Below are positions 1 through 64,000 of a DNA stretch of 64,000 bases, piece after piece. The notes beneath the pieces are model-generated. The model was not told the origin of the DNA, did not search any database, and saw only the letters and a program-made list of their open reading frames with translations. The number at the start of each line of letters is the position of its first letter. Position 1 is the stretch's first letter. A program made the translations under genes and the position numbers. Origin of the DNA: Lophium mytilinum (lineage: Eukaryota); contig MU004192.1 of NCBI GenBank assembly GCA_010093605.1, positions 876,882 to 940,881 on the forward strand. The letters are read 5' to 3'.

Positions 1-1
1 C

Positions 2-559
2 GAGAGTGGGTACGAGAGTGCGGCGGCGGCACCGGGGAAGGAGAAGCTGCATCCCGGGTGGGTGTCGAATATCCTGCATGCGGAGAAGGGGGTCGGGGAT
101 GTGGTGGGGGTTGCGCATCCGTATGGGGATTTTTTTCTGGAGGTGCAGGGGGAGGGGCCGGTGGTGCTGATATCTGGGGGCGTGGGGTTGACGAGTTTGA
201 TGGCGATGTTGAATGCGTTGGTGGAGCGGGGGGCTGGGAGGGAGGTGACGTGGGTGCATTCGGCGAGGAACGCGAGTGTGAGGGCGTTTGGGGCGCATGT
301 GGAGGAGGTGGAGAGGGCGGCGGGGAACGTGAGGGTGAGGTTGTTTGATACGCATGGCGGAAGAATGGAGTTGGGGGAGTTGGATAAAGAGAAGGAACTT
401 TTCTTGGGGGATGAGCGGGCGGAGTATTTCGTCTGTGGGCCCGCGCAGTTTATGCTGGATGTAGAGACGAAGCTAAAGGGTTATGGAGTGGACGCTGGCC
501 GGATCAAGATGGAGCTGTTCGGTACAGGAGGTGTGCCTAGGGGTTTGTCGAAGATTTGA
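2..559 (+). CDS. Flavohemoglobin (NO dioxygenase), C-terminal FAD/NAD(P)-binding part; 5'-truncated by the window edge
   Basis: Frame is open from base 2. Motifs HPGWVSNILH, HPYGDFFL, LISGGVGLTSLMAML, YFVCGPAQFM and ELFGTG match the ferredoxin-reductase-type C-terminus of fungal flavohemoglobins. The globin domain lies outside the window. Confidence 0.8.
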   Translation, partial: ESGYESAAAAPGKEKLHPGWVSNILHAEKGVGDVVGVAHPYGDFFLEVQGEGPVVLISGGVGLTSLMAMLNALVERGAGREVTWVHSARNASVRAFGAHVEEVERAAGNVRVRLFDTHGGRMELGELDKEKELFLGDERAEYFVCGPAQFMLDVETKLKGYGVDAGRIKMELFGTGGVPRGLSKI

Positions 560-1655
560 AATGGCTTCTTAGATGTATATATTACAGGATAATGAGTTGA
601 GGATCTATACTAATTTCACATGTATCCCTCTAGGCTGTATTTGTTCTCAGCTTCGAGTCCAAGGCCTCGTAATTTGACTTAGATTAGGAGGCAATGTGAC
701 GATCGGATTTCGCTGTCAACACTGCATCAATGCACCAAATGGGATTTGGGTACCAGACGAGAGTTTCAAGCCGTGCAGTTGAGATGATCTGTTTGCGCCC
801 CTAAATTGAATCAGAGGAACAGCGTGATTGCGAGAAGTATAATGGGGGCCAGTCCGGTATGTTACCCTCAGATGTTAATAAATTCTGGGCTGAATTTGGG
901 ATGAAAAGTTCGTCGCGCTTTAAAAGTTTAGTTTAAAGCTAGTTTCCAGGCTTGAATGCGAGATAAGGTGTCGAATCGGTGTTCATAGAAGCATATCACA
1001 TAAAACAGGCGTTCATAGTAGAGCAAATAAGATTTATTCGTCCTAGCAACAACTATCAATCCCCCATGAATCACCCTCACTCTAGCCATACTCATCTTCA
1101 CTCCACTTTGCCCCGGCCAACCACTTCCCTCCACAACACCCGGATCCACCACCTAACCACCATAGCCCCAGCCGTCACCACTAACCATCAAACTCAATTA
1201 AGATGTCAGGTATCTCAACCGCAACCAGAGCGCAAAGCATGCCCGATCCGTCCCGCCCATAGGACCTGCTCGCGCAGCCTTGACCGCTCTATAGTACACT
1301 GAAAGGAAAAAGGGGTAGTGTGTAAAGGGTAAGAGAAAGAAAGTCGAAGGTCAGAGAGCCGCACCTTACCACATCATCCGTAACCAGTGAAGGCGTAGAC
1401 GAAATAGAAGGAGCCAGCAGTCTAGCCTCCATGGACCCGAAATTTAGCCCCCATAGACAGGGGGCAAGACAAATCGAGCAGGATTGAAAAAGGGTCAAAG
1501 AGACTGCAGAAGAACTTTTAGAAGCAATCGGTATCCCGCCACGCCGGTGAAAAGTGAGTTTGAGAGACCGTGACCGAGCGCCATTCGCCAGAGAATTGAA
1601 ACCAGGGGAGCCTTAGTGGGAACAGTCGGCATGGAGGAAGGCTGGCGAGGGACAC

Positions 1656-3987
1656 CTAGGCCTTCTCCTCCTGGACCTCTTCCTTCTCGTCGCCGCCCTT
1701 GGTCTTGACATAATCATCGTAAACACTCATAGCCTCCTGGACCTTGGCCCGGAGAGCTTCGTCATCACTCGTCCTAAACGGCTGTTAGCAATATACTCCT
1801 AGATCTTGAGATGTGCACTTACAGGTTGATCAGCTCCGCATTGTCCATCTCCAGAAGCATACCAGTGATCTTGCCGGCCAGCTCTGGCTGCTGCTCGTAG
1901 ATCTTAGGGTAGAGCGCCTCACCCAGCATCTGCTTCTGTTGTGGAGGAGGAGCACTGGTGAGAGTGCCCATGTCGACACCAGCAGCTGGGGGTCCGGGAG
2001 GCATACCGCCAGCTTGAGGTCCTCCACGACCTTGCGGGAAGGGTGGCATCTGCTGCCCTGGTCGTCCTGAGACAGCTCCGCGAGCGCCAGCGCCTTGGCT
2101 GAAGTTAGCTCCACCACGCATGGCTGGAACGGTAGGCATCTGTGGAGGCATACCACCTGGCATGCCAGGCATGGATGGCATTGGGCCTCTGCCACCGGCA
2201 CCGCGACCACCCATAGCCTGCTGGGCCTGAGCTGCTTGAGCCATCTGCTGGAGGTATTGCGGGCTGAGGTACGGCGGAAGAGCGCCCGGAGGCATGTTTG
2301 GAGGGAAGCCATACATGGGTGGCATCTGCTGAGCAGCGTTGGCACCACCACGTCCACCCTGCTGGCCAGGGAAAGGTGCTCCACGGCCGCCTTGGGGAAT
2401 GGCCTGGGGGTAAGGCATCTGTCCACGAGCGCCCGGGGGAAACACCATCGGCTGTTGGCCAGGAGCCATGAACATCTGAGGTTGACCGAAAGGTGCGTTG
2501 ACGACACCGGCAGCATTCTGCGCGGCTGCCTGTAGACGCATCTGGTTGCGGGCCTGGATGGTGGCCTCCAGTTGATTCTTGCGGACGTCCTTGCGCTGGG
2601 CAAGCGCAACGTACAGCGGCTTGCTGTTGATCATCTTCTGGTTCATATCGGTCACGGCCTTTGTAGCTTCGTCGGGGTTGCTGAAGCAGACGAAACCGAA
2701 GCCCTTGCTCTTGCCGAGGATCTTCTTCTCGCCCTTGATGGTGACCTTGACCTTCTCCTTGTCCTCGTCTCCAGAGCTCTCCTTGGCTTCTTTTTCGCCA
2801 TCCTTCGACTCCTCGCCTTCTTTCTTCTCCTCCTTCTTTTCCTCGGAAGGAGTCTCAGCACGGTCGGCGGGAATGGCATCGCGCATAACCTTAGCAGAAG
2901 TGATGGTGCCGAAGGGGGCAAACAGATCGCGAAGCTTGTCGTCATCAACGTCGTCGTCAAGGTTCTTGACGTAGAGGTTGACGCCCTGGTACTTGGATTG
3001 CTTCTCCAACCGGGCCTGCTCATACTGCTTGCGCAGCTCCTCCTCACGCTCGTGCTTCTTCTGGGCACGCCCAACGTACAGCTTCTGTCCTTTGAAGTCA
3101 AAGTCGTTGAGCGTGTCGACAGCGACCGCGGCATCCTCGTGCTTGATGTAGTTGACGAAACCGAACCCACGGCTCTTGCCAGTCTCGGAGTCGTGTGCGA
3201 GGGAGGCAGAAGTGATGGGGCCGTGCTTCTCGAAAAGATCGCGGAACTCGTCGTCGGTGACTTCGAGCTCGACGTTCTTGACGTAAATGTTGGTGAAGTT
3301 GGCCTTCATCTCCTCAAACTTGCTCATGCGGTCCTTCTTGGGGATATGGTGACCGACGAACACCTTCTTCTCGTTCAACAACATGCCGTTGACATGCTTG
3401 ATGGCGTTGGTAGCTGCCTCAGCAGTCTCGTAGTGAACGAACCCATAGCCCTTGGAATTTCCCAGCTCGTCCTGAGCGACCTTGCAGCTAAGGATGTTGC
3501 CGAAAGCGGCAAAGGTGTCGTGAAGGGCCTTGTTGTCGATGGCGATATCCAAGTTCTTGATGAAGACATTACCCTGGCCAGTCTTGCGCAGAGCGGGATC
3601 GCGCTGCGACCACATGATGCGGCATGGCTTGCCCTTGATAACGGTGTAGTTGAGCTCCTCAAGAGCCTTTTCGCCATCCTCGGAGCTGTTGTAGTTGACG
3701 TAGGCATAGCCGAGCGAGCGGCGGGTGACGGCGTCACGGCAGACACGAATAGAGGCGACCTGGCCGATGGACGAGAACAGCTCGAAGAGCATGGCCTCGG
3801 TGACGGAGGGATCGAGCTCGCCGACATAGAGCGAGGCAGAGTTCTGGTGGGCAGTCGACGGGGCGGCAGAGGTCGGGGTAGCAATATCGCCAGACTGCTG
3901 CGAGGCCGGCACGTTGGTGTTCAGGGTGGTGCCGTTGGCCTCAGCGCCATCGTGGGCCGGCGATGTAGAGTTTGCAACTTCAGACAT
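1656..3987 (-). CDS. PAB1: Cytoplasmic poly(A)-binding protein (4 RRM + MLLE/PABC)
   Basis: Four RRMs ([45 protein letters not shown]) and MLLE motif [13 protein letters not shown] at 3987 (MSEVANS). Intron 1822-1774 (GTAAGT..CTAAC..TAG). Last exon [22 protein letters not shown] stops at 1656. Confidence 0.97.
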
Positions 3988-3996
3988 CTTGGTACA

Positions 3997-4104
3997 CTGG
4001 AAAAAGCAGATGTTAGAGGACGGCCAGGCTTCAAAGGGAGATGCGCGTGGTGAAGAAGTAGGAAGAGTAGGGAGCTGGGCGTATGATGCAGGCGCGAGGC
4101 TCAC
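3997..4104 (-). other. Probable 5'-UTR intron of PAB1
   Basis: On the minus strand: GTGAG donor at 4104, CTAAC branch near 4012-4016, and CAG acceptor at 3999-3997, 9 nt before the ATG. Confidence 0.6.
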
Positions 4105-5174
4105 CAGAGTCAGTTCTAGGGAGAAGCTGGGGCTGCGTCGTTAAACGTGTGTACGGCGTAGGATACGGGGCAAATCCAAGAGCCGGCAGGTGACGCTTGT
4201 ACGGGCAGCGACGGGAGAGCGAGAGGCGCGTGGGGAGCGTGTCGGGCGGGTGAAGGACGGGGAGTGAGGTTGGCTTTAGTCGGTCGACTTCAGCTGCTTT
4301 TTTTCGGATTTTAACGTTTTTTTGGCGGGCTTTAGATGTTTTCTGAAGGGGGGTGGGGGACTGGAGAGAAATCTCCAGGAGAAGCTTGCTCTTGTGTGGA
4401 TGTGGGTGGTGTTGGATGAAAGAGTTGAGAAGCCACCGGGCCTGCACACAAGAAAATTATTCCACCTGTCACTCCTGCACGTGATCCAACGGCGACGCTA
4501 CTGACGCACGGGCCACAGCACTCTCCAACAAGCAACTGTCAACTGTGCGGCAGATAGTGGGAGGCGGCGCTGGGACTTTGAGTGAAAGCTCGATGCAGCG
4601 CGCTTGACAAGAGCCTGGGAGCATAGGAGGGCTGTGCCAAAGCCAGAAGGCGCTTCATCGCCGCCCTGGGAGGGACAATCCAAGACATCAAAGGTGGCAG
4701 CACTGCTTCATTACACTCTTCACTTGTCTAAGAAGCATACATGGTCTTATTATAGGAATCCGTTCATGATCCTGCTACTTGTCAAAGGCCTTCTAGGTGG
4801 TGTTCAAACACTAAGTATGATGAGGTTGCATTGTCTTGAGCAGTATATAGATTTCGTTGGGCCGCCTCAGGCGCAGCACCCTGGCAGGATGATACCACCA
4901 AATGCCCTGAAGAGTTGCACTAGATCGAATTTGATAGTCTGTTTAGATCGATGGCGAGGCACTGTATCAGGCTTCTCGGTGTGACTATGCATTAAGGTTG
5001 TCCGCCTCGCATCCAGCTAATATATACAGAGCGACACATCCAATATAACAACCAACTCTGCCCCCAGACAACGCAAACGTCCAAAGCTATTTTCCGCCGC
5101 CCAAAGAAGATTGGCCGCGAAACACTCTACAGCAGACGCTTGCTAACAATGGGTATCTGGTGCGCAAGAAACAA

Positions 5175-8100
5175 TCAATCGCTCAAACTCTCGTCCCACC
5201 CACCCTCGTCCACCAAAAACTGCTCCACCCGCGTCTTACAATCGTTCAAGCCGTGCCCCAGGGCCTCGCGCCACTGCCCTTCGACCAACCCTACCTTCTC
5301 TTTAAGGTCTACTGTCAGTCGTCGCTCCTCCTCGTTTCGCACTGCCTTCATCTCGCGGTCTACGCTGGCGAAGTCTTCGCCCGCTAAATACCGCTGCGTC
5401 TCCAAGAGGCGGGAATTCGCCGTCATCACGCCCGTCTTGACCTCATGCAAGAGGCAGAGTAGGTTGATCTGCGACTCGATGAACTGGTAGGCCGACTTCC
5501 CGGCATGCGCGAGCAGCGAATAGAGGTACTGCAGCGGAAAGTCGTGATACGCCGGGTTCTCCTCAAACTCCTGCGGCGGGATCAGAACCTCGAACCCTGC
5601 CAGCTGGCTAGGGATCTTCTGTACGATAGCTAACAGACCGGGCGCAATGTCCCAGAAAGCCGAGAGCTGGATTTCGACGCCTCTGGTTACGTTTCCTTCG
5701 ATGACGGCAATGAACACTTCGAACCGCTTGAGCGTCTCCTTCTCGAACACAACCTTTCTGTCTTGTGCGTCGCGTCGGAAGAAGTTTTCCGCTTCTCGAA
5801 CCTTGGTATCGTTACCTACTTGCTTATACGGCGTCACTACGATGTCCTTGTAGCGATCGTTCCGCTCGTCCTCAAGCTCAAACATTTCCCGATGCAGTTG
5901 TTCCCGCGCCTCGAAAAGCCACTTGAGCAATGTCAGCTTCTCCAGAAGCTCGGGCTGCTCGTCACCCTCTTCTTGAGTCTGATTAGGGTTCAGATCCCGC
6001 GCGTCGTTGAACAAGCCGCTGCGCAGTTGTTCAATGGACGCAGATATCTTCGTGACGCGTTCCGAGAGCATAGCATGCAAAGGGCTTGCAACTTCCTTCT
6101 GGAACTCGTCGAAAGTGTTTTGGACCAAGTCTTGGCTTCGTTTGTTTTCTCGTGCGTCAAAGTCGGCCTCGGCGTTTGCTGCGTCTGCGAATGACATCGA
6201 ACCCGTTCGGATATTCTCTTGAATGTTATACCGAAGCTGGTTGCGTCTCTCCGATAAGCCTGTCCGTTCCTGCTCCCTATGTGCATTGTTCTTGGTCGCG
6301 AAGTTCTCTTTCATCGGGGCAATATCTTGCAAATCCGAAAGTATCCGAAGACTGGATCTGATTGAACCCAGGTCAGGGTGATTGTTGTTAACGGCGGGAT
6401 GATGGCGAGGATACGGCGGTGGAAGCGTTACTAGTCGCGAGACATCTAGCTTGTATGGATCCGGGGTTGCGGGCGCAGAATGCGAGTATAGACTGTACGA
6501 ATGGCTAGATGACGGATATGATAGCTCGTGGAGGCCGCTCTTCTCAGGAGGGTATTCGTCAGGCCCATAGACGTGCGCCTGGGTGCTCGGCCCCGGTCCG
6601 TATGACGGTGACGCTTCGGCCTCCCATTGTAGATGCTCTCGTGCTTCTCGCGGGAGACCCATATATTTGGATTCTCTCTTGCTTCGCTCGATCCGTTTGC
6701 CGCCTCGACCATCAGAGCCATCTGCGCTGGCCTCCCACCACCGACTTGCCGACCTTCCACGTGAGTCTTCTTCATCCGCCACCGTACTGACTGTCATACT
6801 AGGGATTGGAGAAAGACATGGCTGGAAGCTATTCCAAGCTTGACTTTCTCCTCGCCCCCTCCCTTGACTTGATGCACTCGCTGGTGAACTTGGTTCTGTG
6901 TGCGGAGTATCTATGGCCATTGAGGAAGCAGGGCTGGCAGCAGTGGTCGGAGCGCTGATTCTCGCATCGGGGGACTCTTCTAGATTCGATGCCTGTGATC
7001 GTCGCCCACTTGCACTGGGAAGAGCGGATGCGTTTGGGGTAGTTGAGCGTCGCCCACTCGTCCCATATGACCTCCACATATCCCTCGTGAGATCGAGGAT
7101 GTCACTAGCCATTGCATCGAAAGCGGTCGAGTAGCGATCCCGCCGAAGCCTCGACTCTGCCACAATGAATTCCGCGAAGAGTTCCAGCCTATCTTGATCC
7201 GTTTGGGCTGATACTTCTTGTTCGATGAATTTGCGATGACGTTCGATAGCTGACTGGGCAAACAGCTCTCGTTCGCTAGGCTTAGGAGTACTGGTGTTCA
7301 AACCAGCTGAAGCCGGGGCAGAAGGTGGACGAGCTGGAGAAAGAGGGGCGGGCATCGAGCCAGCTTCCATATTCGGCGTATGCAGGATGTGAGAAATTGG
7401 CCGAGGCGTCTGTTGCTTAGGAACAGACAAGCCGTAGTCGTCTCCCACATGCTGAGGCGGTGGTGTAGGAAGTGTCTTCGGTGGTATCGCTGGAGAACCT
7501 CTCTGGACAATACTTTGCTTGAATCTGTCGGCACCCGGTGAGAACGGTGGCGTTGGCGCAAATATCTCAGGAGATCTAATCTTATTGGCCTCCACTCTCG
7601 GCGTTGAGTTGTTAGAGCCAGGATCTTGCAGGTCATCGTATGATCTCGTGGTCCCTGACAGCGTTTGCCCATCTCTGGGTGAGTATATGTTTCGTCCACT
7701 TCTTGGAGTGCCTTTCGTCATCCCTCGCCGTCGGCTGAGCGCACCATCAGTAGTGCTGGCTAGAACCAAATCGGCCGGCTTGGAAGAGGCTGCCTCCATG
7801 TCAACGGCCCATGGGTTGTTGTTAGGTTCGACAGCACTGGGTATCTCCGCCGCCCTTTCCACAGCCCTTTCACGTGCCGCCCGGCTTTCACTCCGTCGTT
7901 CTCGTATACCTCTGGCACTCGGATCACGTTTTGCTGGTGTCCGAGCCAAACCGCCAGACGAGAGTGTAGATGACAAAGCTTGGTCGACATTTGATCCTGA
8001 TCCTGATCCCGATCCCGATCCCGATCCTGGGTTGATAAAAGGAGGTTGGCCCCGTGGCATATACAGTCCCTGGCTAGTGGTGTCCAGATGTAAGCCATGC

Positions 8101-9574
8101 GCAGCCGGGGATCTCGATCGAGCTCGAGCAGCTTCATCTTGCCATCCTATTGGTGTAGGTGGTATTGGAGTGAGGCTTGTTCCGGTCTGCGCAGGTCGTC
8201 TCGTCGGAGGGCCAGGCACTGGACCATCTCCTCTTGTGAAGGAGTTCGGCGTACGGCTCATACTTTGAGACCTTGAATTACTTGGTGGAGGGCCAGGTGG
8301 CGGCGGTGGTAGCGGCATTCCCGGCTCCCAATTTTGGCCAAGCAACGGAGAATGGTCGATGGGAGTCCTGCCGCTCGAACCTGCTAGGCCTATAGCACCT
8401 GTCGAGGCTGCCCGGCGAGCAGTCGGTGCTCTCACTGGAGAGTCTGGACTCCATCGGCGTTCCGGTGTAGGTATTGAGATATGACTATCAGATGTCAATA
8501 AAATCCAGGAAACCCTTGAGAGCACACTCACGGCTGTGACGGTCTTGTCCCATGACCGGTATTGAGCGAATTACGGGATAGTACATCGCTCGTACTAATA
8601 CGCAAAGACTCAATAGCACTAGGTGGTGTGGCATTGTCCGAGGCGCGGCCCCTGGTTAGACTGGAAAGATTGAAGAGCGAGTGCTGCTTTTCCGGTCTTG
8701 GCCGTGTCTCTGAGTTATCTCTACGACTCTTGGGGGGAGGTGGAGGAAATGAAGGCGTGCCGGGAGGGTTCAAAGCACTGGAAGGTACCGAGGATGCCGT
8801 TGACATCCTGTTATCGAATCCGGGTGGTGACCTATAGTAATCCGATCCAGACGATGTCCGATGCTGCAGTAGATATTCGCCATGGCCAGAGCTGGGAGAC
8901 GGGTTGTGTGGGGGAGCAAAAGCACCGCTGGACATATGGGGGGAGGCACCTATGGGAGCTTGTCCAGGAGTATACGGCGGAGGAGGAGACGGCAAGTTTG
9001 CTAAACAAGATTTAGCCCCGTTACTCGAAATAAGTAGTATGAGAGAATGCAGAAAGCGGAGGTCTACTGTGGTCTACAATGGAACGTTATACGGAATAAG
9101 TCTTCAAGCTAGGAGTTCGTGATAGATGAGAAAGCAATTACCCTCCAGTCCGGTCAATTCCCTCTGCCTAGGCGGTACGGTAGCTGATTGCGGGCTTGAA
9201 TGCGGAACGTAGGTCCCTCCTGTAGGACCGTTCCGTCCCCATTGCTGTGGATTGTACGGAGCTGCCATGGACGCTGCGCTCCGCAGAGCCATCGGCGAAG
9301 TACCTCTCGATTCTGCGGGCGCGGAAAAGTTGGAGGGAGCGTATGGCGAGAAGGGCGTGCTTAAGGAGGTCGCAGAGGCTGGCGTCTGCGTATGCAGGAA
9401 CCCTCCTTGCTGGAAGCCTCCTTGCTGCGGGGCCAAGGCGGTGGTGATTGTGGGTGGTTGAAGGGCAAGGCGCCTCTGGGGAGACGGCGCTCCTCCTTCG
9501 CGAGGAGCAGATGTTGGCGGCGGTGGAGGGGGCGGCGGCGGGAGAGAGGCCTGAAAGCCATACTCAGCACTCAT
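5175..9574 (-). CDS. Large uncharacterised fungal protein (about 1400 aa): Pro/Ser-rich disordered N-half, predicted helical/coiled-coil C-terminal region
   Basis: Three ORFs join through introns 9141-9001 and 8531-8485 with consistent phase (..EG/EANLPSPPPPY..; ..SQP|HISIP..). The C-terminal ~450 aa is ordered, helical-looking sequence. Confidence 0.8.
7993..8028. repeat. Hexanucleotide microsatellite (GATCCY)x6 encoding a Gly-Ser linker
   Basis: gatcct gatcct gatccc gatccc gatccc gatcct, translated GSGSGSGSGSGS on the minus-strand gene. Confidence 0.9.
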
Positions 9575-10711
9575 GGCGGCGGTGACAGGGCGTGTCTGAG
9601 CGCCGAAGCCTCCAGCGGCTGCTGCGACTCGAGCAGCGAATCCAGGCGGGTCTCTGCTGGTGATAGAGGAGCTCTGCAGCCCGAGAGGTGTTGGTCACTC
9701 GAAGGAGAGCCACAGCAGATGGCACCACAGCGGGGGGGTCCAGGCACCCTGGCGCATGGTGGACGTTGGGCGGGAGAGAAGCTTCGGTGGGCGTGGTGTT
9801 GTGATGGACTGAGGGCTACCGGCATCGCCCATTCGTCCCCTCGCACAAGGCTCGCCGGCGACCTTTCCTGAAGGCGCGCTGGCCCCAGAATCGGGGGGCA
9901 AGCGAGCGTGCAGGGCGAATGGGAGTGGGTCGACTCGGGGTGCATAAAAAAGCACGGCTTGAGAGGCCATGCAGCATCCCTGTGCGCCATCAACACGGCG
10001 CTTAACGGGCTCCCAGGGCTGGCCGGCAGACTCTCCCGCGGCTGACACTGCGCCCGCTGCCGGTGCCGGATTGAGGGTGCAATGTTGAATCGCCTGAAAT
10101 CTCCGAGCTTGATCGCTGCTGGACGAGCTTCTGGGACGATGTAGCCCCTGAGCCTGAGGGGAACGCTGCTCCAAGTGTCTGGGAGCGATTGAGATATATA
10201 AATAGCAAGCAGCAGCTATAGCGAGCTCGTATATAAGCTAGCTCAGTCCGGAAATAGTCGACACACCGCGCGGAAGATCCGAACGCTATGTGAGCTAGCG
10301 CTGTGTGAAGTCTGATAGAGACGCGAGCGCCGGCCAATTGTGTGCACAAGGTGTCTGAGGCAGCGAGAACCAACTGCCACCAACACCACTACGACCGTGA
10401 GGCCCTTGTATTGGTCCGCTATCTGAGTCGGCTCGACGGGTCTGCAAGTGGGCTTCAAAGCACTTCTCTAGCGAATTAGAAAGCACGCAGAATGGTTTGG
10501 CCAAACGGTGAGAACTGCAGCCGTCCCAAACCCTGCCTAGGAGGCGTGCACAAGACGTGCCACAAGAGCAGCAAGGCTTCCGATTAAAAATGCGGTGCGT
10601 TCTGATTTCTCTATGGTACCTGGCGAGCCGCTGAGTATAAGAAACCAAGTCGGCGCCGTGATGTGAAAGACCACTCGAAAATGGAGACTGCTCGGCGAAA
10701 ACTAAACCTGC

Positions 10712-11908
10712 TCAATACTTCTTGTGAACATCGATAACTTTTTGCACTTCGTCGTAGCTGCCCATAAAGATACCAGACCGGTCGTGGATGTGCTCTGGCA
10801 CGACTTCCAGCATCCGCTTCATGTGGCTGTCTACCGCTTGACCGCCAGCTGTAACCAGTCAGTAGCGTTCTCAATGGAATCTGGGGAGCTCATACCATTC
10901 TCAAACACCAACGCCATCGGCGCGCACTCGTACAGAATTCGCAGCTTCCCTTTCGGGCTCTTCTTGTCTGCCGGATACGCAAAGATACCGCCGTACAACA
11001 GCGTCCGATACGCATCAGCCACCATGGACCCGATGTATCTCGCGCTGTACGGCTTTCCGCCCTCCTCTGGGTACTTCAAGCTGTTGACGTACTCCTTGAT
11101 CGGATCGGTCCAGTACAAGCTGTTACCCTCGTTGACCGAGTAAATCGCCCGCGACTTCGGCACCTTCATGTCTGGATGCGTCAGGATGAACTCGCCGAGC
11201 GCGTTGTCCATGGTGAAGCCATTGACAGTTCCGCCCTTCATGGTGAGCACCAGCTGGGCCGAGGCACCGTACATGGTGAAGCCGCTGGCCACCAGCTCAG
11301 TTCCCGGCTTGAGCAAGTCTTCCTTGGTGCCTTTCGCGTCCTCTGGGAGCTTGAAAATGCCGAAGATGGTTCCAACCGACACGCCGGCGTCCAAGTTTGA
11401 CGAGCCGTCAATTGGATCGCAAACGACGCCATACCGGGCATTCGGGTACTCGTTGAAAGCGATGGCCTCATCCTCTTCCTCGGACACCAGTATCTTGACC
11501 CGGCCACAGCTCTTCATGGCGGCGATGAAGATGTCATTGCCAATCACGTCGAGCTTCTTCTGGTCATCTCCGGTCATGTTCGAGGACCCCGCCAGCCCAG
11601 TGAGCTAGTATCGACCTCAGCATACAGTATCATGTTTTGTACAGGAGCCGCCGGGACTCACGTTGATCAGTGTGGCTCGTCGGATGTAGTAGGCAATGCT
11701 CTTGAAGGAGAATTGGAGGGCGTGGCAGAGGAGTCTGTCCGAGCAGTTAGCAGTCGTTCATGCTTCACAGCGTGCAGGTCTCCTACGTGAAGTCTCCCGT
11801 GGCCTCCTTGTGCTTCACTTGCTCTTCCGTCAGGAATCTTGTGAGGGTCACAATGTCTGTGTTGATCTTCTCCGCCCCGACTGCGCCTCCTTCGTTGCTG
11901 CCGTTCAT
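10712..11908 (-). CDS. FBP1: Fructose-1,6-bisphosphatase, class I
   Basis: Motifs GDDQKKLDVIGN, VSEE, DPIDGSSN, RYIGSMVAD, GKLRILYE. ATG at 11908, several short introns, last exon ..SYDEVQKVIDVHKKY* with stop at 10712-10714. Confidence 0.95.
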
Positions 11909-13554
11909 GGTGAATGTGGAGAGGTTGCGTGAGGGTATAGGGAGTAGCACGGATGGGTAAGGAGCAATTGACTGGGTATATCTCAGGGAGAAGGGTTGTA
12001 GCAGAGACCTGGTTTCAGGTGGCTAGTATCGGGCACGCGGATCAACCTTCGGTATCTGCTTGGTTCGACGGTTGGCTGGATACACTCGCCCTCGGCAACG
12101 CGATTGCTACGGTCACGAGCTGTAGAGAGTGTGCTGGTTGCGGCGGCGAGAGCAGACGAGCTGGAAGAGAGTGCTGCGCAGCTTGTGGGGCCATCGGCTG
12201 CATTTCTAGGCCTTGTGGTGGCCGTCTCGTGCCTTTGTTGGACCGCGAAGATGACGATAGAGCGCGTCTCGATGCGGGGCGCTGTTCTCTCCGGAATGCC
12301 TTGCCCGACATCTTCCGTCGACAGACTCTGCCTGTGATTTGCCGCGGGAACTGTCAGAAGCTCCGAGTTCAAGATGCTGATGGCAGGCAGGCGTGTTTTC
12401 CTGCCTCCCTGCAGCAAACAATCGTCTCTTGGAGCCAATATGTAGTGTCTGCTGTCCAAAGAAGTGTTTTCGAAAACCACGGTGCGGGGTAGCTTCGTGC
12501 GCACAGAGAGCTTCAGAACCCTCAAAAACCAGCAAACAACCCAGCAGGGCTTAGTGAGACTTTGTCACATTTATCCCGCTTCGGTAGAACCCTCAACCTC
12601 CAGTTGCTCGCACGCCTATTTCCGGAATCTGCAACCGTGAGGCTTCTCGGCCGTGGAGGGCACGAGGGGTGTGAGGGGCACCCCAGATTATCCCGCTCCG
12701 GCATGCCGAACAAAGTTGCACCGAGATTCAGGGTCTAGCCGCCCGCGTTTTGCCATGTAGCTTAGTGCCGTAGGAGAGGTCTGGAACCATAGGACAACCG
12801 CTTACGATGTGGTCTGATTTACGAGGTTCAGATCTTGACATTTGTGGTGAGATTTCCTTATATGTCCACTGGTCCCACTGGTGTCTCAGAGGGTGTGCAA
12901 AAGAAACGGTGATGAGGTCTGAATTATGGTGTTGAAAGTTTTACATTCGTCGCCAGATTTCAATCATGTGTCCAGGGGCCCGATTGGTGGTTTAGAGGGC
13001 GTGTAGAAGTAAGACACCATATTCTTAAAATGAGCTCTATATCTAATGACAATAGACCGAAGCATAGAAACGAAGGTGAGATCAGATAAGGTCTAACAAA
13101 CGATTTTTAGATCTTTACAATCGTTGTGAAATTTGTGAAATTATCTAGGGGCGCCACAAGTGATGAAGAGGCTGTCCAAATGTAAATCAGCACAGCTCTA
13201 ATATGAGCCCCAGCCCTGGTTATATTGGACGGAAGAGCAGAATTATAGGTGTTGCAAGATGGTATTATATAGCAGCGCAAATTAGAGTGTAAGCTCGTTA
13301 ATTTTGCGCATGTCCAAGATACCATCAGGGTAGCCTCAGGTCACTACCAAACGTGGAAAACTGACCTTGTTATGAATGCAATGTGGAGGTTAACATATAA
13401 TGCAACTAGTTAGCATCACAAGTTAGAGTAGTTGAAAATGCATACTTGGAGGCGTTATATGTTAGAGTGAGAACAGTGTCTTATTGCACGTAATCAAGTC
13501 TCGTTGAAGACCCTCAGCACGCCATCATCTCTCCCAGCCGCCCACCTCCACCCC

Positions 13555-14551
13555 TCAGATCTCGATCCAGCTCGGCAGCTCATTGTCCATGGTGCGAATC
13601 TGGACCTTCATCTTGATGCCTTGGTACCGAGTCCGCAGATACCACTCCAAGGCGTTGCCGTCTGACCCCTCGCTCGTCGCCACGAAGTCCTCCTCGACCC
13701 CACGCTCCACCATCTTCTTGCCCTCGAAAGAGAGCCAATTCTGCTCCTGCACCATATGGACGTCCAGAAGGGGCAGATCCGGGAAGCACTCGACGTGGTA
13801 CTCGATGAGGTCCTTCAGCGTAGGCATGATGTCGAAGTGCAACTTCTCCTTATGGAAGTTCAAGTTCATGCACGCGGTGCACCTGTCCGAGTTCCTACAG
13901 CGCCGAAAGAGTAGGTGGATCTGGCAGTTCTTCAGGACCTTTGCCCACACCGAGGGGACCGGGCCCAGAGGACGGTAGCTACGCAACCTGAACCCGAACT
14001 CTGCAGCGATATTGGCGGTTCCGGTGGGACATGTGGCGCGCATGTTCTTGCGGGTACTCTCCGTCTCCATGCGCACATCCAGTCCTTTGGGCAGTACTGG
14101 TATCATGTTGAGCCGAAGCGTGGCACCCCACGCGAACATCCGGTTGAAGACTTCGTCGCTGAATTGGCGGCCGACGAGGCGTAGTTCGAGAAGCCCGTCT
14201 GTCATGGGGACTGGGAGGGGGCCTTTGGGCTTGAGAAGGTACTGGTGGTCCATGTGCATACGTTCATAGGTAATGAGGTCGTAGACTTTGTTGCGAATTT
14301 CGCCCGGGAACTTCATGAAGTCAATCTGGATGACATTAGGTCGTGTACGGATCAAACGCAACAGGGGGAGTCTTGCCTCCGTGCAACCCAAGCCGCTGAG
14401 ACAGTCGTCGCTAGTCATGATGTGGGAGGCATACGTGGAGCTCTGAATTGCTGTTAGCACGTGAACACTCGGTTCAGGCGGTCAATGTCACCTTTGTCTC
14501 GGCACCCTGGCTGGTATCATCCTCCGTATTGATGACGGGGATGTTGGACAT
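13555..14551 (-). CDS. Uncharacterised fungal protein with an F-box-like motif
   Basis: Exon 1 14551-14492 (MSNIPVINTEDD..ETK), intron 14491-14443, then the long ORF. FMKFPGEIRNKVYDL resembles the fungal 'F..LP.EIR..IY' F-box-like signature. Confidence 0.6.
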
Positions 14552-15170
14552 TTCGAATGATGAGGAGAGTGTTCCTGCGCAAATAGACTTCCGTTGTGCT
14601 AGTTATTGACTACCAGTGGGACCGTAACCGCTTGGCGTGATGGCGGAGGTGACCGCAACGGCAACAGCGATGACGGCAACTACGATGAAGACATTGGTAT
14701 GCTTGGCTAGACGGTTCTGTGATGGAAGGCTCCAAGGTCTGTTGTGAGGTTACGTTTCGGTGGTGGCAGCTGTTGGACGATGAAGGGAGAAGGAAGACGT
14801 CCAGAAAGTTTCAAGTCAGCGGATGGAAAGGGAACCGGGTCCGCTATTTTCCGTGACGGTGAATAGCAGTCAACTCGCATTGAAAGCCCAAAATTGAACT
14901 TCTTTCGGGGGAGCAGAGAGGTCTGCCTCCTGAGATCGCTCGCTTTTCTCTCTCGACACCACCGAAAGGAGTGGCCCAACTAGCCAGGAGTTGGGCAGTC
15001 AAGACGTGGTCTGATTCTCACTGTACCAATCATCATATCATTTAGGGATGCCCCAAAGCTCATAAGGGAATAGATACTTTTCTCGCTAGACACCACTGTG
15101 ATGAGCGCCCTAAATAGCAATTGGCTAGTTAGTCAAGAGCTGGATTGATTTGCACGGCATCAAGCGATGT

Positions 15171-16133
15171 TCACACTGTTCGCCGTCTATCCAAAACAGA
15201 TCTCCAAGTCTCATGGAGGCTATGCTCGGGGAATGAGAGTTGGTGACAGTACGTCGTCCTCAAAGCATCGCCGAGTTGATATTTGGGAGCGTTGAAGTAA
15301 TCCAGCATTCTGCCCATGACGACAGGGTTTGGTGCAGGCGATGCTATGGCCACGGGCGTCGCAACTTCAGCTGCGCTTGAACGGCTGCTCAGAGGTGAGC
15401 TCACAGACGTGTCGCTGCTGTCTTCTTGCAGAGAAGGGAGCGACTCTGTAGGCTCTGGGTCCGTTTGTACGCCTGCGTTGACGTAGGGGAACTTGGGCGC
15501 GGCGTCCTCAGAGCGAGGCTTGACTTCTCTTGATGACTTCATTCGGTCTAATGGTAGAGCCCCAGCCATACAAGAAATTCTCTGTGGTCTTCTCCTCGAG
15601 CTTGAAAAAGTAGGGCTAGAATAACGACTAGGGGCTTCCGTTATTGGGCCGAGGTGGTTGAGACTGGGATCTGAAGTTGGACGGACAAGTGAAAGGGTTG
15701 TCGATCTTCTTAAGAGAGGTCTTCCTGTCTTCTCAACCAGGCTATCGGCCCAAGGTATCTTCTCCCGCAGATCCGTGTCCTTGTTCTCGAGCTTGCCATC
15801 CTTATCTGAGGCAAAGAACTCATCTCCACGGCCGAAGACAATCTGAAGAGTCTGCAGATGACGACTTCCGCCGCCGGGAGGGAAAAGCCATTGGCGTAGC
15901 GATTCTGGGAGTCCGTAGCTGTCTGCGATACGGTCAGTCTGATCCAGACCAAAACGGGCGAGAGGGAATGAATCACCTTGTCGATATCGACCTACTTGGT
16001 TTCTCCAGCAGACGTAATAGCGCTCAAATGCGCCCAACGCGACGACCACGAGCTCTTTCACGCCCTCTGGATCCGCTGGATCAGAGGGCATAGACGCAAG
16101 GCGTTCGTGGAAGCGCGTGGATGTCCTCATCAA
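15171..16133 (-). CDS. Hypothetical protein; start uncertain
   Basis: 320-aa ORF with a probable in-frame intron near 15930-15978 (GTGATT..CTGAC..CAG). Ordered N-terminal segment (LGAFERYYVCW, VFGRGDEFFASD) and an S/P-rich tail. Confidence 0.55.
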   Translation of the reverse strand: MMRTSTRFHERLASMPSDPADPEGVKELVVVALGAFERYYVCWRNQVGRYRQGDSFPLARFGLDQTDRIADSYGLPESLRQWLFPPGGGSRHLQTLQIVFGRGDEFFASDKDGKLENKDTDLREKIPWADSLVEKTGRPLLRRSTTLSLVRPTSDPSLNHLGPITEAPSRYSSPTFSSSRRRPQRISCMAGALPLDRMKSSREVKPRSEDAAPKFPYVNAGVQTDPEPTESLPSLQEDSSDTSVSSPLSSRSSAAEVATPVAIASPAPNPVVMGRMLDYFNAPKYQLGDALRTTYCHQLSFPEHSLHETWRSVLDRRRTV

Positions 16134-17061
16134 ACTAGCACCCGTCAGAACCTATCAAGGGCTATACAGATATGGGACTAGAAAGAATACCTCTTCTTCA
16201 GCTTTATGGACGCAGGTGCGCTCGACGAATGCGCCTGTAAAGTCATCTCCAGCGTTGTTCACTCGCGATGCCAAAGACAGGAAACCTCGCCGACAGCCAA
16301 TTCCATAAGACAGACAAGTAAGAGTTAATCTTCGACTTTCACCGGGTATTGTCAAGGACCTCCGCAAGCTCTTCTGGTCCCTAGCTCCTGCTCTGACGAC
16401 TGTTCCAGCCTGATCACGTAAGCATGCTTCATCCATGGCGGAGTTGAGATCGCATTGAAGCGCTCCTACTCTGCCGCATGAGGCTGCTCAGCTGATAGAT
16501 GCTGAACCGAGTTTCAGGCCTGAAGAACGTGGCAGGCGAGTTTGGTGTCAGATCTCCGGCTTCGTTTGAGATGAGATGGATGGGGTGACCAGAGGGTGGT
16601 GGACGGTGCGTGGAGATAGGCTTTTAGAAGCCGGGATGTAATATAATCGTCTGTGCGGGTCGGAATGTCAAAGACGGGAATTCTGCAACGAGCGGCATCG
16701 CTTGGAACATTAATATGGTTCATGAAAGGTGTTGATTTTGGTGCTCTTTGTACACCACGGCAAATGGCTTGCTCATAGAATGGTAGCTAACAGGATGAAG
16801 ATTAATTATCCAAAACATTAGTAGTAGAAAGTGACCGGGATTCAATTGGTGCATATGAAGTATATTATTATGCTATAACATTCTGTATACAGTACTTCAA
16901 GCTTACCATTGATTGTGGAGATTGTTATGAACCCTCCCAAAGTCAAAATTTGCAACAAGAAGTGAATTTTGCTCGCGCTGCGATCCAAATTTCCAGCGGT
17001 CTGTTTCCCAAGATTATCAAGCCCCGGCGATCCAAAAAGAAGACAACATTCTGGCCGCAGC

Positions 17062-18457
17062 TTAGTCTCCACCGCCAGCGTCGTCTTCCACATAAGGGCT
17101 TCTATAGTCTCCTCGCCCTATACCACTCTGGGAAGTCAGCGGTGACTTCCTTTCCTTCTCAGGCATTCCAATTTCTGGGCTATATGCCTCCGGAATAGGA
17201 GGTAGTGGTGGTAGAGGGGATTTGAGGGAATCGTGGCCCGTTAGACTCGGTTCATCCACAGTCTCGTCACCATAGATAGAGCTAGCAGGAGTATATCCAG
17301 ACATTGATCGACTCGAGTGAAGGTCATCGCCATGAACAGACCAGTCGGAGCCACCGTGAGGATCTGTTGGAGAACCTGTAGTGCCTTCGAATTCGTTGGT
17401 GTAGTTGGCGAGAACCTCGTTTGTCGTGCTTGCTGATTGCGGGTCCAATGCTCTTTCAGATGGTTGTGGAGATTTGACAGCAGGCTGCGGCTCGACCTGA
17501 GCCTCTGGTGCTGCCTCTGTGCCAACTGGTGAGTCTATTCGGCTCTTAGGTGATCCAGAGTCTTCTTTGCTTGTGGAGAGTCTCGACTCGATGTGGTGGA
17601 TTGTGTCCGAGCCAACACCAGGATGCTTCGAAAGGACACTCGGTCCCCCTCCAGGCTTCTCAACTGGCGTTTCTCCTTGGGCGTTCACAGCTCGCTGCAC
17701 CTTTTGATCCTCGTTTCTCGCCACCTTTTCTTTCTGCCACCTCTTTTCCTTCCTCGTGAGTTCTACTTCCAGTACACGGGTGCCCATGGGAAGTTTGGAG
17801 CGAAGGCCATCATCTTCATGGTCGAAGTACAATGCCCAGATGCTTGGGTACTCCTCAACAGCACACCATCCTCTAGACGCGGTTAGTGGATGCGAAACGA
17901 TAATGGGGATGCAGGACGAAAATGGATGCTACGTAACGAAAACGTGACTCACTCCCAGCCATCAAAATTCATACGTCGATCTTGTCGTGTGCAATTGAAC
18001 GGGCCTGTCAGGTTTGGCTGCGCATCTGTACGCACACCGTACTTTACTTCATGGGTTTTCTTGTCCACATAGACCCAGTTCAGCATCGGCGCTACTTCTG
18101 TGATGGTTGTCACGAGCCCCTCATACTCGGAGTCTGGGTATGGAAGGTAATAGCCGGCGAGATGATGCCCGAAAGACTCCCCATTGCTTGTCCCAGTGTC
18201 GATATAAAGCTTTGAAAGGTCAGCCAACGAGATAATAGACAAGGATACGCCTTACAAACCTTTCCGTTGCGGAGTACTATGGGCCTACCGTCTATCTCAC
18301 GACTTCTCAGAGATGATTTCACGCAGGTCGCAATGAGATTGCACCGACGAGCTCGATGCTCTTCCCGCTTCTCCTGCGCTTGGCTTTGGCGAATGGATTC
18401 CTGGGTTCCGAGTAAAGCCGGGGCCAGGAGAACGGCTGTGAGTATTGAAAGAACCAT
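17062..18457 (-). CDS. Uncharacterised fungal protein with a hydrophobic N-terminus (signal or anchor)
   Basis: Three exons splice in phase: MVLSILTAVLLAPALLGTQESIR..RNGK | LYIDTG..GYYLPYPD..LNWVYVDK..GWE | GWCAVEE..WALYFDHEDDGL.., followed by an acidic low-complexity tail. Confidence 0.8.
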
Positions 18458-18990
18458 TGTGCTAGACTGTGGAGAGCAAGATGTGAGATCAGGAGATATA
18501 TCCTACACCAAAATCTATGCAACCTATCTAGCAAAACAATATGAAAGATGAGTAACCCACCAGAGTAGTCGCCGCAGTAACCGCTTCAGTAACCGCCCAA
18601 TTATCGCCAAGCGTACACAAGAAATGCCTCCCACTAGGGTGAATTTTGAGATGGTAGGCATCAGAGACGTGACTGAGCAATAGATCGCCGTTCTAGACAC
18701 TTCATCGACCTATCCGAACCCAACACACAACACCATCCGAATGCAAAAGCATAATACGGTCGGGTTTGCCCTGTGGCAAGTTGAAGAATAGCCTGATTTT
18801 CGGGCGAGAGGGAAATAAGACGCGATTGAAGTGGAGATCAAACATATATTGGCCCCTGGAGCAGGGATTTTGAGTTTCATTGCTGACCCGCATTACCCCA
18901 CAGCCGTAAATCTGCAATGCACGGACAACACACAAGTCACTTTTGCTGCTGCCATCAACCTTGAAGAATCTTCATGCAATTCCATCTTTT

Positions 18991-19040
18991 GGCGTAGATT
19001 GGTGTGGATTGCCGTGGATCGGCGTGGATCGGTGTGGATT
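18991..19040. repeat. Five tandem copies of a 10-bp unit (consensus GGYGTGGATY) in a divergent intergenic region
   Basis: ggcgtagatt ggtgtggatt gccgtggatc ggcgtggatc ggtgtggatt. Confidence 0.85.
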
Positions 19041-19417
19041 TGGCGGGCGCTCCCGCTTGTGCCTCATTGGAAATCGGCAAAATGGTTCGATGTGTGAGGT
19101 ACGAAAACGCCAGTGATGCAGGCCGGGTTTCGAAGTCGTGGGCTACCCAGCCTCATCTTCTCCGGTCGTTCGATTTTTGTGCACCTCAATCGACGTGTGC
19201 TCCCATACTGCATGGACTGTGCGCCTCTGTGCTGTCAAGCATGCCGGCCTACCGAGGAAGAGGCGCGTGCTGGTAGACATATTCGGATATAAAAGAAGGG
19301 AGAATCGCCTGCAAAGGAAGACAGATCAGAACACTCGAGTCCACATTCCAACATCTTCCTTGATCAAATACCCCTCACTATTCCAAGCACCTCATCACCA
19401 GGTTCCCAAGAATCATC

Positions 19418-19807
19418 ATGGCCACCGTGTAAGGATCCAGTGGCAGCCAATGTCCCTCTGTACTGACATCTTCGTAGCGAAGCTACCACTCGATCCAACA
19501 ACAACGCTTATCTGTCTGATAGTGATGATGGCCAAGCATCCGGCGGCCGCCGAGGTGGAACGCTCGCAAGCTTGCCCGTCCCACCAACTTCCTCCAACTT
19601 GAATCAGCCAGCTGGTATGTTTTACTGTTGCTGGAACTAGAGGACTGCTGGCTAACGATAGTACCAGGCTCCCTCCTCAAGGGCGCTGTCGACGACAAGG
19701 GCAACCTCAAGGATGCGGCCCTCCTCTTGGGAATTAAGCTTGATCTGGAAGCTGAGATTCATCTTACCGCACGCATCCGTGGTGATATCACCATTGGGTT
19801 GTACTAG
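19418..19807 (+). CDS. Small (about 95 aa) three-exon protein not shown in the ORF track
   Basis: TATAAAA near 19288. ATG GCC ACC GT|GTAAGG..CTGAC..TAG|, second intron GTATGT..CTAAC..CAG. Spliced product: MATVEATTRSNNNAYLSDSDDGQASGGRRGGTLASLPVPPTSSNLNQPAGSLLKGAVDDKGNLKDAALLLGIKLDLEAEIHLTARIRGDITIGLY*. Confidence 0.85.
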
Positions 19808-20787
19808 TGCTAGTATGAGTAAGTTCTTGCAATGAAGAAATTTTAGAACAGCTTCTAATCTTGACTAGTGTGGTGAAGTTGGGCTTAGGTCTTGGAGTGG
19901 GATAGTATCATAGGGAAGAGACGGTAAATAAATTGGGAAGACTCGGGCTACATGGTTGATTGCTTTTGGAGACTTGGAAATAGTATGCCTTAGATAGGGC
20001 CCGCGGGCCAGACTCGCTACGAATTCAAGTCCCTTTACAGATCTGAAAAATGTCTCATTTGCACTGGTGGTACCGATTAACCTTACTCTAAGTCCGTGGT
20101 TGACATGGCTTTTGTCTGGCACCTAGTTTCAAATTTAGCTCCATATCTAGAAGAAACTAGCAATCGGTTTAATGAGCAGATATCTAGGGGCCCAGGATGA
20201 TACACCGGCGCCTCACATCGATTCTCGAACAACGTGTAAGTGCTACAAGCGATGGCGTGAGTGTACGCCATGTACAGAATCATGATGACGCCCTGTAGTA
20301 GAACTAGCTTACCATACTACGAATGGGCCAATGTCCGCTTCCTTTTTAATTCCGAAGACTTATACAAGAAATTGAGGTGTACTTGTGAGGTAGAGTTGGA
20401 GTTCGAGCGTCTTGAACGATGGACTGACGGAGAGAGGGGGATGAGACGTCAAAAAACACGCAGCCTGTCGGAGGGGTCCGCGCACGGTCCAGGTAGTTCT
20501 GTATTGGGCGTCTTGAGCATAGTAACAACCATGTATAGATGGATATTTACTTGAATATTGCTTCTTGTAGAAGTTGCGCGTACTTATGCATGGTACGTGG
20601 TGAAAGATGTAACGGTACCAGAGTTCTGGATATAAGTGGTGATGTCGATGTTCTCTGCCCAAAAGAAGCCAAGGCCATGTCATACTTCACACCGCGTGTT
20701 CGAGACAGCTGCATTCAGCTTCTCTAATACCTCTCACCCCTCTCCAACTCTCAATTCTTCCATTTTCGAAGCTCAAACCCCTTCTCA

Positions 20788-23141
20788 ATGGCAGCTAGCT
20801 CCGACGAACAGCCTGTGTACTCCTCCGGCGGCCCCACGTCGACCCCGCCAGACCTACGATTCCTCCACTACAACGACGTCTACCACGTTGACGCCTCCTC
20901 TGCTGAGCCTGTCGGGGGCCTTTCGCGCTTCCAGACGGTTGTAAACTACTACCGCAATGATGGACGATTCGAAGGACAACCGGACGTGCTCACATTCTTC
21001 TCGGGAGACGCGTTCAATCCCAGCTTAGAGAGCTCAGTGACCAAAGGTCCGTAAACCTCTCATCTTTCAACTGCCTCAACAGAGTTCTGGAGCAGCTGCG
21101 AAAGGAAAGCGGTGGATATACAGGTCTTGAGCAGTGTTGAACACCAATTTTGACATTTTTCGAGGCAGTCATATGGTTCCCGTTCTGAACGGAATTGGGA
21201 CTGATGTTGCCTGCGTTGGGGTGCGGTTGACTCTTCCTCCCTTAATTTCTACGTCCTATTTTCCCAGAAACAGCGCTGACTCGATCGACGATCCTATAGA
21301 ACCATGATCTTGATTTTGGCGTACGCCAATTCCGCCATCTTACCGGCCAATGCACCTTTCCCTGGCTTCTGGCCAACGTACTGGACCCCGCGCTGGGCCC
21401 CGACACGGCACTCGGCAATGCAAAGAGGACCATCATGATGACGAGCTCGAATGGTATCAAGATCGGAGTAATTGGGCTAGGAGAGCGCGAGTGGCTGGAC
21501 ACGATCAACTCCCTACCCCCGAATCTGATATACAAGTCTGCGACTGAGACGGCGCGGGAACTAGTACCTGGTCTGAGGGCACAAGGCGCAGAGATCGTGG
21601 TTGCCTTGACACATCAGCGGGAGCCAAATGACAACAAGCTCGCGGAATTGACGGGCGAGGACGGCCTGATTGATGTGATTCTTGGAGGACATGATCATTA
21701 CTATAGCCACACTTTGACGAAGGGGACTCATGTGCTTCGCTCTGGAACCGACTTCAAGCAACTGAGTTACATAGAGGCGAGAAAGAAGGCGGACGGCAGC
21801 AACAAGTGGGACTTCGAGATCGTGAGAAGGGATATCGTGAGCAGTATCCCGAGAGATCCCAAGACACTGGAGCTGGTGGATAAATTAACAAGAGCACTGA
21901 AGAGCAAGCTGGAGAAGCCCATTGGATATACAGCAGCCCCTCTTGATGCCCGATTTACCACCGTCCGAACCAAAGAATCGAATCTTGGCAATTTTGTCTG
22001 CGATCTGATGAGGTATTACTACCAAGCAGATTGCTGCATCATGGCGGCCGGGACGATTCGCGGCGATCAGATATACCCACCTGGAGTTTTGAGGCTGAAG
22101 GATCTCATGGATTGTTTTCCCTTCGAGGACCCCGTGGTTGTCATCAAAGTCAAAGGCAAAGCAATCGTCGAGGCGCTGGAAAACGGGGTCGGATCCTACC
22201 CCTCTCTAGAAGGTGTGTTAATACCTGAATATCATATTGTAACTCTGCTGACCATGACTCGTAGGCCGATACCCGCAAATTTCAAATATCGAAATCGAGG
22301 TCGACTACTCTCGAAAGCCAGGCTCACGTGTCCTATCCACGAAGATCGGCGGAGAACCTGCTGATCTAGAAAAGGAATACGTGCTAGCCACTCGCGGTTA
22401 CATGGGTCGTGGCAAAGGTATGCTCTCCAGCATTTCCCAAATACCTCATCACTGTCCTCACAATACCTTCTGTTGCACTACCCCTGAATCTTGAATTTCT
22501 CACTAACCCTCACCCTCACAGACGGCTACACCTCCCTCCTCATCGAAGAAGAAGGCGGCTCCGCCATCGAGCTGGTCTCGGAAGAAAACGGCGTCCTCAT
22601 CTCCACCATCCTGCGCCAATACTTCATGTCGCTCAAAGTGCTCGGCCGCTGGACCATGTGGGGCCCCAGCATCTCACGCCAATGGGACGCCGTGCACCAA
22701 GGTGTGCAGAAATCCCATCCCGTCCACGACCCCATCCCCCCAGGTAGCCGCGTCGTCGACATCCTCCAGCGCAAAGCAAAGTCCGCCAGCGGCCGCACTA
22801 CTCCCGGCGGCCGCCACCCCGAGGGCGCCGAAACCCCGCTGAACGAGTCCGACAGCGAGTTCGAGAAGGACGATGATGATCATACGGCGCATTCGGAGGA
22901 TCCGCACACTACGACGACCACGAGTTTGCGCACGGCGCCGACGACGCTGGTTAGTAAGCGCCAGCGGGAACAGACGCTGGCGAGGAAGGTGATGCGGAAG
23001 TGGTGGCGGTTGGCGAAGATACCTGGGAGTCCCAGTGTGGCGGATGAGCTGGGCGAGGGGGAGTTTACGATCAATTGGACGAAGGCGATTGCGCCGAGGC
23101 TGGAGGGGCGAATTAGGGAGGTGAAGGCTGCAGCGGCGTAG
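20788..23141 (+). CDS. 5'-nucleotidase / calcineurin-like metallophosphoesterase with a 5'-NT C-terminal domain
   Basis: Metal-binding motifs HYNDVYH, SGDAF, GNHD (across a splice), LTH and GGHDH, plus ESNLGNFVCD, GTIRGD and FPFED. About four introns. No signal peptide. Confidence 0.92.
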
Positions 23142-23661
23142 ATGGTTATAGAACGAGTTGAATGGGAGGATTGTGCCCTTGGGCTTAGATTCGAGAAGGC
23201 GCTGAAAGATATTGCATATGTGATGGCGGTGTGTACAGTGTCCCGTGAACGTGTAACGTTTACACGTGATGTGAAGAAGCTAAGGGGCGTAGATTGGGTT
23301 AGATTTCACTAGCCTCGAGGGTCTGCTATCGAGGGAAAAGTGCGATGGGGTTTCTGTAAAGAACCAGGTAGACTTCCTAGCACTATTTCCACTACGATCT
23401 ATATGAAAGCTGAATGTTATAGTATGTTATTTTACCAACCCATGACTCCAATACTTCCTTTTCCAACCAACCTGCGTAACCACCTGACCAACTAAGTGAA
23501 TGCGCAATCATTCAACCCGTGCTCTTTCCAACCATACCAACCTCAATCTCTCAACCAGCATAAACCAATTCGTCCAACCCATTCCGTTCCCAACCTCCCT
23601 CACTACCCAATCTCTCCAACAGCATACACAAACCCATCCAAGCTCAAGCGAACCCAACCCC

Positions 23662-26460
23662 CTACAACCCCATCATCCTCCTCTCAAACCTCCCTAACCT
23701 CGGCGGCGTCTCCTCTAGCACATCCAAACTCCCCTCTCGCTCCCTCACCCCCCTAACTCTAATCTCCTCCATCATCAGCGCCTCCTCCGCCTCCCCCGAA
23801 TTCTCCTGCTCATGCTGCCACGCCGGCAGCCTCGTCCCCCGTGTACGAACCGCGTTCGCGTTCCCACTCGTTGGCTGCGCTACCCCACTCGCCCGCGGCC
23901 GCTCCCGCTCCTCATCCCCATTCGACGCCGCGTTCCTGCGGCGATGCGGGTGGTACGGCTGCGACGGGCGGGCGCCGGGCGTCGGGAGGCGGGAGCTGTG
24001 CATGCGGGTTGCAGAGTGCGTTGGGCGGGGCGGCAGGACGGGGGTGGGGAGGGAGAGGGGTGGGAAGAGGAAAGAGTCGCGGGTTGGGGCGGTGTGGGCC
24101 CCGTTCTCCGAGAAGCGGGGCGCACGCGCGCTTCTGGCGGTCGGGATAGGTTGGGTTGGGCGGGGGGAGATATAGGCCTCGTTTTCCGAGGAGTGGAGGG
24201 CTTGGGGGCTCCGGGCGGCGTGGATGGGCGGGGGTGGTGGGATAGGGGAGTCGTGGTCTGAAGAGCGGGATGCGCGAGGGCTCCTGGATGCGTGGATGGG
24301 GGGTGCTGGGGGGCCGGTGTAGGATTCGTTCTCTGAGGAGCGGGGAGCGCGGGGGCTTCTGGTGAGCATGAGAGACCCGCGTGGACCGCTGGAGACGCGA
24401 GGGGTACTGTTTTGTGCAGCTCGTAAGGGGTTTGGTACGTTCGGTGAAATTCGAGGACCAGCGGGGACTTGGCGGTTTACGAAGACTTCTGGGATGGGGA
24501 GAGGTTGCAAGTTGGGGCTGTCGGACCTTTGGTTGCGTACCGATATTCGCGGTGATGATGCAGATTCGGCGTTCTCACTGGACCGGGCCTGTGTTCTGAT
24601 AAAAGCAGCCGTTCGCAGCTGCTGGTCGTTGCTGCTATCGAAAGGGGAGGCACTCTGCTGACGCCGTGGAGTTGGTATTGGGCGAGGGGCTCTAGGAGGC
24701 CGGGCAGATATTGGAGGGGGGAGCGTACTACCACTAGATCGGTTATGGGATCTGGATCTAGCAACCAGACTTGGATTGTATGTAGTTCCTGTAGTGAAAG
24801 GGAGGGGCGAAGGAATGCGAGTTCGTCGAAGTGACCCAAACGTCGAGCGTTTATTTGAGCGTTTAGAGCTTGTTCTTGCTGGCAGCGGAGCAGGAATCCT
24901 GCGTGGAGAGATAACAACAGGACGCGGAGAGCCTAGCCGACCAGATATACCGACTGGCTTCAAATTGATTCGTGGTTGCGAGCTTGCCGTGTAGTACGAT
25001 ATCGATGTACTAGATGATGAATTATGCATGTGAGCATGTCCGCGTGATTGGACCAAGTCGAGAGGGGAAGATAAGTCTAGTCGTGCAGCAGTAACAGGGT
25101 CGCGATAGGATATATCAAAGTCACTAGGTATGACTAGCTGATTACTGCCTGTGATGTATGGTCGGCCTTGTAAGGAAGGGGAGCTTGGTGGAGGAGAGCT
25201 TGGTGGCAGTGACGACATGCTGGCAGCTGCAAGAAGATTGGGAGTGGAGTGGCTTGATCGGCGCGCAGGTCCATCAGGGCGCTGCCGTTCATTGTACAAT
25301 GGCCGTGAGAACGCGGAGATGCCATCGTATTGGGCCCGTGCAAGTGATGAAACTCTCCTCGGGGTTCCGCGGGATTCTGGATGGGATGGAGCTCTTGCGC
25401 GGTGATCGGCTGAGGACATTTGAGGATCTGCACGATTTCGAACGGGCGACCTATGTGAAAATGCGAGGTCGCAAGCACGTCTCATATCTTCTCGTGTATA
25501 TGTTGGTGGTATCTTGATGGTCTCATGAAACGTGTAGTACGTGCCGTGCGCGGTATCCTCAGCAAATCGACCACTCAAGTGCATAATTGGATGAGGATCG
25601 GCATCTCGGGGCATACGAGATCCACCATGTAGAGAGGTTGGTTCCACTAGGTGGCTATCCGATCGTCTTGAGCGCACTCTGCCTGTTGGTGGTTGTCGTC
25701 CAGCTGGTCCATCGAACGGTGAGCTTTGACTAGCACCTTCCGGAAAACGTGACCTGGGGGATGATGCCGTAAAACGTGGTTCGAGAGCGTAACCCTGTCC
25801 TCGAGAGTTCTTGAACGATTCTGAAATGCGGCTTTGGACGAATATACTCTGCTGTGGAGTTGCTACACCCGCAGCGACAGCCATCATGGCTGACATTAGT
25901 TCAGGATCCGTCCTGGCTCGATGTGCCATCATGCGTCTGAATGGTTCGCGATTAGCCTGCACCAAAGCTCCGGTCGATGGGTGAGGAATTGGGGCCGGAC
26001 TGGGCCGTGTAGCAACGAAACCAGAAAAGCCAAACTGGTGTTCTTCTAGCGAGGAGCGGACGTCGCGTTTAGATGTTGCTGAGCTTGAACGTGGTAACGA
26101 TGCCTGGCTTGCTTCCTCAGAGACCGAAGCAAGATCAGACCCGTCGATTGCCGCAACCCTGCTTTCCTCTGGGCAAACGGACGATTCGGGATAGCTCACA
26201 GATTCTGGAGATTCTATATCAGGCTCAGAGAGTGTAGTCACATGAGGCCGCATGTGTAACAGGTTGGTGTGCGTAAGAGCTGCGTAGGTGGAGCGTTGTG
26301 GACCGCGATGAATGCGAGGAATGCCACTCGCATATATGTTCGGTCTTGCAGACATGGCACTCCGGAGCGAGCTTGCAGAGTTCAGCGTGGACAAACGCCG
26401 GCTCGCCTCTTCGAGGTCCGCGGTAGTCAATGTGATCTCAGAGGGCCGACAGCGGAGCAT
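23662..26460 (-). CDS. 932-aa largely disordered Ser/Pro/Arg-rich protein with an N-terminal Cdc26-like motif
   Basis: Single long ORF. The N-terminus MLRCRPSEITLTTADLEE resembles the APC/C Cdc26 N-terminal peptide (MLRRKPTRLELKLDDIEE). Confidence 0.7.
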   Translation of the reverse strand: MLRCRPSEITLTTADLEEASRRLSTLNSASSLRSAMSARPNIYASGIPRIHRGPQRSTYAALTHTNLLHMRPHVTTLSEPDIESPESVSYPESSVCPEESRVAAIDGSDLASVSEEASQASLPRSSSATSKRDVRSSLEEHQFGFSGFVATRPSPAPIPHPSTGALVQANREPFRRMMAHRARTDPELMSAMMAVAAGVATPQQSIFVQSRISESFKNSRGQGYALEPRFTASSPRSRFPEGASQSSPFDGPAGRQPPTGRVRSRRSDSHLVEPTSLHGGSRMPRDADPHPIMHLSGRFAEDTAHGTYYTFHETIKIPPTYTREDMRRACDLAFSHRSPVRNRADPQMSSADHRARAPSHPESRGTPRRVSSLARAQYDGISAFSRPLYNERQRPDGPARRSSHSTPNLLAAASMSSLPPSSPPPSSPSLQGRPYITGSNQLVIPSDFDISYRDPVTAARLDLSSPLDLVQSRGHAHMHNSSSSTSISYYTASSQPRINLKPVGISGRLGSPRPVVISPRRIPAPLPARTSSKRSNKRSTFGSLRRTRIPSPLPFTTGTTYNPSLVARSRSHNRSSGSTLPPPISARPPRAPRPIPTPRRQQSASPFDSSNDQQLRTAAFIRTQARSSENAESASSPRISVRNQRSDSPNLQPLPIPEVFVNRQVPAGPRISPNVPNPLRAAQNSTPRVSSGPRGSLMLTRSPRAPRSSENESYTGPPAPPIHASRSPRASRSSDHDSPIPPPPPIHAARSPQALHSSENEAYISPRPTQPIPTARSARAPRFSENGAHTAPTRDSFLFPPLSLPTPVLPPRPTHSATRMHSSRLPTPGARPSQPYHPHRRRNAASNGDEERERPRASGVAQPTSGNANAVRTRGTRLPAWQHEQENSGEAEEALMMEEIRVRGVREREGSLDVLEETPPRLGRFERRMMGL

Positions 26461-27796
26461 GGTTGAAAGGAACGGCCGGAAAGGGGCGTATTGTTGAGCG
26501 AACGAAAATGCTCAGAGGCAATCCAGGGCCCGCAGATGGGGGTGAAAGCAGACGGTCGTAGAGAAGCATGAGATGAGAAGGGCTGCGAAGGCAAGGGGAA
26601 GCGATAGAAAACATTATGATGGTGGCTTCCGACTGTTTCAGTATGTGTGCAGAAAGTGCATATGTCGGTCAGGAGATTTATCGGAAGCCACCTTGATCCA
26701 ACAACGCAGAGGCTTGTGATGGAAGACCGAGAAGGAATCATAGATGACAGTTGGCGCGGAAGGCTTGCGAAAGTATAAGAGGTACCTAGATAAAGTATGT
26801 ATATGAAATATAGGCTACGCGTCAGTTCATCTAGAAAGCGGTCCGCTACATGTCTAGCAAACTAGAATGAACCATTTAGCTGGCCAAGGTTTGTAGAAGG
26901 AGCATCGTTAGTATTGCGGAAGGACTGATCAAGCCCAAGAACCTAAAAGTAGGCCATCGAGATGGGTGAAATGACACTGCCGCGTTTGAGGCACGTGACC
27001 AGCTAGCGGGAGCGACCTGGCATTTAGTATAGTATGCGGCACGCTGGGCATAAAACAGGGGCAGGCGTACTGCTTGTGTACACCTTTCTGTCGCTGCTTG
27101 TGATGTTTCTCTGCATTTTAGAAATATACACGAGATAGAAACTCTTAGCTTTGGGCTATGTAGGAACACGTTGAGGCACTCCAAGCAGATGTAAACACGA
27201 CCACACGAGGTTGAATGCTTGCTGAGTGTGCCACATTACTCAGGTCCAGCGTGTGCGTGTCGATGCAAGCAGATTGCTGCGGTAGAGGTTGCTTGTGTCC
27301 TATCTGAGATACGGACTGCGCATATACAGTTTCCCCCTGCCAGATGATGCAGCAGCCATTGGGGAGGATGCAGGTGGTGCTGGCGGCGCAACGGGGCGGA
27401 GGATGAGGCTCTCGGTCTGATGTTGGCCACTTCGGGGGCTGCTGCGGCGAAGTCCTGACGGCGTATCACGATAGGTAGCTAAGAGAGGCGTGGTGTTGAG
27501 GACCAAGGACGTAAGCGCAGACGTCGGCCGCGAATCCGCAGGGCACAGGTCCTCTATTCCGCCATCAATCAACGACACGACTGCCACAGAGGCCCGCCCT
27601 CGACGGCCCCCTACATACGAAAGCCTTGCCGATCCTACGCAATTCCTGGGCCACGGGCCTGCAACATACACGGCCAAATCTCCCGCAGCCGTCGCCCCCA
27701 GTTCCAAGCTTCGCTGCCCGCACAACCCCGACCTCTCCACCGAACGACGACGACCACCACCTTGCTCGTTTCCGCACCACTCGCTCCAGCGCCGCC

Positions 27797-30450
27797 ATGA
27801 ATGGGGACCTGAGCCTCTCGCAGAGCCTCGGGGGCCTGCGGATCGCCAATCCCGACGACGACAACGACTCGCCGTCGCCGCCGCTGTCGCGCCCCCAGGA
27901 CCAAGACGCCCAGCTACGCCCACCATCGCAATCATCCTCCAGCACCGTGACGGAGCAGCAGAGAGGTGCTGTTCCGCCGCAGCTGCTGTCAGAGCCCCCG
28001 CCCTCCTCTTCCCTCGGCTTCGACCCGAATACCTACTCCCACAGCGCCCACTCGGTGCCCTCGAGCACCCCTCCGATGCAGCCTGCTGTGGAGCAAGCCT
28101 ATGCTACGCGCCTTAGCCATCGACAATCCATGCCGCTGGCCCACCAAGCTCAGCAGCAGGCCCAGCTGCCTCAGTATGCGGCTGCCACTACGAGCCAACC
28201 GCGGAATTACCCTGCAGCTGCGATACCGCAGGGCCGACCTCAGTCCAGCTTCTACAGCCACGGCAACCTTTCCGGCTCCGGCATAGTCAACAACGGCACA
28301 TACCGATACAACGATGATGCAATGATGGGGCCGAGTGCAGACATCAGGAGGACAAGCAGCTCGAGGGTGGCACCGCCTGTCATGCACGGCAGCATACCCT
28401 CGAGAGAGATGAGCAAAAGCAATAGAGGATACCGACAGCCTGGCCCCGGGCCGCTGCCAGGTGGAAATGGACCCGCTCCACCACGCAGGAGTTCGCGTCG
28501 GGAACCGATGCACGATCATTACGGTGTCAGTCCACCAGTGATAGGCCAGGGAATCAATTCTCCATACAATGTGGACGGGGGTCCATTACCTAGTAGCGAA
28601 GAGTGGAAAGAAAAAGGCGCTTCAGTCAGCATGCGACAGGAAGTTGATTCGAATGGGAAGCCAGTTGTAAGAGTTGTGAAGAAGGGCGTGAAAGATTTCA
28701 ATTTTGGGCGGACACTAGGAGAGGGTTCATACAGCACAGTGTTGGCTGCAACCGACAGGCAAACGTTACGAGAGTACGCTATCAAAGTCTTGGACAAACG
28801 GCACATCATCAAGGAAAAGAAGGTCAAATACGTCAACATCGAAAAGGACACACTCAATCGACTCACAGAGCATCCGGGCATCGTCCGGCTCTACTACACA
28901 TTTCAAGACGAGCGTTCGTTATATTTCGTGCTGGATTTGGCTAGCGGAGGGGAGCTCTTGGGGTTTCTCAAGAAGATGACCACATTCGATGTGGAATGCA
29001 CGAGGTTTTACGGTGCTCAAATCCTTGATGCTATCGACTACATGCACTCCCGAGGAGTGATACACCGAGATCTCAAACCCGAGAACGTGCTGCTGGACGA
29101 CCAAATGCACGTGAAAATAACCGACTTCGGAACCGCAAAGATTCTTGATACTTCAAATTTAAACGGGATCGGATCAGTGTTAGGAGATCCGCTGAGCGGT
29201 ATGCAGTCAGACAGGGCGGTCTCGTTTGTAGGGACGGCAGAATACGTCAGCCCGGAGTTACTAACAGACAAAAACGCCTGCAAAGCTAGCGACTTATGGG
29301 CATTTGGTTGTATCATTTACCAGCTTCTGGCAGGAAGGCCACCTTTCAAAGCTGGCAATGAGTATCAGACGTTCCAGAAGATCGTCGGCCTTGAATACAC
29401 ATTTCCGGACGGGTTTCCAGACATTGCACGGGACTTGGTTGAGAGGCTTCTCGTACTAGATCCGGCTGCACGCTTACCAATGGAACACATCAAAAACCAC
29501 CAATTTTTCGACGGAATCACCTGGGGCAAAGGCCTATGGAAACAAAAGGCTCCGCGATTAAAGAGCTATGTACCGCCAGCCCAGGAGCCGATCAGACTCA
29601 ATGGCAACGGAGGTTCTTATCCACCACCAAAGTCGTCGGGCCCACCGTTAGGTACTGCTTCAAGCGGCAACCAGTTGCGCCCCCAACCAAGGCTCATTAC
29701 CGAGCTTCCGCCTCCAAGTCAGCTTGACATTGAGTGGTCCCCCGTTTTGACTCGAAACAACGAACGAATCTTAAAGCTTGGGAATCTTGTAGTCACTACA
29801 AACCCTGCACCGCACAGCCCCACTTCAAAGAGTGGGGAGGCTTCATCAGATACCCCTAAGAAGTTCTCGCGTTTCTTTGGTGGCAACACAACGAAGAAAA
29901 GGCAGCGACTAGTAATGATAACCTCTGGGGCGCGCATTATTCTAGCTGCTGCTGGCGGCGAAGAGAAGAAAACTAAGATGGAAGTATCGCTACTAGGCGC
30001 GGGCTGTGCCTGGAAAAGCTACAAGGACTCGAAGGGTCTCACTTGTTGGTGTGTAGATACAGTACGTTCGCTTTCCCCCCTTTTCCGGCTTTTTCTAACA
30101 ACATACAGAAAGATAAGCATCTTGTTTTCGAGGATCCAAAGGCCACCACAAGCGACCCCGACGGAAGCAAATACTCAGCGCAAGAATGGATCGACAACAT
30201 TGAGCGTGCCAGGGAACTAGCCATATCCCAGAGTATGACGAACTCATACTCCAGCGATTCTGCATTCAACGATCTAGCATCAACAATTTCGAGTCCTGCG
30301 AGTACATTAGGCGGGGATGCCGCATTCGATGGACCCAACATCCCTACGGCAAGGCACTTAAGGAAAGAGCACGGCGATAACGACTCCATGAAAGGCCGTA
30401 AGCGCTTTAGCAGACGACACTCGAAGAACGGGCTTGCTGCCGTATTCTAA
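27797..30450 (+). CDS. PKH1: PDK1-family AGC Ser/Thr kinase (Pkh1/2, Ksg1-like) with a C-terminal PH-like region
   Basis: GEGSYSTV, AIKVLDKRHIIKEKKVKYVNIEK, HRDLKPEN, DFGTAK and SFVGTAEYVSPE are characteristic of PDK1. Likely ATG at 27797 (MNGDLSLSQSLGGLRI). Intron about 30062-30108. Confidence 0.93.
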
Positions 30451-31563
30451 TAACCACTTCTTTGTCGACCGTGCCGCTTCCTCCTCTCGCCGGACGCATA
30501 GAACCACACTACCTCGTCATCACATCCACCTTAATTCCGATTCTCGTTGCACTGTTACCAATGTCCTTTATCATATACCTTCTCATACATCCTATCCTTT
30601 CAGCATTATTCCCAGCATCCAGTTCAACTCCATCCCAGCGCTTGGCGTCCCGGCGTTTCTCATCACCCTTACTTTCTCTTTCGTTCCGCTGCCCTATCCT
30701 CGTTGACTACCTCGCATCTGTTCCGTGTCGAAAATCAAGAAGGAAAATCTGGAAACCTGGCATACTTTGATTCTCTAACATCTCTCCATTTCCACTTTTT
30801 CCCATACACTAATGCGCGCGCTCCGGGCCCACGTGAAGCAGGGGGTTGCGGGAGGCTTCTTCAGACCGGATACCTCGGGCTTGCATGCGCTTCTGGGTCT
30901 GGTCTGAAATTTTGTGGGGCTTTATATATCTCGTTTGTGGGGTGTTGAATATGGTTACAGGGGTCGAGCGAATTGCACGCGCAGGCGACAACGCGGGAGT
31001 TGGCGGTGTTGCGCATACGGGCTTTTTTGTATCTAGTCTGGACTTCCGAGATAGAAGGGAGAAGACGAAGCAGGCTCTTGATGTTTAATTTGTTGACTCG
31101 ACTCCTGTATGTGAGACTCCTTGTGTCTTGTGGCTAGCCCAGCATCTGAAGTTTACGTTTTTTCCGGTTGGAAGACGTAAACGACACGCCGCAATCAGTG
31201 TCGAACTGAACTACGCATCGTGATTTCTCTGCAAGAGCTAGCGCCATGGGATATAGCAGCTACTCTAGCATACTCCATATTAAGAAAGAGAGCAGTAAAT
31301 TCAATATGGCGCTACATCCGAGCCGTAACATTATTCTTTTACCATCGCCTAGGCTATGGATAGAGCTTCAGGACTCTGTTCTGCTACTACCCCGCCTTCT
31401 TTTTATCCGCAGTCCATGATATGGCGTTTGCTCTTCCTTCAGTCTTAATCTCTAGCTACCCAGACCCTTATTGACAACCCTAAGGGCTGCGCTCGAGGGG
31501 CTAGCACGTGACAAGATACCTGTTTGGGCAGGTCTTGGCAGTGCGCAGAAAGTATGGCAGGCC

Positions 31564-31652
31564 GAGAAGGTTGCGCCCAAATTGTAGCCAGTTTAACCGG
31601 AACCTAAAATCCCCCCCCTTTAAAATAGCTACAATCTGGGCGCAACCCTCTC
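31564..31652. repeat. Inverted repeat: 25-bp arms (23/25 match) with a 39-bp spacer
   Basis: GAGAAGGTTGCGCCCAAATTGTAGC (31564-31588) versus the reverse complement of 31628-31652, GAGAGGGTTGCGCCCAGATTGTAGC. Confidence 0.85.
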
Positions 31653-32155
31653 TGCAAGTGCCTTCTGTTACATGTATAGGGCTATGATTCAGCCTTGCAG
31701 ATGGGGCAACAGACCATACCATCTCGTGCAGTCAGCTCGTCCAGCTGCATGCTTCTTATAAGATGTTAAATTTCCGCGAAAACATCCTCTTGCGGACTTA
31801 TCTTTTCACTTCCAATGCAAATTGGGTCAACCAATGTCCCTTCTCTCTCTTTTGCGAGCCTTCTGGATTTCGTCATGGATCCCAAACTCTCATTCAACCC
31901 TCAAAATGTCATCTCGAACTCGAAACGCCTCCCAATTAGCTCAATAGAGTTTCTCCGGGGATAAGATAATTAATTCTCGCGTTCTTTCCTTGACACGTCT
32001 CTCAGAATAGACGTGTGTGCACCTTTTTTTTACTGCCTGCGGTGATTCGAACTATTCTTAAGAATTCGAATACATTCTTATCAGAGAGCTTGCTGTTACA
32101 AAGCGTAACCAATGGTATCAAACCCCCCAACCTCTCCCCTCCCGCGCTCTCCACC

Positions 32156-33774
32156 TCACGCCTTCTCCAACTCCTCAAACCTTACCCTCAACCCCATCGG
32201 CGCCAACAGGCCACCAGGGGTAAACTTCACCGTCACCCCATCTTCCAAACTCAACCTACTCCTTCTTACGCACTCCACCACCGCAACTCTAAGCTCCACC
32301 ATCGCAACCCCCTGTCCCAAGCACGCCCGCCGTCCCCCATGGAACGGCACATACTTCCCTCTCGCCGTCCATTTCCGCATGTTCGCGTGCATCTCCTCAG
32401 TGCTTCCTCCCCATCGCTCCGGCTTGAACTCCTCCGCATCCGCGCCCCACGCCGCCGTGTCCCTGTGCGCGCCTGTAGCCGTCCAGCCTACGTACGCGTC
32501 TTTCGGGATCTGGATATTGGACGGGCCGAGAGTGGCTGCGGCGGTGGTACACCGGTTTAGCAGCTGCGGGATGGGTGGGTAGAGACGGAGTGTTTCGAGG
32601 AGGAAGGAGGTGAGTAGTGGGCTCGCTTTCATGTTCGCGATATCCGTGGTAGCGTCGGGCGATGGAGAAGAGAATTCGGCGCGGAGGGCGGATTGGAGGT
32701 GGGGGTGGGCGGCGAGGAGGTAGAGGCAGGTGTTGAGGCCTTGTTGGACGTTTTCGTGGCCCGCTATGAAAGTGATCTTCAGATTGTCGCCTGTGTTGCG
32801 TGTTAGATCGGTGTGAAGGGGAAGGGAGGTGGGAAAGGGGCGCACGGAATTGCTGCTCTGTCCATGTTCCGTCTGCTTTAGCTCGCTTCATGAGGGAGAT
32901 GAGTCGGTCGTCGTCTTCTGGGAAGTCTTTGGTTTGCTCGAGGACGGTGGTGACGAGCTCGTTTTCGAATTCGTGCACGAGGGCTCTGGCTTTTGTTCGG
33001 GATTCGATGGGGAATTTGTCGAGGAAGGGCGCGACGAGGAAGAGAGGCTTGAAGATCTGGACTTTGAGCTGGGAGTGGATGGCGTGGATGCGGGGGGTGT
33101 CTGAGTCGAGTGTCTGGTGGTGAATTAGCACCACGGTTGGGCCCTACATTGAACGCAATTGCCATCATTGATGTGGTTAGGTATATACCCACTTTGAAAT
33201 CCGTTCCCAGCACTGTCTCTCCAAGAGTCTGCATCGCAAACCTCTGAATAAATGGGTTCACCATCACACCCTTTCCCTGTGGCAGCTTTCTCTGCGCCTC
33301 CAACATCAACCCCACGAACTTCCCTGCATTTTTCTGGATCCCCTGAAAGTCGAAATCTTGCCGTTGCAACCCCGGCTGCATGACCGTACGATAGCTCTTC
33401 CACGTCTCCCCATGTGCTGAGATAACGTTATCCCCTGTGAACGCCGCAAGTACGCTATATGGTATCTTCTTCTGGTTCCCACTCTTCGCATAGACGTCCT
33501 CATGCTTCAGTACTTCAAAGAGAAGCTCAGGGCGTTGAACGAGGATGTTCCAGCGGCCGCCGAAGAAGTAGTTGACAGCGCCGTGGGCAGTGATGGAGGG
33601 CTTGATATACTGGGCGTATATTTCAAGTTGGTCAAGGTTGGTAAGAAAGCCGAGGAGGGACACCCAGATGGGAATGGTGGGGATGTTGCGAGGGAAGTTT
33701 GAGGGGGGAGAGAGGGCACGGTGGAGCAGGAGAGCCAGAGTGACGAGGACGCCGGCTATGACTAGGAGAGCCAT
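32156..33774 (-). CDS. DIT2: Cytochrome P450, CYP56/Dit2-like (N-formyltyrosine oxidase family)
   Basis: Exons 33774-33193, 33113-32846, 32790-32156. N-terminal anchor, KSGNQKKIPYSVLA..TGDNVISAHGETW, I-helix AGHEN (Dit2-like), ETLR, PERW and heme motif FHGGRRACLG. Confidence 0.88.
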
Positions 33775-34083
33775 GTTCTAGTGAAGAGGATGACAAAATC
33801 TGATTATGAAAGAATCGACGAGAACAGAAGGGAACAAATATCAAGGGCCGAAGAGCGAGCATATGGGACTAGACACTATGAAAAAATGATAGGGACGCTT
33901 TGATATATTAACAAGGACTTACGCGCGGGAAGCATCATCGGAGACCCCACCAGCCCCATGCAGCATATCCCCTGCAAGAAACATGATTACGGTGTCAGTC
34001 ATGCACAGCACGACTTCCTTCAGCCCCCAGGGTTTTGCATCCCCAGCTAGCCATGGTAAATCGGAGCGTCCAGCTCCCACGTC

Positions 34084-34292
34084 GCCAAGTAGTAAGCGGT
34101 GAGCTCGGGCGTTTGCGCTTAGACGCCCAGCTGAGTAGGGCGGTGCCTGCATGCCAAGAGCGTCCGCGGCCTCGACGTTTCGAAGATAAGCTGGGGCTGA
34201 AAAGCTACCTCTGATGCTAGTCTGCGATGCTTTTTGCATTGAGAGCGGTCTCGCCGTGGACATTATCGAGGCAAGAGGCGAAGTGCTTGGCA
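34084..34292. promoter_or_regulatory. PacC/Rim101-type sites upstream of the P450
   Basis: GCCAAG 34084-34089, TGCCAAG 34152-34158 and CTTGGCA 34286-34292. TATA-like element near 33903. Confidence 0.55.
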
Positions 34293-34499
34293 GGCTTTGT
34301 GAACACTCTTCTAGATGTCTTACATAATTTCTGAATAAGTGAGATTGAAATTGAGTGAATGATGATACATTACTGTGCTTTGTTGGTAATCGCGGTATTA
34401 TGAGAGTATACATATAAATGATGTCTACAACGAATCCCAGAACGCCGACTATGCAGATCGCTAAGTTCAAAGCTCTTATATAGACGCCACTGCTTGCCC

Positions 34500-36352
34500 T
34501 CATCTCTGAATCGTCGACGGCGCCAGACTGACCGCTGACACTCCAGCAGCTCCCTGACCTACACTCGGCGCCGCTTTTGCTTTTTCTGCGGCTATCTCGT
34601 CGTCTATCCTCTTCCTCCAGCCTGGCCCGTACCAAATGAGGACGATCACCATCAGAATACAGCTCATATCTAGAGCTGCCAGGCCGCGAAAGGTCCATCC
34701 AATCCCGATCTTTGTCACTATAGGGTCGATTACCAGCGAAGCCAACGACGCGGCTGGATTGCGGAAGAGACTAGCAATGGCCACAAGAGTGGCGGCTTGC
34801 CCTGGCTTAGCTAATGTCATGTACGTTGTGTTTGTCGCAAAGACCCAGCTCATGCTAAAGCCGACCACGGCTGTCGCCGTGAGCACAACGGCAGGGTGGA
34901 ACGCAAAGTAGCAGGACCATCCGTAGAGCTCGATGCCGATCGGGAAGAGCACCACGCCAAAGAGTTGTGATTTGATGCGGTGCTCTGGAGCAACTTTACC
35001 ATCGGGGCTCGCGCGTTGGGCGCGGGTGTGGTCCCAGTCTGAATAGCGGCCGCTGAGAAGTGACCCAGCAATCATCGAGACGCCAATAGGGATGTATGCG
35101 ACGCCAATCGCGGTTTCCGAGAAGTGATATTCGTACTTTAAACGGGTGGGGAGAGTGACAGCGACGCAGTAATAAGAGCCGAAGAGGATTGCTACGTTGA
35201 TGGAGACGAGTACGATTGGTGGGTATTTGAGCAGCTTGAAAACATTCATCGCGCTTGGACGCTTCATAATTATGGTTCCTGGTGCGATAGGAGCGCGAGC
35301 ATGGAAGTTGGGAAATGCGATCCAGGGTCCGTCGGCGTGGAGGGCTGAGTTCCCTACTTTTGCACGGAGTGTTTCGGGGAGGCAGAAAAGCATCCAAACC
35401 CAGATTGCGGCACCTAGGATGGCGAGAAAGCCAAATATCCATCTCCAAGAGGTACTACCTATGATAGCGCCCCCAATGACTGGTCCGAGCACAGGTCCGA
35501 GCTGGGGACCAAGCATGAAGCTAAGTAAATTAGTCATATGCACACGTGGCCCTGTCGCGGTGAATGGTACTAACATTGAGATAGCTCCTGCTCGGATCTT
35601 CGGCTCATACATGTCCGCGATGGTGCCTGCCCCTAGACTGGCGACGCTTGATGCGCCAGTAGCTTGCAAGATACGCAAGAAGAAGAGGGCGCCATAGTTG
35701 GCAGGAATAAAGATAAGTATGGCATTAGCGAGTACGAATATTAGAAACGATATGGTGTATAGCGGCTTCCGGCCCATGAAGTCTGCACAGGCTCCCCAAA
35801 AAAGAGGCTAAGAGAAATCAGCTGTCTGAGTAATAGGGATAAAGACCAAAATAGGCTATTCCATACTGCGATAGCAAAGACTAGCATGAAAATGGACACT
35901 GTGGCGTTGATGGCTACTCGACTGACGTGGAAATCTATGGAGAGCTGAGGCAGAGCTGGGAGGTAGATGTTCCCGGCGACAGGAGCTAGAAAAGCAGCGG
36001 CTGTGACAATCGCAAGGAGAAATTTGCGGCGGCCATCGGAGAATGCTGTATATGGTGGCTTCTGGGGCTTCGACAACGGAGCTTCAGTCTCGCTTCGAGG
36101 GAGCAGGAGAGAGGTGTCTGAGAAGTCGCGAGCTGGCGCGGGATCGTTGGTTTCAGTCTGCGAAAGTAGAGAGACGGAAGAAGAGTTGCGGCGATGTCCA
36201 ATAGCATGTTCAGGCTCAGCTGCAGGGACGGAAGAGTAGCTGGAGGAATTGCCACGATAGCCCAAGGAAGGAGTTTCATGACCAATAGTGATGGTCGGAA
36301 CTTTCTGCAGAGGATAGATTGGCTGCAGCGGAACCGAGGAGGGAGCTGCCAT
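34500..36352 (-). CDS. MFS DHA1 drug:H+ antiporter, Dtr1/QDR-like
   Basis: PPYTAFS..IYLPALP, motif A-like D(F)MGRKP, GAGTIADMY, motif C LGPQLGPVLGPVIGG, WRWIF, LPET and PEHRI. Two introns near 35807-35865 and 35521-35570. Orthology to yeast DTR1 is inferred from context only. Confidence 0.9.
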
Positions 36353-36898
36353 GGTGGAGTGACAAAATTCGGAGTAGAGAGAAGAGAGACGGAAGAGGGG
36401 AAGGGCGATAAGGCGAATAGACAGCGTATAGCTTTCACGCGGAAGTCAGACTGCCCTATAGCGGCATCATTGCCTCGACCCGCAGCATCGCTCAGCCCTC
36501 AGCCCTGTGCGGGGGGGTAGGTCCTACAGCGCACGGTAACATCGACTGGGCGTCTTGGACTCATCTCAGGCGGGCTTGGGACTCGACTTTTGCGGTGAGC
36601 ATGGTGAGACGGCGGCTAGCTAGCAGACGGCGAGGAAAGGGCAAGCACAGCCGTATCAAGGGCCGTGGAATGCATGTCGGTCTGGAAACTAACATTAGAG
36701 TATGCATGCATGGCTCAGGAGAACTCGGAGCGTGGGTTGCATAGCGAAGCTAAAAAGGAGCAGATCTCAGCCCCGATACCAAGCTTCAAGCCTGCCTGCT
36801 GTCTGAGCAAACGCCGAATGTTGTTGGTGGCATAGTTGTGTCGGGGAGACGCGAGAGGGAGCGGGCGGCATGAGCTGAAGTTGCCCAGCTATTCACTG

Positions 36899-37318
36899 CT
36901 TGGCAGCCCCAGCCACCTTGAGCTTAGCTCCATTCTAGCACCAATCGCACGGTGCCGTTGGATACATTGCGCCAGCCACTGGTCTGAGCGCATGCAACCC
37001 TCGCCAGTCACTAGGGACCTGTGTGGGCTAGCTGCCAAGTAGGGCTGTAATCCTACGATTTGCTAAGACGAGCATCGGCTACGGATCATGCAATTGGCGT
37101 AGCCGCCCTAAAACGCAACTCCACCCGTTGTAGGGCTGAGACTCCACACCGCAACCCAACCCACCTCGCGTCCCAATGCATCAAAGAACACCCGCGGCGG
37201 TGCACGCTACGGGCACTACCATAGTAAACATGGGCTTGCGGGGACCAACACGTACCGCCGACATGTCGCCGATGACAGGCTCGGCCTGCTGAACAAACGG
37301 CGAGCTGGGCACTTGGCA
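36899..37318. promoter_or_regulatory. Three TGCCAAG (PacC/Rim101-type) sites in the divergent MFS/Dit1 promoter
   Basis: CTTGGCA 36899-36905, TGCCAAG 37033-37039, CTTGGCA 37312-37318. TATA-like TATATAG near 37482. Confidence 0.55.
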
Positions 37319-37606
37319 TTACGGCTGCAGCAAGGTGTGCGACTGGAACAGCTGGCAGGCCCTGATAGACCGCTGTGCCGGCGGGCGGTCCAGGATGCTG
37401 CGAATGCTTGTCACTGCTCTAAATCCGACCTGGGGGTGAGGCTGAAGCCATGGGGTGCTAGAATGCACCTTCGGGCATAGGTATATAGTTTCCTGAAGCA
37501 GACCAAGACTATCCTTTATCAAACTCACCATCTATCATCTTCTCTTCGCTTTTACTACTCATCAATCGCTTGATTTCTGTTCAATTCCTCCTATACTACC
37601 GCAATA

Positions 37607-39513
37607 ATGGTCGAAGTCAAGCGTGGTGATTCCCCTTATCATCAGATCCGTGCCCAATACACTCGCGACGCTGAAGGCAAATTGCTCGCCGTCTTTGGCC
37701 CAGAAGCTCTTTTAGTCGAAAAGGACTGGGAAACGTACTGGGGGAGATTTGTCCAGCCCAATGCCACTGCCAGCAAACGAGCCATCACTACAATCAGCTC
37801 CTCTCTCACAGCCTTCGAGGTCGACAATCCTACAGGCGTCATCGCCGAACCCCTAGACTCCAGTTCTGTCACACCGTCACAAACAATTGAAATATGGGAA
37901 ACCCAGCTCGAGGACGAGACACAGATTCGTGGCCTCCTGAAGCTCCCCAACTCATACTTCAAGAAGCCAGTCACCGACGCTGTTGCTGAGTGGGCTGTTT
38001 CGCTGGTCTTGAAGACGGCGAGACTTGCACATTGCCAACCTCTACCGGAAGAAGATGAGAAAGCGATGAACCTAGCCAACACCATCACCGATATCTTCTC
38101 AGACACACTACGAAACATTGCCGATGGGGATCAGTGGGACTTCGGAGGCCGCGATTACTTCAGGGACAGGATACTTCTCTTCACATCTCGAAAGCAGAGG
38201 ATCGATATGATTCTTCCTGCGTTCCCGTGCAAGTCTTCTTCTCTGAACAAGGTGGCAGGAACTCGCCCGGATAAAGGCGAGGAGCTGGGCCTAAGAGGCC
38301 TGTATCTTTTCGTGAAGGATATCGAGAAGATTTACCCTCCGGGCGCATGCTGCTTTATCGCATCTGATGGTCACGTCTTCAGTGACAACAGTAAGCACAT
38401 TCAAACGTTTCCGGTAGCAAGATGCTAACCTCACCAGTCGGTGTCGATGACGAAGTAGTAGACACCTACAGCTCCCAGCTCATCGAAATGAAGGACGCCA
38501 TGTTAGGCCCCGAATCGAACCGCATTGGCTTCTTCGGCCTACCCGCCCTCTTCGCTCTCGGCGAACTCAACGCTCCTACATCTGCGGTTGCTAAACTCGA
38601 CCTCCCCAATTATGTCAATACCAAACACACCGAGGACGCCAACCTGTGCCGTAAGCTCATGGTACATGCTTTCGGCATCGACGGCTCAGCGCTCCGCAAC
38701 AAAATTGAAAGCGGCGATAAGGCAGCACTAGCCCTCTACCGCGGGTTCACACGCTTCATGCTTGAGGACCTCTCCCACAACGGCTTCATGATGTCGAAAT
38801 CCAAGTCCCAGCAGAAGAAACTCGCTGCCAAAATTGCTTTTGAGATGCTCAAGCGCAACCAAGCTTACTCCAATCTTTGCGAGCTCCTCTTCCCCGCCTC
38901 CGTCCGCCTCTCCATCCACGCCCACGTCAATTCCGGTCCCAAGTTTGGCTGTAACCTTCTTTCACGTTTTAACTGCCGCACCACCGCCTCCCTGCTTGAC
39001 TACTCCCCTGAGAAAACAGACGACCTCCTGCATGTGCCCACCCCCTGGCACAACACGATGGTCAAGATGGCGCCCCAAGATGGCTTCCTCCTTATCAAAG
39101 CCTGCCTTGTGCATGAAGCCATTGGCGAGGGCAAATACACCTCCGCCTGGGTCGAGTCCAACCTAACTACCGGTGAGGGCGGGTACTTCCTCCTGACATC
39201 TACCACGCCCAAGGCCCGCAAGATCAGTCTCGCACAGAAGGTCAACTCGCGCATTATCCCTTCGTTACGTCTGGCAACCAACTTCTCTCTGTCTGCAGAA
39301 CGCAGGAAGGCACTCATCGACGACGAGACATTCTCGCCTGGCGGTGCTGCGGCGCAGGCAATGCTGTTCTCGGCAAATGAGCAGAAGCTGGTGCTTGAGC
39401 GAAGGGAGAGCATGGGGATCAAGAGTGCGGGCATCAAAAGCCCGACCAGCCATAGTCCGTTTGGAAGTGGAGTAGGGAGTTTGGCGAGGAGGTTTACGAC
39501 GATGAGGGTCTAG
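37607..39513 (+). CDS. DIT1: Dit1/PvcA-family isocyanide synthase (pyoverdine/dityrosine biosynthesis protein)
   Basis: Exons 37607-38390 and 38438-39513 (intron GTAAGC..CTAAC..CAG). Motifs LPAFPCKS, KVAG..PDKGEELGL, SDGHVFSD.IGV.D, LYRGF.RFM.EDL, RNQAYS, RLSIHAH..SGPKFG and HVPTPWHN. Confidence 0.93.
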
Positions 39514-40920
39514 GCGAGAGGTGGAAACTGTGTAACGGTAATTGGTTTCAAATTGTTTTCGTTTGGTCAAGTTGTCTACTTTCTTTTGCCACTTCGTCTA
39601 CGGATGATTGAGTGTTTCTGGTGTTCTGATACTGGTAATTTCATAGCATGGGCGTCTTATGGGCCTTTCACTTAGTAGTGTGGGGAGAAAATTGAATCGA
39701 GTCACTTCATTGCATTCACATTCACGCTGAAGACCCTCCGCATCCTACGTTTTAAGTCCTCTGCGCCCCATATCCAAGGCCGTATGGGTCCAACAAGTTC
39801 TCTCTCCAATAAAAAACCTGTAACTGTTAGATCCGCTTCTTCTTCTCACGAATGAGACTCAAAACGACCCCCTTTGCGTGCACGTAAAGGGTCCTCCGCG
39901 GCGCACCCGGTGGACCCTCCGCCTCCGCCACATCCGCTTCAAAAAGTCCCAGAAGTAACCGCCGCGGTTAGATCCGAGAACTTTTCTCCCAAAAGTACCA
40001 AAAGTCTAGGCATTGAGGTCTTGTCCACCACACATCGTGTCTACTCAAGAGGATGTCATCACCACAAGTCACGTGCATCTCACATGTCATGTAAATATCT
40101 CTCGGTATAAAGGAACGTCAACCACAGGGCCTGGATATTTTCTTCATGGAGGCGGCAGTGGTTTTATGGGGGGTAGTACCTCGAGAGTATGAACAATTCG
40201 ACGAGCGTGGGTTGCTGTCAAATAGATCCAGGATGTCCCCATGGTGCTGCTGGAGGTCTGGTAGTGGAGTCAAAATGACAGACGCAACTTCCCATGTGTC
40301 GTCGACTGATCAAATTCCGAGATAATCTACCTCGTGGAGGGACGGGAGACTGGCAGAGGTTGCAAAATCGCTGATGTCTAGACATCCAATGGGCTGGGTC
40401 GATACGAATATTTGAATGAAGACGATATGCATCATCCTTCGCTCTTTCCGCTCTTCATCAATTCCGCGAAGCGCTGATCTGCATGCAGTATTTCAAGTGT
40501 GTGGTTGGTTAGCTTCTTGGGATAGAGGTAGTCCCAATCACCGCGACTAATGAATGCCTCTAAACCCCAAGTGAGTGCTTTCAAAGTCACCTCCCACTTC
40601 ACAAGTATCTTTTGCTCGGAAGAGTGAACACCTAGAAGTAAGTATACTCACGTGGCTCGTATTAAGTCTATTCCACTGTAGAGGCCGCTGGGAATACTTC
40701 TTAGGTGTACCATCTATCAAATAGGAGGCATAATCTACTGACTTCAACGTTTTGGAGGACTATAAAACGTGTAGATGGATAGAAAGTGTATTAAATCATT
40801 GTTCCACCAGATTTCCCGAGGTGTACGCAGCGTCAATATATCTTCCTGATGACTGTATTCTCATATAAGATTGAGATTCGTCAACTCTGAGAACCTAACC
40901 CCGACCACAAGCAAGGCCGC

Positions 40921-43060
40921 TCAAACCTCAAAGTCCCGTTTCTTATTTACCGGCTCCGCCGCACCATGAACATAGACATCCAACTCAGCCTCCGCGCTCT
41001 CAAACTTCGTTTCTTTACTCGCCTGTCCCTCAACCGGCCAGATGCTACATACACCCCAGTACGCGATCGCGCTCACGATAATCCCGACCGGTAGCGCGAA
41101 GACGTACAGCCGTTGGGCTCCGAGTGGAATGCCGCTAACCCCGACCGAATGTAAGAAGCCTGGAAAGACCGGGACAATACCCGTGAAGTACGCAGTGTAC
41201 GCGCGGAAATTCATGCCGTGCCAGTACCAGTACGGTCCCTGTCGCGAAGTAGAGAAGAGCGCGTTGACATCGTAGTTCCCTTTCCGGACGAGGAAGTAGT
41301 CGGAGATTATAACGCCGATAACGCCCGAGAGGAAGATCTGGTAGCTGCCAAGGTAACTAGTGAAGGTGAAGGAGGTCTTGGTCAATTCCCAGGGGTTGAT
41401 GGCGAAAGCGATAATCATGCAGATTACGGCGCTGCGGCGGTATTTGATGAATCTGGTTATACATGTGTCAGAATGGTGGGGCGAGACGGTACTGCTTGAG
41501 AGAATGGAAGAAGGCTTACCGCGGCCACATCGCTGCGGTGTCATTCCCGGCTGCTATGAGATTGGCAAATATCATGGTCGTGACTTGGGCGAACGTGAAT
41601 CCGAGAGCAATGAAGAATACACCAGTGCGGGTCTTGGAGTCGTACTCCATTGTGAGGAAGCCGTCGAGGATGGCATTAGGGTCCCAGAGGATCTAGGCGC
41701 GCATGAGGGGATTGCTTCTTAAAGATAGACGTAGGAGGCCATACCTTTCCAAAAATGACCTTGCTCGAAGATGTCACAAACACACCAAAGAATGAGATAA
41801 GACCATAGCCCAGAGGCAGGCCGAAGAATTGAGTCCAAAGTGCATCATTCGGATGACGCGCATAGCGACTTATATCGGCGTTGTTCGTTGCGAAAGTTGC
41901 CATGTTCGCCGCCTGGATGAAGAAGTTGGTAAGAAACACCTGTTGATATGTTTAGTATCTGGTCTAATATCGCTATGCGAAGGAAAGTTGGGCGTGTACC
42001 CAAGCATGAGATGAGCCCTTTGGAATTGCAGAGCTTTCATGAATGATCGGGCCGATGCCATCTGCTTTTGAGAGAGACCTGTAATGAATCAGATACTGAG
42101 AAGGAGGGCCTTTCTAAGAAATTCGCGAACGCACCACCCGAAGAAGGTTATCAAGCACACAAACATGATGCCCGCTTTGAAAATGATAAGGCGGCCAAGA
42201 TTCCGTGGCCGAATAAATGCGTAGGCTGTGACAATGATCCACGCAACGCCAAAAGCGATCAACATCCCAGATGTCATTGCAACATCCGCAGGGAAGACGT
42301 TGTGGACGTGAGCAATGGAAGGAAATATGGCATGCAGCATTACATAGATGCAATTACCCCTATAATCGCCCGTTTTAGCATTTCGAGTCATCGGCATAGC
42401 ATGCGCTTCCAAGACTCACGTTGTAACCATTTGTACTCCTGACCAGATGATAGTCATAGCGTTCCTGTTGAACAGCGGCCAGTAACTGCCCCAAACACCA
42501 AAGCTAGCTCGGACAATGACCGGGAAAGGGACGTGGTACTTTGCTCCAGGTCGACCCGTCATGAGAAGCGGAACTACCACAATCCAGTGACCGAGGATAA
42601 CGCAGAGCCACGCTTCCCACTAAGACTAATATCCACGGTCAGTTTCGCGAAGCTGGTATGGAAATTAGAGATACTTACTAGTCCATTCTTCACTCCTGTG
42701 GAAGCCACAGTCCAGGAGGTGACACTAGCAGACTCTGCTACCCAAAAAAGTGCGTCTACAAAGTGTTCAAAAGTGTACATAACAGCAAGCTGGGAGGATA
42801 AATATGAGAAAGCTGGACGCTGTCGTCGCTCATAGGTGTCTAACTTACAAGACCATCTTCCCCATTTCCTGTCTTCGAGGGGTACGGGAAGCAAGTCTGT
42901 AGCTACATGGGTCGTTAGTGGAAATGCTACAACCACTCACAACGAGCGAGTCCCAAATCCGCCGGTAAACCTCCGTCCGATCAAGAAGATGTTTCCTCTC
43001 TCTGCTTAGGATGAAGACTTGGTTCTATCACGGCTTTAGGAAGTCCAACGGGAAGACCAT
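40921..43060 (-). pseudogene. NCS1 (Fur4/Dal4-type uracil/allantoin) permease, possibly pseudogenised
   Basis: Reconstructed about 8 exons: DLLPVPLEDRKW, YALFWVAES, GAKYHVPFPVIVRASFGVWG, NNADISRYA, NPW, DYFLVRKG, YWYWHGMNFRAY. There is an in-frame TAG at 42620-42622 if the first acceptor is used, and no clean in-frame start (TGA at 42981-42983). Confidence 0.6.
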
Positions 43061-44374
43061 AGCGATTGGCTGCTTCTAGATCCAACAAGACCGTAGCGTC
43101 GAAGGGAGTGCGTTCCCGACCTGTCTGGGTTCTGCGGTGGAGACCGTGATCCACGGCAATACGTATTCCAATGCCGCATAGTGTCCAATAATTGGGAAGA
43201 TCACTTCGAGAAATTATGGATATGCGCTGCCGGATAGCAAGGATGTAGATGTGAAGATTGTGGCGGCTAGTAAGGGGGAGGACTACGCGAATGTGAGGCT
43301 TGGTGCTAAGAGTGGCGCGGTTTCGAAAACTGCGGAGGTGGGAGCGTAGGCTGAAATGAGGGTTGAAAAGTGAGGGCTGAAATCATTATAAATCGGGAAA
43401 GGGGGGTTCGGAATTCAATGTCAAAATGAAAGGAAACAAACCACTATGTCAAAAGACTCTACCTCAGGTTGGACGAGCAAGCATTAAACATCTAGCAATC
43501 GAGTGGTAGGTGGATTCTTACTAATTTTATTGGGTGAGATATCAGACAGCTCCTTCGTTCTATTCACTCGCGTTTACTTCTATTGTTCTTTACTAGCTCA
43601 TCCAACCGTCTACTCGATCTCGACCGAAGTCGATTACGGTACTGAGTGTTACGTGAGAGTGCGGAGACTTGATGGTCCCCGTCACGGTCTAATCGAGTCG
43701 ATTAAAAGGTCTAGCGTTACTGAGTAAGCGAGCCTATCTGCCACCCCCAATTTTCCAGTCGAGGTCGGTCGACCAGCTGAGCGGGTTACAGAGCAGGAGA
43801 TATTTATCTTAATCCGTGAGTATTCTAAGCTTTACTATCTCCTCATTCAAATAACTAACTACCTAAACTTCGCTTGCTTTATGAGCCTTGATCTTGGGTC
43901 TCCTAGTGCATAGCTACGGAGGGCCAGTCACTGCAGCCCGGCGGTTTGCTTCGTTAGCATGCGGACCCTCTCTTCTGCTCGATCTATAGTAGCTAGTCCC
44001 TAAAATCCACTTCCAAGCACGTGGCTGCAACATCACCAACATCATTGGTGCGAAACGCGCTCAGACAGAAAACTCGCTCATTCGGCCGCAAAAGCTTCTC
44101 ATGGCTCAGTGTATATCATCTCCTGACTTCCGCGCTAGTCTGGTGAATCAGAAAACTTCCTCAATTCCCAAAGTCCCCTCTTTGGTTCTCTGGAGACTTC
44201 AAAACAATCATTCACGGCAGCATATCGCACACAACATGAGTTTCGTCCAAGTAAAGATGAATCATTATTAAAGACCTCAACATTAACAGTCCTACATCAC
44301 CAGCAACCCAGCCCAGATCCCCGTTTTTCGATTTACACAGCGCACGTAACCTCTATTACATTTTTGCCCTACAC

Positions 44375-46479
44375 TCACAACCCAGAATCAGTCTTCTGAT
44401 ACACCGGATTCTGATAGTACGTCTTCCAGTCCGTACACTGCGTATCCCAGTCGGAGCCGGGGAGGGTGATCTGGCTCTTAGCCTCTAGGAACTGCACACC
44501 GAGGCCCTCGCTGATGTGCCACGCGATATGGCAATGCATGAGCCAGGCACCGGGGTTGTCCGTTTGGAAAGCGATGGCCAGCCAGCCGGCGCCGGGCAGC
44601 AGGGCGACGTCGCGGCGGGTAGGGTTGTTCCAGGTTAGGGTCGAGGGGGAAGAGTTGATATCGAAGGTACCGGAGCCCGTGCCGAGGACGTAGAAGTCGT
44701 GGCCGTGCAGATGTATGGCTGGATTTTAGTTAGCAGCATTCAAAGAAGTGGCAGGATAGTAAAAGGAGGGAAGATTGATAGAGAGACAGAAAGAGGAGGC
44801 TTACGATGCGGAATAGGCACCTTGGTTCCCGGTGTCTCCTGGATAATCCAGTACGTCCAGATCCCCTCTGTGGGCAGCTCGATGAGGTTTAATACCGATG
44901 GATATGACGTGTTTCCAGTCTTCACGTACTCGAGCGTCGGATTGCGCCAATCAACGTCGATAGCGGAAACATTGACGCCCCAGACGACGATGTTTTGGCC
45001 GTTCGTCGTGACCTGCTCGACAGCCAGATCGACGTTGAGATTACCGACTTGATTGATGAAGTCCGAGCTGGAGACCGTGTTTGTGACCCAGGGTACGAGA
45101 GTCTTATCCTCGACGCAGCCCCCGCTGGGAGCTGTGAAAGCAGAGGTCGTTGGGTCGCCAGAGGCAGCACCGGCATAGCTGAAAACACTGCGGCCGTAGA
45201 AGTTGTTGGAGCTGGCGCAGTCGGTAGCAACTTCTGCGCGGAACCAGTAGTTGGAGACGGTCTGGTTGGCGTAAATGATCACGTCGTACCGTTGACCGAT
45301 GGCCAAGAGAACCCAGTTTGTGTAGTACGGTTTGATAGGAACCAAGTCAGCCGTAATGACCTGCAGTTGGTGGTTATCCAGCGAAACGCGGATGTTGTTG
45401 TCAACAGACGTGTTGATCAGACGTAAGCGATACTTTTTCCCCTTCGTGAGTTGGACTTGGTCATATGCTCCTGCGCCACCCGGGCTCTTATTCTTGCCAT
45501 TGATGAGAAGGGTATCCGCAGGTGGCGGGGGCTGTCCCTGCTGAAGGTTGCTGAAATGTATATTAGTATCGGCTTGAGACTACCAGGACGTATAGAAACT
45601 CTTACTTGGAAGCGATAACGTTAAGCTGATCTGCAGTACTATAATACCAGTCGTTGACTGGATAAGGACCTAGGTCAACGTCATAGTTTGCAGATGCAGG
45701 ACCGTTGATTTTGATCGCGCCAATGAGGCCGTCGCCGTATTGAGAAGAGTAATGGGAGTGATACCAGGTCGTGCCGAATTGGGTAGCTTTCCACGTGTAT
45801 ACTTTGGTGTCGCCAGGTGCGATAGGACCTAATTCTCGTAAGCCAAAACTACTCAGTACAATCGCTAGGCAAAGTATTACACTCGGTGATTCCGTTGACA
45901 CCATCCATAGCATTAGTGTTGAGCTGTCGGATACCGTGCCAGTGGATGACTGTGCCGTTCCCGGTCAACTTATTTACTACCGTGACCTGCACAGTGTCTC
46001 CCCAGTCTAGTTGAATCAGTAAATGACGTTGGGCGTATCTCGTAGGAGGTCCACTCACTGGCTTCAATCGTAGGACCTGGGTACTGGCCGTTATAAAGAA
46101 AGCATATCCGATCACCGTTCCCATCCGGATTACACGTCGTGTTCGTGACAGTCAGAGTGTATTGAACCGTGTTGCCGGTGGTTGGCCATTTTTTATCAAA
46201 ATCTGTCAAGACGGAATAGCCACTTGACCAGCAATTGCGTGAAGTTGGTCCATTGGTACACGCCGCATCGGCGACCTTGGAAGTCGAGCTGGGAGCGACC
46301 GAGCTAGTCTTGGAAGTCGAGCTGGGAGCAACCGAGCTAGTTGCACGGCGCACATTGTGAAGCGTTGCCCCAGCAGAGCCGCCTGGTCCCCATAGAACGT
46401 GATCTTGGGGGATTTGTGTAGCTGTTGTCGTGGAAGCTAATGCCAGAAGGCAGGCGGCGGCCAACTGCGTCACGCGCAT
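44375..46479 (-). CDS. Secreted laccase / multicopper oxidase (AA1, asco-laccase type)
   Basis: Signal peptide MRVTQLAAACLLALAS, a RR processing site, Cu motifs HWHG, WYHSH, PH|PIHLHGHDF and HCHIAWHISEGL, and the C-terminal DSGL*. Four introns. Confidence 0.95.
46276..46341. repeat. 33-bp tandem duplication in the laccase N-terminal linker
   Basis: CTTGGAAGTCGAGCTGGGAGC(G/A)ACCGAGCTAGT x2, encoding TSSVAPSSTSK twice. Confidence 0.9.
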
Positions 46480-49200
46480 ATTGCCTGAAGGATGATTGAA
46501 AAGTACACGCAATCAATGATCTAGAGGCAGAAAGACGGAAGAATTAGAAACGAAGGAGACTCCTAAAGTATGGAAATCGTTTGAATTGGGAATGCAGGTA
46601 CTTGACCGAGAGAAGGGAGCTAATATATATGCTATAAGAATGCAGGGTCCGAAATTTTCAGCGTAAGTAGACGCGCACTGCTTCCAATACCGATTTTAGA
46701 GCCACCAGCTAGACTCTTCTGGCCATCGAGGTGCTGCCCTGTCACCTCACCTGGAGACATGGATCGGGTACGGAGTAAATTACGCGATCCATAATGTTGG
46801 GGCCGGAAGGACTGGCTGCATGAACGTCAGGGGGGAGTAACTGGAATAGATCAAGGGGAAATTTGACAAAGCTTGTTGCACGACGTGAGGGCCAACCGAG
46901 AGAGAAAATTCGCCACCAGCGAATGAGAAGAGATTTCATGAGAGAATGGCCACTTCGTCGCGGATTCGCAATGTGACCGGGTCTCCAAGGCGGACTGGGC
47001 TGACCGGCTGCCTGCCAAATTGTCACAGCTGGAATGGAACATTGCATGAAAGCGAAGATAAAGCGGAGACTAGTAAAACAAGGAGATAGGTCCCTGATTG
47101 AGGCTGACAGAACGGAAAAAATATGCAAGGCTTAGGGCATTGCCTGTTTTGGCGGGCTACCAGCCGGTGCTCCAACCAAGGAAACGCGATCCCGAGCTAG
47201 TGGAAGCGATCCACAAGAGGCCGCCGCAGGTAACAATGATGCGGATCCTTCTACGTATTGGCTGATACGAGAACTTGATCCGCGGAGGGATTACTTCTCC
47301 GCTGGCATCCATCGTCTACTCCCTGATTCGTCACCACTCCTCCATAGTTGCATGCAGGCACATTATGCATTGAGCAAGGTACAAGAAATAGATCTCAGAC
47401 TCTGTCTCGTTATTTCGGTCTCGATTCGGTCCGCTGATGGATACGATCGAAATCGTTACACGGCATCACCCCCGCTTTACCAACCTGAAGGCGCAGCGTC
47501 CTTTGAAACTGGCTGGCGGATCGCCCGCGGGAGAGGAGTGGTGCCGCCACAGCAGCACAGGCACGTTGTCTCCCGACGGTAACGTGAACAAGGCGAAGCG
47601 AGGAGTCTAGAATTGACGCCACCATTTCGGGACTGAAGTGCTTCCGACGTGGATTGAATCCCGAGAGAGAGCTCCGTTCTGCATGATTGATGGCTGCAAG
47701 GAGGCTGAATAGACGAGCATACAGCGCCAAAGGGGCCGCTGGCGCTAGGATGCGTACGTGATCAGTAACTTGTAACCCACAAGCGAGTGCCTGCATACAT
47801 GTGCGGTGCACGGGGCTGGGATCTTCACGCTGGTACCTGGTCCCTGGACACTTCGCGCCCGAGCATCTGGCATGCTGGGCCAGCGGGTTGGAGACTCATC
47901 CCTCAACACCAGAAAATAGGCCCCGCGATGCCCATACGCTGACAAGACTTAGCTCCGAGGGGCCTCTCGTGCAACCCACCACACATGACAGCTGACTCTG
48001 CCTCGCCCAGCGTTTTACGTGCTGCGCTCTACCTCAAAGTCAGCGCCTTTTGGTTCAGCGAAGGTTCATATTAACTCGACGACGACGGGTCGACGGCAGA
48101 ACGGTGTGGTATGTGGTACACGAGGCGCCAAAGCCTTATGAGGGCACCGGCGGAGTTGCGCGGAGTCGATGGCATGATGCGAGACGTGCAGCGGGGTTGC
48201 AGAGAGCGGGAATGAGCGGCGTGGATTTGCCCGGCGTAGGTTTACCATGCACTCGGCATCTGGTCCATGCATCGCATTCTGTTCATCACGATGCTGTGAT
48301 GGGTTGTTGTGGTGGGTGGGTTCCTATGCATTTGCAGGACGTGGGTGAGGTAAAAATAAGCGCTACGCCAATCGTGCCCATCTCCCGCGATCTTCCCGCC
48401 CGCAAGAAGACCCTTTCTCCTTCGCCACTCACGTTGCCCGCACCACGGCATGCTCTCACCGACTGCCGCTAGCTAGCCGGCCCTTGTTTGCTTCTGGCAC
48501 TCCCGGGCATGTGGAGTCGCTAGGTACCGCTTCCCAGCACGGCCTGTGGCTTGAGCAGGGGATGCAGCAGAGCGCCACCAGCCATGGCTCCCCACCTCCC
48601 CTCCGATCGTTGTTTGGAGGACGCTCTTGTCAGCTCGAGCTCTCGCAACCGATCCACACCGATCCACATCTCTACCAATCGGTGAATAGAGCCTCCCGCA
48701 GCCGAGCCCGATTACTCGACTGTCGGCCTCTTAGCTCTGAGCCGAGCGTTCCGTCCCGAGTCTCCTCCAGATGCAGCTTTGCGGCGCCCGTCTGACTCCT
48801 GCGTCCGCAAGACGGCCTGCAGGAAGCAATGACAGCTGGCAGAATCTCCAGCTTTGGAAGCCTACACATCTGACCTTGTCACTGGCACCTGTCACGGCTC
48901 CGGAAGAATGAAGCAAAGTGTCTCCCTCAAGATAAGCTTCTGCCAACATACGCCAGGCGCCACTGTGCAGATGCGGCCCTGGGCTACGTTTCGGAAAGAT
49001 TCAACAGCTTCAAAACGGCTCCCGAAATAGATTTTCGCACTACGGAGCCTGTCCGGGGAAAAGGGGCGATTGGAGACATAGCTCTGCACCAACATCGAAG
49101 CCTGGATGGCGCAACATGCTGGACCCAGCGCTCTCGTCATCGCCACGACTGTCGCAGGGTACGAGGTGTCCTGCAGTAGCCCCAATGCGGCATCACGATA

Positions 49201-49572
49201 CAGTATAACCTCGCTATAACAAATCTGGGATTCTCGGAAAAAATTCGTTACATAGAGAGTTCGTTAAGTGGTAATCTAACTAAGTTCCTAAAGGGCGTCC
49301 GAAGAGGGTCCAAGGTACCCTAAATACGGGATTTGTAAGTAGATTAGGGGTGGATACCGAAGATCCCACCCAAAATCCGCCCAAATACGGGGTTTCCAGG
49401 GTCAAAAAAAGGGGTTGCCATACATTTAATATAACGAATCCGGCTACTTTCTAATGAATTACGTAGTATTGAAAATTCGTTATTTCCCATACAAAAAAAA
49501 CTGGGATTAAGGTTTTGTTCGTTGTACCGCGAAATTCGTTACAGTAAGGTTCGTTATAGGGAGGTTATACTG
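49201..49572. mobile_element. Non-autonomous Tc1/mariner (pogo-like) MITE, 372 bp
   Basis: TA on both flanks (49199-49200, 49573-49574). TIRs CAGTATAACCTCGCTATAACAAA / reverse complement CAGTATAACCTCCCTATAACGAA. AT-rich interior with repeated TTCGTTA subterminal motifs and no ORF. Confidence 0.88.
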
Positions 49573-50166
49573 TAACCAACTCACCCCTGCCGAGCCGCAA
49601 GCCACCTTCCACTGGGGGTGATCCGACTCCAGAGAGCCCCACCAAAACTTTTATTGATTCAACGCCATCCCGCGTGTTATCTCTCACAATCCGTACGTAT
49701 CGTGGATCAAGGACCTCTTCCCACACGCTGGTCTCGTGGGTCGTCCCTGGCGACTGTTGTGTAACAGTCAGACAGTGCGGCCCAGCTTCAGCCAAAGCCT
49801 TCTCTCACTTGGACTGCAGAAGGCTGTTCGTTTACACGTCTACGTCGTCGAAGTCCTCGAAGCCTAAGCCGCGGGACGGCCAACGAAAGCTTATCCTTGC
49901 TGACACTGCATTGTCCGATGTGGCCCCCGGGCAGTGTTTGCTCCAAGGACGGGACTCGGCGAGTGTAGTGGTCGAACCTGCATGCCTGCAAAGTACTTAC
50001 ATAGAGCTAGCTCACCTTCATGTCAGTCCGATCTTTAAAAGTTTGATGTCGCGTCGATCACTTACGAGCTTTCACTTAGTCCTAACACCTTGACATTCCT
50101 TTCTCCAGATAGCTCTGCTATTTACCACTTCATCTCCATAGACATCAACTGAAGCTGTTGCATAAT

Positions 50167-51984
50167 ATGTCTTCTCTCAAAACCCTCGCTTGCCGGGTAG
50201 GCCTGTTGCTCTTGATGGCTCGCTCGGCTATGGCGGATTGCGAGTCTTTCGGCATGGATTTCCAAGATGGAGGTTCATACTTCCAGAATTCCCTATCTAG
50301 TGATCCATTCACGTTTGTGTCGCAGTTTGAAGGTGATTGACTTCGGGAGATCTCTTGACAAAGCGCTAACAACTTGTGAAGGTTGCGATAACGACACCGC
50401 GACAAATGTCTTCGTTGATCCGAATGGAGACCAATACCTTTGCACGGACACTGCTCTCCAACCGGATGATACGGACGAGCTCTCAACTTGGTAAGTCGTA
50501 AAATAACCCAGCTCGAATGCAAAGTGTTAATTGTCATAGCCCATTGAACAAAAACCAGTTATGGTCAGGTGCTTGGTCAGTGCTAATCCTCAGCAACAAC
50601 GGCAATGATGACCCAATCGCGTATGAGCGTGATTTTGAGCTATCTGTCGGGCCACAAAACACAAGCACCGTATGTTTCCCGATCTATGTCTTTGCAGACC
50701 TTTACTGACAAACAATGTAGTACACGCCCACAGGTATCTTGTCAAGCCTCCCAGGAAAAGAGCCGAAGGATGCTAACTCAACTAAGTGACCAATACTATC
50801 ACCACAACGCCAATCGTCAATAGTACCGTTACTACCACGGACACTTCAACATCAACTCTGGTCCCTGTGTATGGCATCCTGAGCGCCCTACTCTTCAAGC
50901 CTCAGTCCCGTGAGCTATGCTGAACATTTACAGGACTATAACTACCGCATCAGTAACCAAAAAGCCGACAACTACGTATGTTTTCCCGGTTGTAGTCTGC
51001 TGACCACGCTGACCTTTTGAAAGGGTGACGCCTAGCAAGGTTACCTCGACGACCACGAAGACTCTCTACACTTTCAAGCTTACAAAGTATACGTACGTGA
51101 TTGCTCCATTCCTGCTCGTCATCATTTGCTAAGCCCTCTGAAGCCTCTCAATCGCCAAAGCAACTAAAACGGTCACCGCTTCTTGTCTTGCGGCGACAAG
51201 AGCAACGACGGCTGATCCGACGTGCACAATCACACCGACCGTGGCTACAGCCGCCGCGATGTCGACCTCGGCGAAGAAGCTGTTCCGCCGTATCGACAAT
51301 AACGCAGGCGCGTTTGATATGGCTAAGTACCTCGAAGAACGCAAGGCGAGACTTGCGGCGAGAAACTTGGAGGGACGTGCTCCAGATGCACAGCCACTCG
51401 TGGTCACAGGTGCGCTTCATTGAAACCTCTCTAATTTCTCTTGAGCCCGTTGCTGACTAGTCCTAGATTCGTCCACCTCTGACTGGGTCACGGCAACGTC
51501 GACAAGGTAAGCGCAATAGAATGCATTATCACGCTCTAGAAGCTAACTATCCCAGCACTGCCCCAGCGACAACCATCACCTTGACCAGTAAGTAAACCCC
51601 ATCAATTTTGAACTAACCGTGTACTGACCCTTTTTTTTTCTCAGCCGGCGTTAGCACAACATCGACCCTAACACCAAGCCCAGTGACCGTGGCAAACGGT
51701 GTCACAGGTACGTCCATGCACCCTAAACCACTATAGCGTTCGCGCAACTAACTCCTCTAGTGCTCCCTGTCGTAACCGTAACCGCCCCAACGCCCACAAA
51801 GAGCAAGACTATCTACACCATCGCTTACTCTTACACAACCGTCACTCGCACTACCACGTAAGTCAAGCCTCCACGATCCTGCAAATCCGGAAGTTAACAG
51901 TCTCCCAGCTACACCATCAAATCGACCACGACGCCTGCATCAGTCAAAACAGCCTGCCGCAAGCACGGTGGCATCTTGTATTAG
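50167..51984 (+). CDS. Secreted Thr-rich protein with a Cys-containing N-terminal domain; about 12 introns
   Basis: Signal peptide MSSLKTLACRVGLLLLMARSAMA, then DCESFGMDFQDGGSYF..GC..YLCTDT..STCPLNKNQLWSGAWSVLILSNNG, many short Thr-rich exons, and the end KTACRKHGGILY*. Confidence 0.8.
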
Positions 51985-52404
51985 TTCTGGTTTCCTATTT
52001 CCTTAGATGACTTAATAGACGCAGAACGAGAGGAGGATCAAAAGCACGGAAAAGCTAATATGTTTCGACAAGATGGGTGGCAAAGTGTAGGATCCATAAT
52101 AATGCTATTGCAAGTAGAGAAGGCGACGAATATTTTAATACAGAGTTGGCTACCATACCTCATCAAAACCTTCTCCATATCTCCTTTCCCAACTACGTAT
52201 AGCGCGTAGTCGCCCACCTCGGCGCAACTAACGTCGTGATCGCCCCGAGCCGTGGCACTATCGCAACTCTATCCTGACCCCCAGCCTGCCTAGCAACCTC
52301 AACCCCAGATTTTCAATATTCCCGAACCAGCGCTAATCCTGGGCGGTGGGGTACCCGAGCTTCCGATCCTGGTCGGTCCCAGAACCAGAGACTCGCCCGG
52401 CAGC

Positions 52405-52428
52405 TGCGTCTGCGTCTGCGTCTGCGTC
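52405..52428. repeat. (TGCGTC)x4 microsatellite
   Basis: tgcgtc tgcgtc tgcgtc tgcgtc read directly from the sequence. Confidence 0.85.
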
Positions 52429-53177
52429 TTCACCGCCGACTCTACGGTTTGCGGGTGCGGGATCACTGCATGGGCATGCGTGCGGCTGGGCCACTGCTGC
52501 GTTGCGACATTGGGATACGACTGCGTCGACTGTGTTACCGGATGGTAGGCGAGGTGGTGTCGTCGCGAGTTGGGATTGTGAGGTCTTGCTGGTGGTCCAT
52601 CTCGTTGCAGGTTTGTCTTAGTAGCATCCGGAGATGTGTTGTTCTCCAGCAACATCTCTTTCCCTTTAAGCAGGTAGGAAGATGGCCAAAGATGAGAAAA
52701 GCGTATGAGGTAATGTTAATGTACACTTCTAAAGCACAATCGTCCATGTTATCTGGACCGCTCACGACAGTTACTAAGAACCTGACGGCCAAGACAACCA
52801 GGAGTTGCGGAAGTGATAGCGGGAGAACGTCTCACACTGCCATTCCAAGATCTCGATTAACAAAAGAATTAAACTCGCTGCATGCATTACTAGGATATCT
52901 GATAGTCCCACGGTCATCTCTCCATGTCGTCCAAAAGAAGAGTGTTCAGCACAAAAGGCAGCGATGTCCTCTTTCAGACCTAAAACCCCACCCAACGCCA
53001 GAAATGATTGATGCTTCTAGCAAGCCCAATGCGCTGGCCGAAGAAGCAGAGAAGAGTTTTGAAAGGGAACACGACGATTGTACCGTTAATCTATCGCAGT
53101 CCTCGCGCGCGCCGCATACCTAACACCTGACTCCACGGATTGATTCGTTGCATAGGAATCCACACGTCACGACTCGC

Positions 53178-55999
53178 TCACGACTGCGATGGCGTCCTAC
53201 CGAGCCCTTGTTTGGCCTAAAGTATTCGTTAGCATACAGTTGAGAATTCCGGGACTGCTAAAGCAGACGCGTCCCAAGCAAATGTCAACATACCTTCATC
53301 AACTCTATCCGGGCCTTCAAATTCTGCGTAACCTCCGCTGCACGCTTCCAGCTCTCCGCTCCGTTGGCAGCACCTCCAATCGTATCTGTAGGAGTCATTC
53401 GGCCCGCCGTGCCACTGCCCAACCTGCTCGATTGCGAGCTTCTCGCAGTAGCAGATGGCGCCGTTCGCTCCCGACTGATTCTGGGACTCTGTTTCGCATC
53501 TCTCTGTGCTGTGAAGTTATCCGAATCGACATTCTCCTTGCCTTCATCGCTCGGGCTCCGTGACTTGACTGCTGCACGGTGTCGACCATACACAGCCCCG
53601 CCGTAGCCTGAGTCTCCAAAGCGGCCTCCAGCACCGCCGTTGGCACCGGTCTCGGCATATATCGCGTCGCTGAAATCCTGTGGCGGGGGGCTCGATACCC
53701 GCACCTGGCGACTAAGCTCACGCTTCAAACGGTCCATCTCGCGCTGCTGATTCTGGACTGTTTGCTCTGCAGACTCGTAATCGCTTCTCGCGCGGACCAG
53801 CTGTGTTTCTTTCGCCTTGATCGAGAGTACGTCCCTCGTGTGGTCTTCGATGAGCTGGGCGTTCTGGTTTTGGAGTTCATGGACTTGAGAGGTTAATCTC
53901 GTTCGTTCGGACCGCCACTCTTCGTGTTGACGACGGAGGTGCTCAACCTCACCGCGTAGTTCTTCGAGCTCGGCGCGCTCAACGGCAGCGAGACCATTAT
54001 TGTGTGGAGGAGGCGCTGCGTACTCGGCTGGTGGCGGTGCGGGCTTGCCTAGTGGTCTTCCTGCGAGGCCGCGACCGGCAAGACCGAGTTTGGGTTGTGG
54101 GGGTGGTGCGGACTCTTCGGGTGGAGGCGAGACGACTGCTCGTCTTGGAGATGGAGCCCCAATACCCGAGCCCTTATTCGGTTGCCTGAGACCACCTTTT
54201 GGAGGGGCAAGGCCAGATTTCGGTGCCATTTTGGAGACACCAGAACGGGCAGTTGGCTGTGGTGCCAGAGGCGCCGCTGGCTCTTCCACTGGCGGCGGTG
54301 GTGCTGCGGCGCGCGGTGCAGGGCGTTTGGCGGCAGCTGCAGCAGCATTCGCCTTCTTTTGTCCAAACATCTTTTTCTGAGCGGGAGCGGCAGCGGCAGC
54401 TTTTGGAGGTGGAGCAGCGGCCTTTGGCTTGTACTTCGCCTTGACCTCCGCTGTCTCATGGTACTCTTTGATCTTTGTTTTCCGGATTTCGTCCATACCT
54501 TCTAGATGTACCAGCATGAGTCTATCGCCCATGATCTTCCAAAGCGTACCAAGAACCTCTGCACCTGCAGATCGCAGTGTTTCCACTGACTCGGTAAGAA
54601 GTTTTGTCGACGCCTCTGCCATCGACTTTACTTCTGGCAGTTGTGGGGCTTCGCGTGTTGTTTTGAGACATCTGATGAGGAAGAGAGTCGACTGGAGCTT
54701 GACCTGTGGATTCTTGTGCTTCATAAACTCCAAAATTTCCTCGAGACAATCTGATAATTTTGTCGCCATGAAAACAGCATCCAGCGCGGCCGCAATAGCG
54801 TCCGTGACCGATTGCTTCTTTTCCTTCAATCTCTCCATCATTGGGCCCATAACAGTTGACCTGTATTTACCAAAGTTCTTTTTCAAGCCCTTTGCAAATG
54901 CCTCTACGCAGTTTGCAGCAATCGTGACTACTGCAATATTTGCGTCCTTCATGCTCTTCGCAAATCCGTTCATGTACTCGTTGAAATTTGCGTCCTGGAT
55001 TGCTGGATGGTTGATGGCCTTATGGAGTTCTTCTAAAGCTTCTTTGCGGTCTTTCCATTTGGATGAGGCTAGTCGGTCTCCGAAGTTAGCGGGTATTGCT
55101 GGCATGACATCAATGGGATTAAACTCCGGCTCCAGATCAATAGCCGCCTCTTCTTCATACTCTTCCTCTTCCTCTGCAGCTGCGACTGGTGCTGACTCTT
55201 TGATAGCCTGCTGGGAACGTAGAAGCCGCTCTTGCTTTGGCGGTGGTTCGTCCTTGACCTTTTCGAACAGCTTGTCCAGATCTTGTTGCTGGATAGGTTT
55301 CAGGTCATTCCAGAAAAGGGGCTTCATAGCTTCCTTGAGCCATCTGTAAAACTCGACACACAGGTTCTGCGACTCGGCGCGCACATTCTTGTCCGCATGG
55401 CCGAAGAGCTTGGGCAAGGCCTTCAGCACTGGCTTCGGCTCGATTGTCTTGACGCCATATGCATGGTACATCGACGTTAGTGCGGACAGTGTCGCGGCGA
55501 TGATCTTTGGCTGTTTGTGAGAGAGCATTGGGAGGAGCTCCTCGATAATTGGTTCGGCCTTGTCGAGCTCGATTAATAGCATAAGGGCTTCGAGGGCCTT
55601 CTGTTTCGCTGCCGGGCGGGTAGCGGCGAGTCCCTTTTCAACGATAGGAGCTATGGTGTGGCTTCGCGTCCTGTACAAATATAAGAATACAGTCGTCTAG
55701 ACATCCGTCCCTTTCAATCGAGCTTACCGTGTGCAGCCTTTTTCTCCAGCGATCTGTAGAAAGGAGCAATATGCGCCTAAGCCTTCTTGTTGTGCGGCCA
55801 CGTTTGAGTCGCCTACCACGCCTTTCCATATTCCAGAATCTTGAATAAACTGTTTGACCAGCGGATCGGCTTCGCTCTGGGCTATATCAAACTCTTTGGC
55901 AGCGGCTTCATATCCTTCTTTCCGAACCTTCCAGTTCTTGTGGGTGAAGCGGTCTGGTAGCGGAAGGGCGCTGAAGTCCTCAGGCTCGGCGTCTGCCAT
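53178..55999 (-). CDS. STU2: XMAP215/Stu2/Alp14 microtubule polymerase (2 TOG domains + coiled coil)
   Basis: MADAEPEDFSALPL.DRFTHKNWKVRKEGYE (TOG1), DSNVAAQ, SSKWKDRKEALE (TOG2), KDANIAVV, a basic linker and a coiled coil. Introns about 55727-55672 and 53293-53217. Ends AKQGLGRTPSQS*. Confidence 0.93.
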
Positions 56000-56830
56000 G
56001 GTGAGTCTGGGTGTAGACTTCTTCGATTCGGGGCTATTCGGTGGAGGGTGTTTGGAGTCAGGGCTTCTTGGAGACGATGAGAGGCCTAGTCGTGAAGTTA
56101 GTCGACGGAGCCAGCGCCTGCGCATGGTGATAGGAGGTAATAAGATGCAAAAGACCTGTTGGCCATATGGGTGTAGAGTGTTTGGGGAGGGAGTCAGAGA
56201 AGGCGCAATTCACATACAACTGTGGTGGTGCTATAAAGCAATGTCGACGCAAAGCAGTGGGGCCAGTGCGTCTGGCGGGCAGCGGCAGAGATGGTGAAAA
56301 GTATGCGACAGTAGATGCAACAATACAAAGCGCAGAGGATATGGGTATCACGAGAGCGAGACTGGTGAAAGGCGATGGGTAGGTAGAAAGGTAGTGAGGT
56401 GGGATGTGGAGGAGGTGGGTCGGTGCGAGAGTCCCGCCAGCGAAGTAAACAACGTCTTTTCTGGGGCAACCTAACTGCCCGCGATATCATCGAAGCCACG
56501 GCCGCCCACACACTGCCAAAACACGCCGCCAGCAGCCGGCCTCGCGCGTCTCAGCACCCCGAATTGACCGCTGACCTTCTTCCAGAGTGCACACAGGCAT
56601 CACGTGTGTCTCCGCCGATTGCCCCGCCTCTGCGCTGCCGACGAGACGAGGAATTGCCCCCTGCAACCTCCGCCAAGACACATAAACCAGCGGATATCCA
56701 GGCGACTTTCTGACACAGGGCGCCCACCGTCGCTGAAAGTGGAGCAGGAAGACTCTAACGCCTTCAAGAAGTCTCTCGCCCTTCAAGCGCACCGTCTGGA
56801 AGCTCGCCGGATGAGCACACGCCCGCCGCG

Positions 56831-58313
56831 ATGAGCCAGATCCTGACTCCGCGGCAAGCAGAGGAGCTGTGCGGCCTCCCCCCTTTGCTGAAGTGGACAC
56901 TGCTGACACTGGTACAGTCATAAAGCCTTGATAGCATACCTCTCCTCCGCCAATCTCCCATCCACAGCAGCAGCCCTCCGCGAAGAGCTCAGCATAGGGG
57001 ACAGTTTTGACGACGCAACACGGAAGAAATATGAGGGCATACTCGAGAAGAAATGGACCAGCGTGGTGCGATTGCAGAAAAGGGTACGGTTCTTCCACAT
57101 ATGAAGCTGTCTCAATGCTCATCCACCCTAGATAATGGAGCTCGAATCCCGCAACAATAGCCTCCAAGCCGAGCTCGACTCCGCAACCCCCACATCGCTC
57201 CTTCGAAGGAATCAAGACCCTGCCAGTTGGCTCCCTCGGTCTCCCGCTCGCCATACGCTTCAGTCGCATCGCCAGCCCATTACCTGCGTAGCATTTCATC
57301 CTATCTTTTCCTCCCTTGCTTCCGGCTCTGAAGACACCACAATAAAGATCTGGGACTGGGAACTCGGCGAACTTGAGCGAACTGTGAAAGGCCACACGAA
57401 AGGCGTGTTAGACGTGGATTTTGGTGGACCTCGGGGTGGTACTCTCCTCGCCTCGTGTTCCAGCGACCTCACAATCAAGCTATGGGACCCCTCGGATGAC
57501 TATAAAAACATCCGCACGCTTCCCGGCCACGACCACTCAGTCTCCGCTATTCGATTCATTCCGAGCGGAGCTGCTGGCGCCCCCTCCTCCGGTAACCTCC
57601 TTGTTTCTGCCTCGCGAGACAAGTCTCTTCGGATATGGGACGTCACCACAGGATACTGCGTCAAAACCATTCGTGGCCATGCCGACTGGGTCCGCGACGT
57701 GACTCCTTCCTTCGACGGCCGCTGGCTCGTCTCTGCCGGCAATGACCAGACTGCTCGCTTATGGGATGCTGCCTCGGGCGATGCTAAATGCGTTTTCATC
57801 GGCCACGAGCATGTCGTCGAGTGTGTGGCTCTCGCCCCACCGCGGTCGTACCCTCATCTCGCTGCCCTAGCCGGTCTCAAGAAGCCTCCTCCAGCCTCAA
57901 GCTCCGCCGAATTCGTAGCGACCGGCTCAAGAGACAAAACTATCAAGCTATGGGATGGCCGCGGTACGCTGATTAAGACACTCATCGGCCACGACAATTG
58001 GATACGCGGCCTCGTGTTTCACCCCGGCGGGAAGTACCTCCTCAGTGCCAGTGACGACAAGACCATTCGTTGCTGGGACCTTACCCAAGAAGGACGGTGT
58101 GTGAAGACTGTTGAGGATGCGCACGGACACTTTGTGAGCTGCATCCGCTGGGCACCGAGTGTGGTCAAAGACGCGCCTGTAAATGGCGACACAAATGGGA
58201 GCGTTGCCGTAAATGGATCAGCGAAGAAGGAAGACCCGACTGGTAAACTGAACATCCGGTGCGTGATTGCGACCGGGAGCGTGGATTTAAATGTGCGTGT
58301 GTTTGCGTCGTGA
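56831..58313 (+). CDS. nudF: LIS1/NudF/Pac1 dynein regulator (LisH + coiled coil + WD40)
   Basis: [53 protein letters not shown], followed by WD40 repeats. Two short introns. Confidence 0.95.
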
Positions 58314-59518
58314 GATTGGGGACAAGTACCGGACAGATCAATATCTCGGCGAAGAGGTGCCTGGGTGCTTTTAGATGGGTGGGTTCATCACAGTCTTCGA
58401 TACCCGTGCGTGGCTTTGCGTTTGTTCTCTATATGGCGAATGAATCTACTTGGAGTTCTCCTTTTCAGAGCATAGTATAGCATACCCACTCGGCGTCTGG
58501 GACAGGAGACACGACGCCATGGCTACACGACGGATCGCCAGCAGCTAGGGTGCGTACAAGGCAGATAGCCAAATAAAAGGTGCACAATTCAGTCGACCCG
58601 GGTGTGGGGCAATGTGGAGCTTGTATTAGGCACCCAAGTCAATGTGAAACTCGATGCCATGCTCCGCTGCCTGACAGCTATTAAGCAGCCAGCGGCCTCC
58701 TTCCCTGGAGCCGTCATTGGTCGTCTTTGAGTCGTTTTTATTCTTCTCAGTCAGAAAGCTGCGTCGTTAGCCGTGCAACACTTCGCTGGCAGCATATATT
58801 AATATTGGTGGTGCTCCTCCACAGTCCCCACCACACAGCGAGCTCTAGGCACTGGTAGCACAGGCGTTCAATTGCTCAGTTCTCAAAATGGGTATGCATG
58901 GTGCCAAAGATAGTAACCATGTGGGGAGGAAGAGCAGACTATGTACGCACTTACAACAACGCAACTGACTTCTAGCACCCGCTCATTGGCTATAGGCTTC
59001 GGAGAATAGGAAACGCTCGGCCTTCGAATCGGAACATTGGGATACCATGACTCGAGGGGGACAAATTTGTCGAAAGCAATTGATTCCCGCAGCTCAACAC
59101 CCCAGATACTCGACGACTTCCAGCCCATTCGCCCCAGGTTCTCGCGGCCACCAATAGCAGCTGCAATGGCCGTCCGCGCCACGAACTCACCGCTCTGTGA
59201 CGACATGCCTGCGATGCTGGAAATGCTGGGGAAAGTCAACAAGCCCGGCGGGTCATGACTTTAGCGACGGCGACAACTCATCCCACGTACATAAGCTCGC
59301 GATGCTAAACCAGCACTCTACCCAAACCGCCGTTCCGCGTCATGTATCATGTACGCCGTCACCGCCTGTCTAGTCTAATACATTCGCCGTCTGATTGTGT
59401 TCTCGGCTGCTCCACCACCTTCGCCGTCTGAGCCTCACCTGCACCCCATCGCCACCCCTCTGTTCGCAAACTTGTCTTCGCCAGCATGCTCTCGCCGCGC
59501 CAGTAAACCCCACTCGCA

Positions 59519-60285
59519 ATGGATGCGGCCCCAAACTGTGCCATATGCAATGCGCCTGCATACCCCGAGTGCCCGTGCGAGTCGGAGCGCCTCCAGATCG
59601 CCGTGAAGCAAGCAGAGGCACGGGCGATGGACTCGCGCTTGGCCGAGATTCGGTGGGTAACAGCTCACCGCACGCAAAGTATCACCAACCTGACGTATGT
59701 TGTGGCAGGGACTGGGTCATCTCGCACGCTCGGAAGCACATTCTGAACGCCTTCGAGCGCCTCACCTCGACCCGAAAGCAGGCGCATGCTGCGTACCTGG
59801 CCTCGCTGCCCAACTACTCCATCTACATGCAATATTCGGGCCACCCGCCGCTCCACCCGTTCCTGCTTGGTCAACTTCAGGCGCAGATCTCTGAGGCGCA
59901 CGCTGAGCTGAAGCGGGGGATTGACGCCGACTGGCGCGCCTCGGTGGTGCGGTATCCGGAGGTCCTAGACTACTTCTACAGCCTTGTCGAGGTGCGGCTC
60001 CCTAGCGATCGGGCCCAGGGCGTGTCACAGCCCCCATTTGCAGTATCGGGGTACGTGGATAAAGGCTATGAGCTGTCGACTACTACCAAAGAGAAGAAGA
60101 AGAGCAGGAGAGACCGGGACGCTTCATCCCCACCTGAGCGGGACAGACGATCGAGACGAGAGCCTACTAAGGAGGACCATTCATACACTGTGGTAGGAAG
60201 AACAAGAGTCCCACCCATGGTTCCCACGCCGCCGATTCAGCCCGGGTACGGCGGATATCCTCCTGGAGGCAGTTACAGGTACTGA
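59519..60285 (+). CDS. Uncharacterised fungal protein with an N-terminal CxxC..CxC motif
   Basis: MDAAPNCAICNAPAYPECPCESERL..EIR | DWVISHARKHIL..DWRASVVRYPEVLDYFYSLV. One intron about 59654-59709. Confidence 0.8.
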
Positions 60286-61182
60286 CGAACCCTCAAGTAA
60301 CATGCGTCGTTAAACGGCAGGGCTGTCAGTCCATTCGCAAGGCTTCGAAACCCATTCAAATAAGCCATGTTGACGAATGATGAGCAATCCGATATCACAC
60401 ACACAAAGTGCCCTCGATTTCTCTCAAGAAGTATCTGCTCTCCCTCTTAGTGTCAGAACGAGGAACGGCCAGATGAAAAGAGAAGTACCATGCTTTCACG
60501 AATACGACCACGGTTACCGAATATCCTCTATCCCGAGTCTAACCTAAAACGGCGGTTTGCTTGCTTTTCGACACCCCTTCGAATAATAACTCTATGCAAG
60601 TGCTGAGATGAAGAGCACAGAGTAACGAGACGACATAACGACATTGGATATCACTCATTGGGCGGTGTTTGGATTGGGGCTCGGTTATCGGCGGCCATCT
60701 CAGGTCTTCACTCTCAATTCTGTTTACGCGCTTGATTTTTCTGGAGCAGAGCGATGGGATGGTCTACTCATTTGGCGGCTCCTGGTCTTACACCAGGGAA
60801 TCATCGCAACTCATCATAGCGGGGAGTTCCACCAGGCTGGCTGGTATAGATAATAACCTGGATCCATACTTCACTTAGTACCACCTGAAACCACCTAATT
60901 TATCCCGAAGAGTTAGAAACCACAGCTTTAGTCCGCCTGATAGCTCTCTAGCCACCTCGGACAGAGTTAGAATGGACTTCTACTTGAGTTCGACGAAGCG
61001 TGAAACCCCACATTTCATAGTAAAATGGAATTAGACGACATCAAAATGGGCCGTGCACAGCTGGCGCTAAGTCCGCTCCGCCCGTATCCAGCGATGGATG
61101 ACGATTAGCGATTACCTATCTTTCCTAAATCCACTGTGTCCCAACCGGTTCTCCCATCCATCCTCAATTCTCCTCAATCTAC

Positions 61183-62871
61183 ATGCCAAAGCACTCTGCT
61201 GTGCCATCGTACACATGCACTCGCTGCTTGCGAGCAGCTTTCCACCCCCAAAAAACCCATCTCCAGCGCCGCTACTTCGTTGATCCCGCAACGCCACCCG
61301 CGAAAGACGAACCCTCCCGCAACGAAAATGCCCAAAGCGTGGACAATGGCGCGGCGAAAGAGGAGGAAAGCGGAGCAATGTCCCGCCGACTAGCACAAAT
61401 GAGCGAAGAAAGCCTCGAAACAGGCGGAAGAAGCGCCCAAAAAGCCGTCGAGGAATCCGGCTTCGACGAATCCCTACGCCGGAAACTAGAAGAACGGATC
61501 GCCTCTGCAAACTTCAAAAACGAATACGCCAGCGCTTTTGCGGAAGCCGGACTGCCGTCGAGTGCCGGGAGGAGCACGAGAGACATCGCCGCGGCGCAGG
61601 CGTGGACCGGGACGGAGAGCGTGGAGGATGCGTCGTTGCGGATGCTGACGGACTCGTACAAGCCGATGCGGGTGAAGACGCGGATTCCGTCCCCTGCGAC
61701 TCAGCCACCGAAGAGGGTGGATACGGGGCGGCCGGGGCATAGATCTACGGGGGCGCGGCTGGCGAATGCGAGGGATAAGACGTCTATATACGCTACGCTC
61801 AAGGATTCAGGATTGTCGGAGAAGGAAAAGGAGAAGATGCGGCAGGATATGAAGGATCGGTTCGCACCGCATGCTCGTGCGGTTCCGGCGACTATTCAGG
61901 GACTGGCTTCTCTGGCGAATGAGCGTATTGAGGATGCTATTGCGAGGGGGCAGTTTAAGAATCTTCCGAATCGGGGAAAGCAGATTGAGAGGGACTATAA
62001 TGCTAGTAGTCCCTTCTTGGACACGACGGAGTACTTTATGAACAAGATTATTCAAAAGCAGGAGATTGTGCCGCCCTGGATAGAGAAGCAGCAGGAGCTT
62101 GTCAGCACCGCTACCAAGTTCCGTGCCCGGCTGCGAAACGATTGGAAACGGCATGCTGCCAGGATGATCGCTAGTAGAGGAGGGACCCTTCAAGAGCAAG
62201 TCCGCAGAGCACAAGCCTACGCGGCAGCCGAACTCATCGTCAACCCTCCAAGGCGAAAAGAGGAGAAACTCAACAGTGTAGACGACGCAGGCCATTTTTC
62301 TCAGATCTCGCTATCAGGGGAGCTCAGCGTACCATCGACTTCCGCCTCCTCTGTAACTCAACCAGTGACGGAGATAGTCATCACAGAAACCAAAACCCCA
62401 CAAGCGGTCGCTGCTGAATCCCCTGAATCTGTCACCTCGGATCAACCGTCTACCCAGGACCCCATACCCCCAATTGCCACCTCCCAATCACCCCCACCAA
62501 TCCCCTTCCGTGATCCCACCTGGCTCGCTACCGAAAACGCTTTCCTCACCCTCTCAATTACCTCCTTGAACGCTTTGACACGCACCTACAACCTCATGGC
62601 GCCCGACCTCGCCAAGAAACCCTACTTTTCCCTCCCCCGCGAGCTCGCTGCTTGTTACTCAGACGTCGCGCCGCAGATAGCAAACGCGATTGTCGAGCGA
62701 GCGGCAGCCCCTAAGCGGCCGACGGACGATGGGTTCGGCTTTGGGAAGGGTGCGGGGATGGTGGAGCGGTTGACTGGGGGAGGAGTGAGGGTGAAGGATG
62801 AGCGACCGGGGAGGGCGTATGGGTTCAAAGAGTTTTGGAGAGATGTGTGGGGAAAGGAGGGCAGTGGGTAG
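61183..62871 (+). CDS. DUF1992 / DNAJC28-conserved-domain protein, probably mitochondrial
   Basis: 562-aa ORF with ANERIEDAIARGQFKNLP.RGK and MNKIIQKQEIVPPWIEKQ. Arg-rich, presequence-like N-terminus (YTCTRCLRAA..QRRY). Confidence 0.8.
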   Translation: MPKHSAVPSYTCTRCLRAAFHPQKTHLQRRYFVDPATPPAKDEPSRNENAQSVDNGAAKEEESGAMSRRLAQMSEESLETGGRSAQKAVEESGFDESLRRKLEERIASANFKNEYASAFAEAGLPSSAGRSTRDIAAAQAWTGTESVEDASLRMLTDSYKPMRVKTRIPSPATQPPKRVDTGRPGHRSTGARLANARDKTSIYATLKDSGLSEKEKEKMRQDMKDRFAPHARAVPATIQGLASLANERIEDAIARGQFKNLPNRGKQIERDYNASSPFLDTTEYFMNKIIQKQEIVPPWIEKQQELVSTATKFRARLRNDWKRHAARMIASRGGTLQEQVRRAQAYAAAELIVNPPRRKEEKLNSVDDAGHFSQISLSGELSVPSTSASSVTQPVTEIVITETKTPQAVAAESPESVTSDQPSTQDPIPPIATSQSPPPIPFRDPTWLATENAFLTLSITSLNALTRTYNLMAPDLAKKPYFSLPRELAACYSDVAPQIANAIVERAAAPKRPTDDGFGFGKGAGMVERLTGGGVRVKDERPGRAYGFKEFWRDVWGKEGSG

Positions 62872-63139
62872 TGTACGGCGGTAGTGTTGATGGTAATCAT
62901 GATTATGAGTAAGCGCGTACGCTAGCGGACTGTTTTTGATTTTATACAGAGGTGTATATACAATGTAAGAAGACGTAATCTACTCCGTTCATGAGTATCG
63001 TTCCTTTTCGTAATCTTGGTCGTTAAGTATGTCGTGTCGTCGTATCCAAAGCGTCGGCCATCTGGCGTACCCAAAGCAGTATCCAGCAGTCGTATCCAAC
63101 TTTCCGTCTATCAATGAAACCACTCACCTCTCTCTGTTC

Positions 63140-64000
63140 TCATTCAATCCCCCTCCTACCAACTCCACCCTCCTCATCCCTCGGCTGACAAAAACAAACT
63201 CTCAACGCCCACCCAACACTCTCCCCCACCCTCCCCTCACAACAGAACCCCGTCGTCCCCCTGGTCGTCCCCCTAATCCCATCATCCTCATCAACCGTCC
63301 CATCCACAGCCACAAACCCAACCCCCTGCATAACCCTCCCCACACCCCTTCCCCTACAACTCCTCTGACTTATCCCCGCCATCCCCTTCGTATTTTTCAC
63401 CCCACTCCTCGGCTGCAAACTCGCCGCCCGAACCTCCCCCCCACATCCATGCACATCGCGGTGCTTAACAAGCCTCCCCTTCGGCAATCCCACGCTCCTA
63501 TGACTCGGAATCGCAGGACCATGCGGCTCGACCGACGGCGTTATAGGCGTCCGTGGCGGGTGAACGTGCGTGCGGATCGGGATGCTAACGCGCGGGACGC
63601 TCTCGCTGCTCAGCGGGCGATACGCCACACCTCCTCCGCTACCGCTGCGGCGCTCGGGCGGTTTGCGCAGCCAGCTGGGGAGCGGGTACGTGGAGGCGGG
63701 GGACGGGGTGGCGGGGAGGGTGACGAGGCGGGCGAGGGGCTCGATGGGGTTTTGGAGGGAGGCAATCGCGGACGGGCTGGCGATGCGGGAGTGGCGTTTT
63801 GAGGGGCGGGGTGCTGAGGCGTCGGAGTCGGAGGATGAAGTGACGCGGATGAGGTTGCCGGAGGGGGAGTGGAAGGAGGTTATGCAGGTGCTGGCGCTCG
63901 GGGAGGCGCCGTGGGGTTGTTTGTAGGTGGTCGAGGTGGTGACGATGCCGTTGGCAGCGGCGAAGGGGAGGAGGATGGGGAGGGCGGCGGAGGTGAGGGT
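63140..64000 (-). CDS. Hypothetical protein, 5'-truncated by the window edge
   Basis: The frame of the 63140-63628 ORF stays open up to 64000 (TLTSAALPILLPFAAANGIVTT..). No recognisable domain. Confidence 0.5.
   Translation of the reverse strand, partial: TLTSAALPILLPFAAANGIVTTSTTYKQPHGASPSASTCITSFHSPSGNLIRVTSSSDSDASAPRPSKRHSRIASPSAIASLQNPIEPLARLVTLPATPSPASTYPLPSWLRKPPERRSGSGGGVAYRPLSSESVPRVSIPIRTHVHPPRTPITPSVEPHGPAIPSHRSVGLPKGRLVKHRDVHGCGGEVRAASLQPRSGVKNTKGMAGISQRSCRGRGVGRVMQGVGFVAVDGTVDEDDGIRGTTRGTTGFCCEGRVGESVGWALRVCFCQPRDEEGGVGRRGIE

Follow-up and report, generated by a model that had tools for sequence, protein, structure and literature searches.

The window analyzed here, a stretch of 64,000 nucleotides from contig MU004192.1 of Lophium mytilinum, was found to carry three contiguous genes at positions 32156 to 39513, encoding a P450, an MFS transporter and a DIT1_PvcA protein. 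All three are intact, with no internal stop codon in any of the spliced models. As originally predicted, the P450 and MFS genes are on the minus strand and Dit1 is divergent on the plus strand. The interval runs from the P450 stop codon, whose first base is 32156, to that of Dit1, whose last base is 39513. The gene for the Dit2-like cytochrome P450 of the CYP56 family (32156-33774, minus strand, 494 amino acids) has three exons, 32156-32790 (stop codon included), 32846-33113 and 33193-33774, separated by introns at 32791-32845 and 33114-33192. The gene for the Dtr1-like, DHA1-type MFS transporter (34500-36352, minus strand, 579 amino acids) is located between the two enzyme genes and also has three exons, 34500-35520 (stop codon included), 35575-35807 and 35867-36352, with introns at 35521-35574 and 35808-35866. 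A divergent intergenic region (36353-37606) separates the MFS start codon from that of Dit1. The Dit1 gene (37607-39513, plus strand, 619 amino acids, isocyanide-synthase family) contains two exons, 37607-38390 and 38438-39513, and a single intron at 38391-38437. The distance from P450 to Dit1 is 3.8 kb, and the ORF scan placed housekeeping genes on both sides of the trio.

Contigs from the public run X1 covered the P450 gene (31657-33865), the MFS gene (34325-35807 and 35867-36838) and the Dit1 gene (37182-39725). All five predicted introns were exactly skipped and had GT..AG ends on the coding strand. Since the contigs join across five introns with canonical splice sites, all three genes are transcribed and spliced. 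With regard to the co-expression that the original prediction had proposed as a check, transcripts of all three genes are present in one RNA-like run of unstated growth state; this expression speaks neither for nor against a spore-specific role. Between the contigs of the divergent genes a gap of about 343 bp remains (36838 to 37182). The transcribed leaders contain 12 (MFS) and 7 (Dit1) upstream ATGs, and the intergenic region showed neither a shared promoter word nor an MSE-like motif above chance.

Pfam searches of stop-to-stop ORFs matched PF00067 (p450) on the minus strand at 32878-33774 (E 4e-8) and 32159-32887 (E 3e-36). The spliced P450 model is letter for letter the protein P0121, which carries the source name 'putative sporulation-specific N-formyltyrosine oxidase Dit2 [Lophium mytilinum]'. 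Searched with the N-terminal exon alone, the 120 matches listed all had E values of 1e-45 or better, and many were named Dit2. Full-length comparison with proteins named Dit2p or CYP56B1 gave identities of 40-47%. The value was 43.9% (501 aligned positions) for a protein with the source name 'putative cytochrome CYP56B1 [A. nidulans]', 40.4-42.4% for Dit2p proteins from Saccharomycetaceae and Candida, and 45% for Dit2 of Coccidioides immitis. Conventionally, a P450 is assigned to a CYP family when its identity to a named member exceeds 40%. On this basis the P450 falls within CYP56, as originally predicted, at values close to the threshold. In an alignment of the 66 matches of at least 460 amino acids among the 120 listed, the Cys of the heme-thiolate loop FHGGRRACLG was present in every protein, as was the E-N pair of the family I-helix motif AGHEN, and E and R of the ExxR motif (ETLR) were each found in 65 of 66; PERW is intact. 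Proteins of Coniosporium and Xylographa and four from Penicillium form a clade of seven with the P450 (SH-like support 0.999), and other Dothideomycete Dit2 proteins fall outside it.

The MFS gene matched PF07690 (MFS_1) on the minus strand at 34503-35807 (E 7e-31), with Sugar_tr also matched. Its product is 83% identical to the 'dityrosine transporter A' of Mytilinidion resinicola and 44-50% identical to proteins with the source name Dtr1. A crude hydropathy scan, which is no true topology prediction, showed 13 peaks that overlap in part, which would fit about 12 spans. A FastTree phylogeny was made from 108 sequences, a set without S. cerevisiae Dtr1, Qdr1-3 and Aqr1. The transporter was found within an 88-member clade (SH-like support 0.94) that includes proteins named Dtr1, those of yeasts among them, and all 13 MFS proteins for which a Dit1 or Dit2 match is present on the same contig; the remaining 20 MFS matches lie outside. 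The putative transporter groups with dit-linked and Dtr1-named transporters and not with other MFS proteins, in keeping with the Dtr1-like assignment made originally.

For Dit1, PF05141 (DIT1_PvcA) was matched on the plus strand at 37574-38428 (E 6e-28) and 38395-39510 (E 8e-45), with 98.5 and 153.8 bits against a curated cut-off of 26.4. This was the only domain detected, and it was present on both exons. The model is identical, letter for letter, to Lophium mytilinum protein P0001. Its full-length identity is 61% to the Coniosporium protein and 36-39% to the other 14 of 15 aligned Dit1 proteins, with 38-39% for the four yeast proteins in the alignment. To named Dit1 proteins outside the Lophium/Mytilinidion/Coniosporium group the identity is at most about 47%. 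The alignment has 71 invariant columns, including the LPAFPCK, SDGHVFSD, RLSIHAH and PTPWHN blocks. Lophium Dit1 ends in a variable C-terminal tail of about 100 amino acids which the yeast Dit1 proteins lack. In the stretch from residue 188 to 437, similarity was found to the solved structures of the isonitrile synthases 9dhm and 9dh4 (E about 2e-32) and of PvcA, 3e59 (E 3e-21). Judged from sequence, the protein is a single-domain isocyanide synthase (ICS) of the Dit1 clade and a member of the PvcA/IsnA isonitrile-synthase family, and the Dit1 identity claimed for it stands. The literature is in conflict as to whether such enzymes release an isonitrile or N-formyl-tyrosine: in the published excerpts available, PvcA did not rescue yeast dit1, and free tyrosine isonitrile was found in Phycomyces.

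The linkage of the three genes is conserved. Twenty-eight metagenome loci were informative, being of fungal type and reaching 4 kb or more upstream of Dit1. In 19 of these a Dit2-like P450 adjoins Dit1, and in 16 the MFS gene is present as well. The proteins p450, MFS and DIT1 follow one another directly in four Dothideomycetes of Table S4 in Nickles et al. (2023; PMC10153163): Lophium (BGC 1155), Mytilinidion, Coniosporium and Rhizodiscina. The synteny in relatives that was originally put forward as a check was thus found. The orientation of P450 relative to Dit1 varied in the metagenome loci, with 12 divergent and 10 tandem cases (duplicates included). In Lophium the P450 (minus) and Dit1 (plus) genes are divergent as in Saccharomycotina dit1/dit2, but with the MFS gene between them. 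This central MFS position was seen in three of the four Dothideomycetes inspected and in none of 17 metagenome loci. Only the gene order at the locus is slightly unusual.

The novelty implied in the original prediction did not hold. In their Table S4, Nickles et al. (2023; PMC10153163) enter the locus as BGC "1155_Lophium_mytilinum", and they also note an MFS gene in dit clusters of Dothideomycetes and Onygenales. Linked DIT1/DIT2/DTR1 cassettes have been described for P. stipitis (2009), Coccidioides (2025, with deletion mutants) and Penicillium Starships (2025). Because the gene set is described in several fungi and catalogued for the Lophium mytilinum genome, the cluster is real but ordinary, and already known. 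Two further statements, that standard cluster finders omit ICS clusters and that the dit product of moulds is poorly characterised, agree with the available text of Nickles et al. (2023; PMC10153163), in which dityrosine is reported from S. cerevisiae and C. albicans only.

For this locus it is established what the three genes are, that they are intact, transcribed and spliced, that their linkage is conserved and that the locus had been catalogued before. Taken together, Lophium mytilinum probably carries here its own copy of the dit (dityrosine) cluster of ascomycetes, in the three-gene form and serving a wall-layer pathway. Dit1 would convert L-tyrosine to N-formyl-L-tyrosine, possibly via tyrosine isonitrile. 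Dit2, the CYP56-family P450, would couple two N-formyl-L-tyrosine molecules oxidatively to N,N'-bisformyl-dityrosine or a close analogue, and the Dtr1-like MFS pump would export the dimer, which may then be incorporated into a spore or cell wall layer. For Lophium we infer from work on yeast and Coccidioides that the chemistry is of this kind, that transport is outward and that the dimer ends up in the wall.

The same trio could instead make a soluble secreted metabolite, tyrosine isonitrile or a P450-coupled dimer, exported by the MFS protein and acting in metal binding or antagonism. We regard this as possible but unlikely. A 2026 study, as far as its available text goes, found stable, weakly antibacterial tyrosine isonitrile in Phycomyces culture supernatant and ascribed it to a Dit1-like enzyme, but the new probe signals were confined to Phycomyces, in contrast to the A. 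nidulans sample. The trio is transcribed in the one available run, and both sequence and gene order set the Lophium/Coniosporium lineage apart; the MFS protein, however, shares its clade with yeast proteins named Dtr1, and the sole genetic test in a filamentous fungus that our sources contain (Coccidioides, PMC12077801) gave a wall phenotype. A related reading treats the Lophium/Mytilinidion/Coniosporium cassette as a separate dit sub-lineage in which the transporter moved between the enzymes and the product may be another one, such as a secreted tyrosine isonitrile dimer. Since the P450 groups apart from other Dothideomycete Dit2 proteins, this lineage could have diverged in function, and, because of this grouping and the Dit1 identity of at most about 47% outside the group, an old duplication or transfer may be its origin. 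We consider such a sub-lineage with its own product rather improbable.

A xanthocillin-type cluster, with the ICS product decarboxylated to a vinyl isonitrile and dimerised by a XanG-like P450, is brought to mind by XanG being a Dit2 homologue and by several P450 relatives with the source name xanG, two of which are among the four Penicillium members of the seven-member clade. XanB-type synthases are, however, fusions of ICS and dioxygenase, whereas the window Dit1 lacks TauD, contains PF05141 only and aligns end to end with yeast Dit1 proteins. The genome's ICS-TauD fusion is located in a separate catalogued cluster, BGC 1156, according to the catalogue entries available. No DJ-1/PfpI hydratase, TauD, methyltransferase or bZIP was found in the domain list of BGC 1155 as available or in the ORF scan, in which the absence of TauD and DJ-1_PfpI refers to 49 long ORFs. 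With neither TauD dioxygenase nor isocyanide hydratase found, a xan-type cluster is disfavoured and very unlikely. Finally, fungal genomes contain P450 and MFS genes in very large numbers and housekeeping genes flank the trio, so the three genes might be neighbors by chance without a common pathway. Nevertheless, the same P450 and MFS clades are found beside Dit1 in the 16 metagenome loci and in four named Dothideomycetes, Coniosporium has the trio amid flanking neighbors that are entirely different, and the Dit1 and Dit2 trees agree in topology in the published text available (Nickles et al., 2023; PMC10153163). The trio recurs in these metagenome loci and in three further named Dothideomycetes, so its adjacency is not due to chance, and we give almost no credence to this explanation, which conserved linkage disfavours.

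The locus matters little beyond bookkeeping. It is a clean example, from a melanised and bitunicate Dothideomycete, of the three-gene dit cassette, with splicing verified by RNA-like contigs, and its MFS-central gene order offers a minor evolutionary marker of one lineage of Dothideomycetes. It might serve as a test case for the question raised in the available text of Nickles et al., whether filamentous ascomycetes use these genes for a dityrosine wall layer or otherwise.

Compared with known systems, the A. fumigatus xan cluster (XanB ICS-dioxygenase and XanG) is alike in having a tyrosine-derived ICS product dimerised by a Dit2-homologous P450, whereas Lophium lacks the dioxygenase domain, isocyanide hydratase, methyltransferase and cluster transcription factor. 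S. cerevisiae DIT1-DIT2 and DTR1 belong to the same three protein families, with dit1 and dit2 divergent on opposite strands. DTR1 is unlinked to DIT1-DIT2 in S. cerevisiae, whereas the Lophium transporter gene is linked and placed between the enzyme genes, and all three Lophium genes have introns. Synthesis, coupling and export genes are also clustered in Pichia stipitis, but in the order DIT2-DIT1-DTR1, and this cluster is coregulated according to the published excerpt available. The same clustering is found in the DIT1/DIT2/DTR1/ATG22 cargo of Penicillium Starships; no ATG22-type gene is present in the domain list of BGC 1155 as available, and no trace of a Starship was noticed in passing in the window. 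The six-gene spore cluster of Coccidioides posadasii (PLoS Biol 2025, PMC12077801) shares linked DIT1/DIT2/DTR1 in a filamentous/dimorphic member of the Pezizomycotina. As far as the available text of that paper goes, it differs by a central P450 (DTR1-DIT2-DIT1 by locus tags, against a central MFS in Lophium) and by three extra genes, one of them a cutinase, tied to a yellow pigment. Deletion of DIT1/DIT2/DTR1 led to thinner arthroconidial walls in Coccidioides, whereas the Lophium cluster is known from sequence and transcripts. Within the dit superfamily of ICS clusters, divided into Clans 1-3 in the available text of Nickles et al. (2023; PMC10153163), the Lophium locus is listed as BGC 1155, and Clan 3 is mainly Dothideomycete and carries an MFS gene.

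Matches to three Pfam families were found on the raw reading frames of the window, which is fungal DNA with short introns: p450 in two pieces between 32159 and 33774 (minus strand), MFS_1 at 34503-35807 (minus strand), and DIT1_PvcA at 37574-38428 and 38395-39510 (plus strand). The same Pfam search found no further domains on these P450, MFS, and Dit1 reading-frame pieces. Gene models were built from splice sites and protein alignments. The P450 gene (minus strand) has exons at 32156-32790, 32846-33113, and 33193-33774 and encodes 494 aa, the MFS gene (minus strand) has exons at 34500-35520, 35575-35807, and 35867-36352 and encodes 579 aa, and the Dit1 gene (plus strand) has exons at 37607-38390 and 38438-39513 and encodes 619 aa. 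None of the three models contained an internal stop. The original prediction of a Dit2-like P450, a Dtr1-like MFS transporter, and a Dit1 gene at 32156..39513 was found to describe a real trio, with three intact gene models and confirmed Pfam families, and its coordinates are correct to the base, with the stop codons of P450 and Dit1 at the two ends. The models of these two enzymes were identical at every residue to two Lophium mytilinum proteins, P0121 and P0001, respectively; the source name of P0121 is [quoted passage not shown] The L. mytilinum MFS protein was absent among the candidates scored, which were the 8000 with the most words in common, and comparisons of the transporter used our own spliced model.

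We used X1, a single public sequencing run, to assess expression of the trio. The run is labeled RNA by a guess only and represents one sample with its growth state not given. Of the sampled words of the window 82% were present in X1. Its contigs over 31500-40500 skipped exactly the five predicted introns of 55, 79, 54, 59, and 47 nt, all of them GT..AG on the coding strand, and otherwise showed no differences. Since the contigs skip five canonical introns X1 was treated as RNA-derived, and the five intron-exact joints in three genes are most simply explained by P450, MFS, and Dit1 all being transcribed and correctly spliced in this sample. The run shows expression and not co-regulation, being one sample in which contig depth cannot rank the genes. 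The transcripts extended over 31657-33865 for the P450 (minus strand), 34325-36838 for the MFS (minus strand, two contigs), and 37182-39725 for Dit1 (plus strand), with about 343 bp between the divergent MFS and Dit1 transcripts; positions 33908-34208 and 39928-40500 were without contig cover. According to the RNA contigs the MFS has a 5′ leader of 486 nt (36353-36838, minus strand) with 12 upstream ATGs, and Dit1 one of 425 nt (37182-37606, plus strand) with seven. Such long, ATG-rich leaders hint that translation is regulated, or that non-coding transcripts from upstream were fused to them during assembly.

The longest word common to the region upstream of the P450 and that between MFS and Dit1 was 12 nt, a length reached by 10 of 200 shuffles, while the two core regions shared at most 10 nt (reached by 49 of 200). 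An MSE-like motif was absent from one of the two regions and occurred once in the other, vs. 0.375 times per kb in the window. Neither the promoter words nor the motif is above chance.

The Dit1 protein was aligned over its whole length with 15 Dit1 counterparts of yeasts, lichens, and moulds. It was 36-39% identical to 14 of these and 61% identical to that of Coniosporium, and 71 columns were invariant. Residues 188-437 matched two bacterial isonitrile synthases of solved structure, 9dhm and 9dh4 (E about 2e-32), as well as PvcA 3e59 (E 3e-21). No dioxygenase domain was found on Dit1 with Pfam. At residue 261 (window 38385-38440) Lophium has an Asn within the otherwise invariant SDGHVFSDCIGVDD block, a position at which 90% or more of the proteins in the Dit1 alignment carry Cys. 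Because the solved bacterial enzyme carries Leu here, the position is probably not catalytic.

The P450 was 71% identical to "P450-dit2" of Coniosporium apollinis. For Coccidioides Dit2 the identity was 45%, and for the Dit2p proteins of Saccharomycetaceae and Candida it was 40-42%. The CYP family assignment was supported by the A. nidulans protein named CYP56B1, to which identity was 43.9%. By convention members of a P450 family share 40% identity, and on these comparisons the Lophium protein qualifies, if only just, as a CYP56. Among the 120 matches listed, 66 relatives were 460 aa or longer and were aligned; the 54 shorter ones were left out. The heme cysteine (66/66), the glutamate and the arginine of ExxR (65/66 each), and E-N of the I-helix AGHEN (66/66) are all kept in the window's P450. 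In a tree rooted at its midpoint, without a non-Dit2 outgroup, the P450s of the window and Coniosporium formed a pair (support 1.0), which joined Xylographa and four Penicillium proteins (SH-like support 0.999). This group comprised P0121 and the protein-search matches P0125, P0174, P0192, and P0196-P0198. Separate from it were 29 other Pezizomycotina Dit2 proteins in one group (0.73) and 30 from Saccharomycotina in another (1.0). The window's group contained none of the other Dothideomycete Dit2 proteins (Diplodia, Phyllosticta, Rhizodiscina, and Amniculicola). The grouping with Penicillium and Xylographa suggests that the gene is an old paralogue or was transferred. A 2025 Starship study describes DIT1/DIT2/DTR1/ATG22 as mobile cargo in Penicillium, and the Penicillium P450s of this group might be part of dit clusters carried by Starships, or of xan clusters.

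The MFS transporter was 83% identical to "dityrosine transporter A" of Mytilinidion resinicola and 44-50% identical to proteins named Dtr1 by their sources. A FastTree phylogeny (n = 108) was made from our model and the 107 matches of at least 400 aa, omitting the 13 shorter of the 120 listed; S. cerevisiae Dtr1 was not among them. The window's MFS fell in an 88-member clade (SH-like support 0.94), with 20 remoter MFS matches outside. A match was considered dit-linked when its longest contig had the same size as that of a Dit1 or Dit2 match, or when locus tags were adjacent, as for Millerozyma Piso0_000575/000576. All 13 dit-linked MFS proteins were in the clade of the window's MFS, in agreement with the proposed relationship to Dtr1.

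Synteny was deduced from metagenome contigs, from equal-sized contigs in protein-search tables, which is indirect, and from consecutive accessions in a published table, which give order and no strands. Scanning metagenome contigs with a Dit1 alignment yielded 79 loci, divided by tblastn into 42 of fungal type (Dit1 score of at least 160 bits) and 37 short bacterial-type matches; about six exact duplicates and two pairs of near-duplicates are contained in the fungal-type counts. In 28 fungal-type loci the contig reached at least 4 kb upstream of Dit1. Nineteen of them had a Dit2-like P450 within 4 kb upstream, nine had no P450 upstream, and in 16 of the 19 an MFS gene was located further upstream too. 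All 16 loci, and one shorter duplicate, had the order MFS-P450-Dit1 and carried MFS and Dit1 on opposite strands; none of these 17 had the MFS in the middle. P450 and Dit1 were divergent, as in yeast, in 12 metagenome loci and tandem in 10 (L014, L017, L018, L021, L023, L025, L026, L040, L043, and L046). Therefore, the yeast orientation stated for the clans of the dit superfamily, of which Nickles et al. (2023; PMC10153163) define three, is not found at all fungal dit loci.

Table S4 of the same study gives order only. Lophium BGC 1155 reads p450-MFS-DIT1, Mytilinidion BGC 1152 DIT1-MFS-p450, Coniosporium BGC 140 p450-MFS-DIT1 with wholly different flanks, and Rhizodiscina BGC 1142 DJ-1_PfpI-DIT1-p450-MFS. 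The MFS is thus in the middle in three of the four Dothideomycetes inspected, an order that is not the common one. The expected synteny was found in that the three genes were together in these four species as well as in 16 of 28 metagenome loci. In Rhizodiscina lignyota DJ-1_PfpI, of the isocyanide hydratase family, directly adjoins DIT1, which would be consistent with hydration of an isonitrile intermediate to the formamide in that species.

The Lophium trio is flanked by housekeeping genes, with poly(A)-binding protein, FBPase, 5′-nucleotidase, and protein kinase upstream, and an NCS1-type permease, a multicopper oxidase, a Stu2/TOG protein, a WD40 protein, and a DJC28-like protein downstream. 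According to the domain list of BGC 1155 and a scan of 49 long open reading frames of the window, none of the genes next to the trio encodes a dioxygenase, an isocyanide hydratase, an ATG22-type protein, or a transcription factor. The multicopper oxidase (Cu-oxidase domains) is located two genes past Dit1, after the permease (44743-46512 and 40924-41951, respectively, both minus strand). In Mytilinidion resinicola a Cu-oxidase of three domains is located three genes away from DIT1 and a 2OG-Fe(II) oxygenase lies between them, and Cu-oxidase is absent from the Coniosporium and Rhizodiscina cluster lists. The Lophium/Mytilinidion arrangement is probably synteny inherited within one family, and the oxidase could act on exported phenolic dimers. 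Two open frames, 5178-8570 (minus strand, 1131 aa) and 23665-26511 (minus strand, 949 aa), had no Pfam match at E ≤ 0.001.

The identity and the linkage of the three genes are clear from these data. The best-supported reading is the pathway of yeast and Coccidioides, by analogy with which Dit1 would convert tyrosine to N-formyl-tyrosine, perhaps via an isonitrile, the CYP56 P450 would join two N-formyl-tyrosine molecules, and the MFS would export the dimer to be built into the spore or cell wall. The Dit1/Dit2/Dtr1 reading was found to be sound with respect to the identities, the MFS tree, and the recurrent linkage. Chance adjacency of the genes is rejected because that linkage recurs in other fungi.

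The main rival is that the trio makes a secreted isonitrile-type metabolite. Free tyrosine isonitrile was reported from Phycomyces in a 2026 study, and Dit1 was argued to make formyl tyrosine and not to be an isocyanide synthase (Basiony et al., 2020). A xanthocillin-type pathway has a Dit2 homologue, XanG, and an isocyanide synthase-dioxygenase fusion, XanB (Lim et al., 2018); it is disfavoured for Lophium because no dioxygenase was found on Dit1 or beside the trio.

The Lophium trio is a known kind of cluster, and Nickles et al. (2023) already catalogued its locus (Table S4); beyond this catalogue our literature search found nothing on an L. mytilinum dit cluster. Our additions are modest. 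They are RNA-supported gene models, including the 579-aa MFS model, and the observation that the MFS-in-middle order is a marker of a small lineage of Dothideomycetes in which the P450 unexpectedly groups with Penicillium proteins. According to Nickles et al. (2023) dit1 and dit2 are co-localised in 17.1% of ascomycete species, the Dit2 clade is monophyletic, the Dit1 and Dit2 trees match, and the mainly Dothideomycete Clan 3 has an MFS gene common to the Onygenales cluster. A coregulated DIT2-DIT1-DTR1 cluster was described in P. stipitis by Jeffries and Van Vleet (2009). In Coccidioides DIT1, DIT2, and DTR1 are adjacent with spore-associated expression, and deletion of the three genes results in a thinner arthroconidial wall (2025 atlas; PMC12077801).

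Follow-up and report, generated by a model that had tools for sequence, protein, structure and literature searches.

The locus considered here lies in a window of 64,000 nucleotides, by which we mean the whole stretch of Lophium mytilinum DNA that was analysed, and on the evidence of homology is a DIT2-DTR1-DIT1 dityrosine-type cluster of a Mytilinidiales Dothideomycete (Table 1). The first exon of the P450 gene (residues 1-195) encodes a product that shares 99% identity with a protein named Lophium mytilinum Dit2; further matches to Dit2/CYP56 proteins are many, and Aspergillus nidulans has CYP56B1. The MFS transporter matches, at 89% identity, a protein named Mytilinidion resinicola dityrosine transporter A. 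An isocyanide synthase of PF05141 is thus found linked to a CYP56/Dit2 P450 and a DTR1-type exporter, the combination by which a dit isocyanide synthase cluster is recognised. The cluster type is known: Table S4 of Nickles et al. has a Lophium mytilinum entry with P450, MFS and DIT1_PvcA domains (PMC10153163), and the domain order and neighbouring domains of the present cluster are identical to those of that entry, although the cluster predicted there, of about 24 proteins, is far wider than the three genes treated here. According to the same source, dit clusters occur in about 30% of ascomycetes, their product and role being established only for yeasts, and shared promoter motifs were found by CASSIS; the text and supplement rows of that paper covered here have no match for PacC, Rim101 or GCCAAG (PMC10153163).

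Table 1. Genes, upstream regions, RNA contigs and repeated words at the dit locus (positions in the window)
Feature	Position	Strand	Remarks
DIT2, CYP56-type cytochrome P450	32156..33774	-	3 exons; Pfam p450
DIT2 introns	about 33114-33192 and 32791-32845	-	run X3
DIT2 upstream region	33775..34499		between DIT2 and DTR1-type gene
DTR1-type MFS transporter	34500..36352	-	Pfam MFS_1
DTR1-type gene introns	35808-35866 and 35521-35574	-
Divergent DTR1/DIT1 upstream region	36353..37606
DIT1-type isocyanide synthase (PF05141)	37607..39513	+	2 exons; Pfam DIT1_PvcA on each exon
DIT1 intron	38391-38437	+
Spliced contig, DIT2	31657-33865		run X3
Spliced contig, DTR1	34325-36838		run X3
Spliced contig, DIT1	37182-39725		run X3
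Contig gap, DIT2 side	33866-34324		459 bp
Contig gap, DTR1/DIT1 side	36839-37181		343 bp
GCCAAG (PacC core)	34084..34089	+	DIT2 upstream region
TGCCAAG	34152..34158	+	DIT2 upstream region
TGCCAAG	34286..34292	-	DIT2 upstream region
TGCCAAG	36899..36905	-	DTR1/DIT1 upstream region
TGCCAAG	37033..37039	+	DTR1/DIT1 upstream region
TGCCAAG	37312..37318	-	DTR1/DIT1 upstream region, within DIT1 RNA contig
GGGCTGA	34020..34026	-
GGGCTGA	34194..34200	+
GGGCTGA, two tandem (36492, 36499)	36492..36505	-	inside DTR1 RNA contig
GGGCTGA	36767..36773	-	inside DTR1 RNA contig
GGGCTGA	37133..37139	+

All three cluster genes are expressed, as seen in the spliced contigs of a single RNA-like run (X3), which show five introns in all; the run was taken as RNA by a guess together with these five spliced joints, and its contigs give no starts, strand or level. 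Another run, X1, may have been the origin of the DNA, and it offers no independent variation. None of the three members of the cluster is a transcription factor gene, so that its control would fall to global regulators acting through repeated sites.

The initial annotation had placed five exact copies of TGCCAAG (or its complement CTTGGCA) and one further GCCAAG in the two upstream regions, against about 0.25 expected. Every coordinate proved correct. In the genome as a whole, 5,971 TGCCAAG and 25,215 GCCAAG in 43.41 Mb set the background rate. From this rate 0.27 TGCCAAG and 1.15 GCCAAG are expected in the 1,979 bp of the two regions, and the Poisson P is 9.9e-6 for the five TGCCAAG and 0.0012 for the six GCCAAG that include them. 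Five TGCCAAG were reached in none of 2,000 trinucleotide-preserving shuffles (mean 0.45) and in none of 5,000 dinucleotide shuffles (on 2,035 bp). The window as a whole is not rich in the word, with eight TGCCAAG where shuffling gives 10.5, five of the eight lying in the two upstream regions; its remaining 18 non-ORF stretches (16,182 bp) hold one TGCCAAG and seven GCCAAG. Two other copies were considered as control elements of the cluster and rejected, that at 31534 being located 3' of DIT2 within a dispersed repeat and that at 41346 inside a permease coding exon.

Within the upstream regions, the 802 bp free of RNA contigs contain four of the five TGCCAAG and the extra GCCAAG (P 5.6e-6), and the gap on the DIT2 side has all three PacC-type sites of that region, a placement that is only a hint since contig ends are not transcription starts. 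The site at 37312 is inside the DIT1 contig and may therefore belong to the 5' leader. The sites share no longer motif: their flanks vary, and no long shared element was found among the repeat families listed. The other variant of the PacC consensus, GCCAGG, is absent from both upstream regions (1.2-1.8 expected), and after composition correction it showed no enrichment (rank 295 of 2,080). TGCCAAG ranks second of the 8,192 7-mers in these regions, behind GGGCTGA; five copies of some 7-mer arise in 68 of 300 shuffles, and the count therefore carries weight only through the prior prediction of the word and a cross-species test.

The Lophium genome encodes PacC. The gene was located through a PacC zinc-finger motif, which gave one match (G000:C1:1733567), and was then confirmed through named homologues, the main exon being 64-68% identical to proteins named PacC/RIM101; an Atlas search had given this exon no name. 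The pacC promoter has eight GCCAAG in 2 kb upstream. Two ATPase genes are presumably of the ENA type, a label assigned by reading their translations, and have six GCCAAG in 1 kb upstream and one in 1.5 kb upstream respectively, so that the positive control holds in two of three promoters. As a negative control, the second PF05141 isocyanide synthase gene of the genome has no GCCAAG in 2 kb upstream. The dit cluster, at 3 GCCAAG per kb, falls in the range of the pacC and ENA promoters. The sites had initially also been taken as independent support for treating the three genes as one unit, and here the argument is weak: unrelated genes show equal density and PacC is a global regulator, so sites by themselves do not define a cluster, and the unit is instead shown by homology and linkage.

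These densities can be set beside a known case. Neutral-to-alkaline pH leads to cleavage of PacC, which activates alkaline genes by way of GCCAAG arrays (PMC7459330, PMC12521412), and in Aspergillus nidulans it is the essential activator of enaA and enaB, which have five and six GCCAAG upstream (PMC7459330). The count is similar in the Lophium cluster, at five to six, with the difference that enaA and enaB are single transporter genes tested in mutants whereas the Lophium genes form a biosynthetic cluster known from sequence.

Conservation was assessed in orthologous loci, of which 41 were fetched by alignment of DIT2 exon 1, a route that misses any cluster whose DIT2 exon 1 is highly dissimilar. 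They included no Mytilinidiales locus, and in other moulds it was accordingly the hexamer whose conservation was judged. Pfam (19 of 36 ORFs scanned) and tblastn served to place DIT1. Near-duplicates at 95% identity (L007, L008, L010, L013, L014, L021, L024, L026, L028, L038) and loci wanting upstream DNA (L001, L031, L035, L041) were left out, and the 14 mould loci counted are, by best protein match, mostly Sordariomycete-like, with two Dothideomycete-like.

In 19,978 bp upstream at these 14 loci, with promoter limits set manually once the site positions were known and with the regions of L015 and L022 assumed to be DIT1 promoters (DIT1 itself lying outside the available sequence), there are 46 GCCAAG where 16.4 are expected, which makes it first of 2,080 hexamers; none of 300 shuffles reached this count. 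The conservation of sites in orthologous promoters, proposed at the outset as a check, is thereby borne out at hexamer level. The ten loci in which DIT1 is seen have 33 GCCAAG (12.8 expected, rank 1), with at least one in 18 of 19 regions. When the count is confined to a fixed 500 bp before DIT2, ten loci have 15 (4.4 expected, again rank 1), spread over eight of the ten regions. Neighbouring ORFs (41, with 32,800 bp upstream) have 33 GCCAAG and are themselves 1.64-fold above expectation (rank 45 of 2,080), so the excess of the dit clusters over their real neighbours is about two-fold (P 0.0002-0.002). The 14 loci are not independent, eight of them falling into a single group at 80% identity; with one locus per 80% group the hexamer ranks first or seventh depending on the pick, and outside the large group there are 13 GCCAAG where 4.8 are expected (rank 9; P 0.04 against neighbours). 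Counts are low at three mould loci, with no GCCAAG at L040 and one each at L032 and L037, and in the small sample of four DIT2 loci without DIT1 in the available flanks there is one GCCAAG in 3,200 bp.

The longer word is also in excess at the 14 loci (15 TGCCAAG, 4.6-4.8 expected), and the base before the 46 mould sites varies (T 15, C 15, G 8, A 8): the PacC hexamer is conserved across moulds, the 7-mer with its 5' T is not. When seven Sordariomycete-like promoters from the large group are aligned (three being near-duplicates), a CTTGGC block lines up in six, and the seventh has a GCCAAG close by on the opposite strand. Other promoter blocks are as conserved as this one, and further factors therefore act too.

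The nearest precedent in print comes from another mould. The DIT1, DIT2 and DTR1 orthologues of Gaeumannomyces tritici are expressed more strongly at neutral than at acidic pH, rising together with pacC, and GCCARG lies upstream of all three dit genes; control by PacC was proposed by the authors in 2020 (PMC7392285). The regulation suggested by the initial annotation had thus already been put forward for a different species. The two systems agree in having mould homologues of DIT1, DIT2 and DTR1 with GCCARG upstream (GGTG_03473, GGTG_03474 and GGTG_03478 in G. tritici; PMC7392285). They differ in that G. tritici is a Sordariomycete with pH expression evidence, whereas Lophium is a Dothideomycete with six GCCAAG, controls and sequence evidence; the parts of the G. 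tritici paper covered here note the presence of the consensus, without a background count or mutant (PMC7392285). Our literature search, to which most subscription papers were closed, returned no paper that counts PacC sites in dit promoters across species and none that tests a mould dit cluster in pacC mutants; such data may be present in supplements to RNA-seq or ChIP-seq work on PacC.

Taken together, we consider it likely that the sites of the Lophium cluster are functional and that PacC binds the DIT2 and DTR1/DIT1 promoters, activating the three genes together. Because many PacC sites precede these genes and those of related mould clusters, neutral-to-alkaline pH probably switches the cluster on. 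Under such conditions the Pal pathway would, from what is established of it, cleave PacC, and the short form would bind the three sites of the DIT2 promoter together with two or three in the promoter that DTR1 and DIT1 share, raising DIT1, DIT2 and DTR1 jointly. If functions are carried over from yeast, Dit1 would convert tyrosine into an isocyanide/formyl-tyrosine precursor, Dit2 would couple this precursor into a dityrosine, and Dtr1 would export the product. Co-regulation by ambient pH, as proposed at the start, is well supported by the pacC gene, the site density, the rank of the hexamer in moulds and the pH response in G. tritici, and it is still something that we infer.

The sign of this regulation is probably not that of yeast. 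Rim101 is the PacC orthologue, and its cleaved form regulates DIT1 and DIT2 (PMC4161353); in Saccharomyces cerevisiae it binds TGCCAAG and is a repressor, and PacC in turn represses acid-expressed genes (PMC5349140). The S. cerevisiae locus (L027) shares its enzyme families with Lophium, and its divergent DIT1-DIT2 promoter likewise has a TGCCAAG, a single one at locus position 9558, against five or six sites in the Lophium cluster. The layouts also differ: DIT1 and DIT2 share a divergent promoter in yeast, where the 20-kb locus gave no DTR1, whereas in Lophium DTR1 stands between them and shares its divergent promoter with DIT1. The yeast site has the word ACCCT 5 bases away, which we take to be the Nrg1 word, and Rim101 is reportedly a corepressor with Nrg1 at DIT1, going by the title of a 2005 paper by Rothfels. 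PacC might accordingly bind the Lophium cluster and repress it in vegetative cells until a developmental signal arrives, a reading that the exact yeast 7-mer at five of the six Lophium sites would suit and that we nonetheless judge improbable. All three genes are seen as spliced contigs in one RNA-like run, and the G. tritici orthologues go up, not down, with pacC at neutral pH (PMC7392285). The yeast element, moreover, is one site with its ACCCT neighbour, and an ACCCT-type word at the yeast spacing accompanies none of the window's sites.

The lead might otherwise belong to another factor, most plausibly Crz1/CrzA acting through the six GGGCTGA, with the PacC sites secondary or both inputs joint (alkaline pH and calcium). 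The word is present in six copies where 0.25 are expected (from 5,544 genome copies), ranks first of the 8,192 7-mers, and is one base off GAGGCTG, a word described in yeast genes that depend on Crz1 (PMC2873923); calcineurin/Crz1 also works in parallel to Rim101 at alkaline pH (PMC3385132). It does not, however, match the in-vitro Crz1 consensus GNGGC(G/T)CA (PMC5349140), three of its six copies lie within the DTR1 RNA contig, and it was picked out after the fact. Its enrichment in other moulds is weak (eight copies, 3.5-4.0 expected; 4-10 of 300 shuffles), and across them its hexamer GGCTGA comes only 581st of 2,080, so that we regard a leading role for Crz1 as unlikely. That the excess of PacC-type sites is a by-product of chance or local composition, the sites having no function, seems to us very unlikely. 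Some 7-mer does reach five copies in shuffles as often as stated above, even under Poisson the whole genome would be expected to have 0.22 such 2-kb bins, and a dispersed fold-back repeat of the genome contains TGCCAAG and could seed sites; yet none of the 14 matches of this repeat is in the promoters of the Lophium cluster, the word had been predicted beforehand from yeast, and the excess recurs in other species. Activation by PacC is thus the reading that we retain. The result is a real, well-supported regulatory signature in a known cluster type with a known regulator, largely anticipated in print. The idea having already been put forward for G. tritici, the gain is statistical and comparative support rather than a new concept; the analysis adds counts corrected for background, controls from within the genome, the rank that GCCAAG takes across species, a sign likely to differ from that in yeast, and a second word.

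How far the link reaches across ascomycetes is a more tentative matter. The suggestion that it is conserved between budding yeast and this mould holds in so far as S. cerevisiae has its one TGCCAAG in the DIT1-DIT2 promoter and moulds have GCCAAG. It falters in that TGCCAAG occurs in the counted promoter regions of L027 alone among six yeast-type loci, the other five being without it, in that the 5' T is variable in moulds, and in that yeast Rim101 represses where the mould cluster would probably be activated; the six yeast-type loci together have four GCCAAG where 1.1 are expected (11 of 300 shuffles). A joint reading, which we hold to be conceivable and somewhat doubtful, is that a PacC/Rim101 input to the dit genes was already present in ancestral ascomycetes and has been kept from yeasts to moulds with a change of sign. 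On this joint reading the single Rim101/Nrg1 site of yeast may keep a sporulation module off, while mould PacC arrays, here with Crz1-type sites, may activate the genes in growing hyphae; the link may have been kept in Dothideomycetes and Sordariomycetes included, and the PacC input may have been lost by DIT2 genes once outside the cluster.

Were this so, the mould dit cluster would be an alkaline-stress module and not a spore-wall layer, its product would be a wall-hardening or metal-binding tyrosine isocyanide, and a cluster of about 30% of ascomycetes would gain a simple inducing condition. More practically, if PacC drives the mould clusters, alkaline medium or a constitutive pacC allele would be a direct route to switching them on and isolating the product, and the clusters would offer a case for testing whether a regulator and its target can stay linked phylum-wide with a possible change of sign.

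As for GGGCTGA, no copy of the word occurs in those pacC and ENA promoters that were counted, and it may mark an input from Crz1 to the dit genes, a lead whose label comes from resemblance. In the two upstream regions it is at least as enriched as TGCCAAG, although the initial annotation had left it unmentioned.

Gene order within the dityrosine cluster differs among the loci retrieved from other fungi with DIT2 exon 1 (L001-L041). DTR1 and DIT2 are divergent with DIT1 downstream in a large Sordariomycete-like group. In L030, L039 and Candida-type yeasts the divergent pair is DIT1 and DIT2, and DTR1 lies downstream; in the window it is DTR1 and DIT1 that diverge. An excess of the PacC core hexamer GCCAAG is present in all three mould gene arrangements. 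One locus, L010, matches only the C-terminal part of DTR1 (L010:8768-9034), the whole gene being found in near-identical loci, which reflects either a deletion or a misassembly.

The PacC site is not the only conserved promoter element. When the regions upstream of DIT2 were compared in L010, L011, L014, L015, L016, L019 and L020, further conserved blocks were seen around GGTGTCCAA and CAGGATT, and the words ACCGCC, CAAACA and AATAGA are also enriched across dit promoters. In the window, GGGCTGA occurs six times across 34020-37139 and is more strongly enriched than TGCCAAG; by resemblance it could be termed Crz1-like, without matching the published Crz1 consensus.

Features outside the three cluster genes.
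Feature	Location	Position
Dispersed fold-back repeat	window 31497-31655	immediately 3' of DIT2
Purine/allantoin-type permease and multicopper oxidase	window about 40900-46500	next after DIT1
Second isocyanide synthase gene	G000:C20:69080-69990 (L059, source genome)	

The fold-back repeat has 14 matches in the genome, the window copy included, at 77-100% identity, with inverted arms of 36 nt in the window and 41-81 nt in other copies, and looks like a small non-autonomous transposon. It holds a TGCCAAG at 31534, and may therefore disperse PacC-type sites.

The second isocyanide synthase shares only 28-45% identity with the Dit1 proteins of the fetched loci, and a motif count found no GCCAAG in the 2 kb upstream of it.

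Spliced RNA contigs reach 425 bases upstream of DIT1 (37182-37606) and 486 bases upstream of DTR1 (36353-36838), with seven and twelve upstream ATGs, respectively, that have short frames; this could point to control by uORFs or to minor transcription from starts further upstream. Beyond DIT1, it may be coincidental that an enzyme of laccase type neighbours a cluster for tyrosine coupling.
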